Positions 1 through 64,000 of a DNA stretch of 64,000 nt are shown here, in pieces (position 1 is the first letter of the stretch; every line of letters starts with the position of its first letter). Both the position numbers and the translations under genes were made by a program. The stretch comes from an uncultured Alphaproteobacteria bacterium. Its GTDB lineage: Bacteria; Pseudomonadota; Alphaproteobacteria; UBA828. The DNA is taken from contig CAJXFT010000001.1 of assembly GCA_913053235.1 (NCBI GenBank), positions 2,785-66,784 on the forward strand. The letters are read 5' to 3'. The notes beneath the pieces are model-generated. The model searched no databases and was not told the DNA's origin. It saw only the letters and a program-made list of their open reading frames with translations.

Positions 1-445
1 AGCACCACATGTCGCCGTAATATTCAGCCTCGGCCATGCCACCAAAGAGAAATAATTTCGCGCCATCCGAAACCAGTGCGCCGGCATAGCGCCGGGGCGG
101 GCGCGTCGCGCCGCTGTCGATTTCCCGCCACACACCGTCATAACGCCACAAATGGTCGTAAAAAATGACGGCGCCATCGGAAACGCCGCAGCCGCCGAAT
201 AGATAAAGCGCATCATCGAGAACGCACAGGCTGGCATAGCGCGCGGCGCCGGGCCCGCCGTCGGCCAGCAATTGCCAACTTCCATCGTAGCGCCAGAGCT
301 CGGCGCTGACATCATCGGGCGCCACACCGCCGCCGGCGCCGAAGCCGCCGAAGAAATGAAAATCTCCGCGCCACACGGCCGCCCCGGCGGAGCGCCGCGC
401 GCGCGGCGTCGCGTAATCGGTCACGGATTTAGAGATGGCGCTCAA
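1..445 (-). CDS. Kelch-repeat (beta-propeller) protein, partial (5' end in window, runs off coordinate 1); possibly a NanM-like mutarotase
   Basis: Own translation of the minus strand below the aminotransferase stop gives an open frame to base 1. It shows Kelch-like repeats (...LYLFGGCG...HLWRYDGVW...LFLFGGMAE...). Start is ambiguous: TTG at 445 or GTG at 424. The ORF track does not list it because no stop falls in the window. Confidence 0.45.
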   Translation of the reverse strand, partial: MSAISKSVTDYATPRARRSAGAAVWRGDFHFFGGFGAGGGVAPDDVSAELWRYDGSWQLLADGGPGAARYASLCVLDDALYLFGGCGVSDGAVIFYDHLWRYDGVWREIDSGATRPPRRYAGALVSDGAKLFLFGGMAEAEYYGDMWC

Positions 446-1547
446 TCGCCGCGCAGATGCGCCGGCTTGTGGCTTCGTCCATATCGGGGTGCATGGGCAG
501 GCTGAGAACATGGGCGGCCAGCTTTTCGCTTACGGGGAGGGATCCCGGACCGTCGCCAAAGCCGCGATAGGCGGTTTGCAGATGCATCGGCAGCGGATAG
601 TGAATCGCGGTCGGAATGCCATCTTCGCGCAGCGCCGCCGCCAGGCCGTCCCGATCCTCTACCTGGATGGTGTATTGCGCCCAGGCGCTGGTGCTGCCCG
701 CCATGCGCCCCGGCCGCACCGCCGCGCCAGGCAAATGGCGATCGTAATATTCCGCCAGCCGCTCGCGGGCTTCGATTTCGGCGGCGAAGCCCGGCAGTTT
801 GGCCAGCAGTACCGCCGCCTGGAGCGTATCGAGCCGCGAATTCATGCCGACGCGGACGACATCATACTTGGCTTTGCCCTTGCCATGCCCGCGCAGCGAG
901 CGCCATATCTCGGCGCGCCCCGCATCGTCGGTCAGAAGCGCGCCGCCGTCGCCATAGCAGCCGAGCGGCTTGGCCGGAAAGAAGCTGCTCACCGTGGCCG
1001 GCGCCAGGCTGCCGACGGCGCGGCCGCGATAGCGCCCGCCCATGCTCTGCGCCGCGTCGGCGAGCAGGAAGAGATCATGCGCCGCGGCAATTTTCGCCAG
1101 CCCATCGTAATCCGCCGGCAGGCCGAACAGATCGACCGGTATGACCGCGCGCGGCGTCAAACCACCGGCCGCCTTCAGCGCCGCGATCTTGCTCTCGAGA
1201 TCGCCGCAATCGATGAGAAAATCCTCGCCATCGACATCGACGAACACCGGCGTGGCGCCGACCATCAGCACCGTCTCGGCGGTGGCGGTAAAGGTGAAAG
1301 AGGGGACGAACACGGCGTCGCCCGGGCCGATATTTTCGCCCATCAACGCCAGGGTAAGCGCGTCGGTGCCGTTGGCGCAGCTCACCACATGCGCCGCGCC
1401 GACATTGGCCGCCAGCGCCGCCTCGAACTCGCCCACTTCCGGCCCGAGAATGAATCGGCCATGCGCCAGCACGCGCTCTATGCCGGCGTCTATTTCCGGC
1501 TTGAGACGTGAATATTGCGCCTTCAGGTCGATAAACGGAATGCTCAC
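429..1547 (-). CDS. DegT/DnrJ/EryC1/StrS-family PLP aminotransferase (WbpE-like, UDP-3-keto-sugar aminotransferase)
   Basis: ORF 429..1886 is trimmed to the GTG giving (M)SIPFIDLKAQYSRLKPEIDAGIERVLAHGRFILGPEV, a typical WbpE/DegT N-terminus. An AAGGA RBS lies 8 nt upstream. The extra N-terminal 113 aa are Arg-rich overlap junk. Confidence 0.85.
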   Translation of the reverse strand: MSIPFIDLKAQYSRLKPEIDAGIERVLAHGRFILGPEVGEFEAALAANVGAAHVVSCANGTDALTLALMGENIGPGDAVFVPSFTFTATAETVLMVGATPVFVDVDGEDFLIDCGDLESKIAALKAAGGLTPRAVIPVDLFGLPADYDGLAKIAAAHDLFLLADAAQSMGGRYRGRAVGSLAPATVSSFFPAKPLGCYGDGGALLTDDAGRAEIWRSLRGHGKGKAKYDVVRVGMNSRLDTLQAAVLLAKLPGFAAEIEARERLAEYYDRHLPGAAVRPGRMAGSTSAWAQYTIQVEDRDGLAAALREDGIPTAIHYPLPMHLQTAYRGFGDGPGSLPVSEKLAAHVLSLPMHPDMDEATSRRICAAIERHL

Positions 1548-2116
1548 AAGGACTGTCCTTTTAGAAAGAGTTGGCCATTTGATTCTTGGTATTGGTCGCC
1601 GCTGCGCGGGCAGCGCAAATCGCCGCCGAGCACTTCGCCGCTGCGCGACACCCAGCCCGTCCGGCGCGCCGGATTGCCGAGCATGAGCGCATGCGGGCGC
1701 ACATCCCTGGTGACCACCGCGCCGGCGCCGATCATGGCGTATTCGCCGATGGTCACGCCGCAAATGATCACGGCGCCGGCGCCGATGGTGGCGCCCTTCC
1801 GCACCAGAATCGGGAGGAATTCGTCCTTTCTCTCGACGAAGGCGCGCGGCGTCAGCACGTTGGTAAAAACGCAGGAGGGTCCGCAAAACACGTCGTTCTC
1901 GAGGGTAACGCCCTTATAAATCGAGACATTGTTCTGCACCTTGCAGCCCGAGCCGATAACGGCATCGGGCCCGACCATCACGTTCTGGCCGAGAATGCAG
2001 TTGTCACCGATGCGGCTGCCCGACAGCACATGGGAGAAATGCCAGACCTTGCATCCGGCGCCGAGCTCGGCGCCATCGTCGACGATGGCGGAGGGGTGGA
2101 TAAACGCCTTTTGCAT
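1544..2116 (-). CDS. Left-handed beta-helix (hexapeptide) N-acetyltransferase, WbpD-like
   Basis: MQKAFIHPSAIVDDGAELGAGCKVWHFSHV...GEYAMIGAGAVV hexapeptide repeats with near-colinear similarity to WbpD. ATG at 2116 by codon arithmetic. 4-nt overlap with the downstream gene. Confidence 0.85.
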   Translation of the reverse strand: MQKAFIHPSAIVDDGAELGAGCKVWHFSHVLSGSRIGDNCILGQNVMVGPDAVIGSGCKVQNNVSIYKGVTLENDVFCGPSCVFTNVLTPRAFVERKDEFLPILVRKGATIGAGAVIICGVTIGEYAMIGAGAVVTRDVRPHALMLGNPARRTGWVSRSGEVLGGDLRCPRSGDQYQESNGQLFLKGQSL

Positions 2117-2118
2117 GG

Positions 2119-3117
2119 TCAGCTTTCCAGGTCGATGGCGGTGCCGCGCAGGATCGATTGCTGGCACGCCTGCAACACCTTGAGAACGCGGATGCCTTCG
2201 GCGGCACCGGAAGGCGGCTCGGAAATTCCCCCGATGGCATCGAGAAAGGCCTGGCATTCGTTGCGCAGCGGCTCGCTGGCATCGAATTCAAGCGGCTCGG
2301 GCGCCGCCTTGGAGACGATCGGAAGCTCGCCCTCCCAGCCCACCTTGTGGCGGTAGAGGAGCAGTTTTTGCGCCGCATCCCTGGTGTCGTCGAACACGAT
2401 CATCGCCTGTTCGCCGACCACGACGAGTTTCTGCTCCTTAAAGGGATGGAGCCAGGAAACATAGATATGGGCCTGCAGATTGTCATCCATGACGAGGTGC
2501 GACAACGTCGTGTCGGCGACGCCATCGGTCAGATAATTGGCGCCGCTGGCGATCACGCGGCGCGGTATTCCGCCGGCCAATTGCAGGATCATGGAAATGT
2601 CATGCGGGGCAAAAGACCAGAGTGCATTTTCCTCGCGCCTTATTTTGCCCAGGCTCAAACGGTTGGAATAGATGTAGCGCAGTTTGCCCATATGCCCATT
2701 CCGCGCGGTTTCGAGCAGAACCCGGAACGCCGGATGGTAGAGCAGGAGATGCCCGACCATGAGAACCAGGCCTTTTTTTTCGGCCAGCGCCTTTAGTTTT
2801 TCGCCCTCCACGACATCGAGGCAAAGCGGTTTTTCGACAAAAACATGCTTGCCGGCATGGAGCGCGCGCGCCACCAGATCGCCATGGGTGGCGGCCGGCG
2901 TGGCAATCGCCAGCGCCCGGATGGCGCCATCGCCGAGCATCGCCTCGATGTCCCCGTAAACCTCGGCATGGGGATAAAGCGCGGCGTATTTCGCCCGGCT
3001 GTCGGGCGAAATATCGAACAACCCGGCGAGGGAATTCAGGGCATCGAAATTTCGCAACAGGTTCTTGCCCCAATAGCCGGCACCGATCAGCCCGATGCCG
3101 TGGCTGGCGTGATTCAT
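2119..3117 (-). CDS. Gfo/Idh/MocA-family NAD-dependent oxidoreductase (WbpB-like UDP-sugar 3-dehydrogenase)
   Basis: N-terminal Rossmann motif GLIGAGYWGKN and a GFO_IDH_MocA core. ATG at 3117 is preceded by GAGAGGA. It forms a WbpB-WbpD-WbpE-like triad with the two genes downstream. Confidence 0.8.
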   Translation of the reverse strand: MNHASHGIGLIGAGYWGKNLLRNFDALNSLAGLFDISPDSRAKYAALYPHAEVYGDIEAMLGDGAIRALAIATPAATHGDLVARALHAGKHVFVEKPLCLDVVEGEKLKALAEKKGLVLMVGHLLLYHPAFRVLLETARNGHMGKLRYIYSNRLSLGKIRREENALWSFAPHDISMILQLAGGIPRRVIASGANYLTDGVADTTLSHLVMDDNLQAHIYVSWLHPFKEQKLVVVGEQAMIVFDDTRDAAQKLLLYRHKVGWEGELPIVSKAAPEPLEFDASEPLRNECQAFLDAIGGISEPPSGAAEGIRVLKVLQACQQSILRGTAIDLES

Positions 3118-3845
3118 ATCCTCTCTTTCAATTTGCGCGGCGTGTGAACGGCACAATGTGCCGCCAACTCCGTTTCCAATAGTGAAAAGCGCCGGTCCAG
3201 AAATGCGCTCAGCCTGTCCTCCGGCCGGTCACCCTCGCCGACCCACCATATGGCATGGGTCAAGAGCTGCAGCGCCCTGCCCTCGGCGATCGCCGCGTGA
3301 TCCCGGGGGCGGCCGTGGCGCCACGCACCGCGTGAGTCCGAGCAATAGCCGATCTCGTCGAAAAACCGCGATTCATAAGTATTTCCGCGGCCGGCCAGGA
3401 TGCGGTCGTAGGGCCGCAGATTCGGCGAAGGCCGGTGAAAGCTGATCATCGATACGCGCTGTCCGGTGATCGATTCCAGCATTGCGCACTCGCGTTCGAC
3501 CGCCGCCTCCAGTGCCGCGGCGTCGGCGCCGTAAATCGAGGCATCCAGGTGAAGCCCGATTTCATGGCCGGCGCCGGCGATTTCCCGCAATGCGCCGAGG
3601 CCCGCCGGGCTGAACGGATTGTACATTTCGCTGCGCATAAGAACGAAATAGCTGGCGCGCCAGCCCTGCTCCGCTTCCACTGCCGCCAGCCGCGCGGCCG
3701 AGGCAAGGCACTGGTCGATATCATGACGCAGTATCAGATGGCGCCGCGCCGCTCTGGTTTGCGAAAAATCCGTTATCTCATAGCCGCGCGCCAGAATGGC
3801 CGCGATCAGCTCACGATATCCGGCAAGGGTGAATTCAACCGTCAT
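3114..3845 (-). CDS. Putative polysaccharide deacetylase-like protein (WbmS-like)
   Basis: 243-aa ORF with ATGA start-stop overlap to neighbours. Motifs RHDID ... GHEIGLHLD are reminiscent of divergent CE4/polysaccharide deacetylase folds. Assignment is tentative. Confidence 0.4.
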   Translation of the reverse strand: MTVEFTLAGYRELIAAILARGYEITDFSQTRAARRHLILRHDIDQCLASAARLAAVEAEQGWRASYFVLMRSEMYNPFSPAGLGALREIAGAGHEIGLHLDASIYGADAAALEAAVERECAMLESITGQRVSMISFHRPSPNLRPYDRILAGRGNTYESRFFDEIGYCSDSRGAWRHGRPRDHAAIAEGRALQLLTHAIWWVGEGDRPEDRLSAFLDRRFSLLETELAAHCAVHTPRKLKERI

Positions 3846-5691
3846 CGACGACCTCCGAGTAGGAATGGCGCGCCAGCCAACTGGAGATCGTCAACAATTC
3901 GAGCAGGAGTTTGCGGTGGCTGGTGTGCCCGGCGAGATGCTCCTCGACGATCCTTGCCAGGCCCTGGGGGTCGAACAGGCCGCTGTCCAGAAGAGCGGTA
4001 TTTTCCGCCAGACCCCTCAGGCGTTCGACAAAGAATGCGTCGCGGCGCAGCAATTCGTGCAAATTGCTCCAGCTGCCATGGGTCCAGGTGGCGTCCGCCG
4101 GCGGCGCCGGGCGGGCGGACAAACCGACCCGGCGCGCCGCGCCGCGCATAAACATAAGCACGGCCTGCTTGGCGAATCCATTGTTGGCGGAGAGGCCGCT
4201 ATTGGCATCGGGCAGCGCCATCAGATCGGGTGCAAGGCTCTTCATGGCGGCGTGCGCCATGCGCCCGGAGGCGCGCCAGGCGGGTTTCATGGCGTAATAG
4301 AGATCCAATATATCCGGATCGAAGGCGATCGCGCGGTGGGCGATCACCGTATTCATGGCGACGAAATCGTTATAGGCGGTGTGGCGGCCGAGGCAATGCA
4401 AGACAAAGGCATCCCAGGCATTGTAGGGGTCTTCGATATCGGCCGAGGAAAGCGCCAACGCCATGGCGCCGACGCGCCGTTCGTCCCACCCGGCCCGTGC
4501 CCGGGGCGACAGAACGGCCTGCAAGGCGTGCGCGTTCAGGCCGACACGCAAACTGTCGGAAACCGTTTTCGGCTTGCCATCGGGGATGGCGCGAAGCTTC
4601 GGCAAGCGCGTGAGGGAGCCGGCGAGGCGCACCATCGCACAGGGCAGATAATAGCCCCGCAAGGTATAATCCAGACCGTGGCCGGAGAGCAGCACATCAT
4701 GGCTGCGGGCAATATCGGGCAGCGCGCCGAAGAGATTGAACGGCGCCGTAAACAGGCCATCGCTGGCACGGGCGGCGGCGTCGAAATGTGCCGACAAACC
4801 GTGCGGCCGATTCTCGATGTAACGAAACGGCATGTTCGCCATTTGCGCACAGCGCCGTGCGATGCCGACCTCCAGATTGTCGTGGCTGGCAAGGGTCAGG
4901 CACGAGACCTCATGCCCGGCGGCGCGCGCAGCCGCCAGTACCCAGCGCGCATCCAACCCGCCGGACAGCAGCAAACCATGGCGCGCGCTATCGGCGGTGC
5001 GCCGCCTGACGGCGCGCGAAATCCCCTCGGCCAGACGAAGCGCACCTTCCGCCTGGTCGAATTCGGGCGCCCGCCAAACCGGCCGCCGGGTTTCGCGCTC
5101 TTTCCAGCTTTCACCTTCGACGCACCAGATTCGCGCCGCCGGCATGGCGCGAATATCGGCATATTGCGTATGGTCCGAGACCGTCCGCTGATACGACAGC
5201 AGCTCGGTCAGGCCCTGCACGCTGAGGCGCTTCGGCACCCGCTCATCGGCGAGCAAGGCATCGAGCCGCGAGGCCACGGCCAGGTGCCGCCCGTGCCGCC
5301 AAACGAACAAGGTGCGGCTGCCCATTCGGTCCGTGGCAAGAACGATCCGCTTCATCGCCGGATCGACCAGGATTGCCGCAAAGCTGCCGTTCAGCCAGGC
5401 CAGGCGGTCCATCCTGTCGGCATGATAGAGTTCGGCGATTGCCGCCGCGGCATCTTCGAGCGGCCCGCCGTCATCGAATATCTCTCCGTCAACGGCGACC
5501 GTCACCCCCTCGGCGCCATCCTTCAGCGGCTTGTCGCCCGGCAAGCGGGCATGACGGGCGCTGGCGAGTGCGACACCCGGCGCCGGCGCCAGCACTTCCG
5601 TCACCTGACCATGGCGGGCGATGCCGGCAAGCATGGCGGCGGCCGTGGCGCCCGGCTCCGCGGCACCGGCGGCCAAACAAATACCGCTCAT
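3835..5691 (-). CDS. Asparagine synthetase (glutamine-hydrolysing) homolog, WbpS/WbmI-type sugar-uronamide amidotransferase
   Basis: N-terminal MSGICL (class-II amidotransferase Cys2) and the SGGLDARWV PP-loop motif of AsnB. Start ATG at 5691 overlaps the upstream stop as ATGA. Confidence 0.8.
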   Translation of the reverse strand: MSGICLAAGAAEPGATAAAMLAGIARHGQVTEVLAPAPGVALASARHARLPGDKPLKDGAEGVTVAVDGEIFDDGGPLEDAAAAIAELYHADRMDRLAWLNGSFAAILVDPAMKRIVLATDRMGSRTLFVWRHGRHLAVASRLDALLADERVPKRLSVQGLTELLSYQRTVSDHTQYADIRAMPAARIWCVEGESWKERETRRPVWRAPEFDQAEGALRLAEGISRAVRRRTADSARHGLLLSGGLDARWVLAAARAAGHEVSCLTLASHDNLEVGIARRCAQMANMPFRYIENRPHGLSAHFDAAARASDGLFTAPFNLFGALPDIARSHDVLLSGHGLDYTLRGYYLPCAMVRLAGSLTRLPKLRAIPDGKPKTVSDSLRVGLNAHALQAVLSPRARAGWDERRVGAMALALSSADIEDPYNAWDAFVLHCLGRHTAYNDFVAMNTVIAHRAIAFDPDILDLYYAMKPAWRASGRMAHAAMKSLAPDLMALPDANSGLSANNGFAKQAVLMFMRGAARRVGLSARPAPPADATWTHGSWSNLHELLRRDAFFVERLRGLAENTALLDSGLFDPQGLARIVEEHLAGHTSHRKLLLELLTISSWLARHSYSEVVDDG

Positions 5692-7304
5692 CCCGGCGTT
5701 CCCATGAGGAGAGCGCGGCATTCGCCGGGATCGACCCGTTCGGGTTCGCCGCACAGCGCGTTCTCCAGTTCATCCCCGTCCACCAGGGGCCGGTTGCGGG
5801 CATCGAAACGGGCGGCAATGACGTGGCAGCGCCGCGCCACCATATCCTTGACGCGGGCGTTGAACATCGGATTTCCCATATCGATGAAGGTGATCGGGCG
5901 GTCGGTGCAAAGCGCTTCGGCGAAGGTCGTCGACTGGCCGTAATCGAACAGGAAGCGATCCGCCCAGGCGATATGAGATTCAAAGGGCTCCGCACTGGTC
6001 GGCGCGATGTCGGCCAGGGGATGGCGTTGGCCGCGCAACAGGCCCTCGGGATGCGGCTTGCAGATGAGATCAAGCGGCATTTTTTGCACCGCCTCGACGA
6101 GGCGAAACTGCCAATCGAGATAGATGACATCGGGCAGGGTGGGCGGCAGGAACTGCCGTTGGCCACGCAGAATAGTCGGCGCGTAGATCAGTTGAGGCCG
6201 GGCGCCGGCGCGCGCCGGGCGCTCGAGCGTGAGGCCGGCGAGAGCGGACGCACCGACATGGCCGGCGATTTCGGCGCCGGCGCAATTCGCCATGGCGCCA
6301 TTTTCGCTGGCGCTTTTCAAACATTGCGCGCCGGTCGGCGTTTCCACCACATAGCGGTCGCTCACGGCAAGCTCGGAAAAGGCGATGCTGTCCGTGACCC
6401 CGGCCATGCCGGCAAACCAGCCATGCGCAAATCGCGTCACATGGCCGCCCCGGCGGCGCACCTCGATACCTGCGGCGCGCGCCGGATAGTAGCCGCCCGA
6501 GCCCGACCACAGTTTGCGCGGCAATGTCTTGAGCCGGCGCATGCCTTGCAAATCGGAAACCGCCTTCGACAGCGCCGGCGCTATCAAGGGGTTGATCAAC
6601 CGGTCGAGACGCTGGCGATATTCGGGCGCCAATCCTTCGATGCCGGCGAGGCGCGCGGACAGGCGCGCGGCAATTTCTTCGAGCGCGGCCGGCGCCACTT
6701 CCGGCACCGATGCGGTATGCGCCCGCGCGGCCCGAAGCAGGGCCTCGGCATGGAAGAATCTTACCGCCGCGCCGCCGCGCCGCGCCGCATCGCGCAGCAT
6801 GTCATTGTGGCTGACGGCGGTAATCTCCGGTGCCAGCATGGCAACCGGCAAACGCCAGAGCGGCGTCCAACTCGCTGTCCGTGCAAGCCGGCGCAGCGCT
6901 TCGCCGGACGGCGCGCTCATCGGTTTGAACAGGGCCGGATCGCTTAAACCGGATGACCGTTCAATATTCCCGCCGCCGCTCAACGCGGCCAGTTCGGGCG
7001 GGCCACCCAACAACCGCACCCCGCCCGCGTCCGCCGCCTGAACGACGAAGGCGTTCTCCACCAGGCTGCGCGACAGCGCCAGAACGGAGCCGAGGCCAAG
7101 CAATGCCGCCGGCCGCAGAATTTCACCGTCCAGTTGGTCGATAAGGCCGAGCGCCGCGCCGGTGGCGGCGCGGGTGACGCGAAACGCTTCCGCGTAAGGC
7201 AGCGGCCAAGCCACCGATTCACGCCAGTCCGGGGTATCAAGCGCCGCCGGATAGTCGAACGGCGTCGCCGGCGGCGTCATCGCCGCAGGCAGAGAATGCG
7301 CCAT
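5688..7304 (-). CDS. Hypothetical protein, 538 aa, no recognisable domain (glycan-island resident)
   Basis: Long ORF with GC3-rich codon usage, tightly packed in the operon. No motif recognised by eye. Confidence 0.55.
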   Translation of the reverse strand: MAHSLPAAMTPPATPFDYPAALDTPDWRESVAWPLPYAEAFRVTRAATGAALGLIDQLDGEILRPAALLGLGSVLALSRSLVENAFVVQAADAGGVRLLGGPPELAALSGGGNIERSSGLSDPALFKPMSAPSGEALRRLARTASWTPLWRLPVAMLAPEITAVSHNDMLRDAARRGGAAVRFFHAEALLRAARAHTASVPEVAPAALEEIAARLSARLAGIEGLAPEYRQRLDRLINPLIAPALSKAVSDLQGMRRLKTLPRKLWSGSGGYYPARAAGIEVRRRGGHVTRFAHGWFAGMAGVTDSIAFSELAVSDRYVVETPTGAQCLKSASENGAMANCAGAEIAGHVGASALAGLTLERPARAGARPQLIYAPTILRGQRQFLPPTLPDVIYLDWQFRLVEAVQKMPLDLICKPHPEGLLRGQRHPLADIAPTSAEPFESHIAWADRFLFDYGQSTTFAEALCTDRPITFIDMGNPMFNARVKDMVARRCHVIAARFDARNRPLVDGDELENALCGEPERVDPGECRALLMGTPG

Positions 7305-7314
7305 GGCACAGCCA

Positions 7315-8367
7315 TTAGTCGGCCAAATCGGGCCAATCGAGAGGTGTTCCGCGCGCCAGGTCCCTGGCCGCGCGGCGCCCGAGCACGGCGGCGAGATGTT
7401 TGGGCGGCAATCCGTGGCCGGGGCGAATGGAGCGGATATTTTCCACAGTCAGCGATTCGCCGGCCTTGATATCGGCGACCACATAGAGCGAACGCCGCAG
7501 CACGACATTGCCGGCCTCGCTCGGCGCCGGCGCATGATTGCGCTGGCCTATCGCCCGCCATACGATAGCGCAGGCCTTGACCATTTCGGCGAGCTCCTCC
7601 GGCTCGAGCGAAAAGGCCGAATCAAGGCCGCCATCGGCGCGCCGCATGGTCACATGTTTTTCGATGATGGCGGCGCCGAGCGCCACCGCGCCGATCGGTA
7701 CCGCGATGCCCAGCGTGTGATCGGAAAGGCCGCTCACCACATCGTAACGGCCGAGCGCGCCGAGCGCCGCCAGATTGGAATCCTCGGGCGGGGTCGGATA
7801 ACCGCTGGTGCAGTGCAGCAGGGCGATCTCCCGGCAACCGGCGCCACGCGCCGCCGCGACCGCCTCGCCGATCTCTTCGCCGGTGGCCATGCCGGTCGAC
7901 ATAATCAGCGGCTTGCCGGTCGCCGCCATGCGCTCGATAAGCGGCAAATCGACGATCTCGAACGAAGCGACCTTGTATGCCGGCGCATCGAGCTTCTCAA
8001 GAAAATCCACGGCCGTCGGATCGAACGGGCTCGAGAAGATCGTGATTCCCAGCTCGCGCGCCTTGGCGAACAGGTCGGCGTGCCAGTGCCAGGGCGTGAA
8101 GGCTTCCTGGTACAATTCATAAAGCGTTCGGCCATGCCACAACCCGCCCTCGATGGTGAAGCCCGGGCCGTCATGATCGATGGTGATGGTATCGGCGGTA
8201 TAGGTCTGAATCTTGATGGCATCGGCGCCGGCCTGCTTGGCCGCGGTCATGAGCCGAAAGGCCTGCTCGATATCGCCGCGGTGATTGGCGGACAGTTCGG
8301 CGACGATATAGGGCGGCGCGCCGGCGCCGATGGCGCGCCCGGCGATGCTGATGCGGCTGCCGTTCAT
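7315..8367 (-). CDS. pseI: Pseudaminic acid synthase (NeuB-family, PseI-like)
   Basis: IVAELSANH, AIKIQTYT, GGLWHGRTLYELY, FSSPFD, AYKVASFE and GLSDHT are colinear with C. jejuni PseI. ATG at 8367 by codon arithmetic. Confidence 0.8.
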   Translation of the reverse strand: MNGSRISIAGRAIGAGAPPYIVAELSANHRGDIEQAFRLMTAAKQAGADAIKIQTYTADTITIDHDGPGFTIEGGLWHGRTLYELYQEAFTPWHWHADLFAKARELGITIFSSPFDPTAVDFLEKLDAPAYKVASFEIVDLPLIERMAATGKPLIMSTGMATGEEIGEAVAAARGAGCREIALLHCTSGYPTPPEDSNLAALGALGRYDVVSGLSDHTLGIAVPIGAVALGAAIIEKHVTMRRADGGLDSAFSLEPEELAEMVKACAIVWRAIGQRNHAPAPSEAGNVVLRRSLYVVADIKAGESLTVENIRSIRPGHGLPPKHLAAVLGRRAARDLARGTPLDWPDLAD

Positions 8368-8368
8368 A

Positions 8369-9040
8369 TCAGCGCAGCTCCCGAATGACCGAAAACGCCT
8401 CGGCCGCGACACAGCCGACGCTGGCGCCGCGCAGCGCGGCAAGAGCGCGGACGGCTTCCTCGGAACGGGCATGCGGAGACGGCCGCATCTCGCTCGCATA
8501 GGCAGCAAGCGCGCACATTTTGGCCTCCATATAAGCCGTCACATCGACGAACAGATTGGGGCGAAATGCGGCATGCGCGCCGCTCACCGCCCATTCGGTG
8601 CTGGACACCGTCTCAAAGGCATAGATGGCGCGCACCGCGGCACCGGGCAGCGGGCGGCAGGCGGTCGCCACCGCCTCGCAGGCAATGCGGTGATCTATGT
8701 TGAGGTCGCCGCCATGATGGGTATAGACGATTTCCGGCGCCACGCCTTCGACCACGGCTTCGATGGGTTTGACGATATCCAGCATTTCCATGCCGTCGAG
8801 GCGATTGTCGGGGAAACCGGCGAAGCGCGGCGCCTCGGCGCCGACCGCGCGCGCCGCCTGCCCGGCCGCACCCTCCAACGCTTCCAGCGCGCCGGCCGCG
8901 ATAGCGCCGCGCGCCGCCAGGCCGGTGGCGAGGATCAATATATGCACCCGATCCCCGGCGTCGGCGTGGCGTGCCAGCGTCGCGCCGCAACCGAGAATCT
9001 CATCATCCGGATGCGCCGCCACAACGAGAATTTCGCTCAT
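8369..9040 (-). CDS. PIG-L/LmbE-family N-acetylglucosaminyl deacetylase
   Basis: MSEILVVAAHPDDEILGCG signature (HPDDE). ATG at 9040 overlaps the upstream stop. Confidence 0.8.
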   Translation of the reverse strand: MSEILVVAAHPDDEILGCGATLARHADAGDRVHILILATGLAARGAIAAGALEALEGAAGQAARAVGAEAPRFAGFPDNRLDGMEMLDIVKPIEAVVEGVAPEIVYTHHGGDLNIDHRIACEAVATACRPLPGAAVRAIYAFETVSSTEWAVSGAHAAFRPNLFVDVTAYMEAKMCALAAYASEMRPSPHARSEEAVRALAALRGASVGCVAAEAFSVIRELR

Positions 9041-9807
9041 GCCGCCACCTTGCGGCCGATCGCCGCCATGACATGCTTCTCCAAAACGAACTCGCCGTGA
9101 CGCTCGAAATGAGCCGCGAGATCGCGCGCCACCGCGGCCTCGTGCGGGGCGCTGAAGAATGTCGAATTGCGCCAATAGTCGAGCAGCGCGGCGGGGCTCG
9201 GATAGCGCACCGGGTTGACGAATGTTTGCGTTTCCAGGCGCAGCTCACGCGCCATGACGGGCAGAACGGTTTCGGTCATGAAATCGGCGGCGCTGGAAAG
9301 CACCGCCGGCGGAACTTCAAAATGGCGCCGCAGAAGCTCGAACAGGGCGGAATTGTTGCTGCCATGCGGGCCGACGATCAGCAGCGCGCCACCCTCGGCG
9401 CAGCGTGCCATCATTTGCGCCATAATCCGCGCCGCATCTTCGGCGTAGTAGAGGCCGTAAAAACACGAGACCAAATCGAACTTGCGCTCGACGATGGCGG
9501 CGTGCGCGAAGGCCGTTTCCATGGCTGTCTCGACGAGGTCGCAAGAGACATCGAGCGCATCGAGACGCGCTTGCGCCTTGGCCAGCGATGCGGCGGATAT
9601 ATCGACCCCGACCAGATCCGTGACATCCGGCCGGGCGCCGTAGAGCGCCAATTGATTTCCGGTGCCGCAACAGATGTCGAGCACGCTGGCAAACGATAAT
9701 TGGTCCAGTATGGCACCGACCCAGCCGTCGAAATCGGCGCCCGCGAAACGCTTGTTGCCGGCCGCGCGGGCGCTCAGGAAATCACTGTTCGTAGCCCGAT
9801 CGCTCAT
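9037..9807 (-). CDS. Class I SAM-dependent methyltransferase
   Basis: VLDICCGTGNQL motif I and a Rossmann-like fold. ATGA overlaps on both sides. Confidence 0.75.
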   Translation of the reverse strand: MSDRATNSDFLSARAAGNKRFAGADFDGWVGAILDQLSFASVLDICCGTGNQLALYGARPDVTDLVGVDISAASLAKAQARLDALDVSCDLVETAMETAFAHAAIVERKFDLVSCFYGLYYAEDAARIMAQMMARCAEGGALLIVGPHGSNNSALFELLRRHFEVPPAVLSSAADFMTETVLPVMARELRLETQTFVNPVRYPSPAALLDYWRNSTFFSAPHEAAVARDLAAHFERHGEFVLEKHVMAAIGRKVAA

Positions 9808-11363
9808 CGTACCGCCTTCTTCAAAATGCCGGGGAAAGCCGCTTCATCGCCGCCCCGGCTGAGATACCACTTTCCCTCGGGACGATAGCCGGCCGCGGCA
9901 AACAAAGCGTGCGACGCCTGGTTCCCGGCCAGCACTTCGGCGCGCAGTTCGGCCTCGGGCAGAAGGCGGCGCGCCAGCGCCAGCGCCGCGCCGCCAATGC
10001 CCAACCGCCAGCGCTCCGGCGCCACATATATGGAAACTTCGTAAGCGCCACCTTCCATGCCGCTTTCGAGGCGCAATACACCGGCCGGCTCGTGGCCATG
10101 CATTATGATATTGAACAGACAATCAGGATCGCCAAGCCGGCCGTCGAACCAGGCCCGGTGTTCGTCCGCCGAGGGTGCCTCGGGCACGCGGAAATGGCGC
10201 CGTGTGCGTGCATCGCGCTGCCAGGCCAGCAGGCGATCGGCATCGCCGGCGGCGGCGGGGCGCAGACGAATGGCGACGCCATCATGGGCGGCCGGCGGAT
10301 CGAGGGCCGCGATGAGGCGCCCGGCGCCGAGTCCATCGCACAGACAAGCCGCCGCCCGCGCCATCTCGCGCCGCGCCATGCCGTCCTCCAGCAAATTATG
10401 CAATGCATCGATCAGCCGGCCATCGCTGAAATTTCCGGCCCCGTCCAGGACCCCGGCCCCGTCCAGGACAATTGCCGCGCCCGCGCCGCGCAGGCTTTCG
10501 GCCACCGCATGCTGGTTTTCGGCGCTGCATATCACGATCGACGGCAGGCCGAGGCAACAGCGCTCCCAGGCCCCGCCGCCGCCGGCGCCGAGCGCCACAT
10601 CGGCTTTGCACAGCAGCCCGGCGACATCTTCAATCGCGACATGAAGCGACGCCGGAAAGGGCGCCATCGCCGCCTTGGCGCGCACCGCCTCGAGATGAGG
10701 CGCGGCGCCGCCGAGCAATATATCGACCGCGAGTCGCCAATCGGCGCGCGCCAGGATGTCGAGCACCGCCGAGGTGATATTGGTAGGATCGGTGGCGCCA
10801 AAGGAGAGCAGCAGCCGACGCGGCCTGTCATTTTTTTGGCGCCGTACCAGGGCGGTCCGGCGCAGCGCCGCGAACGACGAACGCAACGGAAGATAGGCCG
10901 GACCGAGCAACTGCATGCAGCCTTTAGGGACGAGAGCGGCATAATCGTCATCTCCACGGCATGCCGCCGGGTCGAGCAGCATATCGCAATCATGGCGGCG
11001 GTCGGCGAGATCGTCGAAGGCCAGGATTCGCCGCGCCCAGGGGCGGCACGAGCGCTCGAATACCGCGTCCCTGCCATAATGATCCGTCACCAACAGGTCG
11101 GCGCCCTCGGGCCAGCGCGCGGCCAGCTCGCCCGCTTCCGCCAGCGCGTCGCCGTTCAGTTGCACGGCCGCGATGGCGGCCGGCCAGGGCGACGGCAGCG
11201 CATCACTCGCGCCGCGCCCGCTGACCAGCACGCAGCGCCATCCCGCCGCCGCAAGCGCGCGGGCGAGCGAAAGACAGCGCGCCGCGTGGCCCGCCCCGAT
11301 CGCGGCGGTGGCATCGGCGCGGAATATGGCGAGGCGGGGCTCAGCCGGCATCGGCGCGCTCAC
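9804..11363 (-). CDS. pseG: PseG (UDP-2,4-diacetamido-2,4,6-trideoxy-L-altropyranose hydrolase) fused to a C-terminal GNAT N-acetyltransferase (PseH-like)
   Basis: N-terminal ~350 aa is a GT-B/PseG-like fold (LAIFRADATAAIGAGHAARCLSLARAL ... LGAGGGGAWERCCLGLPSIVI). C-terminal ~150 aa is a GNAT fold (LRPAAAGDADRLLAWQRD...IYVAPERWRLGIGGAAL). Confidence 0.75.
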   Translation of the reverse strand: MSAPMPAEPRLAIFRADATAAIGAGHAARCLSLARALAAAGWRCVLVSGRGASDALPSPWPAAIAAVQLNGDALAEAGELAARWPEGADLLVTDHYGRDAVFERSCRPWARRILAFDDLADRRHDCDMLLDPAACRGDDDYAALVPKGCMQLLGPAYLPLRSSFAALRRTALVRRQKNDRPRRLLLSFGATDPTNITSAVLDILARADWRLAVDILLGGAAPHLEAVRAKAAMAPFPASLHVAIEDVAGLLCKADVALGAGGGGAWERCCLGLPSIVICSAENQHAVAESLRGAGAAIVLDGAGVLDGAGNFSDGRLIDALHNLLEDGMARREMARAAACLCDGLGAGRLIAALDPPAAHDGVAIRLRPAAAGDADRLLAWQRDARTRRHFRVPEAPSADEHRAWFDGRLGDPDCLFNIIMHGHEPAGVLRLESGMEGGAYEVSIYVAPERWRLGIGGAALALARRLLPEAELRAEVLAGNQASHALFAAAGYRPEGKWYLSRGGDEAAFPGILKKAVR

Positions 11364-12033
11364 CCTTTACGCAGTATGCCGTCGGCGTCGGGCTGGCCGG
11401 GAGCAATCTAAGCCGGGGCGGCTGTTCGAGCGTCGCAAAGACCTCATCCACCGCATCCGATTCTCCCCACCGGCCCACCGCATATTCGTCGAATACGGCA
11501 ATGCCGCCATTGACGATGCGCGGCCAGGCGCCGGCGAGAAGTTTCGCGGTCGGCAGATAGACATCCAAATCGCAATGCAGAAGACTGATGCGGAAGCCCG
11601 GGTTTTCGGCAAGATAGCGCGGAAATTCGCTGACGATGTCGCCCTTGATCAGCTCGACCCGATGGCCGAGGCCGAGGCGATCCAGCGCCGCCACGAGATT
11701 GTCATAGGCGCTGGCGTCATAGCTGGTCTGATGTATTTCGACGGCGCCGCGCTCATCCGCGCGGGCGTGCGTGAATTCTTCTTCAAACGTATCGAAAGCA
11801 ATAATCCTGGTGCGCGAATTGGGCTGATAGGTTTCCAGTAAATGGGCCCAGAGAATAGTGCTGGTTCCCTTATAGACACCCGCGTCAACGATATCGCCGG
11901 GCACATCCATGACCATGCGAAACAGGTCATGGCGGGCGAACATCTTCTGGAAGCGATGTTTGTCGCAATGGAAATAAAAGTTGTGGTACACCTGCCACAT
12001 GTCGGTATCGAAGGGATCGGATTCTTTGTTCAT
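11341..12033 (-). CDS. TylF/MycF-family (macrocin-O-methyltransferase-like) SAM-dependent methyltransferase
   Basis: DVPGDIVDAGVYKGTSTIL and LHCDLDVY motifs of the TylF family. First gene of operon B. Confidence 0.75.
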   Translation of the reverse strand: MNKESDPFDTDMWQVYHNFYFHCDKHRFQKMFARHDLFRMVMDVPGDIVDAGVYKGTSTILWAHLLETYQPNSRTRIIAFDTFEEEFTHARADERGAVEIHQTSYDASAYDNLVAALDRLGLGHRVELIKGDIVSEFPRYLAENPGFRISLLHCDLDVYLPTAKLLAGAWPRIVNGGIAVFDEYAVGRWGESDAVDEVFATLEQPPRLRLLPASPTPTAYCVKGERADAG

Positions 12034-12098
12034 CCTGATTTATCCATTCGTTTTGGTAACGCTTTGAGCCTCAATTTCGCCAGGCTGGCGCACGCATC

Positions 12099-13694
12099 AT
12101 GGCCAATATAATTCTGCTCATCATCGACACCCTGCGCTATGACCGCATGGGCATTTCGGGCTATCGTCCGGCGGTGACGCCGAACCTCGACGAACTTGCG
12201 GCCGAAGGCATCAACTGTGCCAATTATTTTTCCAATGGCTGCGTCACGAGCTTCGCCTTTCCCCCCATGTTCACCTCTTCCCTGCCGTTCGATTTCGGCG
12301 GCTATGACGAAGGCATTCGCCACCGCCCGATTTCGTTTCCCGAGCTTCTCCAACAGGACGGCTTCCATACCTACGGCCTGGTCACCGGCCATCCGTGCTC
12401 GTCCCATTTCGGCTACGGTCGGGGCTTCGACCAATTCCTCGACCTGATCGACCTTTACCAATGGTTCCGCTCGATCTATGTCGCCGCGCTGAGCGAGCCA
12501 ATCGCCACCTGGCAGGCGGGCAAGCTCAGCGAAGCCGAGTTGATGGCCATATTCGTGCCCAAATTCGGCCGTGTGTTGATGGATACGGAAAATTACATCG
12601 CCGCTCTCGATCGCGCCGGCGCACCGCCGAGCGGCCGCCCCCGGGCGCCCTTGCTGGCCGCCGTGCGGGCCGAACGCAAGCTGCTCGACGCGGCTCCCGG
12701 CGCCTGCCTCGAAAAAATCGCGGCGCTTAAATCCGATTATCAATTTGCCCTCGGCGAGAACGGGCTCAGCCGACGCACGCAACGGCGCATCGAGCGGCGC
12801 AAGAAACTGTTCAGCCGGTTTAACAAGCGTATTCACCTGCTTTCCAACCGCCGCGCCTTCGATGCCGGCACCGTCAACAGGCAGTTTGACGGCTTTCTGG
12901 CGCGGCGTTCGGAGCAGCCGTTTTTTGCCCTCCTGCATTATTTCGATCTGCATGAGGCGAAGCTGCAAATCTCCAAATTGCTGGCCCGACCGACGCCGCG
13001 GCGCATCAGTGACGGAATTCGCGCCTACCGCCGCATCTCCAAGGGGCGCCCGCCCGAACAGCGCGGCGTTCTTTACGATATGGGACTCGCCCTGGTCGAC
13101 GAGCAGCTCGGCGCGCTGCGCCACATGCTCAGGCGCCACGGCGTGTCCGAGGATACGGTCATCGTCATCACCGGCGATCACGGAACCGAAGCCGGCGCGC
13201 CGCATCGCGGCCTTGGCAGCAATCTTCCGCGCCTGTTCTATGACGAGCATCTTCACGTTCCGCTCATCGTCAACGGCCGCGGCATCGCGCCGCAAACCAT
13301 CGACGCGCTTTCGAGCCATCTCGACCTGGCGCCGACGATTCTGGATATCGCCGGAATCGCGCCACCGGAAGTCTTTCAGGGCATTCCGATCGCGGCGCGG
13401 CGCGAACATCCCGAAACGCTGGTGTGGAGCGAGAATGCCGGCCTCGGGCGCTGCGACATCGCCACCAAGCCGCTTTATTTCAGCGTCCGTTCGGCCGGCC
13501 ACCGAAGCATCGCGCGGGCCGAGAATTTCGTCCCCGAGCTGGGCGAATTTTACGACCTCCAAAACGACCCCTTCGCGAAGGACAATCTCGCCGGCGGCGA
13601 GCAATGCTCTGAAATCCGCGAGTCTCATCTCGCCGCTATCCGCAAACGGCTGGAGACGTTGCGCGCCCAGTCGAAGGGGCGGGACGCGGCATAG
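12099..13694 (+). CDS. Sulfatase-like (alkaline-phosphatase superfamily) hydrolase/transferase; the canonical C-x-P-x-R arginine is absent
   Basis: IILLIIDTLRYDRMG...TPNLDELAAEGINCANYFSNGCVTSF... sulfatase N-terminal architecture. This is the only plus-strand gene inside the 32-kb minus-strand array. The antisense ORF 12030..14099 is Arg-rich junk. Confidence 0.75.
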   Translation: MANIILLIIDTLRYDRMGISGYRPAVTPNLDELAAEGINCANYFSNGCVTSFAFPPMFTSSLPFDFGGYDEGIRHRPISFPELLQQDGFHTYGLVTGHPCSSHFGYGRGFDQFLDLIDLYQWFRSIYVAALSEPIATWQAGKLSEAELMAIFVPKFGRVLMDTENYIAALDRAGAPPSGRPRAPLLAAVRAERKLLDAAPGACLEKIAALKSDYQFALGENGLSRRTQRRIERRKKLFSRFNKRIHLLSNRRAFDAGTVNRQFDGFLARRSEQPFFALLHYFDLHEAKLQISKLLARPTPRRISDGIRAYRRISKGRPPEQRGVLYDMGLALVDEQLGALRHMLRRHGVSEDTVIVITGDHGTEAGAPHRGLGSNLPRLFYDEHLHVPLIVNGRGIAPQTIDALSSHLDLAPTILDIAGIAPPEVFQGIPIAARREHPETLVWSENAGLGRCDIATKPLYFSVRSAGHRSIARAENFVPELGEFYDLQNDPFAKDNLAGGEQCSEIRESHLAAIRKRLETLRAQSKGRDAA

Positions 13695-13731
13695 AGCGCA
13701 CCGGCAGCGGCATCGGTCTGCCCGTGCCGCC

Positions 13732-15897
13732 TCATTCGGAGAAAACCGGCTGTCCGGCATTGAGCTCGGCCCGCAACATGTCCTGAATGACGTCACGCAT
13801 GAACCAATCCGGCAGCGCCTCGCCGGCGCGCAGCGCCTGGCGCATGTCGGTGCCGCTGATCGGCTCCAGCGTTTCAGCCGCGCCGAGCGCCACATACGCC
13901 TCGGCTTTCGGATCATAGCCGATAGCGTCGAAGAAAATCGGCGTGAGGCCGATATCGCCCAGACTGTCGAACAGGGCGGGAATTTCCTCTGCCGCATAGA
14001 AATCGCCGACGCCGGTATGGTCGCGCCCGACGATGAAATGGGAGCAGCCCATGTTCTTGCGGCAAAGCGCCGTGAAAACCGCCTCGCGCGGGCCGGCATA
14101 GCGCGAATAGGTGGCGAAGCTGCCGAGCACCACCTTGCCCGCCGGGTAAAGCCCCCCGTCCAGCATCATCTGATAGCTGCGCATGATCGGCTCGGGCAGA
14201 AAATCGCCTGATTTCTTGGGCCCGATGACGGGGCTTACATAAAGGCCATCGGCGCCGCTCCGCTCCAATGCGCTGAGCTGAATATGTTCATGCACCCGGT
14301 GAATGACATTGCGGGTATGAAAGCCGACCACCCGGTTCCAACCCTTATGCGAAAAGACGAAGCGCGTCTGCGCCGGGGTAAGTTCGAATTGGCGATAGGG
14401 CGACGGCAGGCGCGCGAACAGGGTGATATCGCCGCCGACAAGATGGCCGCCGCCGCCGGCCAAGCGCGCCACGCCGGGATGATCCATCGAGGCGGTACCG
14501 AACCAGGGCTCGACAACGGCGTCGAAATCGAGCGCATAGACCTCGGCGACGTCGAGCAGCGCATGCGCGACGCCGGCCTCGCTCTTGAGCAGGATGCGCT
14601 CGCCGGGGTGAATTTCGCCGGCCCGGACGCTGTCGACCTGAAGCACGATCGGCAGGGTCCAGGCCTCGCCTTGCGGCAGGCGGTTGTCGCGCAACACCGA
14701 GCGCAACATTTCCTGGGTCATGAATCCGGTGAGCGGCGAATAGGTGCCGTGGGCGATCTGCTGGCAGTCCATCAACACGTTGTGCTCAACGGTGAGGCTG
14801 GCGAGGCGGGCGAGTTCCGCCGCCGCCGGCGCCTCCTGCTCGCGGTGCACAAGCCGGCCGCCATGCGGCTCGACCAGGAGCGACGCCGATTCGAGATCAT
14901 AGCCGCCCGCCGCGGCTTCGGGGCCGGCTTCGTATTCGCGAATCAATTTTACGATCATGCTGGCGCAGCCGATGGGATGCGCGCCGATCGCCGTTTCCGC
15001 CGCCAGCACCAAGCCGTCGACGCCATCGACGAGCGTGTTGTAGACGTCATTGACCTCGGCGCGGGTCGGGCCGGGCGCGGTGATCATCGATTCCAACAGA
15101 TTGGTCGCCACATAGACCTTGCGTCCGGCCACCTTGGCGATGCGCACAATATGTTTTTGCAATGCCGGAATGCGCTCGACCGGCAATTCGCGCGACAGGT
15201 CGCCGCGGTCGATCAGCAGGCCATCGGATTTCGCCGCGATCTCGGCCAGATTGTGGAGGCCGTTGCGGCACTCGATTTTCGAAATCACAAATGTCTCGGC
15301 GCCGACGATCTCGCGGATGGCATCGACATCCGTTTCCCTGTTGGCGAAAGACAGGGCGGCATGTTCGAGGCCCTTGTCGCGGCCGATCCGGAGCGCGGCA
15401 CGGTCCTTGTCCGTCAATGGCGGCATATCGATCGGCCGCTCGACCGTTACCGCCTTGTTCTGACCGATGACGCCGCCGGTCAACACGCGCATCATCGCGC
15501 CCGCCGCCGTTATCTCGATCACCTGCACCAGCACGGCGTTGAAGTCGATGCTGATAAAATCTCCGACTTCGAGAGAATCGACGATGCCATGGGGGTAGAA
15601 GTTGAGGGTTTGGGCATCGCCGGCCACGGTCTCTCGGCGGGCGCAAATGACGGTGCTCTCCTGTACCGCCACACTGCCTTGCGCCAGGCTGCCGGTGCGA
15701 ATTTGCGCGCCTTCGCTGTCGAGGCAGACCGGCACCGCGCTGTGCGATTGAATGAAATCGATGACCGCGGCGACGTCCTCGAGTTTTGTGTGCGACAGGT
15801 TGATGCGGAACAATGTCGCGCCGAGCTCCTCGAGGCGGTTCAACACCCTTTTGTTCATCGAAGCGGGGCCGAGGGTGCAGAATAAATCTTTAGCCAT
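13732..15897 (-). CDS. Fusion protein: N-terminal pyruvate-kinase catalytic barrel (no C-terminal allosteric domain) + C-terminal complete ATP sulfurylase (sulfate adenylyltransferase)
   Basis: aa 1-~335: CTLGPAS...FRINLSHT (PK K+ site), ISKIECRNG (PK IENxxG), IDRGDLS, and ATNLLESMITAPGPTRAEVNDVYNTLVDGVDGLVLAAETA (PK Mg/PEP site). aa ~340-721: PUA-like domain, VGFHTRNVIHRVHEHI (ATP sulfurylase QTRNxxHRAHE motif) and FIVGRDHTGVG (GRDHAG motif). Confidence 0.85.
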   Translation of the reverse strand: MAKDLFCTLGPASMNKRVLNRLEELGATLFRINLSHTKLEDVAAVIDFIQSHSAVPVCLDSEGAQIRTGSLAQGSVAVQESTVICARRETVAGDAQTLNFYPHGIVDSLEVGDFISIDFNAVLVQVIEITAAGAMMRVLTGGVIGQNKAVTVERPIDMPPLTDKDRAALRIGRDKGLEHAALSFANRETDVDAIREIVGAETFVISKIECRNGLHNLAEIAAKSDGLLIDRGDLSRELPVERIPALQKHIVRIAKVAGRKVYVATNLLESMITAPGPTRAEVNDVYNTLVDGVDGLVLAAETAIGAHPIGCASMIVKLIREYEAGPEAAAGGYDLESASLLVEPHGGRLVHREQEAPAAAELARLASLTVEHNVLMDCQQIAHGTYSPLTGFMTQEMLRSVLRDNRLPQGEAWTLPIVLQVDSVRAGEIHPGERILLKSEAGVAHALLDVAEVYALDFDAVVEPWFGTASMDHPGVARLAGGGGHLVGGDITLFARLPSPYRQFELTPAQTRFVFSHKGWNRVVGFHTRNVIHRVHEHIQLSALERSGADGLYVSPVIGPKKSGDFLPEPIMRSYQMMLDGGLYPAGKVVLGSFATYSRYAGPREAVFTALCRKNMGCSHFIVGRDHTGVGDFYAAEEIPALFDSLGDIGLTPIFFDAIGYDPKAEAYVALGAAETLEPISGTDMRQALRAGEALPDWFMRDVIQDMLRAELNAGQPVFSE

Positions 15898-16675
15898 GTT
15901 GCTCGTTTCTCACATTCGGTTGTTGGTTGAGGGCGCCGAAAGGGGCCGCCTTGGTGGCGCCGTGACGCGAGAGATTGATCTCCGCGATTTCGGGATGGTC
16001 GGCGAGAACGCCCAACACGGCGGCCATGGCATGGCCTTCCGCGCCGCCCGGGAGGTGGCGGAACAAGGCTTTGAGGAAGGCGTAATCCTCGGGGTAATCG
16101 AGGGTCCAGCGCGTCGTGCCCGGCAGGCCCGGCGGCGCCGCAAGGTTGGCGCGCGCTATTTCGGCCGCCTCGCGCATCCACGGCGAGACATGCTCGCGTT
16201 CGAAGCTGCGCGCGGCATTGGCGTCGGCGGCGTTCAGCGCCGCCCGGGTGAAGGCTTCGCAGTCGAGCCCGTGCGGCCAGGAGGGCGGCATATTGTTGGC
16301 CGCGTAGCCGGCGCCGGTGCGCTTGCGCAGATCGAGCAGCGCGCCGCATATCGCCGGGTCGATGGCCGGGCAATCGCTGGTCACGCGGAGCACCACATCG
16401 GCTTCCAGCTCTTGCGCCGCGCCGGCGTAGCGCGCCAGCACATCCTCGGCCGGGCCGCGATAGGCCGCGGCGCCGTGGCGCGCCGCTTCCGCCGCCACGA
16501 CATCATCCTCGGCCAGATCCGTCGTCGCGCAACACACGTCATCAACGCCCGCTATGGCCGCGCACCGCGTCAGCACATGGCCGAGCACGCTTTGCGCCGC
16601 CAGCGGCAGAAGAATTTTCCCGGGCAGGCGTGTCGATCCCATGCGCGCCTGAACGATAGCGACCGTCCGTCCCAT
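15890..16675 (-). CDS. Acylneuraminate/pseudaminate cytidylyltransferase-like (SpsF/PseF family)
   Basis: MGRTVAIVQARMGSTRLPGKIL. ATG at 16675 overlaps the upstream stop as ATGA. A TTG 14 codons upstream is an alternative start. Confidence 0.75.
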   Translation of the reverse strand: MGRTVAIVQARMGSTRLPGKILLPLAAQSVLGHVLTRCAAIAGVDDVCCATTDLAEDDVVAAEAARHGAAAYRGPAEDVLARYAGAAQELEADVVLRVTSDCPAIDPAICGALLDLRKRTGAGYAANNMPPSWPHGLDCEAFTRAALNAADANAARSFEREHVSPWMREAAEIARANLAAPPGLPGTTRWTLDYPEDYAFLKALFRHLPGGAEGHAMAAVLGVLADHPEIAEINLSRHGATKAAPFGALNQQPNVRNEQHG

Positions 16676-17877
16676 CAGCCGACGCAAGAAAGCACCGCAT
16701 CGATGACGCGCCGGCAATCGGAATCGGTCATTGCCGGAAACAACGGAATGGTAAGGGCGGCATCGTAATAGGCCTCGGACTCGGGAAAATCGCCCCGCTT
16801 GTAGCCAAATTTTTCCCGATAGTAGGGCTGTAGGTGAAGCGGAATGTAATGCACATGCACGCCAATCTTGCGGGCGCGAAGCTGCTCAAAAATCCGCCGC
16901 CGGCTTTTGCGCAAACGGTCGCGCCGCAGGCGCAGCATATAGAGGTGCCAGGCGCTCTCGCGGTCGCTCTCCTGATGCGGCGGAATGAGCAGTTCGGACT
17001 GGCCGAAGGCGGCGCTGTAGCGCGCCGCGATCTCGCGGCGGCGCGCCAGAAAGCCGTCGAGCTTGGCCAATTGGCTGAGCCCGAGGGCGCATTGGATATC
17101 GGTGACGCGGTAGTTGAAACCCAATTCCTGCATTTCGTAATACCAGGGTGCTCGGTCGCTCGCATTGGCTTTGGCATGGCCGCCGCCATCCTTGTCGGCG
17201 GCCTGGGAGGCGAGACGCATGGCGGCGCCGTCATTGGTGATGCCATGGGTGCGGAAGAGGCGCAGCGCGGCGGCGAGATCGTCATCGTCGGTGGCGATCA
17301 GGCCGCCCTCGCCCATCGCCACGGCTTTGACCGGATGGAAGGAAAAAATGCTCATCGCCGCCAGCGAGCCGACGCTACGGCCCTTATAGGTCGCTCCCAG
17401 GGAGTGCGCGGAATCCTCGATAACCGTGATGCCGTGGCGCGCGGCGATTTCGTTGATCTCGTCCATGTCGGCCGGCTGGCCGGTATAATCGATCGGGATG
17501 ATGGCCTTGGTCTTGGCCGTGATGGCGGCCTCGAGCCTGGCTGGATCGAGGCAGTAGGTATCGCGACGGATATCGGCAAATTTAACCTCGGCGCCGAGAT
17601 AAAGCGCGCAATTGCCGCTCGCCGCGAAGGTGATCGGCGCGGTGATCACCTCATCGCCCGGGCCGACGCCCGCGGCATAACAGGCGCAGTGGAGCGCCGC
17701 CGTGCCGGTGGCGACGGCAATGCCGTGGCGGGCGCCGACACGCGCCGCGACGGCCGCCTCGAAGGCGGCAATGTTGGGCCCCTGGGTGAGCCAATCGCCG
17801 CGCAATACCTCGACCACCGCCGCGATATCGTCCTCGTCGAGGCTTTGGCGGGCATAGGGAATAAAGGCTTCGCTCAT
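16675..17877 (-). CDS. pseC: DegT-family aminotransferase, PseC-like (UDP-4-amino-4,6-dideoxy-N-acetyl-beta-L-altrosamine transaminase)
   Basis: MSEAFIPYARQSLDEDDIAAVVEVLRGDWLTQGPNIAAFE... is colinear with PseC, including the SIFSFHPVK Lys region. ATG at 17877. Confidence 0.8.
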   Translation of the reverse strand: MSEAFIPYARQSLDEDDIAAVVEVLRGDWLTQGPNIAAFEAAVAARVGARHGIAVATGTAALHCACYAAGVGPGDEVITAPITFAASGNCALYLGAEVKFADIRRDTYCLDPARLEAAITAKTKAIIPIDYTGQPADMDEINEIAARHGITVIEDSAHSLGATYKGRSVGSLAAMSIFSFHPVKAVAMGEGGLIATDDDDLAAALRLFRTHGITNDGAAMRLASQAADKDGGGHAKANASDRAPWYYEMQELGFNYRVTDIQCALGLSQLAKLDGFLARRREIAARYSAAFGQSELLIPPHQESDRESAWHLYMLRLRRDRLRKSRRRIFEQLRARKIGVHVHYIPLHLQPYYREKFGYKRGDFPESEAYYDAALTIPLFPAMTDSDCRRVIDAVLSCVG

Positions 17878-17899
17878 TTTTCTCTCTTGCTTCGCCGCT

Positions 17900-19324
17900 T
17901 CAATCGAAGGCCAGTTCCTGCACGGTTTGCAAATTGCTGTAGCCCGCTTGATCGAGATCGCCGAGAGCGCCGGATTCAAGCGCCGCCTTCAACTCACGCA
18001 CGCCGGCCGCGACATCGGTTTCGATTTCGAAGGCCAGCGCCCCGTGCAGCTTGACGCAATTCACCCGATAGTTTCTCGCATCGACCGAGCTGTTGATTCG
18101 GTTGACGGTGAGGCCGGGAAAAACCGCGCCGACGATATCGCCGATCGCGTTGATGGTGTAGTTCTGTTCGCTGTCGCCGACATTGAAGATCTCGGCGCGC
18201 ACCGAATCGAGCGGCGCATCGAGCACGCCGACGATGGCGCGCGCGACGTCGCCGACATGAACATGGGGGCGCCATTGCTCGCCGCCGAAAAGATCGATGG
18301 CGCCGCGCGTGAGCGCATGTTTGGTCAGGGTGTTGACGACGAGATCGAAGCGCGCCCGGGGCGAGCAGCCATAGACGGTGCCGAGCCTGAGAATCGTCGG
18401 CGCGAACAATTGATTGGGCCGGCGCGCCATCGACAGCACCGCCTCCTCGACCATTAATTTGATCTTGCCGTAAAGGCTGACCGGCGCGGTCGCGGAGAGC
18501 TCGGTCAGAAACTCATCGGGGTTGGTGCTGGCGCCGTAAACGCTGCATGAGGAGGTATAGACGAAACGGTTGATGTTGAGATATTCGCAGAGCTGGGCGA
18601 GCGCCGTAACGGCGAGATAATTTGTCTTCAGCGCCGTTTGCGGCGCCTGGCTCACGGCGGGATCGCCGACCAGCTCGGCCAGATAGACGACCGCATCGAC
18701 GCCCTCGACCACCTCGACGAGTGTGTCTATGTTCTTGGCGTCGCCGGTCACGATATCGATTTCGCCGGCCAGCCCGCTCAGCGATTGGCGGCCATAGAGA
18801 AAGACATCGAGCACCCGCACCGCCCAGCCGTCGACGAGCAGTTTGCGCACCAGAACCGAGCCTATGTAACCGGCGCCGCCGACCACCAGAACGGTGCGCC
18901 GGCGCGGCGAAAAATCGCTGCCGGGCGCGCGCATCAACAGCGACTGCACGTCGATCATGCCGAGCGGACGGCGCCCGCCATCGACCACCGGAACCATGAC
19001 ATGCATCTGTTCGGTGGCGTAGAGCGCCTTGAGGCGGGCGAGCGCCGCATCGGCGCTTTCAGCGCTCTCCAGCTCGCTCCCGAGAATGGTCACGGGCGTC
19101 CTGTTCATCACCTCGTCGAGAGCCGTCGAGCGCACCTGGCCATTCAGAATGGCGCGCCGCAAATCGCCGGCGGAAACGATTCCACAAAGCCGCCCGTCAT
19201 CACCGACAACCGCGACAATCGCGCCGTAGCGATCGCCCAGACTCTCAAACGCCTTGGATATGGGTTCATCCGGGCCAAGCGCGGGCAACGGCGCAAGTCG
19301 GTCGATTTTCGATATTTCAGTCAT
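17900..19324 (-). CDS. CBS-domain pair fused to an NAD-dependent epimerase/dehydratase (extended SDR)
   Basis: N-terminal ~130 aa form tandem CBS domains. The remainder has VVGGAGYIGS Rossmann, YTSSCSVYG and YGKIK (YxxxK) motifs. Confidence 0.75.
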   Translation of the reverse strand: MTEISKIDRLAPLPALGPDEPISKAFESLGDRYGAIVAVVGDDGRLCGIVSAGDLRRAILNGQVRSTALDEVMNRTPVTILGSELESAESADAALARLKALYATEQMHVMVPVVDGGRRPLGMIDVQSLLMRAPGSDFSPRRRTVLVVGGAGYIGSVLVRKLLVDGWAVRVLDVFLYGRQSLSGLAGEIDIVTGDAKNIDTLVEVVEGVDAVVYLAELVGDPAVSQAPQTALKTNYLAVTALAQLCEYLNINRFVYTSSCSVYGASTNPDEFLTELSATAPVSLYGKIKLMVEEAVLSMARRPNQLFAPTILRLGTVYGCSPRARFDLVVNTLTKHALTRGAIDLFGGEQWRPHVHVGDVARAIVGVLDAPLDSVRAEIFNVGDSEQNYTINAIGDIVGAVFPGLTVNRINSSVDARNYRVNCVKLHGALAFEIETDVAAGVRELKAALESGALGDLDQAGYSNLQTVQELAFD

Positions 19325-19366
19325 TGTTCAATGCTGGGTTCAATGCCGGCGGCGGCGGCGAATTGC

Positions 19367-19810
19367 TCAACGCGGAATCACCGTCCACGGGTTCCAGTAG
19401 TCGAACGGGTAACGCACATCGTCATCGAGGCTTTCGCCGAGCGCCACGGTGGAAAAAAACAGCAGCCGCGTGTCGGGCCTGAGCGTCATGAAGCCATGGG
19501 CATAGCCGCCGGGCACATAGAGCACGCCCGGCCGGTCTTCGGCGAGCACGAATTTATTGATTTCCAGCGCCGCATCGGGCGCCTCCCAATCATCGACCTC
19601 GACCGCCGCCACGAGCGCCGCGCCGCTCGCCACATAGACATATTTGGCTTCCTGTTTGTGGGCGTGCCAGGCGCGGACAAAGCGCGTTTCATGATTGGAG
19701 ACGACATAAAACCGGCGCACCGCCGCCATGTCGAAATCATTGCAAAATTGCAGCTTGCCGCGATCGTCCATAGCGGCGCCACCGGCGATAAAATTAAGGT
19801 CGCTGTTCAT
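19367..19810 (-). CDS. WxcM/FdtA-like cupin (dTDP-4-keto-6-deoxyhexose 3,4-isomerase family)
   Basis: 147-aa cupin with RFVRAWHAHKQ...VPGGYAHGF resembling the FdtA family. Confidence 0.65.
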   Translation of the reverse strand: MNSDLNFIAGGAAMDDRGKLQFCNDFDMAAVRRFYVVSNHETRFVRAWHAHKQEAKYVYVASGAALVAAVEVDDWEAPDAALEINKFVLAEDRPGVLYVPGGYAHGFMTLRPDTRLLFFSTVALGESLDDDVRYPFDYWNPWTVIPR

Positions 19811-19835
19811 CCGGTCCTTCCAATGTCGGCTTTTT

Positions 19836-21674
19836 TCATTTCACATCTTCGCCCGGGTCCGAAGCGGCGTTCATATCCACCGGCCCTTGCTGCTTGGCGA
19901 AGGCCGAGGCGTACCAGCCGCCGCGCGCCAACAGCTCCGCGTGGCTTCCCGTATCGCTAACACAGCCGGCCTCCATAATCACGATTTGATCGGCGATCGC
20001 GACCGTCGACAGGCGATGGCCGACGACGATAATGGTCATGTCGGTTTCCCGGCGAATGCGCTCCAGCGCGGCGCGAAACGCCGCTTCGGCGTCGGCGTCC
20101 AGATTGCTCGTCGGTTCGTCGAGAACGAGAATCGGCGCGCCGCGCACCAGGGTGCGGGCGAGGTCGAGACGCTGACGCTGGCCGCCTGAAAGCCGCACGC
20201 CATCTTCACCGACCGGTGAATCATAACCCTCGGGCAGGGCCTCGATAAACTCATGGGCACCGGCGAGGCGGGCGGCGGCCTCGATATCGCGCCGCGCCGC
20301 GCCCGCCCCGCCATAGGCGATATGCGCCGCGGCGCTGGCATTGAACACTTGCGGTGTCTGCGGCGCATAGGCGATGGCGGCGCGCAGGCTCTTCAATTCA
20401 AATTCGGACTGCGGCGTTCCATCGAAGAATATTTGCCCGGCGCTGGGCTCGCGCAGCAGCGGCAGGAGGTCGATCAAGGTCGATTTACCGGCGCCCGACG
20501 GCCCCACCAGGGCGGTAATACGGCCGCTCGGAATGGTCAGGTCGATGCCGTTCAGGGCAGCCGTATTGGCGCCGCCATAGGCGAAACTGACGGTTTGGAA
20601 TTCGATGCCGGCGTGAAGTGCCTTGAAGGGCCGCACGCCGGATTCACTTTCGCGCGCCCGCGCCATCTGGTCGAAGCGGCGTTGCAGCGCCGCGAGGCTG
20701 CCGACGAACGACACCAGAGCCTGGCGCGTGCCCATCACTTCGCGCACCCGCGGCATCAGCCGGAGAATGGCGGCGAGGAACAGGCCGATCTCGCCGAGCG
20801 ACAATTCGAAGACGATGAAGCCGAAATAAAGAAAGCCCAGGATCGCCACGGCGCCGAGAATTTCGACCACCGCCGCGACCCGTGCGCCGAGCGCCAGAAC
20901 GTGCACATAGCGGCCATATTGGCGCCGTGCAATCTGCTTCATGGTGCCGGATTCGGCCACTTCGGTACCGGACAGGCGAATGAAGCGGTGCGATTTGAGG
21001 CGCTCCACAAGGAAGCTGCCAAGCGCCTGATTGGCCTCGGTAACTTGTTCACCGACATCGCGGCTCTTGCGGATCATGCCGCGCACGCCGAGCGCGGCGA
21101 GCGCCACGATGGGAAGAATCGCCAGCGCCATCGGCGGCGAAACCGCCAGCGCCAGTCCAAAATAGGACAGTATAAGAATCGTTCCGCCGATCAGAGTGAG
21201 GACCTGAAAGACGCAGCTCGACGCGCGTTCCGCCTCGGTCGTGAAATCGTTCACGGCCTGGCCAAGCTCATCCCCCTCGCTATAGGAGAGGCGGGTGTCG
21301 AGATAGCGGCGAAAGGCCCGCTCCCGCACCTCACGGATGACGCCAAAGCGCGCCGCACCGGCATAAACCGTGCGGCCATAAACAAAGCCGATGCCGGCGC
21401 ACAAAAACAACAGCGACGCCAGCAACAGCGAAGGCAGCGAGATCTCTATGCCGAGCCCGTCAAAAACCGCGACCAGAAACCGCCAAATGGTCGATTGGCC
21501 GGCCAGGGCGCCGACATCGCCGCTGCCTTCGAGATAATCGAGAATCGGCAGAATCATGCCGATGCCGATGCCCTCGAACAACACGCTGACGAGGTCGAGG
21601 CAGAGTATCGCCAGCGCCGTCGAACGCGCCAAGCCGAGTTGGCGGCAAGTGTCGAAGAATGCTCGGGGAGACAT
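19836..21674 (-). CDS. ABC transporter, fused permease/ATP-binding (MsbA/PglK-type exporter)
   Basis: Six predicted TM helices followed by an NBD with Walker A GPSGAGKST, signature LSGGQRQRLDLAR and Walker B ILVLDEPTSNLDA. Confidence 0.85.
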   Translation of the reverse strand: MSPRAFFDTCRQLGLARSTALAILCLDLVSVLFEGIGIGMILPILDYLEGSGDVGALAGQSTIWRFLVAVFDGLGIEISLPSLLLASLLFLCAGIGFVYGRTVYAGAARFGVIREVRERAFRRYLDTRLSYSEGDELGQAVNDFTTEAERASSCVFQVLTLIGGTILILSYFGLALAVSPPMALAILPIVALAALGVRGMIRKSRDVGEQVTEANQALGSFLVERLKSHRFIRLSGTEVAESGTMKQIARRQYGRYVHVLALGARVAAVVEILGAVAILGFLYFGFIVFELSLGEIGLFLAAILRLMPRVREVMGTRQALVSFVGSLAALQRRFDQMARARESESGVRPFKALHAGIEFQTVSFAYGGANTAALNGIDLTIPSGRITALVGPSGAGKSTLIDLLPLLREPSAGQIFFDGTPQSEFELKSLRAAIAYAPQTPQVFNASAAAHIAYGGAGAARRDIEAAARLAGAHEFIEALPEGYDSPVGEDGVRLSGGQRQRLDLARTLVRGAPILVLDEPTSNLDADAEAAFRAALERIRRETDMTIIVVGHRLSTVAIADQIVIMEAGCVSDTGSHAELLARGGWYASAFAKQQGPVDMNAASDPGEDVK

Positions 21675-21687
21675 TTTTTTTGTTCCG

Positions 21688-22380
21688 TTATCGGGGCGGC
21701 GGCGCTGCCTGCCCGCTCAGAAGCGCCTGGGCAAGACGCCAATCCGCCTCGGTATCGACATCGACCGATGCAACGCTATCCATCTCCAATGGCAGCGTTG
21801 CCGGCGGAAAAAGCGTACCATGGCGACGCAGCGAGACGCTGCGAATCAGATAGAGCGTTCCATTGGGAACGAACAGCGGCGCGGCACTTTCGGACGGTGC
21901 AAGCGGGGTCAGAAAACCGCCGGCATCGAGCGGGAAAATCCGGTTCGCTCCAAGGCCGAGGCGCCGCACCCCGACCACCGCATCAGCCTCGTCACGCCGG
22001 GCGAGCAGCGCCACCGCGGCGCGCAACATATCGGCGCTCCGCATCGGCGAGGTGGTTTGCAGCAACAGCACAAGTTCGGGATCTCGGCCGCTATCGCGGC
22101 GCCACCAATCGAGCGCATGGAGCAAGACAGGCAAGGTCGGCGCGCTATCTCCGGCCAGTGCCGCCGGGCGCAAGAACGGCGCCTGCCAGCCCAACGCGCG
22201 GCCGCGCCCGGCGATCTCTTCGTCATCGGTGGTCAGCAATACCGGTGCGCCAAGATCCGCCTCGCCAATCGCATCCTGGGTACGTTCAAGCAAATTGCGC
22301 CCGGCCAGCAGGCGGGTGTGCTTGCCGGGCAGCCGCTTCGAGCCGCCGCGCACCGGAATGATTATCAGCAGATCGCTCAC
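21688..22380 (-). CDS. CMP-nonulosonic acid synthetase (acylneuraminate cytidylyltransferase family, NeuA/LegF-like)
   Basis: LLIIIPVRGGSKRLPGK. GTG at 22380 has an AAGGTGG RBS and a GTGA overlap with the upstream stop. The ATG at 22425 is an alternative start. Confidence 0.75.
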   Translation of the reverse strand: MSDLLIIIPVRGGSKRLPGKHTRLLAGRNLLERTQDAIGEADLGAPVLLTTDDEEIAGRGRALGWQAPFLRPAALAGDSAPTLPVLLHALDWWRRDSGRDPELVLLLQTTSPMRSADMLRAAVALLARRDEADAVVGVRRLGLGANRIFPLDAGGFLTPLAPSESAAPLFVPNGTLYLIRSVSLRRHGTLFPPATLPLEMDSVASVDVDTEADWRLAQALLSGQAAPPPR

Positions 22381-23636
22381 GCCACCTTGTGCCGGAGTTC
22401 CCAGCCCTCGTTGGTCTTGCGCCACAGATGGGGCGAGCGGAAGCGATCCGCGATGTCGAAAAATTCCTCTTCATCAAGGCTCAGATATTCGAGAAATTCG
22501 GGAAAATATTTACGCGGAAATTCTTCATCGTAACGCCGCACCAGGGCCACCGCCTCGTCGCGCTCAATATGTCGGTTGCGAATCTCCTGGCTCGCATCGT
22601 AAGTGGCGCGGCCAATTCCAAACTTGACCAGCGTTGTCCAGTAGTGGAACGGGTCGGTTTTGTCGTCGATGGAATTATATTTCGAATAGGTTCCTTCGGT
22701 GCGCTCGCTGTTCGCTTCAAACTGTATATGTTCAACGGCGTAATAATAATTTTGCTGTGGCGTCCATTTCAAATAATAGCCGAGGTAATGGACCTCGATC
22801 TCGCCGGCGTCGAGCGCCGCGGGGTCGGCCGGCAAATAAGGCTCGAGCTGGGTCGGCTCGATACCGTGCTCGGGCATCCGCGACAATGGCACCCCGCCCA
22901 GATAGATCGAGTCCAAATCGCCGGTTTCGGCCGAGAAATATTCCGCCCTGCGTTGCGCCTCGGTATTTTCGCCGATCGGATTGCCGTATTCGGCCTCGTT
23001 CTCGCCATAAAATACGAGCGGCAGATCGAAGCGCTGCGCCACCTTGGGGGCAAAATTTTTCTGGCCCAGGATGAATGGCTGAAAGGGGTGAAGCAGATTT
23101 ATGTAGGCGAGGCGCGTTAGTTTTCTGTGGATCTCGCCATTCGGCGTGAACAGGTAATTATCGAAACCGCCTTTGTGAATCCAATTTTCGAAATTGCGCC
23201 AACCGACATTGGTGTAGAGGTGCGGCGCCCATGTGCATGTCAGCGGATGCATGCCGTATTCGGCTTTGAGGGTATGCGAGGCGAAAACGGAATCCTTGCC
23301 GCCCGAGCCGGGTACGAGACAGTCGTAAGAGCCGTTGCGGGAACGATAACGATCGCACAGCTCGCGCAGTTTGGCTTCGCGCTCGCGCCAATCGACAGCG
23401 GCGTTTTTTCGCTCGGCGTAACGACAGGCATCGCACATACCGGCATCATCGAATCCGATGGTCGTTTTTTTCGAATCGGGCCGATGCCGGAATTCGGCCG
23501 CCGATGACGGCCGCTGGTTGGAGATAACACAATTCGTGCAGAACTTGACCTCGGGCGGCAACCCGTATTTTACCTCAAGCGATCCCTCATGCGGATGCTC
23601 GACGAAGGTCTTTCCACCCTCTTCAAACGACGCCAT
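22377..23636 (-). CDS. N-acetyl-sugar amidotransferase (WbuX/WbpG family, PP-loop ATPase)
   Basis: PP-loop LVPGSGGKDSVFAS. ATG at 23636 is preceded by GGAGGA. It is followed by HisH/HisF-like partners. Confidence 0.8.
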   Translation of the reverse strand: MASFEEGGKTFVEHPHEGSLEVKYGLPPEVKFCTNCVISNQRPSSAAEFRHRPDSKKTTIGFDDAGMCDACRYAERKNAAVDWREREAKLRELCDRYRSRNGSYDCLVPGSGGKDSVFASHTLKAEYGMHPLTCTWAPHLYTNVGWRNFENWIHKGGFDNYLFTPNGEIHRKLTRLAYINLLHPFQPFILGQKNFAPKVAQRFDLPLVFYGENEAEYGNPIGENTEAQRRAEYFSAETGDLDSIYLGGVPLSRMPEHGIEPTQLEPYLPADPAALDAGEIEVHYLGYYLKWTPQQNYYYAVEHIQFEANSERTEGTYSKYNSIDDKTDPFHYWTTLVKFGIGRATYDASQEIRNRHIERDEAVALVRRYDEEFPRKYFPEFLEYLSLDEEEFFDIADRFRSPHLWRKTNEGWELRHKVA

Positions 23637-23640
23637 TGCC

Positions 23641-24312
23641 TTAATTTCCTCCGATCGAACTCGTTTGAGGGCGCGCCAGATCGGCATCTCCCCGATCGAC
23701 GAAACGCGCCAACAGGGCGAGGCCGGCCTCGCCGCTGCGCTCGGGATGAAACTGGCAGCCGCATATCGCGCCGTGGCGCACGATCGCCGGCACGTCGAGG
23801 CCATTCACGCGCACCGTCGCCACGACATTGTCGACGTCCTCCACGGCCATGCCGAATGAATGCGTAAAATACATCATCTCGGCGTCGCCAAATTCCCGGG
23901 TCAACGCATCCGCCCGGCATGATTCGAGTCGCCGCCACCCGACATTGGGTATTCGAACGGCCTCCGCATCGTCGGCCCGTGGCGCCGGCAGCCGCCGAAC
24001 GGTGCCGGGGATAAAGCCGAGCCCCTCATGGCGCCCGAATTCATCGCCCGCCACGGCCAGTATCTGCATGCCGAGGCAGATTCCGAGCAGCGGCGTTCCG
24101 GCCCGCACGGCGCCCTGCAAAGGCGCCACGAGATCGCGCGCCCGAAGCGCCGCCATCGAAGCGCCAAATGCACCAACGCCCGGTAGAATAAGGCTATCAG
24201 CCCGGCGCACCAGTGCCGCTTGATCGGAGATACAGTGGCGTGCCCCGTTCCGGTCAAGCGCCTTGCTCAGGCTGAATAGATTTCCCCGGCCGTAATCGAC
24301 AATGACGATCAT
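23641..24312 (-). CDS. Glutamine amidotransferase, HisH-like (WbuY-type)
   Basis: MIVIVDYGRGNLFSL...GICLGMQIL...FHPE class-I GATase triad. ATG at 24312 overlaps the upstream stop. Confidence 0.85.
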   Translation of the reverse strand: MIVIVDYGRGNLFSLSKALDRNGARHCISDQAALVRRADSLILPGVGAFGASMAALRARDLVAPLQGAVRAGTPLLGICLGMQILAVAGDEFGRHEGLGFIPGTVRRLPAPRADDAEAVRIPNVGWRRLESCRADALTREFGDAEMMYFTHSFGMAVEDVDNVVATVRVNGLDVPAIVRHGAICGCQFHPERSGEAGLALLARFVDRGDADLARPQTSSIGGN

Positions 24313-25085
24313 AGCCGCGCCCCATGCCCCGCCGCGACGAGCGCTTGCTTTACCGCTCCGATCGGCGCCACATCGTAATGAAATATCGACGCGCAACAGA
24401 CGGCGTCGCAGTCGGACTCGGCGACCAGGTCGACGACATCATCCGCTTGCCCGGCGCCACCGCAGGCGATCACCGGAACCTGAACGCGCTCGCGCACCGC
24501 CGCGATAAGTTCCTTATCGAAGCCGCGCCGCGTGCCTTCCATATCGACCGAGGTGAGCAGAATTTCGCCGACGCCGAGTTGCTCCGCTTCAACCACCCAA
24601 TCGAGCACGTCCACGCCGCTGGTTTCGCGCCCATTGTCGGTCAGCGCCTCCCAGCGGTCCGGCGCACGCCGTTTTGCCTCGACCGAAAGCAGGATGCATT
24701 GACTGCCGAATATGGTGGCCGCTTCGCCGAGGAATTCCGGGCGGGCGATTGCCGCCGTGTTCACGGCGACCTTGTCGGCGCCGCTTCTGAGCGCCGCGAC
24801 GATGTCTTCGACCGTGCGAATGCCGCCGCCGACGGTCATTGGAACGAACACTTCGCGCGCCGCTTCCTCAACGACTGAAAGAATATTGTTGCGGCCGTAA
24901 AGCGATGCCACGACGTCCATGTAAAGAATTTCATCGGCGCCCGTCTTGTAGTAGCGCCGGGCGATTTCTCCGGGCGATCCGATGACACGCAAGCCCTCGA
25001 GATGCACGCCCTTGATGACATTCGCTCCCTTGATATCGAGCCGCGCGATGATGCGCACGGGAATCGGTGCCGCTGTTCGGCTCAT
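24309..25085 (-). CDS. Imidazole-glycerol-phosphate-synthase cyclase-like subunit, HisF-like (WbuZ-type)
   Basis: VRIIARLDIKGANVIKGVHLEGLRVIGSPGE...VPMTVGGGIR TIM-barrel HisF signature. Confidence 0.85.
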   Translation of the reverse strand: MSRTAAPIPVRIIARLDIKGANVIKGVHLEGLRVIGSPGEIARRYYKTGADEILYMDVVASLYGRNNILSVVEEAAREVFVPMTVGGGIRTVEDIVAALRSGADKVAVNTAAIARPEFLGEAATIFGSQCILLSVEAKRRAPDRWEALTDNGRETSGVDVLDWVVEAEQLGVGEILLTSVDMEGTRRGFDKELIAAVRERVQVPVIACGGAGQADDVVDLVAESDCDAVCCASIFHYDVAPIGAVKQALVAAGHGARL

Positions 25086-25095
25086 CGGCCACAGC

Positions 25096-25923
25096 TCATC
25101 GGCTCGTGCGCCGGCGCCATGCGACCGCCGCCTCGACCGCTTCGGTTGCCGGCAAAAGCACCGTTCGCGCCGCCCCGACAGTGCCGAGGCGGGCGATCCC
25201 CTTGTCGATCAACATCGCCATGCCGTCGTCGAACCAGTCGATCGGGTAATTCACATCGCTATATTCAGCCCATTCCCGATGCCCCTCGACAGTGACGGGA
25301 GATCGCCTGGTCACGCGCTCGGCGCCACCGACCAGATGCTGCGTCAGATGAAAGAGGGCCGTCGTGTCGTAAGGCGCGCCGAGCAACAATACCTTGCCGC
25401 CGAGCGCCATCAATTGACCGAGCGGCGAATCCGGTCCGAAACGGTTGTCGAGCGGGTGCGCGCCGACGAGCGCGCCGGCGTCCGGTCCGAGCGCGGCAAA
25501 GGAGGATTGCGGATGCGGGCTGCGAACGACGCCCGGCTGATGGCGGAAAAGTTCCGGCACGACGCCCATGCCGCGGGTCGGAGTCCGCGACGCGTCATAA
25601 GCCGGCATTTCGCCGCGGATCGTTTCCACCCATTCGCTCGGCACCGCCGGGTGCGCCCATTCCGCGGGGTCGGAGAGATCGCCCGAATAGGTCGGCATCA
25701 TCAGCGTTCCAGCTTCGCCGACACTGGCGCTCAGGCCCTCAATGATGGTTCGCGCACCGCCGATCACGAAGCCAAGGCTCTTCATCGAAAGATGCACACA
25801 CAAGACATCACCCGCGCGCACACCGATGCCATGCAGATCGGCGGTGAACGAATGGGGCGTGACGAGCGTCGCGGAATGGGACGCCATCTCGCGCCCGCTC
25901 GATGAAACCGGCTTCACCATCAC
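25096..25923 (-). CDS. AAC(3)-family N-acetyltransferase (aminoglycoside-3-N-acetyltransferase fold)
   Basis: HSFTADLHGIGVRAGDVLCVHLSMKSLGFVIGG...TLMMPTYS is colinear with AAC(3) enzymes. Start may be at M13 (25887). Confidence 0.65.
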   Translation of the reverse strand: MMVKPVSSSGREMASHSATLVTPHSFTADLHGIGVRAGDVLCVHLSMKSLGFVIGGARTIIEGLSASVGEAGTLMMPTYSGDLSDPAEWAHPAVPSEWVETIRGEMPAYDASRTPTRGMGVVPELFRHQPGVVRSPHPQSSFAALGPDAGALVGAHPLDNRFGPDSPLGQLMALGGKVLLLGAPYDTTALFHLTQHLVGGAERVTRRSPVTVEGHREWAEYSDVNYPIDWFDDGMAMLIDKGIARLGTVGAARTVLLPATEAVEAAVAWRRRTSR

Positions 25924-27422
25924 CCCGACCGCGCCAGCACCGAAGGTTTGCTTTCGAAGCTCCGATAGAGCGCCTGGGTCGCCTCGTCGACGGCCTCGGG
26001 ATCGAAACTTTTGAGATCGATATAATCATAGCCGCGCAGATCGAAACTCATGCCGATCATGGCCTCGAGAAAGCGCGCACCATCGCGAAGCGCCTTTTCA
26101 GTATCGAATTCAGCGGTCAGCGCCGCGGCAAGATAATCCTTGAGGCGGGTCTCGTCGCTGACGGTCCAGACATGCGGCAACAGGGCGAAGAGATTGTGCC
26201 GCCCGAAGCTGATGACCGGCTTGCCGAGGGCGGCCGCTTCGAATCCGGCGGTTCCGGTTATCGTGACCACCGCCTTCGCACGGCGCACGATATCAAGGCC
26301 GGGCTCGAGTGTTTCGAGAAGGATGACATTCTTGAGGTCGCGGATCTGGTCATAGAAATCGCTCGGGCGGCGGCCGAGGGAATAGGGCGTGTCTTTCACG
26401 ACAAGCTTGTATCCGGCGGGCAGATCCCGCGATATCGCGGCAATGGCGGCATGTTGATAAAAATATTCGGGCGACAGCGTCTGAAGCGCCATTTCCGGCT
26501 CGGTATGCAGCGGGAAGAACACGAAAGGCTTGTCGCCGAGGCTTTCCAAATTGGGCATGTGGGAACCGATATAGCGGGCCAGGTCGCGCTGCAGGCGAAG
26601 CTCATAAACCAGCCGTTCGCGCAACAGATAACCGCGCGCCTTCTCATAGCGCCGCAGGCGCCAATAGATATGGCGGGCGACGATGAGAAGCAGCCGCTTG
26701 GGCAAATTTCGCCAGCGTTTTTTTGCCAGAAAAGCATCGCGGATCGTGCGGTGCGAAAGATAGGGCCTGTCCATCGCCGCCGCGACGTCGAGGTCGCCCG
26801 AAGTACTGGCAAAGGCGGCGTCGAGTTCATCGGTTTCGAAATATTCGTCTTGCGCCCAATAGTGATAATTTTGAACGCGCGCGCCGGCGATCTGGCGAAA
26901 CGGGATGCCCATGCTTCTGGCGATCACCGCCAGCACCTTGCCGCCCTGGATAATCACGCTCGGCTGCTTGAGGTAAAACTGATTTCGCCAATATGCAAAA
27001 AGCCCGTTGTAAGCCTGCAGCATCTGAACATAGTCGGTGCCCTCGGAGTAGCGCGAACGGGGATGATGGTAGCCGGCCAAGGCATAGCCGCGGCCGAGAT
27101 GGCGGTCGGAAATGTTGATATGGTTATATGTACAGCCCAGCCAATTTTCATTCTTTCGCGCCTCGGCAACGACTTTCGCCTCGTCGAGATCCTGCGCGCC
27201 CACGGCATCATATAGGCGGAACGCGATTTCGATCGTCTCGAACAGGCCGGGCTCGGAATTCTGGCGATAAAAACTTTCCTCCTGAGGGGTTGTGACATAG
27301 AGGTGCAGCTTGCTGTTCTTCTGCGCATGCAGGCGGCGCGCCAGGGCGAGCAAGACATAGCGATATTGTGAATGCGCCACCAGAAAGACGCGGCGAAACG
27401 GTTTGCCCGCGCCTTGATTCAT
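25920..27422 (-). CDS. Capsule-polysaccharide-biosynthesis-family protein (KpsS/KpsC-like, Capsule_synth); possibly a nonulosonic-acid glycosyltransferase
   Basis: ORF 25920..27842 is trimmed to ATG 27422 (MNQGAGKPFRRVFLV...). FFPLHTEPEMAL ... LVVKDTPYSL resembles the Capsule_synth family. Assignment is tentative. Confidence 0.45.
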   Translation of the reverse strand: MNQGAGKPFRRVFLVAHSQYRYVLLALARRLHAQKNSKLHLYVTTPQEESFYRQNSEPGLFETIEIAFRLYDAVGAQDLDEAKVVAEARKNENWLGCTYNHINISDRHLGRGYALAGYHHPRSRYSEGTDYVQMLQAYNGLFAYWRNQFYLKQPSVIIQGGKVLAVIARSMGIPFRQIAGARVQNYHYWAQDEYFETDELDAAFASTSGDLDVAAAMDRPYLSHRTIRDAFLAKKRWRNLPKRLLLIVARHIYWRLRRYEKARGYLLRERLVYELRLQRDLARYIGSHMPNLESLGDKPFVFFPLHTEPEMALQTLSPEYFYQHAAIAAISRDLPAGYKLVVKDTPYSLGRRPSDFYDQIRDLKNVILLETLEPGLDIVRRAKAVVTITGTAGFEAAALGKPVISFGRHNLFALLPHVWTVSDETRLKDYLAAALTAEFDTEKALRDGARFLEAMIGMSFDLRGYDYIDLKSFDPEAVDEATQALYRSFESKPSVLARSG

Positions 27423-27439
27423 GGCGCTCTCATGGCGCT

Positions 27440-28618
27440 TCAGGCCGCCGCATTTTCGGCCCAGGGAGATGAAAATTCGGCGGCCTGTTCCGAATATCTC
27501 TTGATCAGGAGTTTTTCGCGCGCCGGCAGGTTGGCGACCAGCGCCGCGATGCGGGGTGCCGCATGGCCATCGCCGTAGAGCGAGGCGCGGGGGGCGCGCG
27601 GCGCCCGCGGAGCGCCTCCCGCCTCGGCCAGCATTGTTCGAATGGTTTCTGGATCGGCGGCAGAATGGCGCACATTGGCCGCCCTCTCGCGCCCCGCCTG
27701 GCGCCCGCCGACATCGATGACCGGCAGGCCGAAAAGGCCCGCTTCGACGATGCCGCTGGATGAATTGCCGAGCATCAGCGCGGCATGGCGCATGGCGTTG
27801 GCATAGAGGCGAACACCGAGAGTATCGCGGAACAGCGCCCACGGACGCGGCGCCGCGAAGGCTTCGATGCGGGCGCGGATTTCGGCGCCGCCCGGATCCG
27901 CGTTGGGCGCGGTCAGCACGGTTGGCCGCGCCGCATCGTCGAGAGCGGCGAGGACCGCTTCAAGCGGGCGCAGTGGCTCCCCGGCATTGGTCTCGGGATG
28001 CACGGTGACGAGGTAGAACCCATCGCCCGAGGAAAGGCCGAGCTCCGCGGCCAATTCGCCGGCGCCCATTTCGGGCGCCGCCAGCAGCCCGTCCAGCCCC
28101 GGCGCGCCGGTGACGTGAATGCGCCACGGCTCCTCTCCCATCCGGCTGAGGCGCGTGGCGGCTTGCACGGTGGCGGCACAGTGCAGATGGGCGAGCTTGC
28201 TAATGGCGTGGCGGATACGCTCATCGACCGCGCCCTCCGAGCTTTCGCCGCCATGCAGATGTATGAGAGGCAGATTAAAGGCCAGCGTCGCCATCGCGGC
28301 AGGCAGCATGTCGAGCCGGTCACCGATCACCAACACGGCGTCGGGTGCGATCTTGGCGGTCAGGCGCACCATCGCCGCGGCAATCTCCGGCGCCGCCGCC
28401 GCCGCCTCGGCTGCCGCGCGCCCGGCGAGATCGGCGCCGCCCCGATGCACCTCGGCCCCGTCCGGCAGGGCGGTGGCGGCCAAGGCCGTGTCGCTGACAT
28501 GCGCGCCGGTCAGGAATATGTGTAATTCCACGCCGGGCTCGGCGGCGAGCAGGCGCCACACCGGCGCGAGAATTCCAACATCGGCGCGGCTGCTGGAAAC
28601 CGAGAGAACAATGCTCAA
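27440..28618 (-). CDS. legG: Hydrolysing UDP/GDP-N-acetylhexosamine 2-epimerase (NeuC/LegG family)
   Basis: NeuC-like: ...VLVIGDRLDMLPAAMATLAFNLPLIHLHGGE...VTVHPET... Confidence 0.75.
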   Translation of the reverse strand: MSIVLSVSSSRADVGILAPVWRLLAAEPGVELHIFLTGAHVSDTALAATALPDGAEVHRGGADLAGRAAAEAAAAAPEIAAAMVRLTAKIAPDAVLVIGDRLDMLPAAMATLAFNLPLIHLHGGESSEGAVDERIRHAISKLAHLHCAATVQAATRLSRMGEEPWRIHVTGAPGLDGLLAAPEMGAGELAAELGLSSGDGFYLVTVHPETNAGEPLRPLEAVLAALDDAARPTVLTAPNADPGGAEIRARIEAFAAPRPWALFRDTLGVRLYANAMRHAALMLGNSSSGIVEAGLFGLPVIDVGGRQAGRERAANVRHSAADPETIRTMLAEAGGAPRAPRAPRASLYGDGHAAPRIAALVANLPAREKLLIKRYSEQAAEFSSPWAENAAA

Positions 28619-29634
28619 CGAGAGCGCTCCACGGCCATGATATCCACCTCGCGGATCGGCTCATCCGCCGCGCGCGCGATCTTGAGGCGATGGCCGATCG
28701 GCGATTGCGCCGCGGATAGTCCTGTCGCCGGCCGTTTCAGGCAAACATCGCCGGCGGCCAACAGCGCGCCCGCCGCAAGGTCGGTCGCCGCGTGCCAGCT
28801 CTTGCGCGCCACTTCGGCAACTTCCAGCTCGGCCGGGCTCGGCGCCTTCACCCCATCGCCAAGAGCCACCTCCGTGGCGCGCAAGCGCGCGCTCATGGCG
28901 GCAAATTCGTCGGGGTTGAGCGATGCCGCATGGTCGGGGCCGGCAAGAGCGTGATCCAGAGTGAGATGTTTCTCGATCACCGAGGCGCCAAGCGCCACGG
29001 CGGCGACCGCCACATGATCGCCAAGGCTATGGTCGGAATAGCCCACCGGGAGATTGAAATGTTGACGCAGGGTCTGCATGGCGCGCAGGTTCACGCTTTC
29101 CATCGGCGCCGGATAGAGCGAGGTACAGTGCAACAGGGTGATGTCGCCGGCGCCGCCCTGGCGCAACGTCTCGACCGCAAGCCGCACTTCTTCAAGCGTC
29201 GCCATGCCGGTCGACAACAGGACCGGCAGGCCGCTCGCGGCGACATGCGCCAGGGCCGGCAGATTGTCGAGCTCACCGGACGCCACCTTGATGCGCCGCA
29301 TGCCCATATCCGTGAGCGCCGCGATCATCGTCGAATCGAACGCGGTGCAGAGAAATTCCATATCGCGGGCGCGGCAATGTTTGGCGATCCCGGCCAATTG
29401 ATCGAGCGAAAGCTCGAGCCGCTCGAGCATCGCGCGCTGCTCGTCATGGCCGGTTTTCTCTCGTTGATAGGCGGCGGTGGGCGCGCCGCCGGCAACCAGG
29501 TCACGGCCGCGGAAGGCCTGAAACTTGACGATATCGGCGCCCGCCCGCGCCGCCGCGTCGACCAGTGCCAGCGCGCGGTCGAACTCGCCATCGTGATTGA
29601 CGCCCGCCTCGGCGATAATCAGCACGGCGCTCAT
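28615..29634 (-). CDS. legI: N-acetylneuraminate/legionaminate synthase (NeuB/LegI)
   Basis: LIIAEAGVNHDGEFDRALALVDAAARAGADIVKFQ NeuB N-terminus and a C-terminal SAF/antifreeze-like domain. Distinct paralog of the PseI-like gene at 7315. Confidence 0.8.
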   Translation of the reverse strand: MSAVLIIAEAGVNHDGEFDRALALVDAAARAGADIVKFQAFRGRDLVAGGAPTAAYQREKTGHDEQRAMLERLELSLDQLAGIAKHCRARDMEFLCTAFDSTMIAALTDMGMRRIKVASGELDNLPALAHVAASGLPVLLSTGMATLEEVRLAVETLRQGGAGDITLLHCTSLYPAPMESVNLRAMQTLRQHFNLPVGYSDHSLGDHVAVAAVALGASVIEKHLTLDHALAGPDHAASLNPDEFAAMSARLRATEVALGDGVKAPSPAELEVAEVARKSWHAATDLAAGALLAAGDVCLKRPATGLSAAQSPIGHRLKIARAADEPIREVDIMAVERSR

Positions 29635-30218
29635 GGCGATCCGTCCTTCATCGAATAGAGATGATTCGCCGGCACAAGATCGCCGTCACCGATCTCGCAT
29701 CGCGGCAGCACGACCGCCGCGGCACCGATCATGGCGCAGCGGCCAACCGTAACGCCGCCGAGAAGAACAGCGCGCGGCGCCAGATGGCTGCCGGCACCGA
29801 GATGTGAATCATGCTCGACAATGGCGCCGGTATTGACGATCGCGGCGGGTCCGATCACGGCGCCCGGCTGAACGACGGCACCGGCAAGAATGATGGCGCC
29901 TTCTTCAATTTGCGCGGAAGGGCTGACATGAGCCGCCGGGTGGCGGATCGGCGGCGCCGCGCGGCCCGATGCGAGATAGCGCTCAAACAGCAAAAAGCGG
30001 CGCTCCAGCATTTTTCGCGTGACGCCCCCCATCCCCAGGACGAAATTCGCCGGATCGACCGATTTCAGAGCCGTCTCGTCATCGCCAATTCGCCGCGCGG
30101 CCAACCAGGACGCCGCCACGCCATCGACATAGGCCGTCAGCGCATGATCGCCCAACGCCTCGACGATGGCCTTGGCATGCCCGCCGGCGCCGACCAGCAG
30201 AATTGTATTGGCGCTCAT
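29631..30218 (-). CDS. Hexapeptide sugar N/O-acetyltransferase (NeuD/PglD/LegH family)
   Basis: MSANTILLVGAGGHAK plus a C-terminal left-handed beta-helix. ATG at 30218 overlaps the stop of LegC by 1 nt. Confidence 0.8.
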   Translation of the reverse strand: MSANTILLVGAGGHAKAIVEALGDHALTAYVDGVAASWLAARRIGDDETALKSVDPANFVLGMGGVTRKMLERRFLLFERYLASGRAAPPIRHPAAHVSPSAQIEEGAIILAGAVVQPGAVIGPAAIVNTGAIVEHDSHLGAGSHLAPRAVLLGGVTVGRCAMIGAAAVVLPRCEIGDGDLVPANHLYSMKDGSP

Positions 30219-31342
30219 TATTGCCCTGCCGATTGGCGCCACATCCCGAGCGCGGCGATAACCCTGGCCTGGTCCTCGGGCGACAGCGAGCTTGATGACG
30301 GCAACACCACAACGCGGCCCGAGATGCCGCGCGAGATGCCGGCCAACTGCCGCGGGCAGTCGGCGTAAGGCGCCTGGGCCGAAAGCGACAGCCAAAAGAT
30401 CGAAGAATCAATCGCCCGCTCGGCCAAATAGGCGACCAGGCCGTCGGCGCAATCGGGCGACGAACACAACACCGCATAAAGCCAATGGCTGCTCAGCGCC
30501 CAATCGCGGCGCGGCATCGGCGTGAGGTCGGCGCGCCCGGCCAATGCCCGATCATAGGTCGCGGCCAGGGCGCGCTTGGCGGCGAGCATGTCATCGAGCC
30601 GTTCGAGTTGGGCCAGGCCAACGGCGGCGTTGAGATTTGTCATGCGATAATTGAAGGCCACTTCATCATGGCGGTATGCCGGCGCCTCGCGGGACTGGGC
30701 GCTCAGTCGGCGCATGCGCTCCGCCGCCCGGCAGTTATTGGTGACCACCATGCCGCCGCCGCCGGCGGTTACCGTCTTGTTGCCGTTAAAGCTGAACACG
30801 GCGAAATCGCCGAAGCCGCCGACCTGGCGTCCCTGATATTGAGCGCCGAGCGCCCCCGCCGCATCCTCGATCAGCGCCACGCCGGCATCCCGGCAGATGG
30901 CGCCGAGCGGCGCCAGCTCGGCCGGATGGCCGAGCGCATGGACGGCGATGACGGCGCGAATGCGGTTGTCCGGCTGCCCGATTATCCGCCGCGCCGCCGC
31001 CACATCGAGGGTCCAGCTGTCATCCGCGATGTCGGCGAAAAACGGCTCGGCGCCGGCATGGAAGACGGCGTTGGCGGTGGCGGCGAATGTCCAATCCGGC
31101 ACCAATACCCGATCGCCCGGGCCGACGCCCGCGGCGAGCAAGGCGAGGTGCAGGCCCGCCGTGCCGTTGACCGTGGCGACGCTATGGGCGGTGCCGGTAA
31201 TCTCAGCCACGCGGCGCTCCATGTCAGCGACAAACGGCCCCGCCGAGGAGACCCAGTTATCGGCGACACAACGCGCCAGATAGGCGGCCTCATTGCCGCG
31301 CAAATCAGGTATGGCGACAGGAATATTGGCCAGCGCGTTCAA
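30218..31342 (-). CDS. legC: DegT-family aminotransferase (LegC/PglE-like)
   Basis: Start is TTG at 31342 in a TTGA overlap with the upstream stop, with GGAG 10 nt upstream. Protein (M)NALANIPVAIPDLRGNEAAYLARCV... is typical of LegC/PglE. Confidence 0.75.
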   Translation of the reverse strand: MNALANIPVAIPDLRGNEAAYLARCVADNWVSSAGPFVADMERRVAEITGTAHSVATVNGTAGLHLALLAAGVGPGDRVLVPDWTFAATANAVFHAGAEPFFADIADDSWTLDVAAARRIIGQPDNRIRAVIAVHALGHPAELAPLGAICRDAGVALIEDAAGALGAQYQGRQVGGFGDFAVFSFNGNKTVTAGGGGMVVTNNCRAAERMRRLSAQSREAPAYRHDEVAFNYRMTNLNAAVGLAQLERLDDMLAAKRALAATYDRALAGRADLTPMPRRDWALSSHWLYAVLCSSPDCADGLVAYLAERAIDSSIFWLSLSAQAPYADCPRQLAGISRGISGRVVVLPSSSSLSPEDQARVIAALGMWRQSAGQ

Positions 31343-32379
31343 GCGCCGTTCTCCGCATTGGCCTGGGCCAAATCGTCGGGCTGGCCGACATCGCGCCAAT
31401 ATTCGTGCAGGGGAAAGATGCCGACCCGAAGGCCTTCGGCGCGCCCGGCCTCGAGAAGCTCCGGCATGTCCACGGAGCGGCCGCGCGGCGTCAATGCGAC
31501 AAACTCCGGCGACAGCATGTAAATGCCGGCGGCGACAAAATAGCTATTGGTCGGCTTTTCCTCGATGCCGGAAAACAATCCGTCTTCGCCGAGCCGCAAC
31601 ACACCAAATGGTATATTCACGTTGTAGCGTGACACCGCCACGGTGCCGTCATGGTTATGCTCGGCATGAAATTTGCGCAGATGGGCGAAATCCACCTGCG
31701 ACACCACATCGCCATTGACCACAATCGTGGTTTCATCGACGCCACCAGGCATCAAGGTCAGTGCACCGACCGTGCCGAGAGGCTGCGGTTCGCGGATGAA
31801 ACTGATCTCGGCGCGATTGCCGCGCGCGGCGACAAACGCTTCCACCTGTTCGGCGCGATAGTGCACGGCTATGGTGATCGCCTCGACGCCACCATCTTCA
31901 AGCTGGCCGAGCAGGCGACCCAGAATGGGCTGCTCGCCGACCGGCAAAAGCGGCTTGGGAACATGCCGGGTCTGGGCGCCCAGGCGCTTGCCGAAGCCGC
32001 CGGCCATGACCAGGGCACGGCTCGCCAACGGCGCGCGGGCCTGAATGAGCACCTCTTGAATGCGCCCCTCGGCATCGACAATCGGCAAAAATTCAGCCCC
32101 GCTCAGTCTGTCGCGGTTGGCCGCGGTATCGCCCGTCCGACCGACGATGGGTGCTGCGTTCATACATTTTTCTACACTGTCTTCGAGTGCGATCTCGCGC
32201 AGCATCGCGCGGCGCACATCGCCATCGGTCACCGTACCGATGACCCGGCGATCGGCGTCGATGACGATCTGAAAGACGTGCGAGCGGTCATTGTTGATGC
32301 GGCTCAACGCCTCGCGAATCGTTGTCTCTCTCGTACAGACGAGATAATCCAAGGCGCTGATGCGTATCATGGCCGACAC
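31339..32379 (-). CDS. CBS-domain pair fused to a sugar-1-phosphate nucleotidyltransferase (PtmE-like)
   Basis: N-terminal tandem CBS domains, then LVMAGGFGKRLG (G-x-G-x-R nucleotidyltransferase) and a left-handed helix tail. First gene of operon A. GTG at 32379 or ATG at 32370. Confidence 0.75.
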   Translation of the reverse strand: MSAMIRISALDYLVCTRETTIREALSRINNDRSHVFQIVIDADRRVIGTVTDGDVRRAMLREIALEDSVEKCMNAAPIVGRTGDTAANRDRLSGAEFLPIVDAEGRIQEVLIQARAPLASRALVMAGGFGKRLGAQTRHVPKPLLPVGEQPILGRLLGQLEDGGVEAITIAVHYRAEQVEAFVAARGNRAEISFIREPQPLGTVGALTLMPGGVDETTIVVNGDVVSQVDFAHLRKFHAEHNHDGTVAVSRYNVNIPFGVLRLGEDGLFSGIEEKPTNSYFVAAGIYMLSPEFVALTPRGRSVDMPELLEAGRAEGLRVGIFPLHEYWRDVGQPDDLAQANAENGA

Positions 32380-32474
32380 CGCCCGCCGCCATCGCCTTGG
32401 CGACGGTCGATCGCGTATAGTGGCGAATATTGTAAACGGGTTGGCGCCAACGCCTGGCGGACCGAGGAGGAAGC
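32380..32474. promoter_or_regulatory. Divergent promoter region between operon A (minus) and the alpha/beta-hydrolase gene (plus)
   Basis: Only non-coding gap at the head of the 19-kb minus operon. Contains the AT-rich core tatagtggcgaatattgtaaac. Confidence 0.4.
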
Positions 32475-33617
32475 ATGCCGCTGCCGGTGTCCCTGCATGT
32501 CAAAACGCTTGCCGTTAAACGGCGCATTGCGCGCCTGCTGGGTGGCGCGGACGACCCTTATCCGGTGCCCCCCGGCGATGTCTGTTTGAGCCCGAGCGAA
32601 TGCCATATTCATGACTATGACGATGTGCCCCTTCGCTTGTCGTGGCGCAACGGGGGTGAGCGAAATGCCGCCGAATGGCAGCATGCGGCGGGCGCCAAAC
32701 TGGCCGAGTTGAGCGGCTATTCGAGGCCTGAAAGATGCCCGCGAGCCCGCCACGAACAAAGCCACGGCCTGCCCGGCAATCTGATCCGCAAAAGCTGTTA
32801 TCTCAGCGCCGGCGCGGCGCGGGACATTCCCATTCATGTGATTTTCAACCCGTCTCTCAAGCAGCGATTGCCGGTGATGATTTGCCTGCAAGGCACGAAT
32901 TCCGGCATTCATCTGAGCTGGGGCGAGGTGCGTCTGCCGATCGATGTGGAGCGCATTCAGCGCGGCGCGCCCAACGCCCTGCAAGCGGCCTCGCGCGGCT
33001 ACATGGCGGTTGCGGTGGAGCAGGCCTGCTTCGGCGAGCGCCGCGAACGCCGTATCGCCAAGCCGTCGCCGGACCCCTGCATCGATGCGGCCAACCACGC
33101 CCTGCTGCTCGGCCGGACCCTCCTTGGTGAGCGCGTGAGCGATATCTCGGCGGTGATCAATTGGCTCGAAAGCGGCGCCCACGGGATGGCGCTCGATCTC
33201 GCCCGCCTGCACATTATGGGCAATTCGTCGGGCGGGACGACGGCGCTCTTCAGCGCCGCGCTTGACAAGCGTATCACCGCCGCGCTGCTCGGCGGCTGCG
33301 TCGGCTATTTCAGAGACACCATCGCCCGGCGCGCGGACAGTAGCGGCCAAAACGTCATTCCGGGAATTCTCAACTGGCTGGAGATAGACGATGTTCTCGC
33401 TCTGGCGGCGCCCATTCCGGTCCTGCTTTTCGCCGGCCGGGAAGATCATATCTGGCCCTATGCCGGCGCCGAGGCGGTGGCCGAATCGGCGCGCGCCGTC
33501 TACCGCGAACTCGGCGCGCCGGACAGGCTGCGCGCGGCTCCAGCCGAGGGCGGGCACAGCTATCACCCGGACGTCGCCTGGCCGGCTTTCGAGGCTTTGT
33601 TGTCGGAGACGGCGTGA
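32475..33617 (+). CDS. Alpha/beta-hydrolase (esterase/dienelactone-hydrolase-like)
   Basis: GNSSGG nucleophile elbow (G-x-S-x-G) and a downstream Asp/His pattern. The antisense ORF 32367..33623 is Arg-rich junk. Confidence 0.7.
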   Translation: MPLPVSLHVKTLAVKRRIARLLGGADDPYPVPPGDVCLSPSECHIHDYDDVPLRLSWRNGGERNAAEWQHAAGAKLAELSGYSRPERCPRARHEQSHGLPGNLIRKSCYLSAGAARDIPIHVIFNPSLKQRLPVMICLQGTNSGIHLSWGEVRLPIDVERIQRGAPNALQAASRGYMAVAVEQACFGERRERRIAKPSPDPCIDAANHALLLGRTLLGERVSDISAVINWLESGAHGMALDLARLHIMGNSSGGTTALFSAALDKRITAALLGGCVGYFRDTIARRADSSGQNVIPGILNWLEIDDVLALAAPIPVLLFAGREDHIWPYAGAEAVAESARAVYRELGAPDRLRAAPAEGGHSYHPDVAWPAFEALLSETA

Positions 33618-33634
33618 CATCATTTTAGATCATT

Positions 33635-34198
33635 TCAGAAAGAAGAGTTGGGCTGGTTCAGAAAAGCGATTTCCTCGGCCGTGCTGTGGCGGCCCAGGGC
33701 GGCGTTGCGGTGCGGAAAGCGGCCGAAGCGGGTGATGATTTCCTGGTGGCGAAGGGTGAATTGAAAACCCTTATCATCTTCGAGATCGCGGAACAGTTCG
33801 ACCGAGCGCGCCTGGTGCGCCGCGTTTTCGCTGTGCTGTAGGGGCATATAGAGAAATCGCCGTTCGTCCTCGCTCATATGCGCATCGAAGCCCCGCGCCA
33901 ATGCCAGATCCATAATCTCGCGCGCCCGGGCGTCCGCCGCATAGGCGCGCGGATCGCCGCGAAAAAGGTTGCGCGAGAACTGGTCGAGCAGGATGATTTC
34001 GCCGAGGCAACCCTCGGGCGTGGCGCGCCAATCGGCGAGCTCGCCGGCCACCGCCCTTTCATGCAGGCCCGAGAATTTCACCCGAATTTCTTCGTCCAGG
34101 GCATCGTCGCGGCTGAACCATTTTTCCGGGTCGGTCTCGACCAGCCAAAAATCGAGCACGGCGCGGATTTCGGAATTTTCGACCGATGGATTGCTCAT
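33635..34198 (-). CDS. DUF924-family protein
   Basis: FWLVETDPEKWFSRDDALDEEI...GEIILLDQFSRNLFRG is characteristic of DUF924. Confidence 0.7.
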   Translation of the reverse strand: MSNPSVENSEIRAVLDFWLVETDPEKWFSRDDALDEEIRVKFSGLHERAVAGELADWRATPEGCLGEIILLDQFSRNLFRGDPRAYAADARAREIMDLALARGFDAHMSEDERRFLYMPLQHSENAAHQARSVELFRDLEDDKGFQFTLRHQEIITRFGRFPHRNAALGRHSTAEEIAFLNQPNSSF

Positions 34199-35055
34199 GC
34201 CGCGCGCCCGGAGCGAATCGAAAGGGTTTCCAACATGACGAAATGGCGGAGCAGCGCGCCTGCAATCAGGCCGGCCACGGGCACGGCGATCATCATCGAG
34301 ATCAAGCGGCGCAATCTGACCGAGCCGTCATAGTAGCTCGGATTTCTCACCGCCTTCAGCCGCTCCAGGGTCAAATCCTGGCAGCTGCCGATATGCCTTT
34401 TGAGGGCGCGGCGATGGAACCACGGCCAGCGCAAGTGGAGATGATCGGGAATGGGCGCGCCGATCATGCGGCCCAGGGCGCGATGCAGCGGCTTTGGAAA
34501 ATAGTGAATCAACCATGCCCGCGTGTGCGAATCATAGGGGGTCAGGCGGTGCGGAATCTGGTGAATGGCCCAGCCGGTCGCCTTTAGGACCCGGCGCTCC
34601 TCGCCAAAATAGGAATCAATGGCGGCATCATCGACATGTTCCAAAACCTGCTGACTGAACACGATATCGATGCAGCCGTCGGGCAGCGCTATGGTTTTCC
34701 CGTCATCGATTGTGAAGCGCGGCGATGGGTGGTGCAGGATTTCCGTCGTGATGCGGTTCTGCATGCCGAGGTCACCGCCGACATCGACGCCGTAAATATT
34801 CGTATAGCCGCGCGCCGCGAGATAGAGCAGCGTCAAGCCGTTGCCGCAGCCATGGTCGAGAATGGCAATTTCACGCCTCTGCCGCGCGCCGCGATATTGC
34901 TCGATCCTGTTCAGTAATATCGCCAGGTGATAGGGCGGCGCATCGGCCGTTCGCTGCACCGTCTGGCAAAATTCCCCCCAGGTCTCGGTGATCGGCCCAC
35001 CGCCCACCTCGCGCAACTTACTGTTGGCCGCTTTGATCTCGGGCCAACTCATCAA
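34195..35055 (-). CDS. Class I SAM-dependent methyltransferase
   Basis: ILDHGCGNGLTLLYLA motif I. 4-nt overlap with the DUF924 gene. Confidence 0.7.
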   Translation of the reverse strand: MMSWPEIKAANSKLREVGGGPITETWGEFCQTVQRTADAPPYHLAILLNRIEQYRGARQRREIAILDHGCGNGLTLLYLAARGYTNIYGVDVGGDLGMQNRITTEILHHPSPRFTIDDGKTIALPDGCIDIVFSQQVLEHVDDAAIDSYFGEERRVLKATGWAIHQIPHRLTPYDSHTRAWLIHYFPKPLHRALGRMIGAPIPDHLHLRWPWFHRRALKRHIGSCQDLTLERLKAVRNPSYYDGSVRLRRLISMMIAVPVAGLIAGALLRHFVMLETLSIRSGRAA

Positions 35056-35099
35056 CGCCGCCCCATTGCACCGGTGGACGGATCGGAAGCGGGTGTGAT

Positions 35100-36134
35100 A
35101 TGAGCGCGGCCATGGCCGGCAACGACAAAAGATTCAGTGGCAAGCGCGTCTTGGTCACCGGCGCCGATGGATTCATCGGCTCGCATCTGGCCGAGGCGCT
35201 GGTGCGGGGCGGCGCCGAGGTGACGGCGCTGGCGCTTTACAATTCCTTCGGCAGCCACGGCTGGCTCGACGAAAGCGCCGACGAGATACGCGCCCAGATG
35301 CGCATCGAGCTCGGCGACGTGCGCGACGGCGCGCAGATGCGCGCCCTCGCCGAAGGCAGCGAAATCGTCTTTCACCTGGCCGCCCTGATCGGCATTCCCT
35401 ATTCCTATGTGGCGGCGCAATCCTGCGTCGATGTCAACATCCACGGCACCCTCAATCTCCTCGAGGCGGCGCGCGCCGGAGCTGTCGGGCGCTTCGTGCA
35501 CACCTCGACGAGCGAGGTCTACGGCTCCGCCCGAACCAAGCCGATCGGCGAGGACCATGCGCTGCACGGCCAATCGCCCTATGCCGCGAGCAAGATCGGC
35601 GCCGACCAGATGGTCGAGGCGTTTGCCCTGTCGCACGGCACGCCCGCCGTCACGCTCCGGCCGTTCAACACCTTCGGGCCGCGCCAGAGCGAGCGCGCCG
35701 TCATCCCCACCGCGATCCGCCAAATGCTCGATCCGGCCTGCGCCGAAATCCGCCTCGGCGATTTGAGCACGACGCGGGATTTCACTTTCGTCGCCGACAC
35801 GGTGCGCGCCTTCCTCGCCCTCGGCGCCGCGCCGGAGGCCGAATTCGGCACCGTCTACAATGCCGGAACCGGCGTCGAGACCGCGATTGGCGACGTGATT
35901 TCGCGGCTCGGCGAGATCACCGGCAACAACAAGCCCACCGTCAGCGACGAAGCGCGTCTGCGCCCCGAGCATTCGGAGGTGCGCGCCCTGGTCGCCGATG
36001 CGGCGCGCCTGACGGCGCTCACGGGCTGGCGCCCGGAGACGGCGCTCGGCGACGGCCTCGGCCAGTGCGTCGAGTGGTGGCGCCAGCGCATCGCCGGCGG
36101 CCGGCAGCGCCGCGATAGCGGCTACGCGCGCTAA
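35100..36134 (+). CDS. NAD-dependent epimerase/dehydratase (extended SDR; UDP-glucuronate decarboxylase / 4,6-dehydratase-like)
   Basis: KRVLVTGADGFIGSHL Rossmann motif and YAASKIGADQM (YxxxK). The antisense ORF 35052..36143 is junk. Confidence 0.8.
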   Translation: MSAAMAGNDKRFSGKRVLVTGADGFIGSHLAEALVRGGAEVTALALYNSFGSHGWLDESADEIRAQMRIELGDVRDGAQMRALAEGSEIVFHLAALIGIPYSYVAAQSCVDVNIHGTLNLLEAARAGAVGRFVHTSTSEVYGSARTKPIGEDHALHGQSPYAASKIGADQMVEAFALSHGTPAVTLRPFNTFGPRQSERAVIPTAIRQMLDPACAEIRLGDLSTTRDFTFVADTVRAFLALGAAPEAEFGTVYNAGTGVETAIGDVISRLGEITGNNKPTVSDEARLRPEHSEVRALVADAARLTALTGWRPETALGDGLGQCVEWWRQRIAGGRQRRDSGYAR

Positions 36135-36139
36135 CCCGC

Positions 36140-37081
36140 TCATTTCCGGCGCTTCCCGGCGGCGCCGCGCGGCGACGCCTGTGTTTCGTCGCTGAGATAG
36201 GCGCTTTCGCCGGCGCCGAGCGAATGCAGATAGCTGCCGTACTCGCTGCCTTTCATCCGCTGCGCCAGGGCGGCGAGTTGTCGGTCGTCGATCAGGCCGC
36301 GGCGAAAGGCGATTTCCTCGGGACAGGAGATCTTGAGCCCTTGGCGCTTTTCCACGGTGGCGACGAAATTGCCGGCCTCGAGCAGCGACTCATGGGTGCC
36401 CATATCGAGCCAGGCGGTGCCGCGGCCAAGCAGCTGGACGCGCAATCCACCCTCTTCGAGATAGGCCTGGTTGACGCTGGTGATCTCCAATTCGCCGCGC
36501 CCCGAGGGTGCTATGCCGCGCACCATGTCGCACACCCGGCCATCGTAATAGTAAAGTCCGGTCACGGCGTAGGACGAGCGCGGCGCCGCCGGCTTTTCCT
36601 CGATGCTCACGACGCTGCCGTCGGCGGCGAACTCGACGACGCCATAGTCTTGCGGCTTGTTGACGTAATAGGCGAACAGGCTGGCGGTGGCGGATTCCAT
36701 GCGCGCGGCCTGGCGCAGCATGCGGCCAAGGCCTTCGCCGTAGAAAATATTGTCGCCCAGAATGAGAGCCACGGGATCGCCAGCGATGAACGCCTCGCCG
36801 ATGACGAAGGCTTCGGCGATGCCGCGCGGCGAAGCTTGCGTCTCGTAGCTGAGCGAGATTCCCCATTTCGCGCCGTCGCCGAGCAAAGTCTCGAACAAAG
36901 GCCGGTCCTCGGGCCGGGTGATGATCAGAATTTCCGCGATATCGGCCAGCATCAGGGTGCTTAAGGGGTAATAGATCATCGGCTTGTCATAGACCGGCAG
37001 CAGCTGCTTGCTGACGCTCAGCGTCGTCGGCGCCAGGCGGGTACCGCTGCCGCCGGCGAGTATGATGCCCTTGCGAATCAT
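36140..37081 (-). CDS. rmlA: Glucose-1-phosphate thymidylyltransferase
   Basis: [46 protein letters not shown] is near-identical in pattern to RmlA. ATG at 37081 overlaps the rmlB stop. Confidence 0.9.
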
Positions 37082-38208
37082 CGGCGTCCGCCGACCTTCG
37101 CGTCCTGGCCGCCATCGGCCCGGCCGCTCAGGCCGAGGCGCTGGCCGCGATAGCTGCCGTCGCGCACCCGTTTGCACCAGCCTTCATTGTCGAGATACCA
37201 GCGCACGGTTTTTTCCAACCCGCTGGCGAAACTCTCGGCCGGGCGCCAATCGAGCTCGGCGGCGATGCTGTCGATCTCTATGGCGTAGCGCCGGTCATGG
37301 CCGGGCCGGTCTTCGACGAAGGCGATGAGATCGCGGTGGCGACTCGCGCCGGCGCCCGGCGCCAGGCGATCGAGGATATCGCAAATCGCTTCGACGACGT
37401 CGATATTCGCCCGCTCGGCGGCGCCGCCGATGCAATAGGTGCGCCCCGGCACGCCGGCGCTCAAGACCCGGCGCAGCGCACGCGCATGATCTTCGACATG
37501 GAGCCAGTCGCGCACCTGGCGGCCGTCGCCATAGATCGGTAGCGGCTTGCCCTCGAGGGCGTTCAGGATAGATAGCGGAATCAGCTTTTCGGGGAACTGG
37601 CAGGGCCCGTAATTGTTGCTGCAATTGGTGGTCAGCACCGGCAGGTCGAAGCTCTGCTGCCAGGCACGGGCGAGATGGTCGGCCGCCGCCTTGCTGGCGG
37701 CATAGGGCGAGTTGGGGCGGTAGGGATGGCCGGCGGCGAAGGGCGGCGCATCCGGCTCAAGCGCGCCGTAAACCTCGTCGGTCGAGACCTGGAGAAAGCG
37801 GAAGCCGCCTTCGCCGAGCGCGCGGCCAGGATCGGAGACATGCCGCGCGCAATATCCGCGCGCGGCCTCAAGAAGAGTGTAGCTACCGAGGATATTGGTT
37901 TCGATGAACGGCGCCGGGCCGTCGATCGAGCGGTCGACATGGGATTCGGCGGCGAGATGCATAATCGCGTCGGGCCGATAATTCTCGAACAGGCGCGCCA
38001 TCGCTTCCGCGTCGCACACATCCGCCTGCTCGAAACGGTAATTGGCGGCAGCCGCCGCATCGCCGAGCGATTCGAGATTTCCGGCATAGGTCAGCTTGTC
38101 GATATTGACCACCAGATGTTCGCTCTCGGCGACCAATTGGCGGACCACGGCCGAGCCGATAAAACCGGCGCCGCCGGTGACCAGTATCGTCCATTGCGCG
38201 GCGTTCAT
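37078..38208 (-). CDS. rmlB: dTDP-glucose 4,6-dehydratase
   Basis: [16 protein letters not shown]...[10 protein letters not shown]...STDEVYG...[11 protein letters not shown] are the RmlB hallmarks. Confidence 0.9.
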
Positions 38209-38825
38209 TGCCCACTCTCCGGCGATCGCTCGACGTGAAGCAGATGCGGCGTCAACACGCGCGCCGGCGGCAGGCTTCGGATGAGATCGTCATAGACCGC
38301 CTGCGGCGCGTCGAGGGCGGTGAGGATGACGGCGTCGGGGCGGTCGAGCGCGCCGATCGAGGCGACGACCGGCAAGCCCAACAGTGTCTCGCCATGGCGC
38401 CCGCCATCGATCACGCCGAGCAGGACGACATCATGTTCGCGCGCCGAGAGAATGGCGATCTCGGCCAGCTCGCCGGCGCCGGCGAGGGCCAGATGGCGCC
38501 AGCCGGCGGCGCTGCATTGCTCGTATATCGAAGTATATTGCACCCGCGAGCGGCGGAAGAAGGTCAGCGAATCGGAAAGAAATTCGGCGGTCAGGCGGGT
38601 TTTTTCGGTAAACCCCTGCGGCGTCAGATAGTAGGCGTAGCGATTGGGCGGAATCTCGCTGATTTTGATCAGCCCCTTGCGCACGCAGCGCTTGACATAA
38701 CTGTTGGTCATGCCGAGCGCGATGCCCAGTTCCTTGGCCAAAGTGCGCTGATTGACATGCTCCGATTCGCCGACGCGGACCAGAATGTCGCGGATGATGG
38801 CGTCGTCGCGCGCTTTGCGGGTCAT
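38205..38825 (-). CDS. Winged helix-turn-helix transcriptional regulator (MarR-like N-terminal domain + uncharacterised C-terminal domain)
   Basis: [31 protein letters not shown] is an HTH. Divergent to the phosphonate operon. Confidence 0.65.
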
Positions 38826-39200
38826 CCGGCGATCCCGCCAAACAAAATGCGCGGCGGCCCCGGGCGATTCCGCATATTGGCAATTAACATGTTGATATAA
38901 TGTAGAATTTTGAGACGCTACCGCCGTTCCGGGTGCAAGGCTGCGGCCCGGTCGGCGGTGAATCGCGAATCCGCGAATCGGGCCTTACGATGCCCCGGCG
39001 GAACCTGATATGTTATATGTTCAAACTTTGAACAGTGTTGCTCCGCCTATCGTTCACGAATTGAACGCCGAATCAAGGGCTTTGTTCATTTTTTGAACGC
39101 GGGGGCATGTTCGGCGCCCGGCGATTCCACGGGCATTTTCTCGCCACTTTCGGCATGCTACGATTCGCAAAATCGGGCCAAAACGGAAAACGGGCGGGTC
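38826..39200. promoter_or_regulatory. Divergent regulatory region with an extended -10 promoter and three GTTCA-N-TGAAC inverted repeats
   Basis: TGATATAAT at ~38893-38901. Palindromes: tgttcaaactttgaaca at 39018-39034, cgttcacgaattgaacg at 39051-39067 and gttcattttttgaac at 39084-39098, with centres ~32-33 bp apart. Confidence 0.5.
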
Positions 39201-40871
39201 ATGGCGACAAAATTGGACGGCGCGCCGGCGAGCCGGGCGCCGCGCTCCAAGGCGGAAATGCTGAAAGCTGCGCTCCTCAAGGCCGAGCTGGCCTTTGTCA
39301 TGGAGGCGCATAACGGTCTTTCGGCGAAAGTCGTCGAGGAGGCCGGGTTCGAGGGCATTTGGGCCTCCGGGCTGGCGATGTCGGCGGCCTTGGGCGTGCG
39401 CGACAACAACGAAGCCTCGTGGACCCAGGTGCTCGAACAGCTCGAATTCATGGCCGACGCCACCAGCATTCCGATTCTGGTCGACGGCGATACCGGCTAC
39501 GGCAATTTCAACAATGTGCGCCGGCTGGTGAAGAAGCTGTGCCAGCGCGGCGTCGCCGGGGTGTGCATCGAGGACAAGCTGTTTCCGAAGACCAATTCCT
39601 TCATCGGCGAGGGCCAGCCGCTCGCCGATATGGAGGAGTTTTCGGGCCGCATCAAGGCCGGCAAGGACAGCCAGGAGGACGAGGATTTCCAGCTCATCGC
39701 CCGCGTCGAAGCGCTGATATCGGGCCTCGGCATGGCTGAGGCTTTGCGCCGCGCCGAGGCCTATCACAGCGCCGGCGCCGACGGAATTTTGATACATTCG
39801 AAGAAGGCCGACGCCGAAGAGATCCTCACCTTCAGCCGCGAATGGGCCGGGCGCGCGCCCCTCGTGATCGTGCCGACGATGTATTACGCCACCCCGACCG
39901 ACGCTTTCCGCGATGCCGGCGTGTCGCTGGTGATCTGGGCCAACCATAACTTACGCGCCGCCTTGAGCGCGATGCGCGAGACCAGCCGGCGCATCATGGA
40001 GGAGCAGTCGCTGACCTCGGTCGAAGGCGAGGTCGCCGGCGTCAAGGAGATCTTCGACATCGTCGGGCAGGGCGAGCTGGCGGCGGCCGAGGCGCGCTAC
40101 CTCAAACCCAAGGGCGGCGATTACAAGGCCATCATACTCGCCGCGTCGCGCGGCTCGGCGCTCGGGCCGCTCACCGAACGGCTGCCCAAATGCATGCTCG
40201 ACATCCGCGGCCAGCCGCTGCTCAAGCGCCTGATGACGACGCTGGCTGAGGGCGGTTTGCGCGACATCAGCGTGGTGCGCGGCTACGCCAAGGAAATGAT
40301 CGATCTCGCCAATCTGCGCGTCATCGACAATGACGCCTTCGCCGACAATAGCGAAGCGGCGTCGCTCGCCTGCGCCGCCGCCGAGCTCGATGGCGCCTGC
40401 GTTGTCTCATACGGCGATATCCTGTTCCGGCCCTATATTCTGGAAAATTTGCTCGCCTCGTCCGGCGATATCAGCGCCGTGATCGACGCCCGCTGGCGCG
40501 GCACCGGCCACCGCGCGGCCGAGCGCAAGGTCGATCTCGCACGCTGCAGCCGCGCCTTCACCGGCGATTATCTCGACGAGGAACCGGTATGGCTGGAGGC
40601 CATCGAATCGGCTGCCGGAGAAGGCGGCGAGAGCGACGCGCCGGACGGCGAATTCATCGGCCTGATCAAATTGAGCGCCGCCGGCGCGCACGCGGTGCGC
40701 CGCGAATTGCAGGCGATGGAGGCCGAGGGGGTGCTCGATGAGGCCGATCTGCCGGCGCTCTTAAACCGGCTGATCGCGCGCGGCGAGAAGATCGAAGCGC
40801 TCTATGTGACCGGGCATTGGCTCGATGTCGATGATGCTTTCGATCTCGCCAAGGCGCGCAATCTCGTGTGA
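39201..40871 (+). CDS. pepM: Phosphoenolpyruvate mutase fused to a C-terminal nucleotidyltransferase (phosphonate cytidylyltransferase-like)
   Basis: [47 protein letters not shown] is the PEP-mutase signature. The C-terminal ~230 aa ([32 protein letters not shown]) form a nucleotidyltransferase fold. Start ATG at 39201. Confidence 0.85.
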
Positions 40872-40878
40872 TACCAAG

Positions 40879-42015
40879 ATGATCGCGGCGGATGATTTTC
40901 TCGCGCCGGCGCGGGCGCTCGGATTTGATTTCTATTCCGGCGTCCCGTGCTCCTTTCTGGCGCCGCTGATCAACCGCGTGATTTCCGACCCCGGGCTTGA
41001 CTATGTCGGCGCCACCAGCGAGGGCGAAGCGCTGGCGATCGCCGCCGGCGCCTGGCTGGCCGGGCGCAAGTCGGTGGTGATGTGCCAGAACTCGGGCCTC
41101 GGCAACACCGTCAACCCGCTGACTTCGCTCAATTACCCGTTCCGCATCCCGACCCTGTTGATCGTCACCTGGCGCGGCCAGCCCGGCCTCGAGGACGAGC
41201 CGCAACATGAATTGATGGGCCAGATCACGGCTGAGCTGCTCGATGTCATGCAGGTGCCGCACGCGCCTTTCCCGAGCGACGAATCGGGCGTCGCGGAGGT
41301 GCTGGAGAAGGCCTACAAAAGCATGGCGATAAGCGGCCTTCCCTTCGCCCTCATCATGGCCAAGGGCGCGGTGGCGGCCGAGACGCTCGACCCACCGCCG
41401 CCGCCGCCGTCGCCGGCCGGCGATTTGCACGACCGCTCAAGCGGCGGAGAGCGCCCGGCCCGCGCCGAGGCGCTGCAAACCCTGCTCGCCGTGACGCCCG
41501 GCGATGCCGCCATCATCGCCACCACCGGAAAGACCGGGCGCGAATTGTTCACCCTGGCGGACCGCCGCCAGCAGCTCTATCAGGTCGGCTCGATGGGCTG
41601 CGCCGGGGCCATGGGATTGGGCGTCGCGCTCAATGTGAAACGCCCGGTCATCGTCATCGACGGCGATGGCGCGGCGCTGATGAAGCTCGGCGCGCTGGCC
41701 ACCATCGGCGCCCATGCGCCGGACAATCTCCTGCATCTGATTCTCGACAATGGCGTGCATGATTCGACCGGCGGCCAGGCCACGGTGTCGCCCGGCGTCT
41801 CGTTCGCCGGCGCGGCGCGGGCGTGCGGCTACCGGTCCAGTCATGTTTGCGATTCGCTGGACGGTTTCGCAGTCGCACTGGAAGAAGGGTTGGCCGGTGC
41901 CAAGCCGTGCCTGATCCATCTGCGCACCGCGCCGGGCTCGCTCAGCCCGTTGGGACGGCCGACGCTGGCGCCTTCCCAGGTGGCGCGGCGTTTTCGCGAC
42001 TTCCTCGCCTCGTAA
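40879..42015 (+). CDS. ppd: Phosphonopyruvate decarboxylase (TPP-dependent)
   Basis: Two-domain TPP enzyme with the Mg/TPP motif GDGAALMKLGALATIG...N. Immediately follows PEP mutase, as in phosphonate pathways. Confidence 0.8.
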   Translation: MIAADDFLAPARALGFDFYSGVPCSFLAPLINRVISDPGLDYVGATSEGEALAIAAGAWLAGRKSVVMCQNSGLGNTVNPLTSLNYPFRIPTLLIVTWRGQPGLEDEPQHELMGQITAELLDVMQVPHAPFPSDESGVAEVLEKAYKSMAISGLPFALIMAKGAVAAETLDPPPPPPSPAGDLHDRSSGGERPARAEALQTLLAVTPGDAAIIATTGKTGRELFTLADRRQQLYQVGSMGCAGAMGLGVALNVKRPVIVIDGDGAALMKLGALATIGAHAPDNLLHLILDNGVHDSTGGQATVSPGVSFAGAARACGYRSSHVCDSLDGFAVALEEGLAGAKPCLIHLRTAPGSLSPLGRPTLAPSQVARRFRDFLAS

Positions 42016-42026
42016 TGTCCGTGCCG

Positions 42027-42524
42027 TCAGATCGGCTCGACATCGCCGCCGGCGACGGAAACGCGCACCTCGCGGCCCATCAGTTTCAGCAGGATCAAAA
42101 CCCGGTCGGAATCGAGCTCGGCCTCGAAGATGCCCTCCAGATCGGCCATCGGCCCGCCCTGGACGCGCACGCTATCGCCGGGTTTGATGGCGCGCCGCGC
42201 GATCTCGAAAACGCCGTCGGCGCCGGCCCGGGCTCTCAGCGCCTCGATGATATCGCCGCCGATGGCGAGCGGGCCGTCGGCCCCCGAAACCATGGTGTGG
42301 ACGCCATAGGTCGAGAGTATGGGCCGCCAGGTCTGGCTCGAGAGGTCGAGCCGGACGAACAGATAGCGCGGGAAAAGCGGCCGCGGAACGCTTTCGACCC
42401 GGCGTGCATGGCGCCGCGTCTTGTGGTACATCGGCAGCCAGACCTCATAGTTCTGACGCACCAAATTGGTCTCGGCCCGTTGCTCCGAGTTGACCCGGCA
42501 ATGGACCACATACCATTGTCTCAT
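42027..42524 (-). CDS. NusG/RfaH-family transcription antiterminator paralog (NGN + KOW)
   Basis: MRQWYVVHCRVNSEQRAETNL NGN domain and a C-terminal KOW-like region. A stand-alone gene inside a polysaccharide island is typical of RfaH/LoaP-like specialised paralogs. Confidence 0.7.
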   Translation of the reverse strand: MRQWYVVHCRVNSEQRAETNLVRQNYEVWLPMYHKTRRHARRVESVPRPLFPRYLFVRLDLSSQTWRPILSTYGVHTMVSGADGPLAIGGDIIEALRARAGADGVFEIARRAIKPGDSVRVQGGPMADLEGIFEAELDSDRVLILLKLMGREVRVSVAGGDVEPI

Positions 42525-42603
42525 TTAACCTCTGAAGCGGTTTCCATTTCCAACGCGCCCTGATCCGAGTAGACTCCGCGCGTCGCGCAATCAAGTAAAA
42601 TTC

Positions 42604-43620
42604 ATGTCTTCGGTACAGTTTTCGGCAAGCTCTAAATATTCCGTGAAGCGGTTCGTCATGATCGCGGCCAAACTTGCCGTCACCGGCGGCTTGGTCTGGT
42701 ACCTGTTGCGCGAGGTCGATTTGGATGAAAGCGGCGAGCATCTGGCCGGCTTCGACGCCGGATTGGGCATCGTCGCACTTCTGGTGGTGGCGTTGCTGTT
42801 CCTCATCGCCGCCCTGCGCTGGCGCATTTACGCGCGGGCGCTGAACATTTCGCTCAATGTCGGCACCGCCTTTCGCCTCTATCTCATCGGCCAGTTCTTC
42901 GGTCAGATTTTGCCCGCCGGCGTCGGCGGCGATGCGGTGCGGGTGTGGCTGTTGGCGCGCCGCGGCGTCGCCGTCGGGCCGGGCGCGTCGAGTGTCGTGC
43001 TCGAACGCCTGACCGGCCTGATCGGCATTGTGATTCTGATAGCCGTCCTGTTGCCGCTGACCTTTAGCTATGTCGGTGATTCGGGGATGCGCCTCTACCT
43101 CGTCCTGATTCTCGCCATCGCCGCCGCCGGGATATCCGCCATCATCGGGCTTTCCTTCGTGCCGCGCCTGATCACCAGGTGGCGCGCGGTGGCGGTGATC
43201 TCCAAACTGGCCGACGTGGCGAGCGAGGCGCGCCACACCGGTTTGATGCTGAAACCGGCGCTCAGCGTTTTGCTGCTGTCCGTCTTCATGCATCTGCTGG
43301 CGGTGCTCACCGTCTATATTCTGGCGCTCGGGCTCGGCATGGAGATTACGCCGCTCGCCTGCCTGGCGCTGGTGCCCGTCGTCCTGCTGCTTTCCACCCT
43401 GCCCATTTCGGTGGCCGGCTGGGGGGTGCGTGAAACCGTGATGGTGTCGGCGCTGGGTTTCGCCGGCGCCGAATCGAGCGAAGCGTTCGCGCTCTCGATC
43501 CTGTTCGGCCTGGCGCTTTTGGCTCTCAGTCTGGTCGGCGCGGTCATGTGGCTGGTTCAGGGGCGCGCCAATGCGCGCCGGCCGATCGGCGACAAAAAAG
43601 GCAGCGAGGCCGCGCTCTGA
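42604..43620 (+). CDS. Integral membrane protein, lysylphosphatidylglycerol-synthase-TM-region / flippase-like (UPF0104)
   Basis: ~8 TM helices and the GDAVRVWLLARRG motif typical of the LPG_synthase_TM family. Start may be M19 (42658). Confidence 0.65.
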   Translation: MSSVQFSASSKYSVKRFVMIAAKLAVTGGLVWYLLREVDLDESGEHLAGFDAGLGIVALLVVALLFLIAALRWRIYARALNISLNVGTAFRLYLIGQFFGQILPAGVGGDAVRVWLLARRGVAVGPGASSVVLERLTGLIGIVILIAVLLPLTFSYVGDSGMRLYLVLILAIAAAGISAIIGLSFVPRLITRWRAVAVISKLADVASEARHTGLMLKPALSVLLLSVFMHLLAVLTVYILALGLGMEITPLACLALVPVVLLLSTLPISVAGWGVRETVMVSALGFAGAESSEAFALSILFGLALLALSLVGAVMWLVQGRANARRPIGDKKGSEAAL

Positions 43621-45116
43621 TGGATTCGGAAGCCAATCCGCTTCGCCTTGTCGCCGAATCGCAGGACGAGAACCGGCGACAACGGCGCGCCGACCTGATT
43701 CGCGAATATTATGACCGCGTCGCGCCGGAGCGTGACAAGTGGATCTCGCGCAACGCCTATTTCCACGATGAGGACAGCCGCTTCGCGCGTTTTCTCGTGC
43801 CGCCCGGCCTCAAAGTTTTGGATCTCGGCTGCGGCACCGGGCAGATGCTGGCGAATCTCAAACCATGTCAAGGCGTCGGCATCGACATCAGCGCCAAAAT
43901 GGTCGACGCGGCACGGCGCAATTACGCGGCGGACCGCCATCCCAACCTCAGCTTCGAGGTCGGTGATATCGAGGAACCCGAGACTCTCGATGCGCTCGAC
44001 GGCCCCTTCGATGTGATCATCCTTTCCGATACCGTCGGCCTCTTGGACGATGTCGAGGCCACCCTGGCCAGCCTGCACAACCTGTCCTCGAACGAGACGC
44101 GCATCGTGGTCGCCTATTATTCCTGGCTGTGGACACCGACGATTGCGCTGGCCGAGCTGTTCGGCGCCAAGATGCCGCAAATCCCACTCAACCGGCTCGG
44201 GCCGGAGGATGTTTCGGCGCTGCTGGAGTTGGCGGATTTCGACGTCATCAAACGGGATTGGCGTCAACTTCTGCCCAAACGCCTGTTCGGCGCCGGCCCG
44301 CTCATCAATCGATCGCTGGCGGTGCTGCCCCTTATCCGCCGCTTCTGCGTTCGCCATTACGTCGTCGCGCGCTCGCGTCGTCATGCCGGGCTCGACAATC
44401 CCTCCACTACGGTCGTCATTCCGTGCCGCAACGAGCGCGGCAACATCGCTCCCGCCGTCGATCGGCTCCCCGAATTTTGCGATGAAATGGAAATTCTCTT
44501 CGTCGAGGGTCACAGCAGCGACGGCACGCGGGAGGAAATCGAGCGCGTCATCGCGCGCCACCCGGAGCGCGATATCAAGCTGCTGCTGCAGGACGGCGAA
44601 GGCAAGGGCAACGCGGTGCGTGCGGCCTTCGACGCCGCGCGCGGCGATATCCTCATGATACTCGACGCCGATTTGACCGTGCCGCCCGAGGCACTGCCCA
44701 AATTCTACAATGCGCTGGTCGGCGGCAAGGGAGAGTTCATCAACGGCACGCGGCTGGTCTATCCGATGGAAAAGCGCGCCATGCGGCCGCTCAATCTGAT
44801 CGCCAATTTCTTCTTCTCGATGGTCTTTTCCTGGCTCCTCAACCAGCGCTTCACCGATACGCTGTGCGGCACCAAGGTGTTGACCAAGGCGCATTATCTC
44901 GACATCGCGAAAAACCGTGCCTATTTCGGAAACTTCGATCCGTTCGGCGATTTCGACCTCATCTTCGGCGCCTCCAAGCTCAACCTGAAAGTGATCGAAA
45001 TCCCCATCCGCTACGCCGAGAGAACCTATGGCAGCACGCAAATTTCGCGCTTCCGCCACGGTGTCCTGTTGCTGCGCATGGTGGTTTTCGCATTTCGCAA
45101 GCTGAAGGCCTTCTGA
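43620..45116 (+). CDS. Bifunctional SAM-dependent methyltransferase / family-2 glycosyltransferase (Dpm1-like)
   Basis: N-terminal VLDLGCGTGQMLANL (methyltransferase motif I). C-terminal VVIPCRNERGNI...ILMILDADLT (GT2, DxD) plus a TM tail. ATG at 43620 in a TGATG overlap with the flippase-like gene. Confidence 0.75.
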   Translation: MDSEANPLRLVAESQDENRRQRRADLIREYYDRVAPERDKWISRNAYFHDEDSRFARFLVPPGLKVLDLGCGTGQMLANLKPCQGVGIDISAKMVDAARRNYAADRHPNLSFEVGDIEEPETLDALDGPFDVIILSDTVGLLDDVEATLASLHNLSSNETRIVVAYYSWLWTPTIALAELFGAKMPQIPLNRLGPEDVSALLELADFDVIKRDWRQLLPKRLFGAGPLINRSLAVLPLIRRFCVRHYVVARSRRHAGLDNPSTTVVIPCRNERGNIAPAVDRLPEFCDEMEILFVEGHSSDGTREEIERVIARHPERDIKLLLQDGEGKGNAVRAAFDAARGDILMILDADLTVPPEALPKFYNALVGGKGEFINGTRLVYPMEKRAMRPLNLIANFFFSMVFSWLLNQRFTDTLCGTKVLTKAHYLDIAKNRAYFGNFDPFGDFDLIFGASKLNLKVIEIPIRYAERTYGSTQISRFRHGVLLLRMVVFAFRKLKAF

Positions 45117-45856
45117 TGCCCGGCGCCGCGCCGGCGGCGGCGCATTTGGACTCATATCGCGCGACATGGCGAAACAAGGCGGCATTGCGCGCCGTCTATG
45201 GCGATTATTACCGGCGCATGGTCAAACAGTTGAATCCCGGACCGACGCTGGAACTCGGCGCCGGCAGCGGGCAGTTGCGTGAGCATCTTAAGGGTGCCGT
45301 GCTGACCGATATTCAGACGGCGCCCTGGCTCGACGCCGCCGCCGACGCCCAGGCGCTGCCGTTCCGCACCGCCTGCTTTGAGAATATCGTTATGCTGGAC
45401 GTTCTTCATCACGTCGAAAACCCGCCGCAATTTTTTGCCGAGGCGGCGCGCGTGCTCAGGCCGGGCGGGCGAATGGTTATGCTGGAGCCGGCGATTACGC
45501 CGCTCAGCGCCCTGTTCTACCGCTATCTCCATCCCGAGCCGGTCGATATGGGGCAGGATCCGTTCGCCAGCCCGGCCGCCAGCCCCGAGCGCGGTCCGTA
45601 CGACGCCAACCAGGCGATTCCGACACTTTTATTCCGCCGCCAGCGGGCGCGCTTCGAACATCACTTTCCCGACTTCCGGCTGCTTCTGGTGCGCAATCTG
45701 AGCCTGTTCGTCTATCCGCTTTCGGGCGGCTACCGCCGTTGGAGCCTGGTGCCCGCCTTCCTCGTCCGCCCCTTGCTCTGCGCCGAGGACGGCCTGCTGG
45801 TCCTGTTGGGGCCGGTCATGGCCTTCCGCCTTTTCGTCCTGCTGGAGCGGCGCTAG
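45116..45856 (+). CDS. Class I SAM-dependent methyltransferase
   Basis: TLELGAGSGQL motif I. ATG at 45116 in a TGATG overlap. Confidence 0.7.
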   Translation: MPGAAPAAAHLDSYRATWRNKAALRAVYGDYYRRMVKQLNPGPTLELGAGSGQLREHLKGAVLTDIQTAPWLDAAADAQALPFRTACFENIVMLDVLHHVENPPQFFAEAARVLRPGGRMVMLEPAITPLSALFYRYLHPEPVDMGQDPFASPAASPERGPYDANQAIPTLLFRRQRARFEHHFPDFRLLLVRNLSLFVYPLSGGYRRWSLVPAFLVRPLLCAEDGLLVLLGPVMAFRLFVLLERR

Positions 45857-45859
45857 GGT

Positions 45860-46705
45860 ATGATGTCGACCAGGCAAAAGATTCGGCTCGCCGGTGCCGC
45901 CGCGCGCCTGGTCAACGGCGTGCGGCGCGGCGTCGGTGCCGGCGATGATGCCGAAGTGCGGCGCGGCGGCCTCAATTGGCGGCTCGAGCTCGGCGAAGGC
46001 ATCGATTTTGCCATATATCTCCTCGGCGCGTTCGAACGCGCGACGCAGCGCCAATATGGACGACTCCTCAAGCCGGGCGACGTGGCGCTTGATATCGGCG
46101 CCAATATCGGTGCCCACACCCTGCCCATCGCGCGCCTCGTCGGCGCCGCCGGGTCGGTGCATGCCTTCGAGCCGACGGCGTTCGCTTTCGCCAAGCTGAA
46201 GGCGAATATCGCTCTCAATGCCGATCTCGCGAAACGCGTGCACGCGCATCAAATGCTGTTGAGCGACAGCGCCGGGGATGCACCGCCGGCCGCGTTGGCG
46301 GCGAGCTGGCCGCTCGGCGAGCGTGCGGGAGGGCATCCGCTGCATGGCGGCCATGAAAAGACGACCGCCGGCGCCGCGGCGGAGACGCTCGATTCATATG
46401 TCGCGCGACAGCGAATCGAGCGCATCGACTTCATCAAACTGGATGTCGACGGAAACGAATGCCACGTCCTGCGCGGCGGACAGGATACGCTGCGGCGCTT
46501 GCAACCGCCCATTATCCTGGAATTGGCCCCCTATATATTTTCCGGCGGCGAGAACAGCTTCGAAGCCTTCATCGGGCTGCTGCGCGACGCCGGCTACAGA
46601 TTGTTGCGGTCGCCGGGCGGTGCCGCGCTTGCGCTCGACGCGGCGGCGCTTGGCGACAGCATTCCGAACGGCGCCAGCATCAACGCCTGGGCGATGCGGG
46701 CATGA
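45860..46705 (+). CDS. FkbM-family methyltransferase
   Basis: VALDIGANIGAHTLPIARL...VHAFEP is typical of FkbM. Confidence 0.7.
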   Translation: MMSTRQKIRLAGAAARLVNGVRRGVGAGDDAEVRRGGLNWRLELGEGIDFAIYLLGAFERATQRQYGRLLKPGDVALDIGANIGAHTLPIARLVGAAGSVHAFEPTAFAFAKLKANIALNADLAKRVHAHQMLLSDSAGDAPPAALAASWPLGERAGGHPLHGGHEKTTAGAAAETLDSYVARQRIERIDFIKLDVDGNECHVLRGGQDTLRRLQPPIILELAPYIFSGGENSFEAFIGLLRDAGYRLLRSPGGAALALDAAALGDSIPNGASINAWAMRA

Positions 46706-48090
46706 CGCCGGCGCGCACGCTATGGCTCGTTTTCGCCGGCGCGCTGGTGATCCGCCTCGCCTATACGCTGGGCCTTTATATCGGCATCGGCGCGGAAGCT
46801 TTTCTCGTCGAGGATTCAATTCCTTATCTGGAACTCGGCAAAATCTTCGCTTCCGAGGGCGATTTATTGCGCGAAACGGATGTCGCCGGGCAGTTTGAGC
46901 CCGAAGTAGAACGCATGCCGCTCTACTTGATTTGGCTGGCCGTGCACCAATTGGTGAGCGGCATGTCGGCGCCGCTTTTTCCGGCCTTGACCCAAGGTGC
47001 CGTGGACGCGTTTTCCTGCGTCCTCATCGCGCGCACGGCGATGCTTGTCGATCCCCGCCTGCTGCTGCCCGCCGGTCTGTTTGCCGCGTGCAATCCAACC
47101 CAGATCATCGTCGGCGCGATGATCCTCACCGATTCGCTGTTTTTCTTTTTCGTCTGCCTCATGCTCTATGGCGCCGTGCAATGGCTGCGCCGGCCGGCCT
47201 GGCGTTGGGCGCTGCTGTTGGGCCTGGCCCTGGGTCTTGGCGTTTCCACCCGCGTCATGTTGCTGCCGGCGGCGGCGGCGCTGGCGGTCCTGCTGCCGCT
47301 GGCATCGATTTGGCTGCGCCGTTTCCGCATTGCCGGCATCGCCCATGTGCTGGTTTTCATCGCCATCTGCGCGGCGCTCCAGGCCCCCATTCTGGCCCGC
47401 AATATCAGCCGCTACGACAGCGTTCAATTTACCAACCAAGGCGGTGCCTATGAGTTGCTGTGGCTGGCGCCGCTGGTATTGGAAGCGGTCGACGGCACGC
47501 CGCACGCCGAAGGGGCGCGGCAAATGTATCAGCGTTACAAACGCGAAATCGGCGGGGTGGAGCCCGACAATCCGTTCGAGCGCTCGGCCTTGATGTCGGT
47601 CACGGCGCGGAACATCATCGCCGAGTTGGGCGTCCTCGCCACCGTCAAGGCGTGGCTGATCGGCGGCGCCATCAATATATTTTCGCCGGCGGCGATCCTG
47701 TCACCGCCGGTGAGCAACCTGGCGCATACCGGTTTCTACGATATGGCGGGCGACACCAAATTGGAAAAACTGTCGACCTTCCTGTTCCGCAACGACAACC
47801 CCGCCTATGCCTGGGTGTTGATCGTCAGCTTTCTCGCCCTTTTGGCGGTGCGCGCCGGGCAATTGTTCGGCCTCGGCCACGGCCTGTTTCGCCGAGCAAG
47901 CCGCGAGACGCGCATCATTCTCATCCTGATGCTGCTCTGGACCCTCTACATTCTGCTCGTCAACGGCCCCATCGCCTCGGCCAAATACCGCCTGCCGATC
48001 GAGCCCTTCAGCGCCATCTGCGCGGCGTTCGCCTATCTGGCGTGGCGCGATTGGATGGGTCGCCGCGCGGCGCGGCGCCGAGCAGGATAG
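46702..48090 (+). CDS. GT-C fold glycosyltransferase (ArnT/PMT, GT39/GT83-like), polytopic membrane protein
   Basis: ~11 TM helices. ATG at 46702 is an ATGA overlap with FkbM. Assigned from topology and family-like loops. Confidence 0.6.
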   Translation: MTPARTLWLVFAGALVIRLAYTLGLYIGIGAEAFLVEDSIPYLELGKIFASEGDLLRETDVAGQFEPEVERMPLYLIWLAVHQLVSGMSAPLFPALTQGAVDAFSCVLIARTAMLVDPRLLLPAGLFAACNPTQIIVGAMILTDSLFFFFVCLMLYGAVQWLRRPAWRWALLLGLALGLGVSTRVMLLPAAAALAVLLPLASIWLRRFRIAGIAHVLVFIAICAALQAPILARNISRYDSVQFTNQGGAYELLWLAPLVLEAVDGTPHAEGARQMYQRYKREIGGVEPDNPFERSALMSVTARNIIAELGVLATVKAWLIGGAINIFSPAAILSPPVSNLAHTGFYDMAGDTKLEKLSTFLFRNDNPAYAWVLIVSFLALLAVRAGQLFGLGHGLFRRASRETRIILILMLLWTLYILLVNGPIASAKYRLPIEPFSAICAAFAYLAWRDWMGRRAARRRAG

Positions 48091-49315
48091 CGCTCAAGAC
48101 AAGAAAGACGCCCTGCCACCACGCCGCCCAAATCGAGAAATTGAGCATCGAGGACGACCAGAAAGCGACGAATATGGCGACGCCGGCGGCCGCCGTCAGG
48201 GGCGATGTGGCGCCGATCCTGAGCCATAGCCGCAACAGCAGCGCCAACGCCGCGAGCAGGGCGGCAAAGCCGAAAGCCCCGGTTTCGAGGAATATTTCGA
48301 GCGGCCAGCTATGCGGATGGGAGGGGATGAATGTCTGGTTGAATTTTTCGAAAAGCACGGAGGCGCCGGGAAGATAATTGCTGACATCGATGCCATGTCC
48401 GAAATAAGGCTTCTCCAGCGCCGCATCGAACGAGAAACTCCAAATATATTGGCGGTGCGCGTCGACCAGCGAGGTCGGCAGGCCGGTCTCTATCGCGCCG
48501 TAATAGACACCATCGCGGATTTGCCCGGCGACCGGCGGCGGCGGCAGGCGGGTCAGCACCCAGGCGGTAGCGATGGCGAGCAGAACGGCGAGCAGGATCA
48601 AAAACAGCGGCGCCGCGCGCCCCCGCCACAGCCGCCAGCGCTGGCAGACATAGACGATAGCGCCGACCACAAATGCGGCGATGAGGCCGAGCAGCCCGGC
48701 CAGGCTGTCGACGGCGAGGATCAGCACCAGGGCGGCGGCCAAATGCACCACGGCGGCATAAAACCAAACCCGGCCGAGGCGGAAGCCGGCCCACAGCACC
48801 GCCGGCGCCAGGCAGGCCAGGGCGGAGCCATAATATTTGAGCAGTTGCGCGGCGTTGACATCGACCCACCCCTTGCCGCGAAAGAGGCCGTATATCGGGC
48901 TTGCCGCATAAAGGCCGAGGAGCGCGATGAGAGCGCAAACCGAGGCGGCGACGATCATGGCGCGCAGACAGGTGTCGAGCCCGCCGCGCGAAAGAAAATA
49001 ATGAATCAGCGCCGCCACACCCACCATGCCGACCATGCGCCCCCAGGCGCCGAGCGAGCGCCCGAGTTCCGGCGAATCGGCGACGCCCGGCAACCATAGG
49101 AGAAAGGTCAGGATGATCGCCAGGCCGAGCGGCGTGCGCGCGCCGCGCAGCACATCGCCGGCCAATTGCCGGCGCCCCGGCGCCGCCAGCATGAGCAGCA
49201 GGGCGAGGGCCAGCGCGGCCAGGGTGACGGCCTTGCCCGACGCCACAAGCGGAACGCCGATTCCAGCGAATATGGCGGCGCCGAGCGCCAGCCAATCCCT
49301 GTTCGCAACCGACAA
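48008..49315 (-). CDS. O-antigen ligase / Wzy_C-family membrane protein
   Basis: Polytopic protein with a Wzy_C-like periplasmic loop. TTG at 49315 has GGAGGAG 10 nt upstream. The ATG at 49513 is a less likely alternative. Confidence 0.6.
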   Translation of the reverse strand: MSVANRDWLALGAAIFAGIGVPLVASGKAVTLAALALALLLMLAAPGRRQLAGDVLRGARTPLGLAIILTFLLWLPGVADSPELGRSLGAWGRMVGMVGVAALIHYFLSRGGLDTCLRAMIVAASVCALIALLGLYAASPIYGLFRGKGWVDVNAAQLLKYYGSALACLAPAVLWAGFRLGRVWFYAAVVHLAAALVLILAVDSLAGLLGLIAAFVVGAIVYVCQRWRLWRGRAAPLFLILLAVLLAIATAWVLTRLPPPPVAGQIRDGVYYGAIETGLPTSLVDAHRQYIWSFSFDAALEKPYFGHGIDVSNYLPGASVLFEKFNQTFIPSHPHSWPLEIFLETGAFGFAALLAALALLLRLWLRIGATSPLTAAAGVAIFVAFWSSSMLNFSIWAAWWQGVFLVLSAILLGAAPRGDPSNRATPDRRTPRRWR

Positions 49316-49511
49316 AAGCCCGGCTCCTCCGTGGCAAGGTTGGTAAGATATTGTGATGTAACACCGCAATCGGGAAGCGGCAAACGGCTGCTTTGGCGTT
49401 TGCGCCGGCGCGCGCGCCGGCGCGCCGGCGGGGCCGTGGATTGACGCGCGGCGCAAGCGGGCGGTAGGTTCGCGGCGCAGCCCTTGCCAGCCCATCGAGC
49501 CCATAAAGAAC

Positions 49512-51284
49512 ATGATAATTCTCGGTGTCCACCCCGGATATCACGAGGCCGCCGCTTGCCTGTTCGACGATTATCGAATGATCTCCGCGGTCTCGCTCGA
49601 GCGCCTGACCCGGCGCAAGATCGATGGCGGGCGGGTGCCCGACGAGGCCATCGACGAATGCCTCGCCATCGCCGGTCTCAGGCGCCGCGAGGTCGATGCG
49701 GTGGTGCTCGGCCGCGGCGCCTTCGCGTGGCGCTATTACCGGCATTTTCGCGGCTCGCGCCTGCTCGAGGGCAAGGTCCGCCAGGCGCTCGGCAAGGAAA
49801 AGCACAAGAGCATGGAGCGCGAGCTGCTGCGCGCCGGCCATGCCGATTCGGCGTCGCTGTTCAACGGCGGCAAATTTCTCGGCGATTTCGGCTTCCGCTC
49901 AACGACCCGGCTCACCTTCTTCAACCACCATCTCGCCCATGCCCTGCCGACGCTCTTTCATACCGATTGGCGGGACGCGCTGCTCTATACCTCGGATGGC
50001 GGCGGCGACAATGTGCAATACAGCCATCGCGTTTTCCGGGACGGCGAGCTGCGTACCCTGTTCGGCGGCGACGAGTGTTTCGCCACGCCGGCGCGAATCG
50101 ACAGCCTGGGTCTCGCCTATGGCTACGCCACCCAGGCGCTCGGCTGGCGCATCAACCGCCATGAAGGCAAGCTCACCGGCCTGGCGGCGCTTGGCCAGCC
50201 CTCGGCGGCGGCGGCCATCGCGGCGCATTTCAGCGTCGATGCCGAGGGCCAGATCCTGAGCGACTTCGCCAGCAATCCCGAGCTCCGCCAGTTCATGTTC
50301 GAAACCGCGAAGGATATCCCGCGCGAGGACATGGCGGCCTCGATTCAAGAGGTGCTGGAACAGGTGACGCTCGAATCCGTGCGCCGCCTCCTTGAGCGCC
50401 ACGGCGTGCGCCGCCTCGGCCTTTCCGGCGGCGTGTTCGGCAATGTCCGCCTCAATCGCCTGTTGGCCGAGGAGACCGATATCGACGAGGTCTTCGTCTA
50501 CCCGGCGATGAGCGACCAGGGCCTGCCGGCCGGCGGGGTGCTGCAATATCTCCTGGAGCGCGACGGCATGAAAACATGGCTCGACGCGCGCACTCCGCTG
50601 GAGACGCTTTATTTCGGCCGCGACTGGGGACGCGACGCCGATAAGGTTTTCGCCGCCACGCCCGGCCTTGGCGTCGTATCGGACAACCCGGTCGACAAGG
50701 CGGCGGCGCTGATCGAGCAGGGCAAGGCGGTGGCGATATTCAGCCACGGCATGGAATACGGCCCGCGCGCGCTGGGAGCGCGCAGCATCCTCGCCTCGCC
50801 CGCCGATGCCGGCATCAACGATGCGCTCAACCGGCGGCTCTCGCGCTCCGAATTCATGCCCTTCGCGCCGGTCGTCGCCGAGGGTGACGCCGAGACGCTG
50901 TTCGATATCGGCGCGCGCAACCGCTATACGGCGCGCTTCATGACCATCACCTGCGACGTCAAGCCAGCCTGGCGGTCGCGCATCCCGGCCGTCGTGCATG
51001 TCGACGGCACGGCGCGGCCGCAAGTAATTCGCCGCGCCGACAATCCGCTCTATTACGATATTCTCGCCGCTTTCAAGCAACTGAGCGGCCTGCCGACGAT
51101 GATCAACACCAGTTTCAACGTGCATGAGGAGCCGATCATCAACAGCCCCGAGGAGTGCGCGCGCGCACTGCGCGACGACCGGGTGGATTACGTCGTCACG
51201 GAGGACGCGGTTTATGGAGCCACGGAGGACGCGGTTTATGGAGCCACCGAGAAAGCGGTTTACGAACGCGAGAGCGGCGCATGA
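49512..51284 (+). CDS. Carbamoyltransferase (NodU/CmcH family)
   Basis: MIILGVHPGYHEAAACLFDD...SLERLTRRK N-terminus and a C-terminal CmcH domain. Carries a tandem 24-nt repeat at its 3' end. Confidence 0.85.
   Translation: MIILGVHPGYHEAAACLFDDYRMISAVSLERLTRRKIDGGRVPDEAIDECLAIAGLRRREVDAVVLGRGAFAWRYYRHFRGSRLLEGKVRQALGKEKHKSMERELLRAGHADSASLFNGGKFLGDFGFRSTTRLTFFNHHLAHALPTLFHTDWRDALLYTSDGGGDNVQYSHRVFRDGELRTLFGGDECFATPARIDSLGLAYGYATQALGWRINRHEGKLTGLAALGQPSAAAAIAAHFSVDAEGQILSDFASNPELRQFMFETAKDIPREDMAASIQEVLEQVTLESVRRLLERHGVRRLGLSGGVFGNVRLNRLLAEETDIDEVFVYPAMSDQGLPAGGVLQYLLERDGMKTWLDARTPLETLYFGRDWGRDADKVFAATPGLGVVSDNPVDKAAALIEQGKAVAIFSHGMEYGPRALGARSILASPADAGINDALNRRLSRSEFMPFAPVVAEGDAETLFDIGARNRYTARFMTITCDVKPAWRSRIPAVVHVDGTARPQVIRRADNPLYYDILAAFKQLSGLPTMINTSFNVHEEPIINSPEECARALRDDRVDYVVTEDAVYGATEDAVYGATEKAVYERESGA
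51199..51270 (+). repeat. Tandem 24-nt repeat (acggaggacgcggtttatggagcc x2 plus a degenerate third copy) encoding TEDAVYGA-TEDAVYGA-TEKAVYER
   Basis: Read directly at the 3' end of the carbamoyltransferase CDS. Confidence 0.8.
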
Positions 51285-52309
51285 ATATATTGCAGATCAT
51301 CTACGCCAGCCTGGCCGCCGGCGCCGCATCCTGGCTCGCCACCGGCGCCGTGCTCCGCCTGCTGCGCCGCCGTGGCGTGCTCGACATCCCCAACCAGCGT
51401 TCCAGCCATAGTTCGCCGACGCCGCGCGGCGGCGGCATCGCCGTGGCGGGCGTGCTGTTCGCCGCCTGGCTCGCCTTCTGGCTATCCGGCAGCGGCGATG
51501 CCGCGGCGCCGGATTTCTGGATCATATTGGCCGCCGGCGCGGCGCTGGCGGTGATCTCCTGGTTCGACGATGTGCGCGGCGGCTTGCCGGCGACCGTGCG
51601 CCTCGGCGCGCAGGCAATCGCCGTCGGCGCCGGCCTGATGGCGCTGCCCGAGGGCGCCGGCGTCTTTCAGGGCGCATTGCCGCCGGCGCTCGATCTGGCG
51701 CTGAGCGGGCTGATCTGGCTGTGGTTCGTCAATCTGTTCAACTTCATGGACGGCATCGACGGCATCGCCGGCAGCCAGACCGCCAGCGCCGGGCTCGGCC
51801 TGTTCGCGCTGGCCATCATTTTTCCCGCCGCCGCCGGCCTCGGCCCCTACGCGCTGGCGCTGGCGGCGGTGGCTCTCGGCTTCCTGCCGTGGAACTGGCA
51901 GCCGGCGCGCATCTTTCTCGGCGATGTCGGCAGCGTGCCGCTGGGCTACGCCATCGGCTGGCTGCTGCTGTCGCTGGCGGTATTCGGACCGTGGCAAGCG
52001 GCGCTGCTGCCGGTGCTCTACTTTGTCGCGGATGCGACCTTTACCCTGGTGCGGAGATTGTCGCGCGGCGAGGCGATCTGGCGCGCCCATCATCAGCATT
52101 ATTACCAGTTCGCCGTCGATGCGGGGCGGAGCCACGCCCATGTGGTGATGGTGGTGACGGCGGTGAATTTGCTGCTTGCCGGCCTCGCGCTGGCGACGCT
52201 GCTCGGCGCGGCGGCGGCGTGGGGCGCCCTGGCCGCGGGATTGCTGCTCACGACCGGCCTTTTATGCTATCTTCGATTCGCCCGGATCAGACCGAAACAT
52301 GCAGACTAG
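51281..52309 (+). CDS. Polyprenyl-phosphate N-acetylhexosamine-1-phosphate transferase (WecA/WbpL/MraY family, GT4)
   Basis: NLFNFMDGIDGIAG and FLGDVGS motifs of the MraY/WecA family. ATG at 51281 is an ATGA overlap. Confidence 0.85.
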   Translation: MNILQIIYASLAAGAASWLATGAVLRLLRRRGVLDIPNQRSSHSSPTPRGGGIAVAGVLFAAWLAFWLSGSGDAAAPDFWIILAAGAALAVISWFDDVRGGLPATVRLGAQAIAVGAGLMALPEGAGVFQGALPPALDLALSGLIWLWFVNLFNFMDGIDGIAGSQTASAGLGLFALAIIFPAAAGLGPYALALAAVALGFLPWNWQPARIFLGDVGSVPLGYAIGWLLLSLAVFGPWQAALLPVLYFVADATFTLVRRLSRGEAIWRAHHQHYYQFAVDAGRSHAHVVMVVTAVNLLLAGLALATLLGAAAAWGALAAGLLLTTGLLCYLRFARIRPKHAD

Positions 52310-54233
52310 TCGCATCAACAGAACCTACGCGGTAGCCGCCTTCGATGTGGCCATGGCGGCTGTCTCGTTCGCGGTGGCGCTGTTGCTGCGCCGCGGCGTC
52401 GAGAATTTCTGGCACGAATCGAGCGGCTTTTTCATCGAGGGCATCCTCGCCTTCAGCGTCATATCGGTGATCGTTTTCTGGCGCATGCGCATCTACCGGG
52501 GATTCTGGCGCTATACCTCGTCGCGCGACGTCACCAAGATCGCCAGCGCCGCCGGCATCGTCGTCCTCATCTTCGTTGCGCTGCTCTTCGTCGTCACCCG
52601 GCTCGAGGCCTATCCGCGCTCGGCGCTGCCGATAAATTTTCTCGTCCTGGCGGCGCTTCTCGGCGGCCCGCGCATCCTCTACCGCAGCCTGATGGAGCGC
52701 GGCCTCGCCGGATTCTTTCAGCGCGCCAATGGCGAGCACCGGGTGCCGGTTCTGCTGTTGGGCGCCGGCGACGAGGCCGATCTCTTTATCCGCTCGAGCC
52801 TGAGCGGCAGCGCCGTCAATTACCGCGTCGTCGGGTTGGTCGACGATGACAGCGCCAAAATCGACCGCCATATTCACGGCGTCCGGGTCTATGGCCCGGC
52901 CCACAATCTTGTCGAGATCGTGCGCGCGCTGAAGCGGCGCGGCACCCAGCCGCAACGCCTGATCCTGACATCGGACAGCTTCGATCCCGAGCGCCTGCGC
53001 GAAATTCTCGACGCCGCGGAAGGGCTCGCCATGCCGTTCTCGCGGCTGCCGCGCATGACCGATTTCCGCAGCGGAGAAAGCGGCGACATCGACATCCGGC
53101 CGGTGGCGATCGAGGATTTGCTGGGCCGCCCGCAGGCGGCGCTCGACGGCAAGGAAATGGCGGCGCTGATCCGCGAGCGCCGCGTCTGCGTCACCGGCGC
53201 CGGCGGCTCGATCGGCTCGGAACTGTGCCGCCAGATCGCCGCGCACGGACCGGCGCATATGACGCTGGTCGATAATTCGGAATTCAATCTCTATTCCATC
53301 GACATGGAATTGGCCGAGAGCCACCCGGCGATTTCGCGCGATATGGTGTTGGGCGATGTGCGCGATACCGGGCGCCTGAACTCGACCTTCGATCACGCCC
53401 GCCCGCAGCTGGTGTTTCACGCCGCCGCCCTCAAACATGTCCACATGGTCGAAGCCAACCCCAATGAGGGCGTGCTCACCAATGTTTTGGGCACGCGCAA
53501 TGTCGCCGATTGCTGCGTCGCCCACGGCGTCGCCGTGATGGTGCTGATCTCCAGCGACAAGGCGGTAAACCCGACCAATGTCATGGGTGCGACGAAGCGC
53601 ATCGCGGAGAGCTATTGCCAGGCGCTGGGCCATTCGCTGGCCGCCGAGGCCGAGGTGCATACGCGCCTCGTCACGGTTCGTTTCGGCAATGTGCTGGCCT
53701 CGTCGGGCTCCGTGGTGCCGCTCTTTCAGCGCCAGATCGCCGCCGGCGGCCCGGTCACCGTGACCGACCCCAAGGTCAGCCGCTACTTCATGACCACGCG
53801 CGAGGCGGTGCAGCTGGTGTTGCAGGCATCGGCCTTGGGCGCGCGCGGCAAGGGCGGCGAGATTTTCGTGCTCGACATGGGCGCGCCGGTATTGATCAAG
53901 GACCTGGCCAGCCAAATGATCCGGCTCGCCGGCCTGACGCCGGGAAAGAATATCGCGATCGAATATACGGGCCTGCGCCCGGGCGAGAAAATGGCCGAGG
54001 AACTGTTCCACGACAAGGAGCCGTTGTCCGACACATCCGTCGCCGGCCTGCAGCGCGCGACGTCACGGCCGGCCGACCTGGCGGCTCTGCGCCAACAGAT
54101 CGAGCGCCTGTGTGGGGCGGCGGCGGCGCGCGACAGCGCCGCGACGCTGGCCGAGGTCGGCGCTATCGTTCCCGAATTCCGCGCTCAAACGCGCAACTCC
54201 GACACCGGTGCAAGCCGGCGCGCCGCCCAGTAA
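52299..54233 (+). CDS. Membrane-bound UDP-N-acetylglucosamine 4,6-dehydratase (CapD/WbpM/PglF family)
   Basis: 4 N-terminal TM helices, a central Rossmann [15 protein letters not shown] and a C-terminal CapD dehydratase core with [11 protein letters not shown] at 52299. Confidence 0.85.
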
Positions 54234-54252
54234 CCGAACAAGAGAAACGACA

Positions 54253-55842
54253 ATGACAAAAAACGCCGAGCACCGCACCATTACCCGCGCCCTGATCTCC
54301 GTATCCGACAAATCGGGGCTCGCCGATTTCGGCAAATTTCTTTCTCAAGCCGGTGTCGAAATTCTCTCGACCGGCGGCACGGCAAAGGCCTTGCGCGACG
54401 CCGGCGTGACGGTGAAGGACGTATCCGAGCACACCCAATTCCCAGAAATGCTGGACGGCAGGGTGAAGACACTGCATCCCAGGGTGCATGGCGGCATTCT
54501 CGGCATGCGCGACAACCCCGCCCACCGCGACGCCATGGAGGCGCATGATATCCGGCCGATCGATCTGGTCGTGGTCAATCTCTATCCGTTCGAGCACACG
54601 GTGGCGGCGGGCGGCGATTTCGAAACCTGCATCGAGAATATCGATATCGGCGGGCCGGCGCTGATCCGCGCCGCGGCCAAGAATCACCGCGACGTGGCGG
54701 TGCTGGTGGAGAGCGCCGATTACCCGGCGCTGATGGATGAAATGTCCGAGCTGAACGGCGCCACATCGGGCGCGCTGCGCCGCCGCCTCGCGGCCAAGGC
54801 CTACGCGCGCACGGGCGCCTATGATTCGGCCATCGCGAGCTGGTTCGCCGGCCAAGAGGGCGACAACTTCCCCGAACGGCTGACGTTTTCGGCCGAGCGC
54901 CGGCAGATGCTGCGCTACGGCGAGAACCCACATCTCGCCGCCGCCTTTTATGCCGGCGGCGCGGCCCGGCCCGGCGTCGCCGCCGCCGAGCAGGTGCAGG
55001 GCAAGGAGCTGAGCTACAACAATTTGAACGACACCGACGCCGCGTTCGAGCTGGTCGCCGAATTCGACGACCCCGCCATCGCCATCATCAAGCATGCCAA
55101 CCCGTGCGGTGCCGCGCGCGGTGGCGATCTCAAGGAGGCCTACCTCAAGGCCCTGGCCAGCGATCCGGTCAGCGCCTTCGGCGGCATCGTCGCCGCCAAC
55201 CGGCCGCTCGATGAGGCGGTGGCCGAGGAGATCGCCAAGCTTTTCGCCGAAGTGGTGATCGCGCCGGCGGCCGATGCGGCGGCCCTGGAGGTGCTTTCCG
55301 CCAAGAAGAATTTGCGCGTGCTTTTGTGCGGCGCCATGCCGGACCCGGCGGCGCCGGGCATGACCATGCGCAAACTTTCGGGCGGCTATCTGGCGCAGCA
55401 GCGCGACAATGGCCGCGTCGAGGTTAAAAATTTGAAAACGGTCAGCAAGCGCGCGCCCAGCGAGGCCGAGCTTGACGACCTGATTTTCGCCTTCCGCGTC
55501 TGCAAGCATGTCAAATCCAACGCCATCATCTATGTCAAGGACGGCGCCACGGTGGGCGTCGGCGCCGGCCAGATGAGCCGCGTCGATTCATCGCGCATTG
55601 CCGCCTGGAAGGCCGCCGAGGCAGCCGAGGCGGCGGGCGAGAAGCAATCCCGCGCGATCGGCTCGGTGGTCGCCTCGGACGCCTTTTTCCCCTTTGCCGA
55701 CGGCCTGCTCGCCGCCGCCGAAGCCGGCGCCACCGCGATCATCCAGCCCGGCGGCTCGATGCGCGACGAGGAAGTCATCGCCGCGGCCGACGAAAACAAC
55801 CTCGCCATGGTCTTCACCGGCATGCGCCACTTCCGGCATTAA
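54253..55842 (+). CDS. purH: Bifunctional AICAR transformylase / IMP cyclohydrolase
   Basis: [36 protein letters not shown] and a C-terminal AICARFT domain. Colinear with PurH. Confidence 0.9.
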
Positions 55843-55882
55843 AAACCGAGCCCCACAAAGATTCATCCAAACGGCACACCCC

Positions 55883-55908
55883 CCGGAATGCACTATCTTG
55901 CATTCCGG
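55883..55908. repeat. Perfect 10-bp inverted repeat CCGGAATGCA-N6-TGCATTCCGG
   Basis: Read in the convergent intergenic region downstream of purH. No U-tract follows. Confidence 0.5.
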
Positions 55909-56057
55909 CAAGCGCGACCGCGCGCCCGAGTTAATACGAGGTAAGCCAAGGGAGCGGATGCGACCGCCCGGCGCTTGAGGGGCCAAAAAAAAGAGCGCGG
56001 ATGCCCCCCGGTGTTGCGAGCGCGCTTGCGCGCGCTGGGTTTTCCCCTTCTCCCCAA

Positions 56058-56090
56058 CCCCTCTTCCCCTCCGGGAAGAGGGGCTTATTC
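56058..56090. terminator. GC-rich hairpin (11-bp stem CCCCTCTTCCC/GGGAAGAGGGG, loop CTCC) between convergent purH and gdhB; likely a bidirectional terminator and one copy of a repeated element
   Basis: Read in sequence. Followed by CTTATTC on the plus strand and TTGGGG on the minus strand. The same core plus GGCTTATTC recurs at 62675-62706. Confidence 0.55.
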
Positions 56091-56091
56091 G

Positions 56092-59000
56092 CTAAGCCAA
56101 AATCAATTCTCTCAAATGGCGGTTCGCCAGCGCCAGCTTGGCGAGGTCGAGCGGGCCGGCGCTCCTGAGATCGTCGAACAGGACAGTCGCGCGCTCGAAT
56201 ACTTCCTGATTCTGCGATATCCAGTTTTCGACGGCATCTTCGGGCGCGATATGAGCGCCATCCGAGAGCACGGTCCGGCACAGCGCGCGCTGCTGGGAAT
56301 ATAGATCCTCGATGATGGCGGCGACGGCGCGGTGCTGCCAATGATCGCCGGCGAGCAGCGGCGCGGCATCGTCGCGCAGCCATTCGAGGCCGAAGCGCGC
56401 GCCGAGGCGATAATAGACCGCCGCCGTGGTGTCGACGGAGAGCGCCGACTGGCGCGCCACTTCAACGATATCATAGGCTGGAATCATGGCGTCCACGGAA
56501 GCGATCAGGCGGGCCAGCCTATCCGGAACGCCGTTCTTGCCGAATTTGGCCTGGCGCGAACCCATATGCGCCAGCCCGGCCGGCGACAGCAATGATTCGG
56601 TCTGCTCCTCCAATTCGCCGAAGCCGGCGCCGAAATCGTCAATGGCGCGCGAGATATCGAGCGGGCGCGGCCGGTTGCGCAGCAGCCACGAGGTATGGTG
56701 GGCCAGCAATTTGTGCAGTTCGGCGAACATATCAAGCTGGACGTCGCTCGAAATCCGATTGTCGAGCGCCTCGATGTCGCGCCAGGTGCGGCGCAGCTGA
56801 CCGACGCGGCGCGCCGCCGCATAAGCGAGCGCGACATCTCCGAGCGCGCAAACGCACTCCTCCGCGACCTCGGTGACGAAGGAAACGCCGGCGCGATTGA
56901 CGAGGCTGTTGGCGATCGACGTGGCGATGATTTCGCGGCGCAGGCGGTGGCCTTCGATCGCGGCCATATGTTCGGTGCGCAAGGGGGCCGGGAAATAAAG
57001 CGTCAAGTCATCGTCGAGATGGCCATCCTCCGGCACGTCGCTGTCCAGCAATCCCTCATAGAGCGCCATTTTGGCATGCGCCAACAGCACCGCGATTTCG
57101 GGCCGCGTCAGGCCCCGCCCGGCGCTCGCGCGCTCGCCGATCTCTTCCTCGCCGGGCAGGCCCTCGACGGCGCGGTCGAGCCGCCCATCGCGCTCCAGCT
57201 TGCGTATCAGGCGGACATGGGAGTCGAGGCGCTCCGGCGCCTGCGCCGCCTCGACGCTCACCGCCTGGCTCTGCAAATAATTGTCGCGCAGCACCAGGGC
57301 GGCGACCTCATCGGTCATGCGCAGCAGTAATTTGTTGCGGCTTTCCAGCGTCAGCGCGCCTTCGCCGACCGCCGTGGCGAGGGCGATCTTGATGTTTACC
57401 TCATGGTCCGAGCAATCGACGCCGGCCGAATTGTCCAGGGCGTCGCTGTTGATCTTACCGCCGCCGGCGGCGAACTCGATGCGCGCCGCCTGGGTCAGGG
57501 CGAGGTTGGCGCCCTCGCCGATGACCCGGCAGTTGAGCTCGGACGCGGCGGCGCGCAAGCCTGCGTTGACGCGGTCGCCGATCTCTTCGTCGCGCTCAAA
57601 CCCGGCGCGGACAAAACAGCCGATGCCGCCGAACCACAGCAAATCCGCCGGCGCCCGCAACAGCGCGGCGACAAGTTGATTCGGCGTCAGCGATTGCTGC
57701 TCGATTCCGAGCCAGGCGCGCACCTCCGAACTGAGTGCCACCGATTTCGCGCCGCGCTCGGCGATCAAGCCGCTCGGCGACAGCATGCGATAATCGCTCC
57801 ACTCGGAGCGTTCCTGGCGGAACAGGCGTTTGCGCTCCTGGAAACTGGTTTTGGCATCCGGGTCCGGGTCGATAAAAATTTGGCGGTGGTTGAAGGCGGC
57901 GAGAAGGCGGATATGCTCGGACTGCAGCATGCCGTTGCCGAACACGTCGCCCGACATGTCGCCGACGCCGATGACGGTGAAATCCTCGGATTGGATGTCG
58001 CGGCCGAGCTCGCGAAAATGGCGCTTCACCGATTCCCAGGCGCCGCGCGCGGTGATGCCCATCTTCTTGTGATCGTAGCCGTCGCGCCCGCCCGATGCGA
58101 AGGCGTCGCCCAGCCAAAAGCCGTAATCCAGGGCCAGTTCGTTGGCAATGTCCGAAAAACTGGCGGTACCCTTGTCGGCGGCGACGACAAGATAGGGATC
58201 ATCCTCGTCGTAGCGCACCACATCAAGCGGCGGCACGACGGCTTCGCCCTGGCGATTGTCGGTCAGATCCAAAAGCCCGGAAATGAAGGTCTTGTAGCAA
58301 TCGATGGCTTCGGCCCGCAGCGCGTCGCGGGCTACCGGCGGGCGCTTGAGGACAAAACCGCCCTTGGCGCCGACCGGCACGATCACCGCATTCTTGACCA
58401 TTTGCGCCTTCATCAGGCCGAGCACCTCGGTGCGGAAATCCTCGCGCCGGTCGGACCAGCGGATACCGCCGCGCGCCACTTTTCCGCCGCGCAGATGAAT
58501 TCCCTCGACGCGCGGCGAATAGACGAAAATCTCGAACACCGGCCTGGGCGCCGGCAATTCCTCGAGCCGCCGCGAATCCAGTTTGATCGAGAGATAGGGC
58601 TTGGCGCCGCCGGTAGCGCTTTTCTGGAAATAATTGGTCCGCACGGCCGCATCGATGACATTCAAAAAGCGCCGCAATATGCGGTCTTCATCGAGGCTGG
58701 AAACACCGTCCAGCGCCGCCAGAATATTGCTGCGCAATGTGTTGACAACTCTTTTGGAATGCCCCGCCGGATCGAAGCGCGTCACGAAGAGCTCGGCCAG
58801 CGAGGCCGAGATCGACGAATTTTGCGCCAGGGTTTCTTCCATGTAAGGCTGGCTGAAGGGAATTCCGGCCTGGCGCAGAAATTTGGCGATGGCGCGCAGG
58901 ATGGTGACCTGGCGCCAATGCAATCCGGTGCGCACGACCAAATGGTTGAAGCCATCGTCATCGGTCTCGCGCGCCCAAATGCGGGCGAAGGTTTCCTGAA

Positions 59001-61002
59001 AGGATTGCCCGATCTCGCCGATATCGATGTCCCGCCCGCCCTGCTCGGTCATGGTGAGATCGTGCAGCCAGACGGCTTCCAATTGGCCGCGCGCGCGCAG
59101 GGTGGCTCCGATTCCGGTGCCGCCGAGGCGGATGCGATAGGGCCGCTCGCTGATCACGCGCAGGCCCATATTCTCGAGACTCGGCAACAGGTCCGAGAGC
59201 GGGATCGGCGCGCCGGCGTGATAGATCTTGAAATTGACCACCGCCGCATCGTCCTCGGGCCGGCGGTAGAGATGCATGGCTATCGTATCGCCGGCGACCG
59301 CCTGCTCGATCTTGGCCACATCCTCGGCCCCCGTGCGCGCCGCGAAATCCTCCTTGTAGGCCTCCGGAAAGGCATCGCGGAAAGATTTGAAAAGCGCGCG
59401 CTGGCGATCGTCGTCGAAGCGTTCGTCAAGCTCGGCGTTCAGTTGGTCGCGCCACGAACGCGTCGATTCGGCGATGCGCGCCTCGGTTTCGTCCGGGTCA
59501 TAGTCGGGAATCTCGCCGGGCGTGGTTTCGATGATGTAATGCAGCCGCGCCAGCGGCGAATCGCCGACTTCCACCGCGTAAGTCTGGGAAGCGCCGTCGA
59601 ATACAGCTTCGAGGATTCCTTCGATGCGCTTCCTGAGATCGGTGTTGTAGCTCTCGCGGGAGAGATAGACGAGACAGGATACAAAGCGCTCGAAGGGATC
59701 GCGCCGGGTGAAAAGGCGCGTCTGCTGCAAGGTCTCGGCGTTGATCACGCCGAGGCTGAGAGCCAGCAGGTTGTCCTCGCTAATCTGAAACAGCTCGTCC
59801 CTGGGCAGCGATTCCAGAACATGTTCCAGCGCCTTCAGGCTGTGGCTGCCGGCGGTGAATTTCGATTTCTCCATCACATGGTTGACCTTGCGGCGCAGCA
59901 GCGGAATGTCAGTGACGCTGCGGCTATAGGCGACGGAGGTGAAGAGGCCGAGAAAACGCCGCTCGCCGCACACCCGGCCATCGGCGTCATGAATTTTCAC
60001 ACCCACCGAATCCATCGCCACCTGGCGGTGCACCTTGGAGGGCTCGGCGGATTTGGTGATGATCAGGAGATTGGGCGAGGCATAAAAATCAAACGCCTCG
60101 GGCGGCAGCTTGTCCGACCAGGCGCCGAGCGGGCGCACCTCGGGGTCGCGCAATACGCCCAATCCCGAATTGGCCACGACGTGATAGCGGAAATCACCTT
60201 CGGAAATATTTTCGATGCTGTATTCGCGGTAGCCAAGAAAAGTAAAATGATTGTTGGCCATCCAGTCCAGGAAGTCGGCCGCCTCGCTGATTTCGTCTTC
60301 CGGCACGCCGGGCGGCGGCGAGCCTTGGCACAGAGCCACGGTCTTGGCCAGTTGCCGTATCAGGGGATTCCAGTCGTCGACCACGGCGCGCACATCCTCG
60401 AGGATTTCGATCAACCCGCGCTCGAGCTCGAGGAGGACGTTTTCGCCGCTGCAACGGTCGACCTCGATGAGGACGCAGGATTCGAGCGCCGCGCCGCCAT
60501 TGCCCGCGCCGCCATTGCCGGCGGCGCCATGCACGGCCGTGAGATTGCCGTCACCGTCGCGCTCGGTCTCGAGCACCGGGTGAATCAGGCGATGAACCGC
60601 GAGATGCTGTCCGGTCAAATAGGCGACGGTCGAATCGACGATGAACGGCATATCGTCATTGAGCATCGCTACCACCGTATAGGGCGATTGCCAACCGTCG
60701 ATCTCCGGGTCCGGGTTGTAGACCCGCAATTTCGCCACGCCGTGCGCGCGTTCCTGCATGAAGCGCCATTGCGACATGGCCATGGTGAAGAGGATATCCG
60801 GCTCGGTTGCCGCCAGATATTCGGCCGGCAGCGCGGCATAAAAAGCGCGCGCGAATTCGCCGGCGCCCGCCGCCTCGTCCGGAGGCACGTTTTCGCCCAA
60901 CATGCGCACGACGGAATCCAAACGGTCGCGCGCGCGCGCCGATTCTTGCGAACGCGAGCTATTGACCTCGGCCAATTCCCGACCAGTTTGTTTGTTAACC
61001 AT
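56092..61002 (-). CDS. gdhB: NAD-specific glutamate dehydrogenase, large (~180 kDa) Bac_GDH type
   Basis: 1636-aa ORF with a GDH catalytic core in the middle (GGKGGF...) and extended N- and C-terminal domains characteristic of the large NAD-GDHs. Confidence 0.85.
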   Translation of the reverse strand: MVNKQTGRELAEVNSSRSQESARARDRLDSVVRMLGENVPPDEAAGAGEFARAFYAALPAEYLAATEPDILFTMAMSQWRFMQERAHGVAKLRVYNPDPEIDGWQSPYTVVAMLNDDMPFIVDSTVAYLTGQHLAVHRLIHPVLETERDGDGNLTAVHGAAGNGGAGNGGAALESCVLIEVDRCSGENVLLELERGLIEILEDVRAVVDDWNPLIRQLAKTVALCQGSPPPGVPEDEISEAADFLDWMANNHFTFLGYREYSIENISEGDFRYHVVANSGLGVLRDPEVRPLGAWSDKLPPEAFDFYASPNLLIITKSAEPSKVHRQVAMDSVGVKIHDADGRVCGERRFLGLFTSVAYSRSVTDIPLLRRKVNHVMEKSKFTAGSHSLKALEHVLESLPRDELFQISEDNLLALSLGVINAETLQQTRLFTRRDPFERFVSCLVYLSRESYNTDLRKRIEGILEAVFDGASQTYAVEVGDSPLARLHYIIETTPGEIPDYDPDETEARIAESTRSWRDQLNAELDERFDDDRQRALFKSFRDAFPEAYKEDFAARTGAEDVAKIEQAVAGDTIAMHLYRRPEDDAAVVNFKIYHAGAPIPLSDLLPSLENMGLRVISERPYRIRLGGTGIGATLRARGQLEAVWLHDLTMTEQGGRDIDIGEIGQSFQETFARIWARETDDDGFNHLVVRTGLHWRQVTILRAIAKFLRQAGIPFSQPYMEETLAQNSSISASLAELFVTRFDPAGHSKRVVNTLRSNILAALDGVSSLDEDRILRRFLNVIDAAVRTNYFQKSATGGAKPYLSIKLDSRRLEELPAPRPVFEIFVYSPRVEGIHLRGGKVARGGIRWSDRREDFRTEVLGLMKAQMVKNAVIVPVGAKGGFVLKRPPVARDALRAEAIDCYKTFISGLLDLTDNRQGEAVVPPLDVVRYDEDDPYLVVAADKGTASFSDIANELALDYGFWLGDAFASGGRDGYDHKKMGITARGAWESVKRHFRELGRDIQSEDFTVIGVGDMSGDVFGNGMLQSEHIRLLAAFNHRQIFIDPDPDAKTSFQERKRLFRQERSEWSDYRMLSPSGLIAERGAKSVALSSEVRAWLGIEQQSLTPNQLVAALLRAPADLLWFGGIGCFVRAGFERDEEIGDRVNAGLRAAASELNCRVIGEGANLALTQAARIEFAAGGGKINSDALDNSAGVDCSDHEVNIKIALATAVGEGALTLESRNKLLLRMTDEVAALVLRDNYLQSQAVSVEAAQAPERLDSHVRLIRKLERDGRLDRAVEGLPGEEEIGERASAGRGLTRPEIAVLLAHAKMALYEGLLDSDVPEDGHLDDDLTLYFPAPLRTEHMAAIEGHRLRREIIATSIANSLVNRAGVSFVTEVAEECVCALGDVALAYAAARRVGQLRRTWRDIEALDNRISSDVQLDMFAELHKLLAHHTSWLLRNRPRPLDISRAIDDFGAGFGELEEQTESLLSPAGLAHMGSRQAKFGKNGVPDRLARLIASVDAMIPAYDIVEVARQSALSVDTTAAVYYRLGARFGLEWLRDDAAPLLAGDHWQHRAVAAIIEDLYSQQRALCRTVLSDGAHIAPEDAVENWISQNQEVFERATVLFDDLRSAGPLDLAKLALANRHLRELILA

Positions 61003-61269
61003 AAACGGACTCTACGCCGGTTCGATTACCTATGTTTTAACTTTTTGTCATATATGGAAAAACTGGCGGCGTTAACTGAAATCCCTCGACGCCTCCATGG
61101 CGGCGGCTTATATAAACAGTAGTAAGTTGGAGACGACGCATATCAGAGTGGATTTGCACCGGCGAGCGCAGGGACGCCGGTTCCATTTTCGCGCTTCGAC
61201 ATTCGCATGCACCGGCGGCTGCGATTGAGCATATTGCGGCGAATTATCGCCCAATTGGGGAGGAACTAC
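61003..61269. promoter_or_regulatory. Divergent gdhB/gdhA promoter region with a 10-nt direct repeat TGCACCGGCG (x2, ~55 nt apart)
   Basis: Repeats at ~61151 and ~61206. AT-rich stretch ttatataaacagtagtaagtt. GGAGGAA RBS before the gdhA ATG. Confidence 0.35.
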
Positions 61270-62643
61270 ATGTCAAAAACACATGCGAGCGACACCAAAA
61301 CCCAGGAATATCTGGAGCGCTACATGGAGGGCGTGAAAAAGCGCAATCCGGGCGAAGCGGAGTTTCACCAAGCGGTGTACGAGGCCGCCGCGACGATTTT
61401 CCCGTTCATCGCCGACAAACCGATCTATCATAAAAATCAAATCCTCGAACGCATGGCCGAGCCGGAACGGGTGATCATGTTTCGCGTTCCGTGGACCGAC
61501 GATGACGGCAATGTGCGCACCAACCGGGGTTATCGGATCCAGTTCAACAGCGCCATCGGCCCCTATAAGGGCGGAATCCGCTTTCATCCGAGCGTCAATT
61601 TGAGCATTTTGAAATTTCTCGGCTACGAACAGACCTTCAAGAACAGCCTCACCGGCCTGCCCATGGGCGGCGGCAAGGGCGGCGCCAACTTCAATCCGAA
61701 GGGCAAGTCGGACAATGAAGTCATGCGCTTCTGTCAGTCGTTCATAACCGAACTGTACCGCCATATCGGCGAAGACACGGACGTGCCGGCCGGCGATATC
61801 GGCGTCGGCGGGCGCGAGATCGGTTACATGTTCGGCCAATATAAGCGCATCACCAACCGCTTCGTCGGCGTGCTGACGGGCAAGGGGCTGGAATTCGGCG
61901 GCTCGAAAATGCGCACCGAGGCGACCGGTTACGGCGCCATGTTCTTCTTGCGCAACATGCTCGAGCAGGCCGGCGGCGGCATGGACGGCAAGCGCGTGCT
62001 GATTTCGGGCTCGGGCAACGTCGCCACCCACGCCGCCGAGAAAGTTCTTCAGCTTGGCGGCGCGCCGCTCACGCTTTCCGATTCAGGCGGCTTTATTCAC
62101 GCCGCGGGCGGCCTCTCCCAGCAACAGATCGACTGGGTCAAGGAGCTCAAGGGCGTGCGCCGCGGCCGCATTTCGGAAGCCGCGGATGAATTCAGCGACA
62201 TCACCTTCCATGAAGGCCAGCGCCCGTGGGGCGTCGAAGCGGATTGCGCCGCGCCCTGCGCCACTCAGAACGAGGTCAATGGCGAGGAAGCCGCGGTGAT
62301 GCTGAAAAACGGCGTCAAGGCGGTCGCCGAAGGCGCCAACATGCCGTGCGAACAGGCCGCGGTCGATGCCTTCCAGGATGCCAAAATCATGTTCGGCCCG
62401 GCCAAGGCGGTGAATGCCGGCGGCGTCGGCGTGTCGGGCCTGGAGATGAGCCAGAACAGCGCCCGCATCGCCTGGGATGACGTGAATCTGCGCAAGCTGC
62501 TGGAGGACATGATGAAGGACATCCATGATGCCTGCGTCGAACATGGCAGTGAATCGGGCGGCCATGTCGACTACCTAAAGGGCTCCAATATCGCCGGCTT
62601 CGTCAAAGTAGCCGACGCCATGCTCGCCTACGGGCATGTTTGA
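61270..62643 (+). CDS. gdhA: NADP-specific glutamate dehydrogenase
   Basis: RGYRIQFNSAIGPYKGGIRFHPSVN and GLPMGGGKGG hallmarks. ATG at 61270 with a GGAGGAA RBS. Confidence 0.9.
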   Translation: MSKTHASDTKTQEYLERYMEGVKKRNPGEAEFHQAVYEAAATIFPFIADKPIYHKNQILERMAEPERVIMFRVPWTDDDGNVRTNRGYRIQFNSAIGPYKGGIRFHPSVNLSILKFLGYEQTFKNSLTGLPMGGGKGGANFNPKGKSDNEVMRFCQSFITELYRHIGEDTDVPAGDIGVGGREIGYMFGQYKRITNRFVGVLTGKGLEFGGSKMRTEATGYGAMFFLRNMLEQAGGGMDGKRVLISGSGNVATHAAEKVLQLGGAPLTLSDSGGFIHAAGGLSQQQIDWVKELKGVRRGRISEAADEFSDITFHEGQRPWGVEADCAAPCATQNEVNGEEAAVMLKNGVKAVAEGANMPCEQAAVDAFQDAKIMFGPAKAVNAGGVGVSGLEMSQNSARIAWDDVNLRKLLEDMMKDIHDACVEHGSESGGHVDYLKGSNIAGFVKVADAMLAYGHV

Positions 62644-62672
62644 GGCCGGCGGGCCCGCCCGGCGCGATTAAA

Positions 62673-62706
62673 ATCCTCTTCCCCTCTGGGAAGAGGGGCT
62701 TATTCC
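62673..62706. terminator. Second copy of the CCTCTTCCC-N4-GGGAAGAGG hairpin element, between convergent gdhA and the aldolase gene
   Basis: cctcttcccctctgggaagaggggcttattc. On the minus strand the hairpin is followed by ATTTTAAT. Confidence 0.5.
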
Positions 62707-63605
62707 GCAACGCGTAGCGTTTCGCTCTTCAATGTCTCATACATTTCGAGTGCCGGCCCTGGCTTCATATTGTCGTGCACCACGGCGCCGACGGCCTGGA
62801 TCATGGCATCGGGCGAATCCGCCTGAAAGATGTTGCGCCCCATATCGACGCCGCTGGCGCCCTGGTCGATCGCCCGATAGGCCATGTCGAGGGCATCGAG
62901 CTCGGGCAGCTTCTTGCCGCCGGCGATGACGATCGGCACCGGGCAGCCGGCGGTCACGCGCTCGAACCCTTGCTCGACGAAGTAGGTTTTCACGTAATGC
63001 GCGCCAAGCTCGGCGGCGATGCGCGAGGCGAGGCCGAAATAGCGCGCATCGCGCACGCCGATATCCTTGCCGACGCCGGTCACCGCGAGCGTCGGCATGC
63101 CGTAGCGGTTGCCGCAATCGATCAGCTTGACGAGATTGCCGATCGACTGATGCTCATATTCGGCGCCGATATAGATTTGCGCCGCCATCGCCGCGGCGTC
63201 GAGGCGGATGGCGTCCTCGATGTCGACCGCCACCAGCTCGTTGGAGAGCTCGCTGAGGATCGAATTTCCGCCGCTGCAGCGCAGCACCACCGGCTTGCCG
63301 CTTTCCGCCGGCACGGAGCTGCGCAGGATGCCGCGGGTGCACATCAGCACGTCCGCATAGGGCGCCAGCGGCACGATGCTGAGGTCGATGCGCTCGAGAC
63401 CGGTGGTCGGGCCCTGAAAATAACCGTGATCGAAGGCCAGCATCACCGTGCGCCCGCTGCTCGGATTGAAAATCCTGGTCAGGCGGCTCTTCATGCCCCA
63501 ATCCAAGCCCTCCGAGCCTTTGAGAAAGAAGGGCTGGTTTTTGGCCGGCGTACCGAGTCCCCAATCCTTGCCGTCCTTGATATCGTCGAGATCGGCCATG
63601 GCCAT
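62700..63605 (-). CDS. Class I fructose-bisphosphate aldolase (DhnA/LsrF-like TIM barrel)
   Basis: [13 protein letters not shown] ... Schiff-base lysine region HYVKTYF ... resembles archaeal-type class I aldolases. Confidence 0.7.
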
Positions 63606-63719
63606 CCCCCAATCTGTTTTTTTTCAAGCGCTTAATTAATACCGCATGCAACCGTTTGGCGAAAGGTTTGAATCACCATGCCATTGTGCCCTATTATGGC
63701 CGTGGGAGAGATGACAACA

Positions 63720-64000
63720 ATGTCACACCGAAGCAACGGGCAGATATATCGATATATTTTAGCGCCATTGCTTGGCGCCACGCTGGCCGCCGCGCTGGCT
63801 TGGCCGCGGCCGGCGTTCGCCGATCCTTGCGCCGAATCGCCGGTGGCCAGGCGGGCCGGCGAGCTTTATGCCGGCGGCGATAGCCGGGCCGCCTTGCCCT
63901 ATGCGCGCATAGGGCTGAAGTTTGCCGAGCAGCATTGCGGTGGCCAAAGTACCGCCATCGTCGCCCTGCTCGCCGATCTCGCCGCCATTCATCAGGATTT
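63720..64000 (+). CDS. Secreted (signal-peptide) protein, partial (3' end beyond window); possibly TPR-like
   Basis: Own translation: MSHRSNGQIYRYILAPLLGATLAAALAWPRPAFA|DPCAE... It has a GGGAGAG RBS and a signal peptide with an AFA cleavage site. Open to the window end. Confidence 0.55.
   Translation, partial: MSHRSNGQIYRYILAPLLGATLAAALAWPRPAFADPCAESPVARRAGELYAGGDSRAALPYARIGLKFAEQHCGGQSTAIVALLADLAAIHQD

What the first reader, a model, noticed from the sequence alone, without database searches (positions are those of the whole stretch)
13732..15897. Undescribed fusion: pyruvate-kinase catalytic barrel + complete ATP sulfurylase inside a glycan operon
The first ~335 aa carry the diagnostic pyruvate-kinase (PK) catalytic residues (INLSHT K+ site, KIECRNG, DRGDLS, MITAPGPTRAEVNDV) but lack the PK C-terminal allosteric domain. 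The rest is a full sulfate adenylyltransferase, with a PUA-like domain, HTRNVIHRVHE and GRDHTGVG. Known sulfate-activation fusions are ATP sulfurylase + APS kinase or CysD/CysN, and I do not recall a PK-sulfurylase architecture. It is the last gene of a nonulosonic-acid operon. This suggests a dedicated sulfate-activation module, with the PK domain plausibly regenerating ATP from PEP or pulling the unfavourable sulfurylase equilibrium, feeding sulfation of the Leg/Pse-type glycan. No APS kinase or recognisable sulfotransferase is in the window, so the downstream chemistry is unknown.
Basis: partly seen in the sequence, partly recalled or inferred. Interest (0 to 1): 0.88.

Follow-up and report, generated by a model that had tools for sequence, protein, structure and literature searches.

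The report
Pyruvate kinase fused to ATP sulfurylase
This gene really does encode a pyruvate-kinase barrel joined to a complete ATP sulfurylase; the family is widespread but unstudied, sits in surface-sugar gene clusters, and most likely makes activated sulfate while regenerating its own ATP from PEP.

Summary
Window 13732-15897 (-) is one uninterrupted 721-aa ORF with a PK barrel (no PK_C domain), a roughly 20-residue linker, a PUA_2 domain and an ATP-sulfurylase domain.

It is not an assembly chimera. At least 80 species genomes from more than 12 phyla carry the full-length fusion, and a further 268 candidate hits were not inspected. About 68 clusters at 50% identity have the architecture. 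All PK phosphoryl-transfer and metal residues are invariant in 80 of 80 proteins. The ATPS motifs are kept, except that QxRN reads HxRN.

Comparative context supports a dedicated sulfate-activation role. An APS kinase and/or a Sulfotransfer_3 gene lies beside the fusion in 63 of 80 loci. Related architectures include PK-ATPS-APSK, PK-APSK, ATPS-PK (reversed order), full-length PK-ATPS, and split operons.

The most likely mechanism is that ATPS makes APS, a separate APS kinase makes PAPS plus ADP, and the PK barrel converts ADP plus PEP back to ATP. This mirrors engineered PAPS cascades. No enzyme activity has been tested.

The 64-kb window has no detectable APS kinase or sulfotransferase. The convergent neighbour is a sulfatase-like protein with Thr in place of formylglycine.

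I found no paper on the fusion; databases call it "pyruvate kinase". I rate it a new variant of a known kind, of moderate to high interest.

The parts
13732..15897 (-). Complete gene for the 721-aa PK-barrel / PUA_2 / ATP-sulfurylase fusion. It is identical to GenBank MDP6475599.1, which is named 'pyruvate kinase'.
   Evidence: ORF; domains; identical public protein and its name.
14971..15885 (-). Pyruvate-kinase A+B barrel domain (residues 5-309) with no C-terminal allosteric PK_C domain. Catalytic and metal residues R31, N33, S35, D60, R67, K148, K207, E209, D233 and T265 are present.
   Evidence: Pfam PF00224, E 9e-67. Alignment to P. aeruginosa PK 7oo1. All listed residues are invariant in 80 of 80 fusions. 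Foldseek rmsd about 2.7 A to PKM2.
14872..14925 (-). Variable inter-domain linker (residues 325-342).
   Evidence: pLDDT is below 50 for residues 329-337. Column conservation is 0.41, against 0.71 in the two catalytic domains.
14413..14871 (-). PUA-like N-terminal domain of ATP sulfurylase (residues 343-495).
   Evidence: Pfam PF14306, E 4e-36.
13771..14391 (-). ATP-sulfurylase catalytic domain (residues 503-709). It carries HxRN (FHTRN, H527 in place of the usual Gln), HRVH (H533/H536) and GRDHTG (624-629).
   Evidence: Pfam PF01747, E 5e-63. Alignments to 8a8d, 1v47 and 1r6x show Q in the solved enzymes. H527 occurs in 77 of 80 fusions.
15890..16675 (-). Upstream CTP_transf_3 cytidylyltransferase (261 aa). 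Its stop overlaps the fusion's start by 8 nt, so it belongs to the same transcription unit.
12099..13694 (+). Convergent neighbour: a 531-aa sulfatase-family (alkaline-phosphatase superfamily) protein. It has an invariant Thr (T49) where sulfatases carry the formylglycine Cys/Ser, and no CxPxR motif. It is a candidate partner of the module, but its role is unknown.
   Evidence: Pfam. PDB alignment places T49 opposite the sulfatase Cys. Family alignment. Found next to or near the fusion in 10 of 80 loci, and translationally coupled to it in L086.
16675..21674 (-). Upstream genes of the same minus-strand run: DegT aminotransferase, CBS-epimerase/dehydratase, a dTDP-sugar-isomerase-like gene and an ABC exporter. 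This is the sugar-nucleotide part of the operon.
   Evidence: The same gene order occurs in L089, where separate APSK, ATPS and PK genes replace the fusion.

Best explanation
The gene encodes a bifunctional sulfate-activating enzyme dedicated to surface-glycan modification.

Proposed steps:
1. The C-terminal PUA plus ATP-sulfurylase half makes APS and PPi from ATP and sulfate.
2. A separate APS kinase phosphorylates APS to PAPS and releases ADP. This kinase is adjacent or fused in many relatives. It is not in this window and is presumably encoded elsewhere in the genome.
3. The N-terminal pyruvate-kinase barrel uses PEP to convert that ADP back to ATP on the spot. This resupplies both ATP-consuming steps and keeps ADP from trapping APS kinase in its dead-end E-ADP-APS complex.

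The net reaction is sulfate + ATP + PEP -> PAPS + PPi + pyruvate. The activated sulfate is then transferred to the glycan made by the surrounding cluster, here a nonulosonic-acid-containing capsule or LPS-type polymer.

Shown by computation: the architecture, the retention of catalytic residues in both halves, strong purifying selection on both halves, and recurrent linkage to APS kinase and sulfotransferase genes.

Inferred: every enzymatic activity, the direction of flux, and the identity of the sulfated acceptor.
For: 1. Both halves look catalytically competent. Ten PK residues for PEP, metal or ADP binding are invariant in 80 of 80 fusions. The ATPS RN, HxxH and GRDH residues are kept in 73-79 of 80 (D626 lowest, 73). 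Mean column conservation is 0.71 in both domains against 0.41 in the linker. The model is confident and the fold matches are good.

2. Genomic context. An APS_kinase gene is present in 35 of 80 loci, directly adjacent in 30. Sulfotransfer_3-type genes are present in 37 of 80, and either one in 63 of 80. TauE/TSUP anion permeases occur in 7.

3. Rosetta-stone evidence that PK belongs with PAPS synthesis:
- PK-ATPS-APSK triple fusions P0270, P0274 and P0284.
- A PK-APS_kinase fusion without ATPS, P0328, whose PK is 62% identical to this one.
- A reversed ATPS-PK fusion, P0334, and a full-length PK (with PK_C)-ATPS fusion, P0308.
- Split operons: sulfatase-like, ATPS, full-length PK, APSK in L088; APSK, ATPS, PK in L089, which is syntenic with this window's cluster; barrel-only PK with an ATPS-APSK fusion in L090.
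- These PKs are only about 30-35% identical to each other, so PK was recruited several times independently.

4. Biochemical precedent. In vitro PAPS synthesis by PAPSS1 nearly fails without a PK/PEP ATP-regeneration module, because of the APS kinase E-ADP-APS dead-end complex (PMC9885120).

5. An Omnitrophota relative (L087) has legionaminic-acid-type genes, two sulfotransferase-like genes, the fusion and an APS kinase in a row. Sulfation in nonulosonic-acid clusters is therefore recurrent.
Against: - No activity has been measured for any family member.
- This window (64 kb) and its closest relatives L001-L003 have no detectable APS kinase or Sulfotransfer_3-type gene. The ADP source and the transfer step are therefore unaccounted for locally.
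- The PK half scores below the NCBIfam pyruvate-kinase cut-offs (253 bits against 306). It also carries seven family-invariant substitutions near the active site relative to the solved PKs aligned (E62, Q65, D230, S235, R236, N266, A299). Its substrate or regulation could therefore differ.
- The ATPS Gln of QxRN, which contacts sulfate in solved enzymes (my own knowledge of the yeast structure), is His in 77 of 80 fusions.
- APS kinase and Sulfotransfer_3 genes are negatively associated across the loci (9 with both, 26 and 28 with one only, 17 with neither; p 0.0015). A simple PAPS pathway does not predict this, although it may reflect lineage-specific cluster types.
- Cells normally have a housekeeping PK, so the selective advantage of a tethered one is assumed, not demonstrated.
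Confidence: 0.65

Rival explanations
1. The PK-like barrel is not a plain ADP recycler. It is either a PEP-dependent kinase acting on the sulfur nucleotide (for example APS 3'-phosphorylation, replacing CysC), or an energy-coupling device that drives APS formation with PEP, as the CysN GTPase does with GTP. Under this reading, loci without cysC, such as this window, would be self-sufficient.
For: No APS kinase lies in this 64-kb window, near L001-L003, or in the Methyloversatilis locus, which nevertheless has sulfotransferases. Seven invariant family-specific substitutions surround the PK active site. The PK half scores below the NCBIfam PK cut-offs.
Against: The residues that bind ADP and the phosphates in solved PKs (R31, N33, H36, R67, K148) are invariant, which argues for an NDP acceptor. 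The same PK clade is fused to a bona fide APS kinase domain (P0328, P0270, P0274, P0284) or sits next to one in 30 loci. That would be redundant if PK were the APS kinase. The active-site residues do not differ between loci with and without APSK (80 of 80 invariant).
Confidence: 0.08
2. The PK barrel is a non-catalytic regulatory or scaffolding domain. It would sense PEP/ADP or provide oligomerisation, analogous to the APS-kinase-like allosteric domain of fungal ATP sulfurylase.
For: The PK_C allosteric and tetramerisation domain is missing. A close relative carries CBS domains instead (P0327). Precedent from my own knowledge: the C-terminal domain of Penicillium ATP sulfurylase is an inactive APS kinase homologue used for PAPS inhibition.
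Against: Every catalytic, Mg- and K-site residue is invariant in 80 of 80 proteins across more than 12 phyla. That is more than ligand sensing would need. Unrelated PKs, including a full-length one with PK_C, are linked to ATPS in split operons and other fusions. This points to the PK reaction itself.
Confidence: 0.07
3. The ATP-sulfurylase-like half adenylylates an anion other than sulfate, such as phosphate, a phosphonate or selenate, because the sulfate-contacting Gln is replaced by His. The product would not be APS.
For: H527 replaces Q in 77 of 80 fusions, whereas solved sulfurylases have Q. The protein scores below the NCBIfam sulfate adenylyltransferase cut-offs. The window also carries phosphonate genes, a PEP mutase-nucleotidyltransferase fusion and a phosphonopyruvate-decarboxylase-like gene, at 39-42 kb.
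Against: The same HxRN type is fused to an APS kinase domain (P0270 reads FHSRN). It is flanked by APS kinase, sulfotransferase or TauE genes in most loci. The Arg, Asn, HxxH and GRDH residues are conserved. The phosphonate genes lie 25 kb away, on the opposite strand in a separate gene run, and include their own nucleotidyltransferase.
Confidence: 0.05

Closest known systems
Bifunctional ATP sulfurylase-APS kinase (PAPS synthase; e.g. Aquifex aeolicus 2GKS, human PAPSS1/2)
   Same: It has the same PUA plus ATP-sulfurylase core (2gks E 8e-51) and the same logic of fusing the sulfurylase to an enzyme of the next step. Some relatives of this protein are PK-ATPS-APSK triple fusions.
   Different: The window protein has no APS kinase domain. 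It scores 235 bits against NF004040, whose cut-off is 669. The fused partner is a glycolytic phosphotransferase at the N-terminus that regenerates a co-substrate rather than consuming APS.
Stand-alone homo-oligomeric ATP sulfurylase Sat (e.g. Methanothermococcus thermolithotrophicus 8a8d, Thermus 1v47)
   Same: The C-terminal 380 residues align end to end (E 4.5e-79; Foldseek TM 0.94, rmsd 1.7 A). The HxxH and GRDH motifs are retained.
   Different: QxRN reads HxRN, there is an added N-terminal PK barrel, the score is below the NCBIfam equivalog cut-offs, and the gene sits in glycan clusters rather than sulfur-assimilation operons.
Pyruvate kinase (PykF/PykA, PKM2)
   Same: It has the A+B barrel with all catalytic, Mg, K and ADP-contact residues, about 35% identity, and rmsd about 2.7 A.
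   Different: The C-terminal effector and tetramerisation domain is absent. Seven invariant active-site-shell substitutions are present. The score is below the TIGR01064 cut-off (253 against 306). The genomic context is never glycolytic.
Engineered PAPS-regeneration cascades (ATPS + APSK + PK/PEP, with or without pyrophosphatase)
   Same: The same set of activities is used. PK/PEP is added to avoid ADP inhibition of APS kinase and to regenerate ATP (PMC9885120).
   Different: Those are man-made mixtures of separate enzymes. Here the combination is encoded naturally on one polypeptide or in one operon.
CysDN (GTPase-coupled ATP sulfurylase) and eukaryotic ATPS-APSK-pyrophosphatase fusions
   Same: They share the theme of attaching a helper activity that makes the very unfavourable sulfate activation step productive. 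This comparison rests on my own knowledge and was not tested here.
   Different: CysD is not homologous to this sulfurylase. The helper here is PK acting on ADP and PEP, not a GTPase or a pyrophosphatase.

Membership tests
Pyruvate kinase (PF00224 / TIGR01064) | (beta/alpha)8 A domain with inserted B (cap) domain | tested here: met
   Pfam PK covers residues 5-309 against profile positions 6-325 of 328, E 9e-67. Foldseek rmsd is about 2.7 A over about 340 columns to PKM2.
Pyruvate kinase (PF00224 / TIGR01064) | Catalytic Lys, the Mg ligands Glu/Asp, the K+-site Asn/Ser/Asp/Thr, the PEP/ADP arginines and lysine, and the proton-relay Thr | tested here: met
   R31, N33, S35, H36, D60, S/T61, R67, K148, K207, E209, D233 and T265 are kept in 80 of 80 fusions, with position 61 varying only between Ser and Thr. 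The Ser361 equivalent is Ala299.
Pyruvate kinase (PF00224 / TIGR01064) | C-terminal alpha/beta (PK_C, PF02887) effector and tetramer domain | tested here: not met
   There is no PK_C hit. The barrel is followed by a linker and then PUA_2.
Pyruvate kinase (PF00224 / TIGR01064) | Score above the curated equivalog cut-off | tested here: not met
   TIGR01064 scores 253.2 bits against a cut-off of 306.4. All other PK models are also below their cut-offs.
Pyruvate kinase (PF00224 / TIGR01064) | PEP + ADP -> pyruvate + ATP activity | not testable with these tools
   This needs an enzyme assay.
ATP sulfurylase, Sat type (PF14306 + PF01747 / TIGR00339) | PUA-like domain followed by the nucleotidyltransferase catalytic domain | tested here: met
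   PUA_2 E 4e-36 and ATP-sulfurylase E 5e-63. 8a8d aligns over residues 340-710, with TM 0.94.
ATP sulfurylase, Sat type (PF14306 + PF01747 / TIGR00339) | HxxH motif and GRDHAG loop | tested here: met
   H533-R-V-H536 and G624-R-D-H-T-G629 are present. Each residue is conserved in 73-79 of 80 fusions, except T628, which varies (T 53, S 14, A 11).
ATP sulfurylase, Sat type (PF14306 + PF01747 / TIGR00339) | QxRN sulfate/phosphate-binding motif | tested here: inconclusive
   R529 and N530 are kept, but Q is replaced by H527 in 77 of 80 fusions. The same HxRN type is fused to APS kinase in P0270, so it is probably still a sulfurylase.
ATP sulfurylase, Sat type (PF14306 + PF01747 / TIGR00339) | Score above the curated cut-off | tested here: not met
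   TIGR00339 scores 290.9 against 322.95. NF003166 scores 332.7 against 387.
ATP sulfurylase, Sat type (PF14306 + PF01747 / TIGR00339) | Genomic association with downstream sulfate-activation or sulfate-use genes | tested here: met
   An APS kinase and/or sulfotransferase lies within 10 kb in 63 of 80 loci. This is not met in this window itself.
Bifunctional PAPS synthase (ATPS-APSK, NF004040) | APS kinase P-loop domain on the same chain | tested here: not met
   The window protein has no APS_kinase hit, and NF004040 scores 235 against 669. The domain is present only in the triple-fusion relatives.
Type I (formylglycine) sulfatase - for the neighbour at 12099-13694 | C/S-x-P-x-R motif that gives the catalytic formylglycine | tested here: not met
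   Thr49 aligns with the sulfatase Cys. Neither Pro nor Arg is present, and the Thr is invariant in 11 of 11 family members. The metal-binding Asp and GDHG residues are kept.

The most novel reading that the evidence does not exclude
In lineages such as this window that have the fusion but no APS kinase and no recognisable sulfotransferase, the pathway may be PAPS-independent. The PK-ATPS enzyme would make APS with PEP-driven nucleotide recycling. The Thr-nucleophile, sulfatase-like alkaline-phosphatase-superfamily enzyme next to it would take the sulfuryl group directly from APS, through a covalent sulfo-Thr intermediate, and put it on the nonulosonic-acid glycan. That would be a new class of sulfotransferase ('a sulfatase run backwards') and a new sulfation route.

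Supporting hints:
- This sulfatase-like family co-occurs with a Sulfotransfer_3-type gene in only 1 of 10 loci, against 36 of 70 loci elsewhere (p 0.017).
- It is translationally coupled to the fusion in L086.
- A different alkaline-phosphatase-superfamily domain is fused to PK-ATPS in P0310, in a locus with no APSK or sulfotransferase.

Equally possible roles for that enzyme are PAP or PPi hydrolysis, or an unrelated phosphodiester transfer.
Probability: 0.12. Interest if true: 0.9.

Novelty: new variant of a known kind. Interest (0 to 1): 0.6.

Why it matters
1. It would be a natural, single-polypeptide solution to a problem biotechnologists solve by hand. PAPS supply limits enzymatic heparin and chondroitin sulfate synthesis, and PK/PEP ATP regeneration is added to make it work. 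The PK-ATPS and PK-ATPS-APSK proteins are ready-made candidates for that job.

2. The fusion is a compact genomic marker for sulfated surface glycans in more than 12 bacterial phyla, including cultured Methyloversatilis, Mesorhizobium and Ensifer/Sinorhizobium. Bacterial glycan sulfation is little studied in these groups. In this window and in an Omnitrophota relative the marker points to sulfated nonulosonic-acid glycans.

3. Public annotation calls these proteins simply "pyruvate kinase". That can create false glycolysis calls in metabolic reconstructions of MAGs and hides a sulfur-metabolism function.

4. The repeated, independent joining of PK to ATPS or APSK is a clean Rosetta-stone case. 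It shows that ADP removal or ATP supply is a real physiological constraint on sulfate activation.

Tried and rejected
- **Assembly chimera or frameshift.** Rejected. The ORF is uninterrupted, and at least 80 genomes and more than 120 clusters have the same length and domain order.
- **N-terminal half as an HpcH/aldolase or PEP-mutase-type barrel.** Rejected. PK scores E 9e-67 against E 0.078 for the aldolase-type model GarL, and the fold matches PKM2.
- **Degenerate sulfurylase.** Rejected. HxxH, GRDH and RN are retained.
- **Hidden APS kinase or sulfotransferase in the window.** HMMs built from the relatives' neighbours found nothing in any of the six frames. hhalign of the cluster's conserved unknown proteins (538, 419 and 515 aa) against the sulfotransferase and APSK alignments gave probabilities of about 1% or less.
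- **His in HxRN as a signature of PK coupling.** Rejected. Stand-alone HxRN sulfurylases exist without a PK nearby (L091), and a PK-linked split sulfurylase has Q (L088). It is a clade marker.
- **P0310's N-terminal domain as the same family as the window's sulfatase-like neighbour.** Only superfamily-level similarity was found: 40 aligned columns around the DHG metal motif.
- **Terminator or promoter scan around the gene.** Nothing above shuffle expectation.
- **PLSDB annotation of the Ensifer replicon.** No features were available.
- **AFDB fold library.** Not installed.
- **Literature.** Six full-text searches combining pyruvate kinase, ATP sulfurylase or sulfate adenylyltransferase, APS kinase, sulfotransferase, nonulosonic acid and rhizobial sulfated capsule returned no paper describing this architecture.
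Full report
**Observation**

Window 13732-15897 (-) is a single uninterrupted ORF of 721 aa. Its third-position GC is 0.80, like its neighbours.

Pfam finds three domains:
- pyruvate-kinase barrel, residues 5-309, E 9e-67
- PUA_2, residues 343-495, E 4e-36
- ATP-sulfurylase, residues 503-709, E 5e-63

There is no PK_C domain. NCBIfam hits both pyruvate kinase and sulfate adenylyltransferase models, but all scores are below their curated cut-offs. This is expected for a half-and-half protein, and it also means the protein is not an 'equivalog' of either enzyme.

An AlphaFold2 model built on 56 homologues has mean pLDDT 91.4 and pTM 0.85, and only linker residues 329-337 are disordered. Foldseek matches the C-terminal half to the Methanothermococcus ATP sulfurylase 8a8d (TM 0.94, rmsd 1.7 A). 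It matches the N-terminal half to PKM2 and PykF (rmsd about 2.7 A over about 340 columns). No solved chain covers both halves.

**Not a chimera, and widespread**

- The 90%-identity protein database returns more than 120 clusters with the same three domains and a length of about 720 aa, at 58-100% identity.
- A scan of one genome per species (185,579 species) found 348 hits. The best 80 all align over residues about 1-721.
- These 80 come from Alpha-, Beta- and Gammaproteobacteria, Verrucomicrobia, Omnitrophota, Elusimicrobia, Chloroflexi, Actinobacteria, Acidobacteria, Gemmatimonadota, Planctomycetes, Calditrichota, Bacteroidota and Bdellovibrionota.
- Cultured carriers include Methyloversatilis, Mesorhizobium, Sinorhizobium/Ensifer, Pseudaminobacter and Salsipaludibacter.
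- An exhaustive HMMER search of 1.84 billion 50%-identity representatives puts 62 complete PK-ATPS proteins among the top 150, plus variants described below.
- The window protein is identical to GenBank MDP6475599.1, named only 'pyruvate kinase'. The Methyloversatilis homologue WP_029143666.1 has the same name.

**Are both halves functional?**

I aligned the 80 genomic fusions.

PK half:
- Every residue that binds PEP, Mg2+, K+ or ADP in solved pyruvate kinases is kept in 80 of 80, position 61 varying only between Ser and Thr. These are R31, N33, S35, H36, D60, S/T61, R67, K148, K207, E209, D233 and T265. The mapping comes from the HMMER alignment to 7oo1 and from my knowledge of rabbit-muscle PK numbering.
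- Seven further positions differ from the solved PKs aligned and are also invariant: E62, Q65, D230, S235, R236, N266 and A299.

Sulfurylase half:
- R529, N530, H533, H536 and G624-R-D-H627 are each kept in 73-79 of 80.
- The Gln of the QxRN motif is His (H527) in 77 of 80. Solved sulfurylases have Gln.

Mean column conservation is 0.71 in both catalytic domains, 0.61 in PUA and 0.41 in the linker. Both halves are therefore under equally strong purifying selection.

**Genomic context of the family**

I clustered all ORFs of the 80 loci (10 kb on each side) and annotated the recurrent neighbours.

| Neighbour | Loci out of 80 |
|---|---|
| APS_kinase (PF01583) gene | 35 (directly adjacent in 30) |
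| Sulfotransfer_3-type gene | 37 |
| Either of the two above | 63 |
| TauE/TSUP anion permease | 7 |
| Na/H-exchanger-type transporter | 16 |

Examples:
- Methyloversatilis: fusion, sulfotransferase, TauE, HD-domain protein, sulfotransferase-like gene.
- Omnitrophota: legionaminic-acid-type genes, two sulfotransferase-like genes, fusion, APS kinase.

These contexts are polysaccharide clusters, never glycolysis or assimilatory sulfur operons.

**Independent fusions and split operons**

Pfam scans of the length variants among the representatives gave the following:
- PK-PUA-ATPS-APS_kinase triple fusions: P0270, P0274 and P0284 (904-930 aa)
- A PK-APS_kinase fusion without a sulfurylase: P0328, whose PK is 62% identical to the window's
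- A reversed PUA-ATPS-PK fusion: P0334
- A full-length PK (with PK_C)-ATPS fusion: P0308
- A Phosphodiest(AlkP)-PK-ATPS fusion: P0310
- A PK-CBS protein: P0327
- Fourteen barrel-only PKs of 250-358 aa (all but one 324-358 aa)

Split operons also occur:
- L088: sulfatase-like, ATPS, full-length PK, a 260-aa gene, APS kinase.
- L089: TSUP, APS kinase, ATPS and PK, followed by the same ABC exporter, epimerase, DegT, CTP_transf_3, sulfatase-like, TylF ... PIG-L, NeuB, 538-aa order as in this window.
- L090: a barrel-only PK in an operon with an ATPS-APSK fusion.

The PKs in these arrangements are only about 30-35% identical to each other and to the window's PK. That is as distant as housekeeping PKs. 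PK was therefore recruited to sulfate activation several times independently. This is the strongest evidence that the PK reaction itself, rather than a peculiarity of one domain, is what selection wants next to ATPS and APSK.

**Mechanism**

The best-supported reading has three steps.
1. The sulfurylase half makes APS and PPi.
2. An APS kinase makes PAPS and ADP.
3. The PK barrel turns ADP plus PEP into ATP plus pyruvate.

PK cannot shift the sulfurylase equilibrium directly. It can remove ADP, which traps APS kinase in the dead-end E-ADP-APS complex, and it can resupply ATP.

Exactly this is done in engineered cascades. With human PAPSS1, PAPS was 'practically missing' without the PK/PEP module and rose markedly with it (PMC9885120). 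The existence of a direct PK-APSK fusion fits ADP recycling better than any role specific to the sulfurylase. All activities remain inferred. I put this reading at 0.65.

**Rivals**

- **PK as a PEP-dependent APS 3'-kinase or a CysN-like energy coupler (0.08).** It would explain loci without cysC. It is disfavoured because the ADP-contact residues are invariant and the same PK clade is fused or adjacent to true APS kinases.
- **A non-catalytic regulatory barrel (0.07).** It is disfavoured by 80 of 80 conservation of the catalytic residues and by the use of unrelated, full-length PKs in the split operons.
- **Another anion instead of sulfate, because of Q to H (0.05).** It is disfavoured because HxRN sulfurylases are fused to APS kinase (P0270 reads FHSRN) and sit beside sulfotransferases. 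HxRN also occurs in stand-alone sulfurylases without a PK (L091), and one PK-linked sulfurylase has Q (L088). It is therefore a clade marker of unknown significance.

**This window specifically**

The fusion is the last gene of a minus-strand run from about 27.8 kb to 13.7 kb. The run contains:
- a capsule-synthesis gene
- an N-acetyltransferase
- HisF- and HisH-like amidotransferase genes
- a 419-aa unknown gene
- CTP_transf_3
- an ABC exporter
- a sugar isomerase
- a CBS-dehydratase
- DegT
- a second CTP_transf_3, which overlaps the fusion's start by 8 nt

The whole region from about 0.4 to 54 kb is a surface-glycan island with two NeuB genes.

No APS kinase, sulfotransferase or TSUP gene is detectable in the 64 kb. 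The conserved unknown proteins show no profile similarity to sulfotransferases. The syntenic cluster L089 does carry an APS kinase, so the window's organism probably supplies it from elsewhere. I could not check the rest of the genome.

**The convergent neighbour (12099-13694, +)**

This gene encodes a 531-aa sulfatase-family protein. Thr49 occupies the formylglycine position and the CxPxR motif is absent. The Thr is invariant in the family.
- The family is small, about 45 clusters.
- It lies near the fusion in 10 of 80 loci.
- It is translationally coupled to the fusion in L086.
- It co-occurs with a Sulfotransfer_3-type gene in only 1 of 10 loci, against 36 of 70 loci elsewhere (p 0.017).
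- A different AlkP-superfamily domain is fused to PK-ATPS in P0310. That locus also lacks APSK and sulfotransferase genes but has a PHP phosphoesterase.

The protein could be a new kind of sulfuryl transferase, a PAP or PPi hydrolase, or unrelated. One member, P0154, sits in a nonulosonic-acid cluster without any ATPS or PK nearby. This is the basis of the 'novel case' (probability 0.12).

**Comparison with known systems and novelty**

The protein works like a sulfate-activating enzyme of the Sat/PAPS-synthase kind. It fails the strict membership tests for pyruvate kinase (no PK_C, below cut-off), for Sat equivalogs (below cut-off, HxRN) and for bifunctional PAPS synthase (no APSK domain).

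Fusion of ATP sulfurylase to APS kinase, to an APS-kinase-like regulatory domain, to pyrophosphatase, or its coupling to a GTPase are known (my own knowledge). Fusion to pyruvate kinase was not found in six full-text searches. That library does not cover subscription journals.

I therefore class it as a new variant of a known kind. It is a real, widespread, uncharacterised architecture whose likely function is a natural counterpart of an engineering trick. Interest is 0.6.

Noticed in passing
window 12099-13694 (+); also L001-L003, L013, L014, L016/L086, L024, L032, L039, L080, L088, L089: A sulfatase-family (AlkP superfamily) protein has an invariant Thr where sulfatases carry formylglycine, and no CxPxR motif. 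The family is small, about 45 clusters. It recurs next to PK-ATPS, a 261-aa CTP_transf_3 gene and an ABC exporter, and it tends to occur where no Sulfotransfer_3 gene is found (1 of 10 loci against 36 of 70, p 0.017). Its function is unknown. Candidate roles are sulfuryl transferase, PAP or PPi hydrolase, or phosphodiester transferase.
   Followed up: partly
window 39093-42015 (+): Phosphonate biosynthesis genes lie inside the same glycan island. They are a PEP-mutase / NTP_transf_3 fusion (592 aa) followed by a TPP enzyme that looks like phosphonopyruvate decarboxylase. The surface glycan may therefore also carry a phosphonate such as 2-aminoethylphosphonate.
   Followed up: no
window 7315-8508 (-) and 28615-29634 (-); 15890-16675 (-) and 21688-22425 (-): There are two NeuB-type nonulosonate synthases and two CTP_transf_3 cytidylyltransferases. 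There are also two or more DegT aminotransferases, a UDP-GlcNAc 2-epimerase-type hydrolase, HisF/HisH-like genes and an Asn-synthase-like amidotransferase. Together these suggest two nonulosonic-acid pathways, or one heavily decorated one (acetamidino, methyl).
   Followed up: partly
window 14287-14322 (-), residue H527; relatives P0270, P0297, P0308, P0334, P0350: A clade of ATP sulfurylases has HxRN instead of the usual QxRN. It occurs in PK fusions of both orders, in triple fusions with APS kinase, and in stand-alone genes. The significance for anion binding is unknown.
   Followed up: partly
P0310 / L094 7459-10914: A 1151-aa Phosphodiest(AlkP)-PK-PUA-ATPS fusion sits in a polysaccharide locus. 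The locus has a second sulfatase-family gene and a PHP phosphoesterase, which is a possible PAP phosphatase. It has no APS kinase and no Pfam sulfotransferase.
   Followed up: partly
L001-L080 (neighbourhood statistics): APS kinase and Sulfotransfer_3 genes are negatively associated around the fusion: both in 9 loci, APSK only in 26, sulfotransferase only in 28, neither in 17 (Fisher p 0.0015). Sulfotransferase-type loci often carry a 515-aa thymidylate-kinase-like P-loop protein instead. Rhizobial loci carry a 279-aa P-loop protein whose P-loop region aligns to APS kinase (hhalign probability 95% over 33 columns). These may be divergent kinases or sulfotransferases.
   Followed up: partly
window 5688-7304 (-), 22377-23804 (-), 9804-11363 (-): Three conserved proteins of the cluster have no Pfam assignment, or only a partial one: 538 aa, about 419 aa, and 515 aa with only a C-terminal GNAT. 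Counterparts of the 538-aa and 515-aa proteins sit at the same positions in the syntenic L089 cluster, and clustered homologues of all three occur in 4-5 of the 80 loci. No profile similarity to sulfotransferases or APS kinase was found.
   Followed up: partly
window 42027-42524 (-): A NusG-family paralogue (165 aa) is embedded in the glycan island. It is probably an RfaH/LoaP-like operon-specific antiterminator.
   Followed up: no
public records MDP6475599.1, WP_029143666.1, MBI3252145.1: Database names are misleading. PK-ATPS fusions are called 'pyruvate kinase' or 'sulfate adenylyltransferase'. MBI3252145.1, a member of the same 90%-identity cluster as the PK-APSK fusion P0328, is called 'adenylyl-sulfate kinase'. 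This could distort metabolic reconstructions of MAGs.
   Followed up: yes

Follow-up and report, generated by a model that had tools for sequence, protein, structure and literature searches.

Putative operators of a Rex-like winged-helix regulator and a hairpin-ops leader in an alphaproteobacterial surface-glycan locus

Introduction

Autoregulated winged helix-turn-helix (wHTH) regulators with phased palindromic operators are already known, as is RfaH with its ops element. Most wHTH/MarR-type and Rex regulators are repressors. Rex proteins recognize a box of the TTGTGAA-N4-TTCACAA type; examples are Rex of T. aquaticus, B. subtilis and S. agalactiae, and RSP. In Bacteroides capsule loci, the NusG-like antiterminator UpxY is accompanied at the 5′ end of the locus by a second regulator, the trans-inhibitor UpxZ. 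RfaH-type proteins read single-stranded non-template DNA, and the E. coli recruitment signal, ops12, is GGCGGTAGCGTG (PMC5995543). RfaH genes are frequent in Alphaproteobacteria (PMC7593976).

Here we analyze a locus of a marine alphaproteobacterium in a 64 kb stretch of DNA (the window), in which three palindromes separate a wHTH regulator gene from a divergent phosphonate operon. What appears to be new is the regulator family with its operator, its Rex-like build, and the way in which, within glycan and phosphonate loci, it is consistently coupled to a hairpin-ops leader and to a gene of the RfaH type.

Results and Discussion

Gene organization of the locus

The genes surrounding the intergenic region are as follows.

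38205–38825, − strand: regulator, 206 aa (wHTH at about residues 1–65, a long helix at 69–106, and a CoA-binding-type Rossmann-like domain at 108–200)
37078–38208, − strand: rmlB (TIGR01181, 5.7e-135), downstream of the regulator
36140–37177, − strand: rmlA (TIGR01207, 5.8e-135), downstream of the regulator
35100–36134, + strand: LegB-like dehydratase
39201–40871, + strand: PEP mutase (pepM) fused to a nucleotidyltransferase (TIGR02320, 3.6e-116; NTP_transf_3)
40825–42015, + strand: phosphonopyruvate decarboxylase (ppd; TIGR03297, 1.8e-123)
42027–42524, − strand: RfaH-like NusG paralogue, 165 aa (tblastn with the paralogue of locus L081, 1e-28; Pfam NusG, 3.3e-23)

The flanking genes named in the original prediction, a wHTH regulator at 38205–38825 (−) and a PEP mutase gene from 39201 (+), are confirmed. 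The rmlB and rmlA genes are probable operon partners of the regulator. Beyond the phosphonate genes, the + strand continues with a gene for a flippase-like membrane protein and with methyltransferase/glycosyltransferase genes. Two open reading frames were rejected as genes, 35052–36143 (−) being a shadow frame of the LegB-like dehydratase gene and 41823–42563 (+) a shadow frame of the RfaH-like gene. The neighbors of other members of the regulator family are typically glycosyltransferase, WbpM-like and sugar-nucleotide genes.

Three phased palindromes in the intergenic region

Direct reading of the sequence identifies three exact GTTCA-N5-TGAAC palindromes in the intergenic region 38826–39200, which we treat as putative operator sites.

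Core 39019–39033, no strand: site 1, GTTCAaacttTGAAC, within tGTTCAaacttTGAACa at 39018–39034; exact motif, at the same position in L001–L007
Core 39052–39066, no strand: site 2, GTTCAcgaatTGAAC, within cGTTCAcgaatTGAACg at 39051–39067; exact motif
Core 39084–39098, no strand: site 3, GTTCAtttttTGAAC, within tGTTCAtttttTGAACg; exact motif

The centers of the palindromes are at positions 39026, 39059 and 39091, corresponding to spacings of 33 and 32 bp. A search of both strands of the 64 kb window with up to one mismatch gave no further GTTCA-N5-TGAAC match. The number of exact matches expected in the window is 0.04, and three were reached in none of 100 shuffles; since all three palindromes fall within 80 bp, against 0.65 matches expected in the window even with one mismatch allowed, they are far above chance. 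The palindromes are therefore real and phased, as had been proposed, while the variable half-site spacers that had been proposed with them are not seen, as all three copies have a spacer of five nucleotides.

The motif had also been described as unlike the Pho, CRP/FNR and NtcA consensus sequences, and GTTCA-N5-TGAAC matched nothing in the literature searched. The alphaproteobacterial LexA box is a direct GTTC-N7-GTTC repeat. This box, together with FixK/FNR and CRP boxes, was set aside, since the motif is inverted rather than direct and tracks the regulator gene. A search of Rfam with 38700–39400 (both strands, E up to 1) returned no RNA family, and a riboswitch leader was rejected on this basis. 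A consensus scan for sigma-70 promoters and terminators on both strands of 38700–39350 called nothing, so the promoter assignments given below rest on conserved hexamers.

The motif accompanies the regulator gene in relatives

A search for homologues of the regulator returned 1835 proteins matching over the full length (E up to 1e-3). A scan covering one genome per species gave 80 loci that encode relatives 46–84% identical; all are from alphaproteobacterial metagenome-assembled genomes. Of these loci, 79 carry one to four copies of the motif (up to one mismatch) in the 400 bp preceding the regulator gene; the 80th includes only 13 bp of sequence before the gene. The upstream DNA of these loci (31.3 kb) contains 188 sites with up to one mismatch, 139 of them exact, compared to 28 sites, four of them exact, in the remaining 778 kb, a per-base enrichment of more than 100-fold. 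Such enrichment speaks against the view that the repeats arose by chance in an AT-richer spacer, which had been named as the alternative. Flank preferences extend the motif to YGTTCA-N5-TGAACR, and the site spacings in relatives fall into two classes, 21–24 bp and 32–34 bp.

The same association emerged from a scan that started from the motif, using metagenome contigs with two sites 31–35 bp apart. A regulator homologue (30–80% identical) and/or an RfaH-like gene adjoins the sites in 34 of 80 such loci, many of the other contigs being merely 1–2 kb long, and regulators as distant as 30–45% identity were picked up. Across the family, the helix-turn-helix segment LGIALGxxNxYxKRCxxKG hardly varies, in keeping with the invariant half-site of the motif.

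A palindrome that is conserved upstream of its own gene across orthologues and overlaps core promoter elements, as found here, is the pattern expected of an autoregulated operator-repressor pair. Phylogenetic footprints of this standard kind provide very strong, though comparative, support for pairing a transcription factor with its operator. Based on this, the three palindromes are almost certainly operators of the adjacent 206-aa regulator. The earlier proposal of phased operators bound by a dimeric wHTH protein is supported, and the adjacent regulator, suggested as the binder, is by far the best candidate, as the motif tracks its gene in 79 of 80 loci and also accompanies relatives of 30–45% identity. 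The literature searched describes neither the motif nor the regulator family, and yielded no experiments on DNA binding, transcription starts or expression in this family; nothing relevant was found in it on TIGR04176/EPS-associated regulators, RfaH in Rhodospirillales, or RfaH together with MarR.

Structural features of the regulator

The AlphaFold model of the regulator, built with a 78-sequence alignment, is confident (pLDDT 86.5). A Foldseek comparison of the whole chain with the PDB identified Rex-family repressors as the best matches (3wg9, E 1.1e-03, TM-score about 0.33), followed by wHTH-containing O-methyltransferases; succinyl-CoA synthetase alpha is also among the structural matches given. 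For the Rossmann-like domain, the nearest structural counterpart is the accessory domain found in sugar-nucleotide enzymes of the WbpM/PglF type.

Sequence profiles place the protein less clearly. HTH_24 is the only Pfam model that passes (2.5e-07). The TIGR04176 model (MarR_EPS) covers residues 13–86 of 206 with an E-value of 1.1e-16, its 60.8 bits being below the cut-off of 88, and the general MarR models likewise stay below theirs (MarR_2, 18.1 against 27; MarR, 16.1 against 24.6). Thus, the description of the protein as a MarR-like wHTH regulator is right as to the winged helix, but the score is under the MarR_EPS cut-off and there is an additional Rossmann-like domain. The literature searched contained no experimental work on TIGR04176 proteins. 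When the window protein and 77 relatives were compared with Pfam at E up to 1, no Rex domain (PF06971) was detected, while CoA_binding (PF02629) matched one of the 78 members, a relative rather than the window protein, at E 0.046. A profile search of PDB sequences did not list Rex and gave only marginal Rossmann matches (E ≥ 0.012). The glycine motif reads A-G116-x-(G/S)-(E/D)-L-(A/G); GxGxxG is partly conserved and G116 alone is invariant, so a nucleotide ligand is not assured. With no Rex domain detected by sequence and a single invariant glycine, the protein has a Rex-like build and is not demonstrably a member of the Rex family.

A candidate promoter of the regulator operon

Two hexamers between and within the palindromes could form a promoter on the regulator strand.

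39071–39076, − strand: putative −35 hexamer TTGATT of the regulator operon, in the spacer that separates sites 2 and 3; the intergenic alignment shows AATCAAG without variation
39049–39054, − strand: putative weak −10 hexamer AACGAT, 16 bp from the −35 hexamer and overlapping a half-site of site 2

At the position of the putative −10 hexamer, TGAACGAT(A/G) is conserved in L001–L006, and AACAAT takes its place in L010, L011 and L076. From these elements we infer a − strand promoter in the window, TTGATT/AACGAT, with a predicted start near 39041–39043. With its 16-bp spacer, the pair agrees with the consensus at 7 of 12 positions. The consensus scan did not call it, and both points count against our preferred interpretation. 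On the regulator strand, the region reads GTTCAaaaaaTGAAC-aaagccc-TTGATT-cggc-GTTCAattcgTGAAC-gatagg...-GTTCAaagttTGAAC. Relative to the proposed promoter, site 3 (about −57 to −43) precedes the −35-like hexamer by 7 bp, site 2 occupies the spacer and extends into the −10 hexamer, and site 1, promoter-distal on the + strand, lies at about +8 to +22.

The site spacing in the window clade (L001–L011) is 32–34 bp. Throughout the data set, all 28 pairs with this spacing contain a TTGAC/TTGAT-like hexamer in the inter-site spacer, and the hexamer is always directed toward an ops-like element 50–130 nt downstream. These pairs include ones remote from the regulator gene (L067, L070 and L076). The original prediction had located the sites within the leader of pepM; with 28 of 28 hexamers aimed at ops, and TTGATT in the window pointing toward the regulator, this location is not supported.

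The commonest layout in relatives is cTTGAC-[site]-n3-4-TAnnn-[site]. In 56 of the 79 pairs of this kind, TTGAC, which resembles a consensus −35, directly adjoins the first site. Here one site fills the spacer between the −35 and −10 elements, and the second begins at the −10 element and spans the start point; in some loci a third site is located 21 bp further upstream. Judged from these positions, the tiling of a strong promoter in this way is repressor geometry, and the sites in the window appear best placed on the regulator's own promoter, in the geometry of an autorepressor. The −35 hexamer left uncovered between two sites in the 32–34 bp arrangement would suit an activator too, which counts against this interpretation.

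The hairpin-ops leader and the RfaH-like protein

Three further elements are located between the putative promoter and the regulator gene.

38929–38951, − strand: leader hairpin CCGGG...CCCGG, ending 3–4 nt before ops; conserved
38914–38925, − strand: ops-like element GGCGGTAGCGTC, on the regulator coding strand; invariant in the alignment
38883–38903, no strand: AT-rich block aTTAACATgTTGATATAAT, conserved in L001–L006 and absent from L007–L011

At 38915–38925, ACGCTACCGCC is invariant in the window and L001–L008, corresponding to GGCGGTAGCGT(C) on the regulator strand. Throughout L001–L011, an invariant GGCGGTAGCGT precedes the regulator ATG by 43–114 bp and has the orientation of the gene. 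In 24 other loci, the ops-like sequence [G/T]GCGGTAGC[G/A/T]TG is found at +1132 to +1254, directly after the RfaH-like gene. The window thus carries a 12-nt ops on the non-template strand of a 5′ leader, identical to E. coli ops12 at 11 of 12 positions, with C for G at position 12; the exact 12-mer is found in L007 and L009–L011. In E. coli, the G12C substitution eliminates the pause and retains recruitment of RfaH (PMC5995543), and the C at this position in the window counts against the preferred interpretation. No other convincing ops-like element was found in the 64 kb window.

The hairpin is conserved beyond the window. In each of 38 ops elements, the upstream segment folds with ViennaRNA into a hairpin whose 3′ arm is (T)CACCCGG, with a mean z-score of −1.9 against shuffles, and the hairpin sits 3–5 nt upstream of ops. 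The arms vary among loci yet remain complementary, the 5′ arm changing to match the 3′ arm. In an automatic alignment of the ops-upstream region the hairpins are out of register, so that RNAalifold returned a poor consensus; per-sequence folds were used in its place.

The AT-rich block contains, on the + strand, the extended −10 sequence TGaTATAAT (38893–38901); its − strand fits what we take to be the IHF-type pattern, TATCAAnnnnTTA. An extended −10 had been noted between the regulator gene and the phosphonate operon. As TGaTATAAT it is present and conserved in close relatives, but it lies 300 nt from pepM, inside the regulator leader downstream of ops.

The original prediction mentions neither ops, nor its hairpin, nor the RfaH-like gene, the three features that jointly define the system. 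The presumed reader of ops is the RfaH-like protein of the window. Its best family is RfaH (TIGR01955, 2.5e-38), with 131.6 bits against a cut-off of 144.5, and it also matches the UpxY model (9.4e-23). The RfaH-like gene directly follows the regulator gene in 69 of 80 loci, the two overlapping by 4 bp in L081. In the window clade it shares the strand of the regulator gene but lies 3–5 kb upstream, beyond the opposed pepM–ppd pair. The regulator is apparently monocistronic, with a convergent gene downstream, in L001, L006, L007, L009 and L011; an anti-termination signal in its leader has no evident purpose there, which counts against our preferred interpretation.

The pepM promoter and its distance to the array

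A candidate promoter of the phosphonate operon is located closer to pepM than the AT-rich block.

39156–39164, + strand: candidate pepM promoter, extended −10 TGcTACGAT; TGnTACGnT is conserved in L001–L007

This element, which has no recognizable −35, is more likely the pepM promoter than the TGaTATAAT block, and would predict a start near 39169–39172 with a leader of about 30 nt. No operator overlaps the core promoter, site 3 being centered at about −80 from the candidate start. The distance from the center of site 3 to the pepM −10 is 66–68 bp in the window and in seven relatives, eight sequences in all, despite diverged intervening sequence, and 79 bp in L003 and 101 bp in L150; the shifts of +11 and +33 keep the helical phase, an argument that consists of two indels (roughly p = 0.07). 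This is suggestive of an additional action of the array on pepM, of either sign.

The pepM gene is kept in all closest-clade loci long enough to include it (L001–L009, L011, L114 and L150), while L010 has none of the flanking genes of the window. The link to pepM is limited to the closest clade, and about 70 other loci keep the sites with unrelated neighbors, which identifies the regulator's own promoter as the conserved target.

Proposed mechanism and alternatives

Taken together, the comparative evidence makes it probable that the regulator's operators act on its own regulator–rmlB–rmlA promoter, in an autoregulatory circuit that feeds a hairpin-ops leader. The regulator probably binds as one dimer per site, cooperating along one face of the helix, and dimers on the three in-phase operators would block the regulator–rmlBA promoter. 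Repression is the likely effect of the bound protein: the sites flank the −35 hexamer, fill the spacer, overlap the −10 hexamer and cover +8 to +22, so occupied sites would block initiation. By analogy, a small ligand bound at the Rossmann-like domain would release the regulator. At the hairpin-ops composite, transcription could then pause and the RfaH-like protein (42027–42524) be loaded; with repression and ops loading, control of initiation and of elongation would be combined. The array is situated about 80 bp upstream of the divergent pepM promoter and helically in phase with it, and may modulate pepM as well.

Two alternatives accept the regulator as the binding protein and differ in target or sign. 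The array could mainly control the divergent pepM–ppd operon, either as an upstream activator site for the extended −10 promoter or as a roadblock in a leader that starts from TGaTATAAT (38893–38901). We regard this as possible but doubtful. It would explain why the candidate pepM promoter lacks a −35, as is typical of activator-dependent promoters, and it is in line with the 66–68 bp between site 3 and the −10 in eight sequences, with the helically phased shifts in L003 and L150, and with the pepM link kept in every closest-clade locus that reaches the gene; TGaTATAAT, moreover, is a perfect extended −10, conserved in L001–L006. However, the link to pepM is restricted to that clade while about 70 loci keep the sites beside unrelated genes, the hexamer between sites 3 and 2 faces away from pepM, and the pepM core promoter is free of sites. 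The TGaTATAAT block is itself absent from L007–L011 and presumably also presents an IHF-type pattern on its other strand, and the phase argument again comes down to two indels. Acting instead on its own ops-type promoter, the regulator could be an activator or a dual-function protein, with dimers at about −50 and −18, on the helix face opposite an exposed −35, aiding RNA polymerase at a weak −10; the tight 22-bp tiling in other lineages would then be the autorepressing form. The −35-like hexamer uncovered midway between the sites in all 28 pairs of the wider spacing, the weak inferred −10 (AACGAT or AACAAT) and the existence of two distinct spacing classes are what such a role would predict. 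We nevertheless consider it unlikely, as site 2 overlaps the first bases of the −10 and site 1 the early transcribed region, both typical repressor positions, and as regulators of the wHTH/MarR and Rex types are for the most part repressors.

It is far less probable that another protein binds the palindromes, or that they simply reflect chance or DNA structure in an AT-richer spacer. The RfaH-like gene does accompany the sites almost as frequently as the regulator gene; but RfaH-type proteins recognize the non-template strand in single-stranded form rather than double-stranded palindromes of 15 bp (PMC5995543), and the motif stays with the regulator where the rfaH gene is several kilobases away (L001–L011). 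The more than 100-fold enrichment per base upstream of the regulator gene and the lack of an Rfam match argue against chance and a structural feature.

Biological implications

A broader proposal is more tentative, and we put it forward as a possibility: that the regulator and the RfaH-like protein form a widespread two-gene module for two-level control of surface-glycan loci, in which the regulator senses a metabolite and serves as both repressor and activator. If so, the module would be present in marine and soil Alphaproteobacteria, with at least 1,800 regulator homologues, and would here include a phosphonate-tailoring operon. The operators of a Rex-like sensor would bracket the promoter, and the hairpin-ops leader would load an antiterminator that is usually translationally coupled to the sensor. 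The Rossmann-like domain would sense a nucleotide-sugar, CoA or redox metabolite, coupling precursor supply to glycan expression, and the regulator might act as a repressor at its own promoter but as an activator at divergent promoters aligned in phase, for example that of pepM.

The analysis provides a precisely defined candidate operator, YGTTCA-N5-TGAACR, together with a proposed promoter architecture, for a large uncharacterized regulator family, and links this family to RfaH-type anti-termination outside Enterobacteria. It also offers a handle on the switching of surface polysaccharide and phosphonate decoration in abundant, mostly uncultured marine Alphaproteobacteria; these traits bear on interactions with phages and grazers and on the marine phosphonate cycle. 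The near base-for-base conservation of ops in a distant lineage, together with an upstream hairpin, should be useful for the question of how NusG paralogues are targeted.

Comparison with known systems

The regulator resembles Rex in its fold, a wHTH followed by a Rossmann-like domain within about 210 aa. However, there is no detectable sequence homology, whole-chain TM-scores are merely about 0.33, and the glycine motif is degenerate. The operator YGTTCA-N5-TGAACR is unlike the Rex box, and the context is one of polysaccharide loci with RfaH, whereas Rex controls respiratory or fermentation genes. With MarR and TIGR04176 proteins, the regulator shares an alignable wHTH (weakly in the case of MarR_2 and MarR), an association with exopolysaccharide-type clusters, and palindromic autoregulatory operators. 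It is, however, twice the length of the single-domain TIGR04176 model of 105 positions, owing to the Rossmann-like domain.

The leader recalls the RfaH/ops/JUMPStart system of Enterobacteria, which acts on LPS, capsule and other long operons, in that an ops lies in the leader of a glycan locus with an RfaH-like paralogue nearby. Here, in contrast, translational coupling usually ties the RfaH-like gene to a dedicated DNA-binding regulator, the predicted operators of this regulator flank the promoter of the ops-bearing transcript, and ops is always preceded by a conserved hairpin; the paralogue of the window also scores slightly under the RfaH equivalog cut-off. The pairing of a NusG paralogue with a second locus-encoded regulator in a glycan locus is shared with the UpxY/UpxZ system of Bacteroides. 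UpxZ, however, targets UpxY and is no DNA-binding protein of the wHTH type, whereas the partner here is a predicted operator-binding repressor, and the two systems differ in lineage and in recruitment signal.

Hairpin-ops composite and the extent of the regulator unit

The following features of the window bear on the regulator, a protein with winged helix-turn-helix and Rossmann-like domains, and on the divergent phosphonate genes pepM-ppd.

35100-36134, plus strand: LegB-like NAD-dependent 4,6-dehydratase, 344 aa (TIGR04180, 1.8e-116)
38883-38903, readable on the plus or minus strand: conserved AT-rich block, aTTAACATgTTGATATAAT
38914-38925, minus strand: near-perfect RfaH-type ops element, GGCGGTAGCGTC, in the regulator gene leader
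38929-38951, minus strand: conserved hairpin preceding ops, in the same leader
39098-39164: interval between operator site 3 and the candidate -10 of pepM
42027-42524, minus strand: RfaH-like NusG paralogue, 165 aa, beneath a longer plus-strand shadow ORF

The hairpin and ops form a composite, consisting of the 3' arm TCACCCGG, a gap of 3-5 nt and ops, which is present at all 38 of the ops-like elements from related loci. The RfaH-like gene lies immediately 3' of the regulator in 69 of the 80 related loci. In the window, where it is covered by the shadow ORF 41823-42563, it is separated from the regulator by the oppositely oriented pepM-ppd, which suggests an insertion or rearrangement.

At the downstream end of the regulator unit, a 363-aa minus-strand ORF (35052-36143) has no family match and overlaps the LegB-like gene; given the match of the latter, it was rejected as a shadow frame. 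Since the dehydratase is encoded on the plus strand, the regulator-rmlB-rmlA unit stops against a convergent gene. A convergent dehydratase gene is also found downstream of the regulator in five relatives (L001, L006, L007, L009 and L011); as it is the next gene there, the ops-bearing transcript of these loci seems to code for the regulator alone.

Proposed operator sites and candidate promoter elements

In the window and seven relatives, eight sequences in all, the candidate pepM -10 (TGnTACGnT) is located 66-68 bp from site 3, one of the GTTCA-N5-TGAAC palindromes proposed to bind the regulator. L003 has an interval of 79 bp and L150 one of 101 bp; the indels, of 11 bp and 33 bp respectively, preserve helical phase. 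The AT-rich block is kept only in the closest subclade (L001-L006). Its plus strand has the sequence of a perfect extended -10, and its minus strand fits an IHF-type pattern, TATCAAnnnnTTA.

A different arrangement occurs in seven metagenome loci from AT-rich lineages (L093, L094, L104, L110, L134, L138 and L151), whose regulators are only 30-40% identical. The order is rfaH-like gene, sites with ops, and regulator; the site pair, 33-35 bp apart, brackets a TATAAT-like element rather than a -35, and ops follows 37-51 nt downstream. Double GTTCA-N5-TGAAC matches with the palindromic spacer CA(A/G)GCCCCGGGGGCTTG were found in two further loci (L116, 429-475; L127, 82-128 and 178-224). This unit occurs repeatedly in one contig and resembles a terminator-like element or an unrelated repeat, not an operator pair.

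The pepM fusion protein

No aminotransferase was identified among the ORFs examined. The product of 39201-40871 is a fusion in which PEP mutase is joined to a nucleotidyltransferase domain of MobA-like or sugar-phosphate type (residues ~309-433). This suggests that a nucleotide conjugate is the activated form in which the phosphonate would be attached to a glycan or lipid.

What the first reader, a model, noticed from the sequence alone, without database searches (positions are those of the whole stretch)
39201..42015. Phosphonate module (PEP mutase-nucleotidyltransferase fusion + Ppd) lacking a transaminase, adjacent to a methyltransferase-rich glycosylation operon
PEP mutase is fused to a nucleotidyltransferase domain, consistent with the nucleotidyl-activation route for phosphonates (CMP-phosphonate). 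It is followed by phosphonopyruvate decarboxylase. No AEP transaminase or alcohol dehydrogenase follows, so the phosphonate end-product is undefined in this window. The downstream plus-strand operon (42604-48090) has a flippase-like protein, a methyltransferase-GT2 fusion, two more SAM methyltransferases (one FkbM) and a GT-C enzyme. This pattern would fit synthesis, N-methylation and transfer of a (methyl)aminoethylphosphonate-like head group onto a lipid-linked glycan.
Basis: partly seen in the sequence, partly recalled or inferred. Interest (0 to 1): 0.78.

Follow-up and report, generated by a model that had tools for sequence, protein, structure and literature searches.

The report
Surface-glycan phosphonate module without linked transaminase
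A marine alphaproteobacterium carries a real two-gene carbon-phosphorus (phosphonate) module inside a large cell-surface sugar locus; the module is a known type, the next enzyme is missing nearby in a whole lineage, and the neighbouring methyltransferase operon is an independent sugar-decorating cassette rather than a phosphonate-methylating one.

Summary
Window 39201-40871 encodes a PEP mutase (equivalog-level HMM score, [10 protein letters not shown] motif) fused to a C-terminal LicC/PntC-like nucleotidyltransferase domain. Window 40879-42015 encodes phosphonopyruvate decarboxylase.

No AEP transaminase, alcohol dehydrogenase or other known branch-point enzyme lies in the 64-kb window. None lies within the fetched flanks of about 18 related loci (58-96% identity) either.

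The fusion is not new: Rice et al. 2019 found PF12804 fused to about 33% of PEP mutases. Clusters with Ppm and Ppd but no branch enzyme are a catalogued class ('post-Ppd other', Li & Horsman 2022).

The relatives fall into two exclusive context types. One is a phosphonolipid type with AEPT, a second PntC, a dioxygenase and a CDP-alcohol transferase. The other is the window's type, always next to MarR, RfaH and the flippase-like / MT-GT2 / MT / (FkbM) / GT-C cassette.

That cassette also occurs, equally similar, in three loci with no Ppm in the flanks held. Its GT2 domain resembles polyprenyl-phosphate sugar synthases. The methyltransferases are therefore most likely sugar-directed, not phosphonate N-methylases.

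Best reading: the module supplies phosphonoacetaldehyde, an unlinked enzyme converts it (probably to AEP), and a CMP-activated phosphonate decorates LPS or capsule. Interest is moderate.

The parts
39201..40871 (+). PEP mutase (about residues 1-300) fused to a C-terminal LicC/PntC-like nucleotidyltransferase domain (about residues 305-556)
   Evidence: TIGR02320 scores 386.9 bits against a cut-off of 319.55. PF13714 and PF12804 both hit. The [10 protein letters not shown] motif is present. A profile of the NT domain against PDB sequences gives LicC 1jyk E=2e-17 and PntC 6pd1 E=6e-11.
40879..42015 (+). Phosphonopyruvate decarboxylase (Ppd), 378 aa
   Evidence: TIGR03297 scores 412.1 bits against a cut-off of 312.5, and TPP_enzyme_N and TPP_enzyme_C both hit. 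The start was set by homologue length.
38205..38825 (-). MarR-family EPS-associated regulator, divergent from Ppm and always adjacent to it in this lineage
   Evidence: PF13412 hits; TIGR04176 scores 60.8 bits, below its cut-off of 88. Adjacency is conserved in the type-A loci.
38914..38925 (-). ops-like element GGCGGTAGCGTC in the leader of the leftward MarR operon
   Evidence: It matches the ops consensus at 11 of 12 positions. The same element lies at the same place and strand in 8 of 8 related loci, with perfect GGCGGTAGCGTG in L005 and L089.
42027..42524 (-). RfaH-like NusG paralogue, convergent with Ppd; separates the phosphonate pair from the cassette
   Evidence: PF02357 hits. TIGR01955 RfaH scores 131.6 bits, below its cut-off of 144.5.
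42604..43620 (+). LPG_synthase_TM / flippase-like membrane protein (first gene of the cassette)
   Evidence: PF03706 scores 163 bits; TIGR00374 flippase-like domain hits.
43620..45116 (+). Class-I SAM methyltransferase fused to a polyprenyl-phosphate-type GT2 glycosyltransferase
   Evidence: Pfam methyltransferase families and Glycos_transf_2 hit. Nearest solved sequences are DPMS 5mlz, ArnC and GtrB. Orthologues in Ppm-less loci are 65% identical.
45116..45856 (+). Stand-alone class-I SAM methyltransferase
   Evidence: Methyltransf_11 hits. Start. Orthologues in the Ppm-less loci L088, L091 and L125 are 52-56% identical.
45860..46705 (+). FkbM-family methyltransferase (optional member of the cassette)
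   Evidence: PF05050 scores 81 bits; TIGR01444 hits. It is absent from some related loci such as L083 and L089.
46702..48090 (+). Polytopic GT-C-like glycosyltransferase, 462 aa
   Evidence: Weak PF02366 PMT hit (25.4 bits, cut-off 22.7). Homologues hit PMT_2 weakly (L089), and a GT87 protein sits in the L088 cassette. No PDB sequence hit.
48008..49513 (-). Wzy_C / O-antigen-ligase-like membrane protein
   Evidence: PF04932 scores 50.7 bits. It is conserved in most type-A loci.

Best explanation
This is a cell-surface phosphonate tailoring module embedded in an LPS / O-antigen / capsule locus of a marine alphaproteobacterium.

Steps supported by equivalog-level HMM scores and the motif:
1. The Ppm domain isomerises PEP to phosphonopyruvate.
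2. Ppd pulls that unfavourable equilibrium forward by decarboxylating phosphonopyruvate to phosphonoacetaldehyde.

Steps that are inferred:
3. An enzyme not encoded nearby converts the aldehyde. The most likely candidate is a PhnW-type AEP transaminase giving 2-aminoethylphosphonate. A reductase giving 2-hydroxyethylphosphonate is less likely.
4. The fused LicC/PntC-like domain condenses the phosphonate with CTP to give a CMP-phosphonate.
5. An unidentified transferase puts the phosphonyl group on a glycan made by the surrounding locus.

The adjacent flippase-like / MT-GT2 / MT / FkbM / GT-C operon is a separate three-component cassette. It makes a polyprenyl-phosphate sugar (probably methylated), flips it across the membrane and adds it to the same surface glycan from the periplasmic side. 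It does not process the phosphonate.
For: - Ppm and Ppd are identified above curated equivalog cut-offs, and the EDKX5NS motif is present.
- The NT domain's best solved relatives by profile are LicC (2e-17) and PntC (6e-11). PF12804 enzymes of this kind make CMP-AEP (PMC6697681).
- The NT domain keeps PK..M, YGD and G.W.D motifs. Fifty positions are at least 90% conserved and identical between the window's lineage and AEPT-bearing relatives, and only 3 positions are lineage-specific. This argues for the same chemistry in both.
- The context is nonulosonic-acid, dTDP-sugar, Wzy_C, WecA-like, carbamoyltransferase, MarR-EPS and RfaH genes plus conserved ops-like elements.
- The cassette is independent of Ppm, and its GT2 domain is nearest to DPMS, ArnC and GtrB.
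- Marine bacteria with pepM and ppd put phosphonates on surface macromolecules (PMC8931226).
Against: - No enzyme for the step after phosphonoacetaldehyde, and no CMP-phosphonate transferase (LicD or CDP-alcohol type), was found in the 64 kb or in about 18 related loci. Two steps of the pathway therefore rest on unlinked or unrecognised genes.
- The absence is lineage-wide and stable, which is less expected if a canonical AEPT were simply elsewhere.
- The fused NT domain lacks the canonical G-x-G-T-(R/K) arginine (it has [10 protein letters not shown]).
- In the papers read here, cytidylyltransferase activity on AEP is reported for PntC enzymes that are not fused to Ppm (Ari-PntC and the AEPT-fused Tde1415), not for a Ppm-fused PF12804 domain (PMC6697681).
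- AEPT-bearing relatives also carry a second, stand-alone PntC, so the fused domain may not be the AEP cytidylyltransferase.
Confidence: 0.55

Rival explanations
1. The downstream methyltransferase-rich operon works on the phosphonate: it N-methylates an AEP-like head group, and the GT2 / flippase / GT-C trio carries it onto a lipid-linked glycan.
For: - Ppm-NT/Ppd adjacency to the cassette is conserved in about 18 loci down to 58% Ppm identity.
- In a midpoint-rooted neighbour-joining tree, Ppm-NT of these loci forms one clade.
- The best solved-sequence hits of the MT domain include plant phosphoethanolamine N-methyltransferases, E about 1e-9. This is generic class-I methyltransferase similarity.
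Against: - Cassette orthologues at equal similarity occur in L088, L091 and L125, with no Ppm or Ppd in the flanks held.
- The GT2 domain is of the polyprenyl-phosphate sugar synthase type.
- No aminotransferase is present to make an amine.
- A convergent RfaH gene separates the two units, so they are not co-transcribed.
Confidence: 0.1
2. A non-canonical route. Phosphonoacetaldehyde is not converted by AEPT or PhpC at all. Either it is activated as a nucleotide conjugate and aminated by a DegT-type (sugar-nucleotide) aminotransferase, or it is reductively coupled to one of the many amino sugars of the locus to give an N-(2-phosphonoethyl) sugar. A comparable route was proposed for Fibrobacter N-hydroxyethyl-AEP.
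For: - All known branch-point enzymes are stably absent across the lineage.
- Li & Horsman list such 'post-Ppd other' clusters as likely sources of new phosphonates, and suggest reductive amination for Fibrobacter (PMC8942020).
- A DegT orthologue group 60-73% identical to window 432-1568 lies directly beside Ppm-NT in four AEPT-less loci (L002, L006, L007, L010) and three genes from it in L085.
- The window holds three DegT genes and two nonulosonic-acid pathways.
Against: - In the window each DegT has an ordinary partner set. 432-1568 sits with a 3-dehydrogenase and an acetyltransferase; the same trio occurs in the Ppm-less locus L125. 16675-17979 is PseC above its cut-off, and 30218-31399 is LegC-like.
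- No reductase or imine-forming enzyme is conserved next to Ppm.
- The idea rests on absence of evidence plus an analogy.
Confidence: 0.17
3. The pair makes a soluble small-molecule phosphonate, or is a relic, and its place in the glycan locus is incidental.
For: Ppm/Ppd is a stand-alone two-gene unit flanked by genes on the opposite strand. No transferase for the phosphonate was identified.
Against: - Motifs are intact and third-position GC is high (0.83-0.84), like the neighbours.
- The pair is 58-96% conserved in about 18 loci, always in the same surface-glycan context.
- No tailoring enzymes typical of natural-product clusters are present (ATP-grasp, NRPS, oxygenases).
Confidence: 0.06

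Closest known systems
Ppm-PntC fusion proteins of the phosphonyl tailoring (Pnt) pathway (Rice et al. 2019, PMC6697681)
   Same: PEP mutase with the EDKX5NS motif is fused to a PF12804 MobA-like/LicC-like nucleotidyltransferase domain. Ppd is adjacent, and the setting is cell-surface.
   Different: PntC activity on AEP was shown for Ari-PntC and for Tde1415, a PntC-AEPT fusion, not for a Ppm-fused domain. Here the P-loop is LAASRGxxLG instead of GxGT(R/K). No AEPT accompanies it.
'Burkholderiales_CDP-OH' phosphonolipid-type clusters (Li & Horsman 2022, PMC8942020). These match the 'type B' relatives found here.
   Same: The Ppm-NT fusion is homologous over its full length (58-67% identity) and Ppd is homologous.
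   Different: Type B also encodes AEPT, a second PntC, a PhyH-type dioxygenase, a CDP-alcohol phosphatidyltransferase and its own LPG_synthase_TM. The window's lineage has none of these. It has the MarR / RfaH / MT-GT2 cassette context instead.
'Post-Ppd other' unclassified ppm neighbourhoods (Li & Horsman 2022), for example Clostridium GCF 599 with a methyltransferase and sugar genes, and Fibrobacter GCF 60
   Same: Ppm and Ppd are present, none of the seven known branch-point enzymes is nearby, and sugar and methyltransferase genes are nearby.
   Different: This is a different taxon (marine Alphaproteobacteria MAGs) with a different, strictly conserved neighbour set. Its product is unknown.
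Lic pathway (LicC cytidylyltransferase with LicD transferase) for phosphocholine decoration
   Same: The NT domain's best solved relative is LicC (E=2e-17). The presumed logic is CMP/CDP activation of a small phospho(no) head group before transfer to a glycan.
   Different: No LicA, LicB or LicD homologues were found. The substrate is a phosphonate made in situ.
Three-component periplasmic glycosylation systems (GtrA/GtrB/GtrV; ArnC/ArnE-F/ArnT; Ppm1 with GT-C mannosyltransferases)
   Same: The cassette has a polyprenyl-phosphate GT2 (nearest DPMS, ArnC, GtrB), a membrane flippase candidate and a GT-C-like transferase in one operon.
   Different: The flippase candidate is of the LPG_synthase_TM type, not GtrA or ArnE/F. 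The GT2 carries an N-terminal SAM methyltransferase, and one or two further methyltransferases belong to the cassette. I did not find it characterised in the literature I searched.

Membership tests
PEP mutase (TIGR02320 / PF13714 subgroup) | Equivalog HMM score above the curated cut-off | tested here: met
   386.9 bits against a cut-off of 319.55. The sister families score below their own cut-offs: phosphonopyruvate hydrolase 250, methylisocitrate lyase 147, CPEP mutase 101.
PEP mutase (TIGR02320 / PF13714 subgroup) | EDKXXXXXNS active-site motif that separates Ppm from other isocitrate-lyase-family members | tested here: met
   [10 protein letters not shown] is present. It is invariant in 14 aligned homologues and occurs, with minor variants, in all 76 related loci.
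PEP mutase (TIGR02320 / PF13714 subgroup) | Catalytic interconversion of PEP and phosphonopyruvate | not testable with these tools
   Needs an enzyme assay or 31P-NMR.
Phosphonopyruvate decarboxylase (TIGR03297) | Equivalog HMM above cut-off, with both TPP-binding domains, encoded next to Ppm | tested here: met
   412.1 bits against a cut-off of 312.5. TPP_enzyme_N and TPP_enzyme_C both hit. The start lies 7 nt after the Ppm stop.
PntC / LicC-type phospho(no) head-group cytidylyltransferase (PF12804) | PF12804 domain above the gathering score, with LicC/PntC among the closest solved relatives | tested here: met
   PF12804 scores 46.7 bits against 27. With the profile, LicC 1jyk is the top hit at 2e-17 and PntC 6pd1 is fifth at 6e-11. 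Sugar-1-P nucleotidyltransferases fall in between.
PntC / LicC-type phospho(no) head-group cytidylyltransferase (PF12804) | Canonical NTP-binding loop (L)AAGxGT(R/K)L | tested here: not met
   The window has [10 protein letters not shown]. Across 77 fused domains the R/K position is variable (A, K, E, G, D, Q), while an Arg two residues upstream is mostly conserved. The functional consequence is unknown.
PntC / LicC-type phospho(no) head-group cytidylyltransferase (PF12804) | Other catalytic and structural motifs of the fold (PK..L lysine, metal-binding Asp, G.W.D.G) | tested here: met
   PKCM, YGD and TGHWLDVDD are conserved in both context types.
PntC / LicC-type phospho(no) head-group cytidylyltransferase (PF12804) | Specificity for CTP and AEP (amine contacts equivalent to Tde-PntC Glu104 and Glu196) | tested here: inconclusive
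   The sequence alignment covers only the N-terminal half. The YGD Asp falls one column from LicC D105, and the Glu196 equivalent could not be aligned.
Canonical AEP biosynthesis cluster (Ppm-Ppd-AEPT) | A class-V aminotransferase (PhnW/AEPT) in the neighbourhood | tested here: not met
   No Aminotran_5 and no tblastn hit to a related AEPT in the 64 kb or in about 18 type-A loci. Thirty-six type-B relatives do have it.
'Post-Ppd other' class of ppm neighbourhoods (Li & Horsman 2022) | Ppm and Ppd present, and none of AEPT, PhpC, PhnY, PalB, VlpB, FrbC or RhiG nearby | tested here: met
   Pfam and NCBIfam scans of the window's coding ORFs show none of the corresponding families. The class definition comes from PMC8942020.
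Three-component polyprenyl-phosphate glycosylation cassette (Gtr/Arn-like) | A GT2 of the polyprenyl-phosphate sugar synthase type | tested here: met
   Nearest solved sequences are DPMS 5mlz (4.8e-11), ArnC (1.5e-10) and GtrB. NCBIfam hits AglJ and dolichyl-P hexose transferase below their cut-offs.
Three-component polyprenyl-phosphate glycosylation cassette (Gtr/Arn-like) | A GT-C transferase and a dedicated flippase in the same operon | tested here: inconclusive
   The GT-C call rests on a weak PMT hit (25.4 bits against 22.7) and on PMT_2 and GT87 hits in homologous cassettes. There is no PDB sequence hit. The flippase candidate is LPG_synthase_TM, not GtrA.
RfaH/ops regulon | An RfaH orthologue plus an ops element in the leader of the regulated operon | tested here: inconclusive
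   RfaH TIGR01955 scores 131.6 bits, below the cut-off of 144.5. ops-like GGCGGTAGCGT[CG] is conserved in 8 of 8 loci, but on the strand of the leftward MarR operon, not of Ppm.

The most novel reading that the evidence does not exclude
The window's lineage ('type A') represents a widespread, conserved route in marine Alphaproteobacteria. In it, phosphonoacetaldehyde from a Ppm-NT/Ppd pair is turned into a surface-glycan phosphonate without any of the seven known branch-point enzymes. Possible routes are a nucleotide-linked intermediate, a DegT-type aminotransferase, or reductive coupling to an amino sugar. The product would be a so far undescribed phosphonoglycan, and possibly a source of polysaccharide-bound phosphonate in marine dissolved organic matter.
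Probability: 0.17. Interest if true: 0.7.

Novelty: new member of a known kind. Interest (0 to 1): 0.4.

Why it matters
Phosphonates are a large pool of marine organic phosphorus, and few producers or products are known (PMC8931226). This locus type is common in ocean metagenomes: Tara, JGI and ENA contigs all carry it, and one MT-GT2 orthologue is indexed in 25 blocks of the contig collection. It places C-P synthesis inside an LPS/capsule locus.

If the missing step is simply encoded elsewhere, this is one more AEP-decorated surface glycan. If it is truly absent from the genome, the lineage would be a clean system for finding a new branch point after phosphonoacetaldehyde.

Two side results are useful for annotation. 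Ppm-NT relatives split into a phosphonolipid context and a glycan context that exclude each other. The flippase-like / MT-GT2 / MT / GT-C cassette is an independent, widely conserved and apparently uncharacterised module.

Tried and rejected
1. Looked for the missing enzyme in the window. All coding ORFs picked by third-position GC were scanned with Pfam or NCBIfam. A tblastn search used AEPT, PntC2, PhyH and CDP-OH transferase taken from relatives. Nothing was found.

2. Considered the conserved 344-aa SDR at 35100-36134 as a phosphonoacetaldehyde reductase. Rejected: it is LegB-like (388 bits on TIGR04180, below its cut-off of 475) and sits with LegC-, PtmE- and NeuB-like genes.

3. Considered the DegT at 432-1568 as a substitute AEPT, because its orthologues flank Ppm-NT in L002, L006, L007 and L010. 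Not adopted for the window: here and in the Ppm-less locus L125 it belongs to a dehydrogenase / acetyltransferase / aminotransferase trio. It is kept as a lead.

4. Asked whether RfaH/ops controls the Ppm operon. The conserved ops-like site is on the opposite strand, so it serves the MarR operon.

5. Tried to read NT substrate specificity from alignments to LicC and PntC. Only the N-terminal half aligns, so this was inconclusive.

6. Could not search the rest of any type-A genome.

7. Did not spend the third large protein search on AEPT, because hits cannot be tied to a genome.

8. Did not run structure prediction. It would confirm the fold but would not give residue-level superposition.
Full report
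**What is in the sequence**

In this report "Ppm-NT" means the PEP mutase-nucleotidyltransferase fusion protein.

Third-position GC content and HMM scans define a compact gene set around the finding.
- 38205-38825 (-): MarR-family EPS-type regulator.
- 39201-40871 (+): a 556-aa protein whose N-terminal ~300 residues are a PEP mutase.
- 40879-42015 (+): phosphonopyruvate decarboxylase (Ppd).
- 42027-42524 (-): an RfaH-like NusG paralogue.
- 42604-48090 (+): an operon of five translationally coupled genes.

The PEP mutase scores 386.9 bits on TIGR02320 (cut-off 319.55) and 214.7 bits on PF13714. Its C-terminal ~250 residues are a PF12804 nucleotidyltransferase domain. Ppd scores 412.1 bits on TIGR03297 (cut-off 312.5).

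The five operon genes are:
- LPG_synthase_TM flippase-like, 42604-43620
- methyltransferase-GT2 fusion, 43620-45116
- class-I methyltransferase, 45116-45856
- FkbM methyltransferase, 45860-46705
- a 462-aa polytopic GT-C-like protein, 46702-48090

Ppd starts at 40879 rather than 40825.

**The rest of the window is one large surface-glycan island**

It contains:
- two NeuB genes and two CMP-nonulosonate synthetases
- a PseC equivalog
- LegB- and LegC-like genes and a CBS-nucleotidyltransferase
- HisH/HisF-like amidotransferase genes
- RfbA and RfbB
- a 3-dehydrogenase / acetyltransferase / DegT trio
- a KpsS/C-like capsule gene and an ABC exporter
- a pyruvate kinase-ATP sulfurylase fusion with a sulfatase-family protein
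- Wzy_C
- a NodU/CmcH-type carbamoyltransferase
- a WecA-like GT4
- a PglF-like dehydratase

None of the ORFs scanned is a class-V aminotransferase, an iron alcohol dehydrogenase, an aldehyde dehydrogenase, a homocitrate-synthase-like enzyme or a 2-hydroxyacid dehydrogenase. A tblastn search with an AEPT taken from a related locus finds nothing in the 64 kb. The observation "no transaminase or dehydrogenase follows" is therefore correct, and it extends to the whole window.

**How unusual the fusion is**

It is not unusual. More than 8000 proteins in the large protein collection match at E<=1e-10. The listed ones almost all have the PEP_mutase + NTP_transf_3 architecture and a length of about 555 aa.

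Rice et al. 2019 reported that 59.5% of motif-bearing Ppm proteins are fused to another domain. About 33% are fused to PF12804 (PMC6697681).

Li & Horsman 2022 sorted ppm neighbourhoods by seven branch-point enzymes. About 13% could not be assigned. Most of those encode Ppm and Ppd ('post-Ppd other'), including clusters with methyltransferase and sugar genes (PMC8942020). The finding is a member of that catalogued class.

**Comparative context**

I collected 80 loci from GTDB species genomes, 33 from metagenomes, and ten look-ups of exact proteins. I clustered their ORFs and scored presence or absence with tblastn.

The relatives split into two context types that exclude each other.
- **Type B (36 loci).** These carry AEPT. 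Most also carry a second stand-alone PF12804 nucleotidyltransferase, a PhyH dioxygenase, a CDP-alcohol phosphatidyltransferase and an LPG_synthase_TM protein. This matches the phosphonolipid-type 'Burkholderiales_CDP-OH' core of Li & Horsman.
- **Type A (the window plus about 18 contigs, Ppm-NT identity 58-96%).** These always show MarR | Ppm-NT, Ppd | RfaH | flippase-like, MT-GT2, MT, (FkbM), GT-C. They usually also show Wzy_C, carbamoyltransferase, WecA-like GT4 and a LegB-like SDR.

Type A never shows AEPT, PntC2, PhyH or the CDP-alcohol transferase in the flanks held.

In a midpoint-rooted neighbour-joining tree of Ppm-NT, type A is a single clade. The lack of a linked transaminase is thus an old, stable trait of a lineage, not an assembly accident. 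The window's MT-GT2 is 100% identical to a protein from a marine Alphaproteobacteria MAG that is also found in Tara data.

**Is the methyltransferase-rich operon part of the phosphonate pathway?**

Conserved adjacency argues for a link, but three results argue against a direct role.

1. Cassette orthologues occur with no Ppm or Ppd in the 8-9 kb flanks held:
   - Sulfuricella denitrificans (L088)
   - a Sulfuricella MAG (L091, next to GDP-6-deoxyhexose genes)
   - a Rhodospirillales MAG (L125)

   The table gives percent identity to the window's proteins.

   | Protein | Ppm-less loci (L088, L091, L125) | Distant Ppm-bearing type-A locus (L126) |
   |---|---|---|
   | MT-GT2 | 65% | 64% |
   | MT | 52-56% | 45% |
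   | FkbM | 49% | 41% |
   | flippase-like | 33-36% | 37% |

   The Ppm-less copies are at least as similar as the Ppm-bearing one.

2. The nearest solved relatives of the GT2 domain are dolichyl-phosphate mannose synthase, ArnC and GtrB. With a membrane flippase candidate and a GT-C-like protein, this is the layout of a polyprenyl-phosphate sugar system that modifies a glycan from the periplasmic side.

3. The two units are separated by a convergent gene and cannot be one transcript.

The methyltransferases are therefore most simply sugar (or lipid-linked sugar) methylases. The MT domain's weak similarity to plant phosphoethanolamine N-methyltransferases is generic class-I similarity.

**The nucleotidyltransferase domain**

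As a single sequence it hits LicC (E=1.7e-13) and, only weakly, PntC/Tde1415 (E=0.03). As a 16-sequence profile it hits LicC first (2e-17) and PntC fifth (6e-11), with sugar-1-phosphate nucleotidyltransferases in between.

Fifty positions of the domain are at least 90% conserved and identical in type A and type B. Only three are type-specific. This suggests the same reaction in both contexts.

Two cautions apply.
- The whole alphaproteobacterial family has LAASRGxxLG in place of the canonical AAGxGT(R/K)L loop, and the R/K position is variable.
- Type B loci carry an additional stand-alone PntC. It is therefore not established that the fused domain is the AEP cytidylyltransferase.

In the papers read here, PntC activity on AEP is reported for Ari-PntC and the AEPT-fused Tde1415 (PMC6697681). 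Neither is a Ppm fusion.

**Most likely mechanism**

Ppm and Ppd make phosphonoacetaldehyde; this rests on strong family evidence. The next three steps are inferred.
- An unlinked enzyme converts the aldehyde. A PhnW-type transaminase giving AEP is most likely, and a reductase giving HEP is possible.
- The fused domain forms a CMP-phosphonate.
- An unrecognised transferase decorates LPS or capsule.

I give this about 0.55. The rivals are:
- a truly non-canonical route after phosphonoacetaldehyde, about 0.17
- a soluble product or relic, about 0.06

The remainder is unassigned.

The non-canonical route cannot be excluded. Absence of a branch enzyme is lineage-wide. A specific DegT orthologue group also sits directly beside Ppm-NT in four other AEPT-less loci. 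In the window, however, each DegT has an ordinary sugar-pathway partner set.

**Regulation**

An ops-like element (GGCGGTAGCGTC, 38914-38925, minus strand) lies in the MarR-Ppm intergenic region. It is conserved at the same place and strand in 8 of 8 relatives, and is perfect in two of them. Its orientation serves the leftward MarR operon, not Ppm. A second element lies 40 nt upstream of the carbamoyltransferase gene (49460-49471, +) and is conserved in 3 of 4 relatives. No ops-like site was found in the Ppm or cassette leaders.

**Verdict**

The finding is real and correctly located. Its parts are known families, and its 'missing transaminase' places it in a described class of unassigned ppm neighbourhoods. 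The proposed role of the methyltransferase operon is not supported.

What is new is modest. There is a conserved marine alphaproteobacterial locus type in which the Ppm-NT/Ppd pair is embedded in an LPS/capsule island without any known follow-up enzyme. Beside it lies a widely distributed and apparently uncharacterised methyltransferase-GT2 cassette.

Novelty: new member of a known kind. Interest: 0.4.

Noticed in passing
window 38914-38925 (-) and 49460-49471 (+); RfaH-like gene 42027-42524 (-): ops-like elements (GGCGGTAGCGTC and GGCGGTAGGTTC) lie in the leaders of the leftward MarR operon and of the carbamoyltransferase operon. The first is conserved in 8 of 8 related loci and the second in 3 of 4. 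The core GGCGGTAG occurs 8 times in the window against 1.36 expected.
   Followed up: partly
window 13732-15897 (-) and 12099-13694 (+); also L085 1526-5645, L125 1-69, L126 1-2304: A pyruvate kinase barrel is fused to PUA_2/ATP-sulfurylase (721 aa), next to a sulfatase-family protein. The same pair, fused or split and once with an APS kinase, recurs beside the phosphonate/cassette locus in relatives. It probably activates sulfate for a sulfated glycan. The reason for the pyruvate kinase partner is unexplained.
   Followed up: partly
L002 8498-9640, L006/L007/L010 (DegT directly upstream of Ppm-NT); window 432-1568 (-); L085 5698-6843: A DegT aminotransferase orthologue group (60-73% identical to the window copy) sits divergently next to Ppm-NT in four loci that lack AEPT. 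Three of them (L006, L007, L010) also lack Ppd and instead carry PhyH, hydantoinase A/B, a methyltransferase and an MFS transporter. This may be a different, undescribed phosphonate pathway.
   Followed up: partly
window 40140-40170 (NT-domain P-loop, residues about 314-323 of the fusion): The fused nucleotidyltransferase domains of this alphaproteobacterial family have LAASRGxxLG instead of the canonical AAGxGT(R/K)L. The catalytic R/K position is variable, and an Arg two residues upstream is mostly conserved.
   Followed up: partly
window 42604-48090; L088 5433-10177; L091 7043-12974; L125 9001-13706: The cassette of LPG_synthase_TM, methyltransferase-GT2 fusion, methyltransferase, (FkbM) and a GT-C/GT87-like protein is conserved between Alpha- and Betaproteobacteria, with MT-GT2 about 65% identical. 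I did not find it characterised in the literature I searched.
   Followed up: partly
window 7315-8508, 15890-19324, 21688-22425, 27440-32379, 35100-36134: There are two separate nonulosonic-acid pathways in one island. One is pseudaminic-type (PseC above cut-off, a CBS-epimerase, a CMP-sugar synthetase). The other is legionaminic-type (LegB-, LegC-, PtmE-like, NeuB, 2-epimerase). HisH/HisF-like amidotransferase genes lie at 23641-25085.
   Followed up: no
window 33635-34198 (-); L083, L085, L087, L098; L005 6545-7768: A DUF924 protein is conserved a few genes upstream of Ppm in most close type-A loci. In L005 it appears as a longer 407-aa protein. Its function is unknown.
   Followed up: no
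window 5688-7304 (-), 22377-23804 (-), 29811-30368 (+): These ORFs inside the glycan island (538, 475 and 185 aa) have no Pfam or NCBIfam hit. The first and third have coding-like third-position GC; the second lies in a lower-GC stretch.
   Followed up: no
window 43620-44200 (MT domain of MT-GT2): The best solved-sequence hits of the methyltransferase domain are plant phosphoethanolamine / phosphomethylethanolamine N-methyltransferases (E about 1e-9 to 1e-8). I judged this to be generic class-I methyltransferase similarity and did not examine it further.
   Followed up: no
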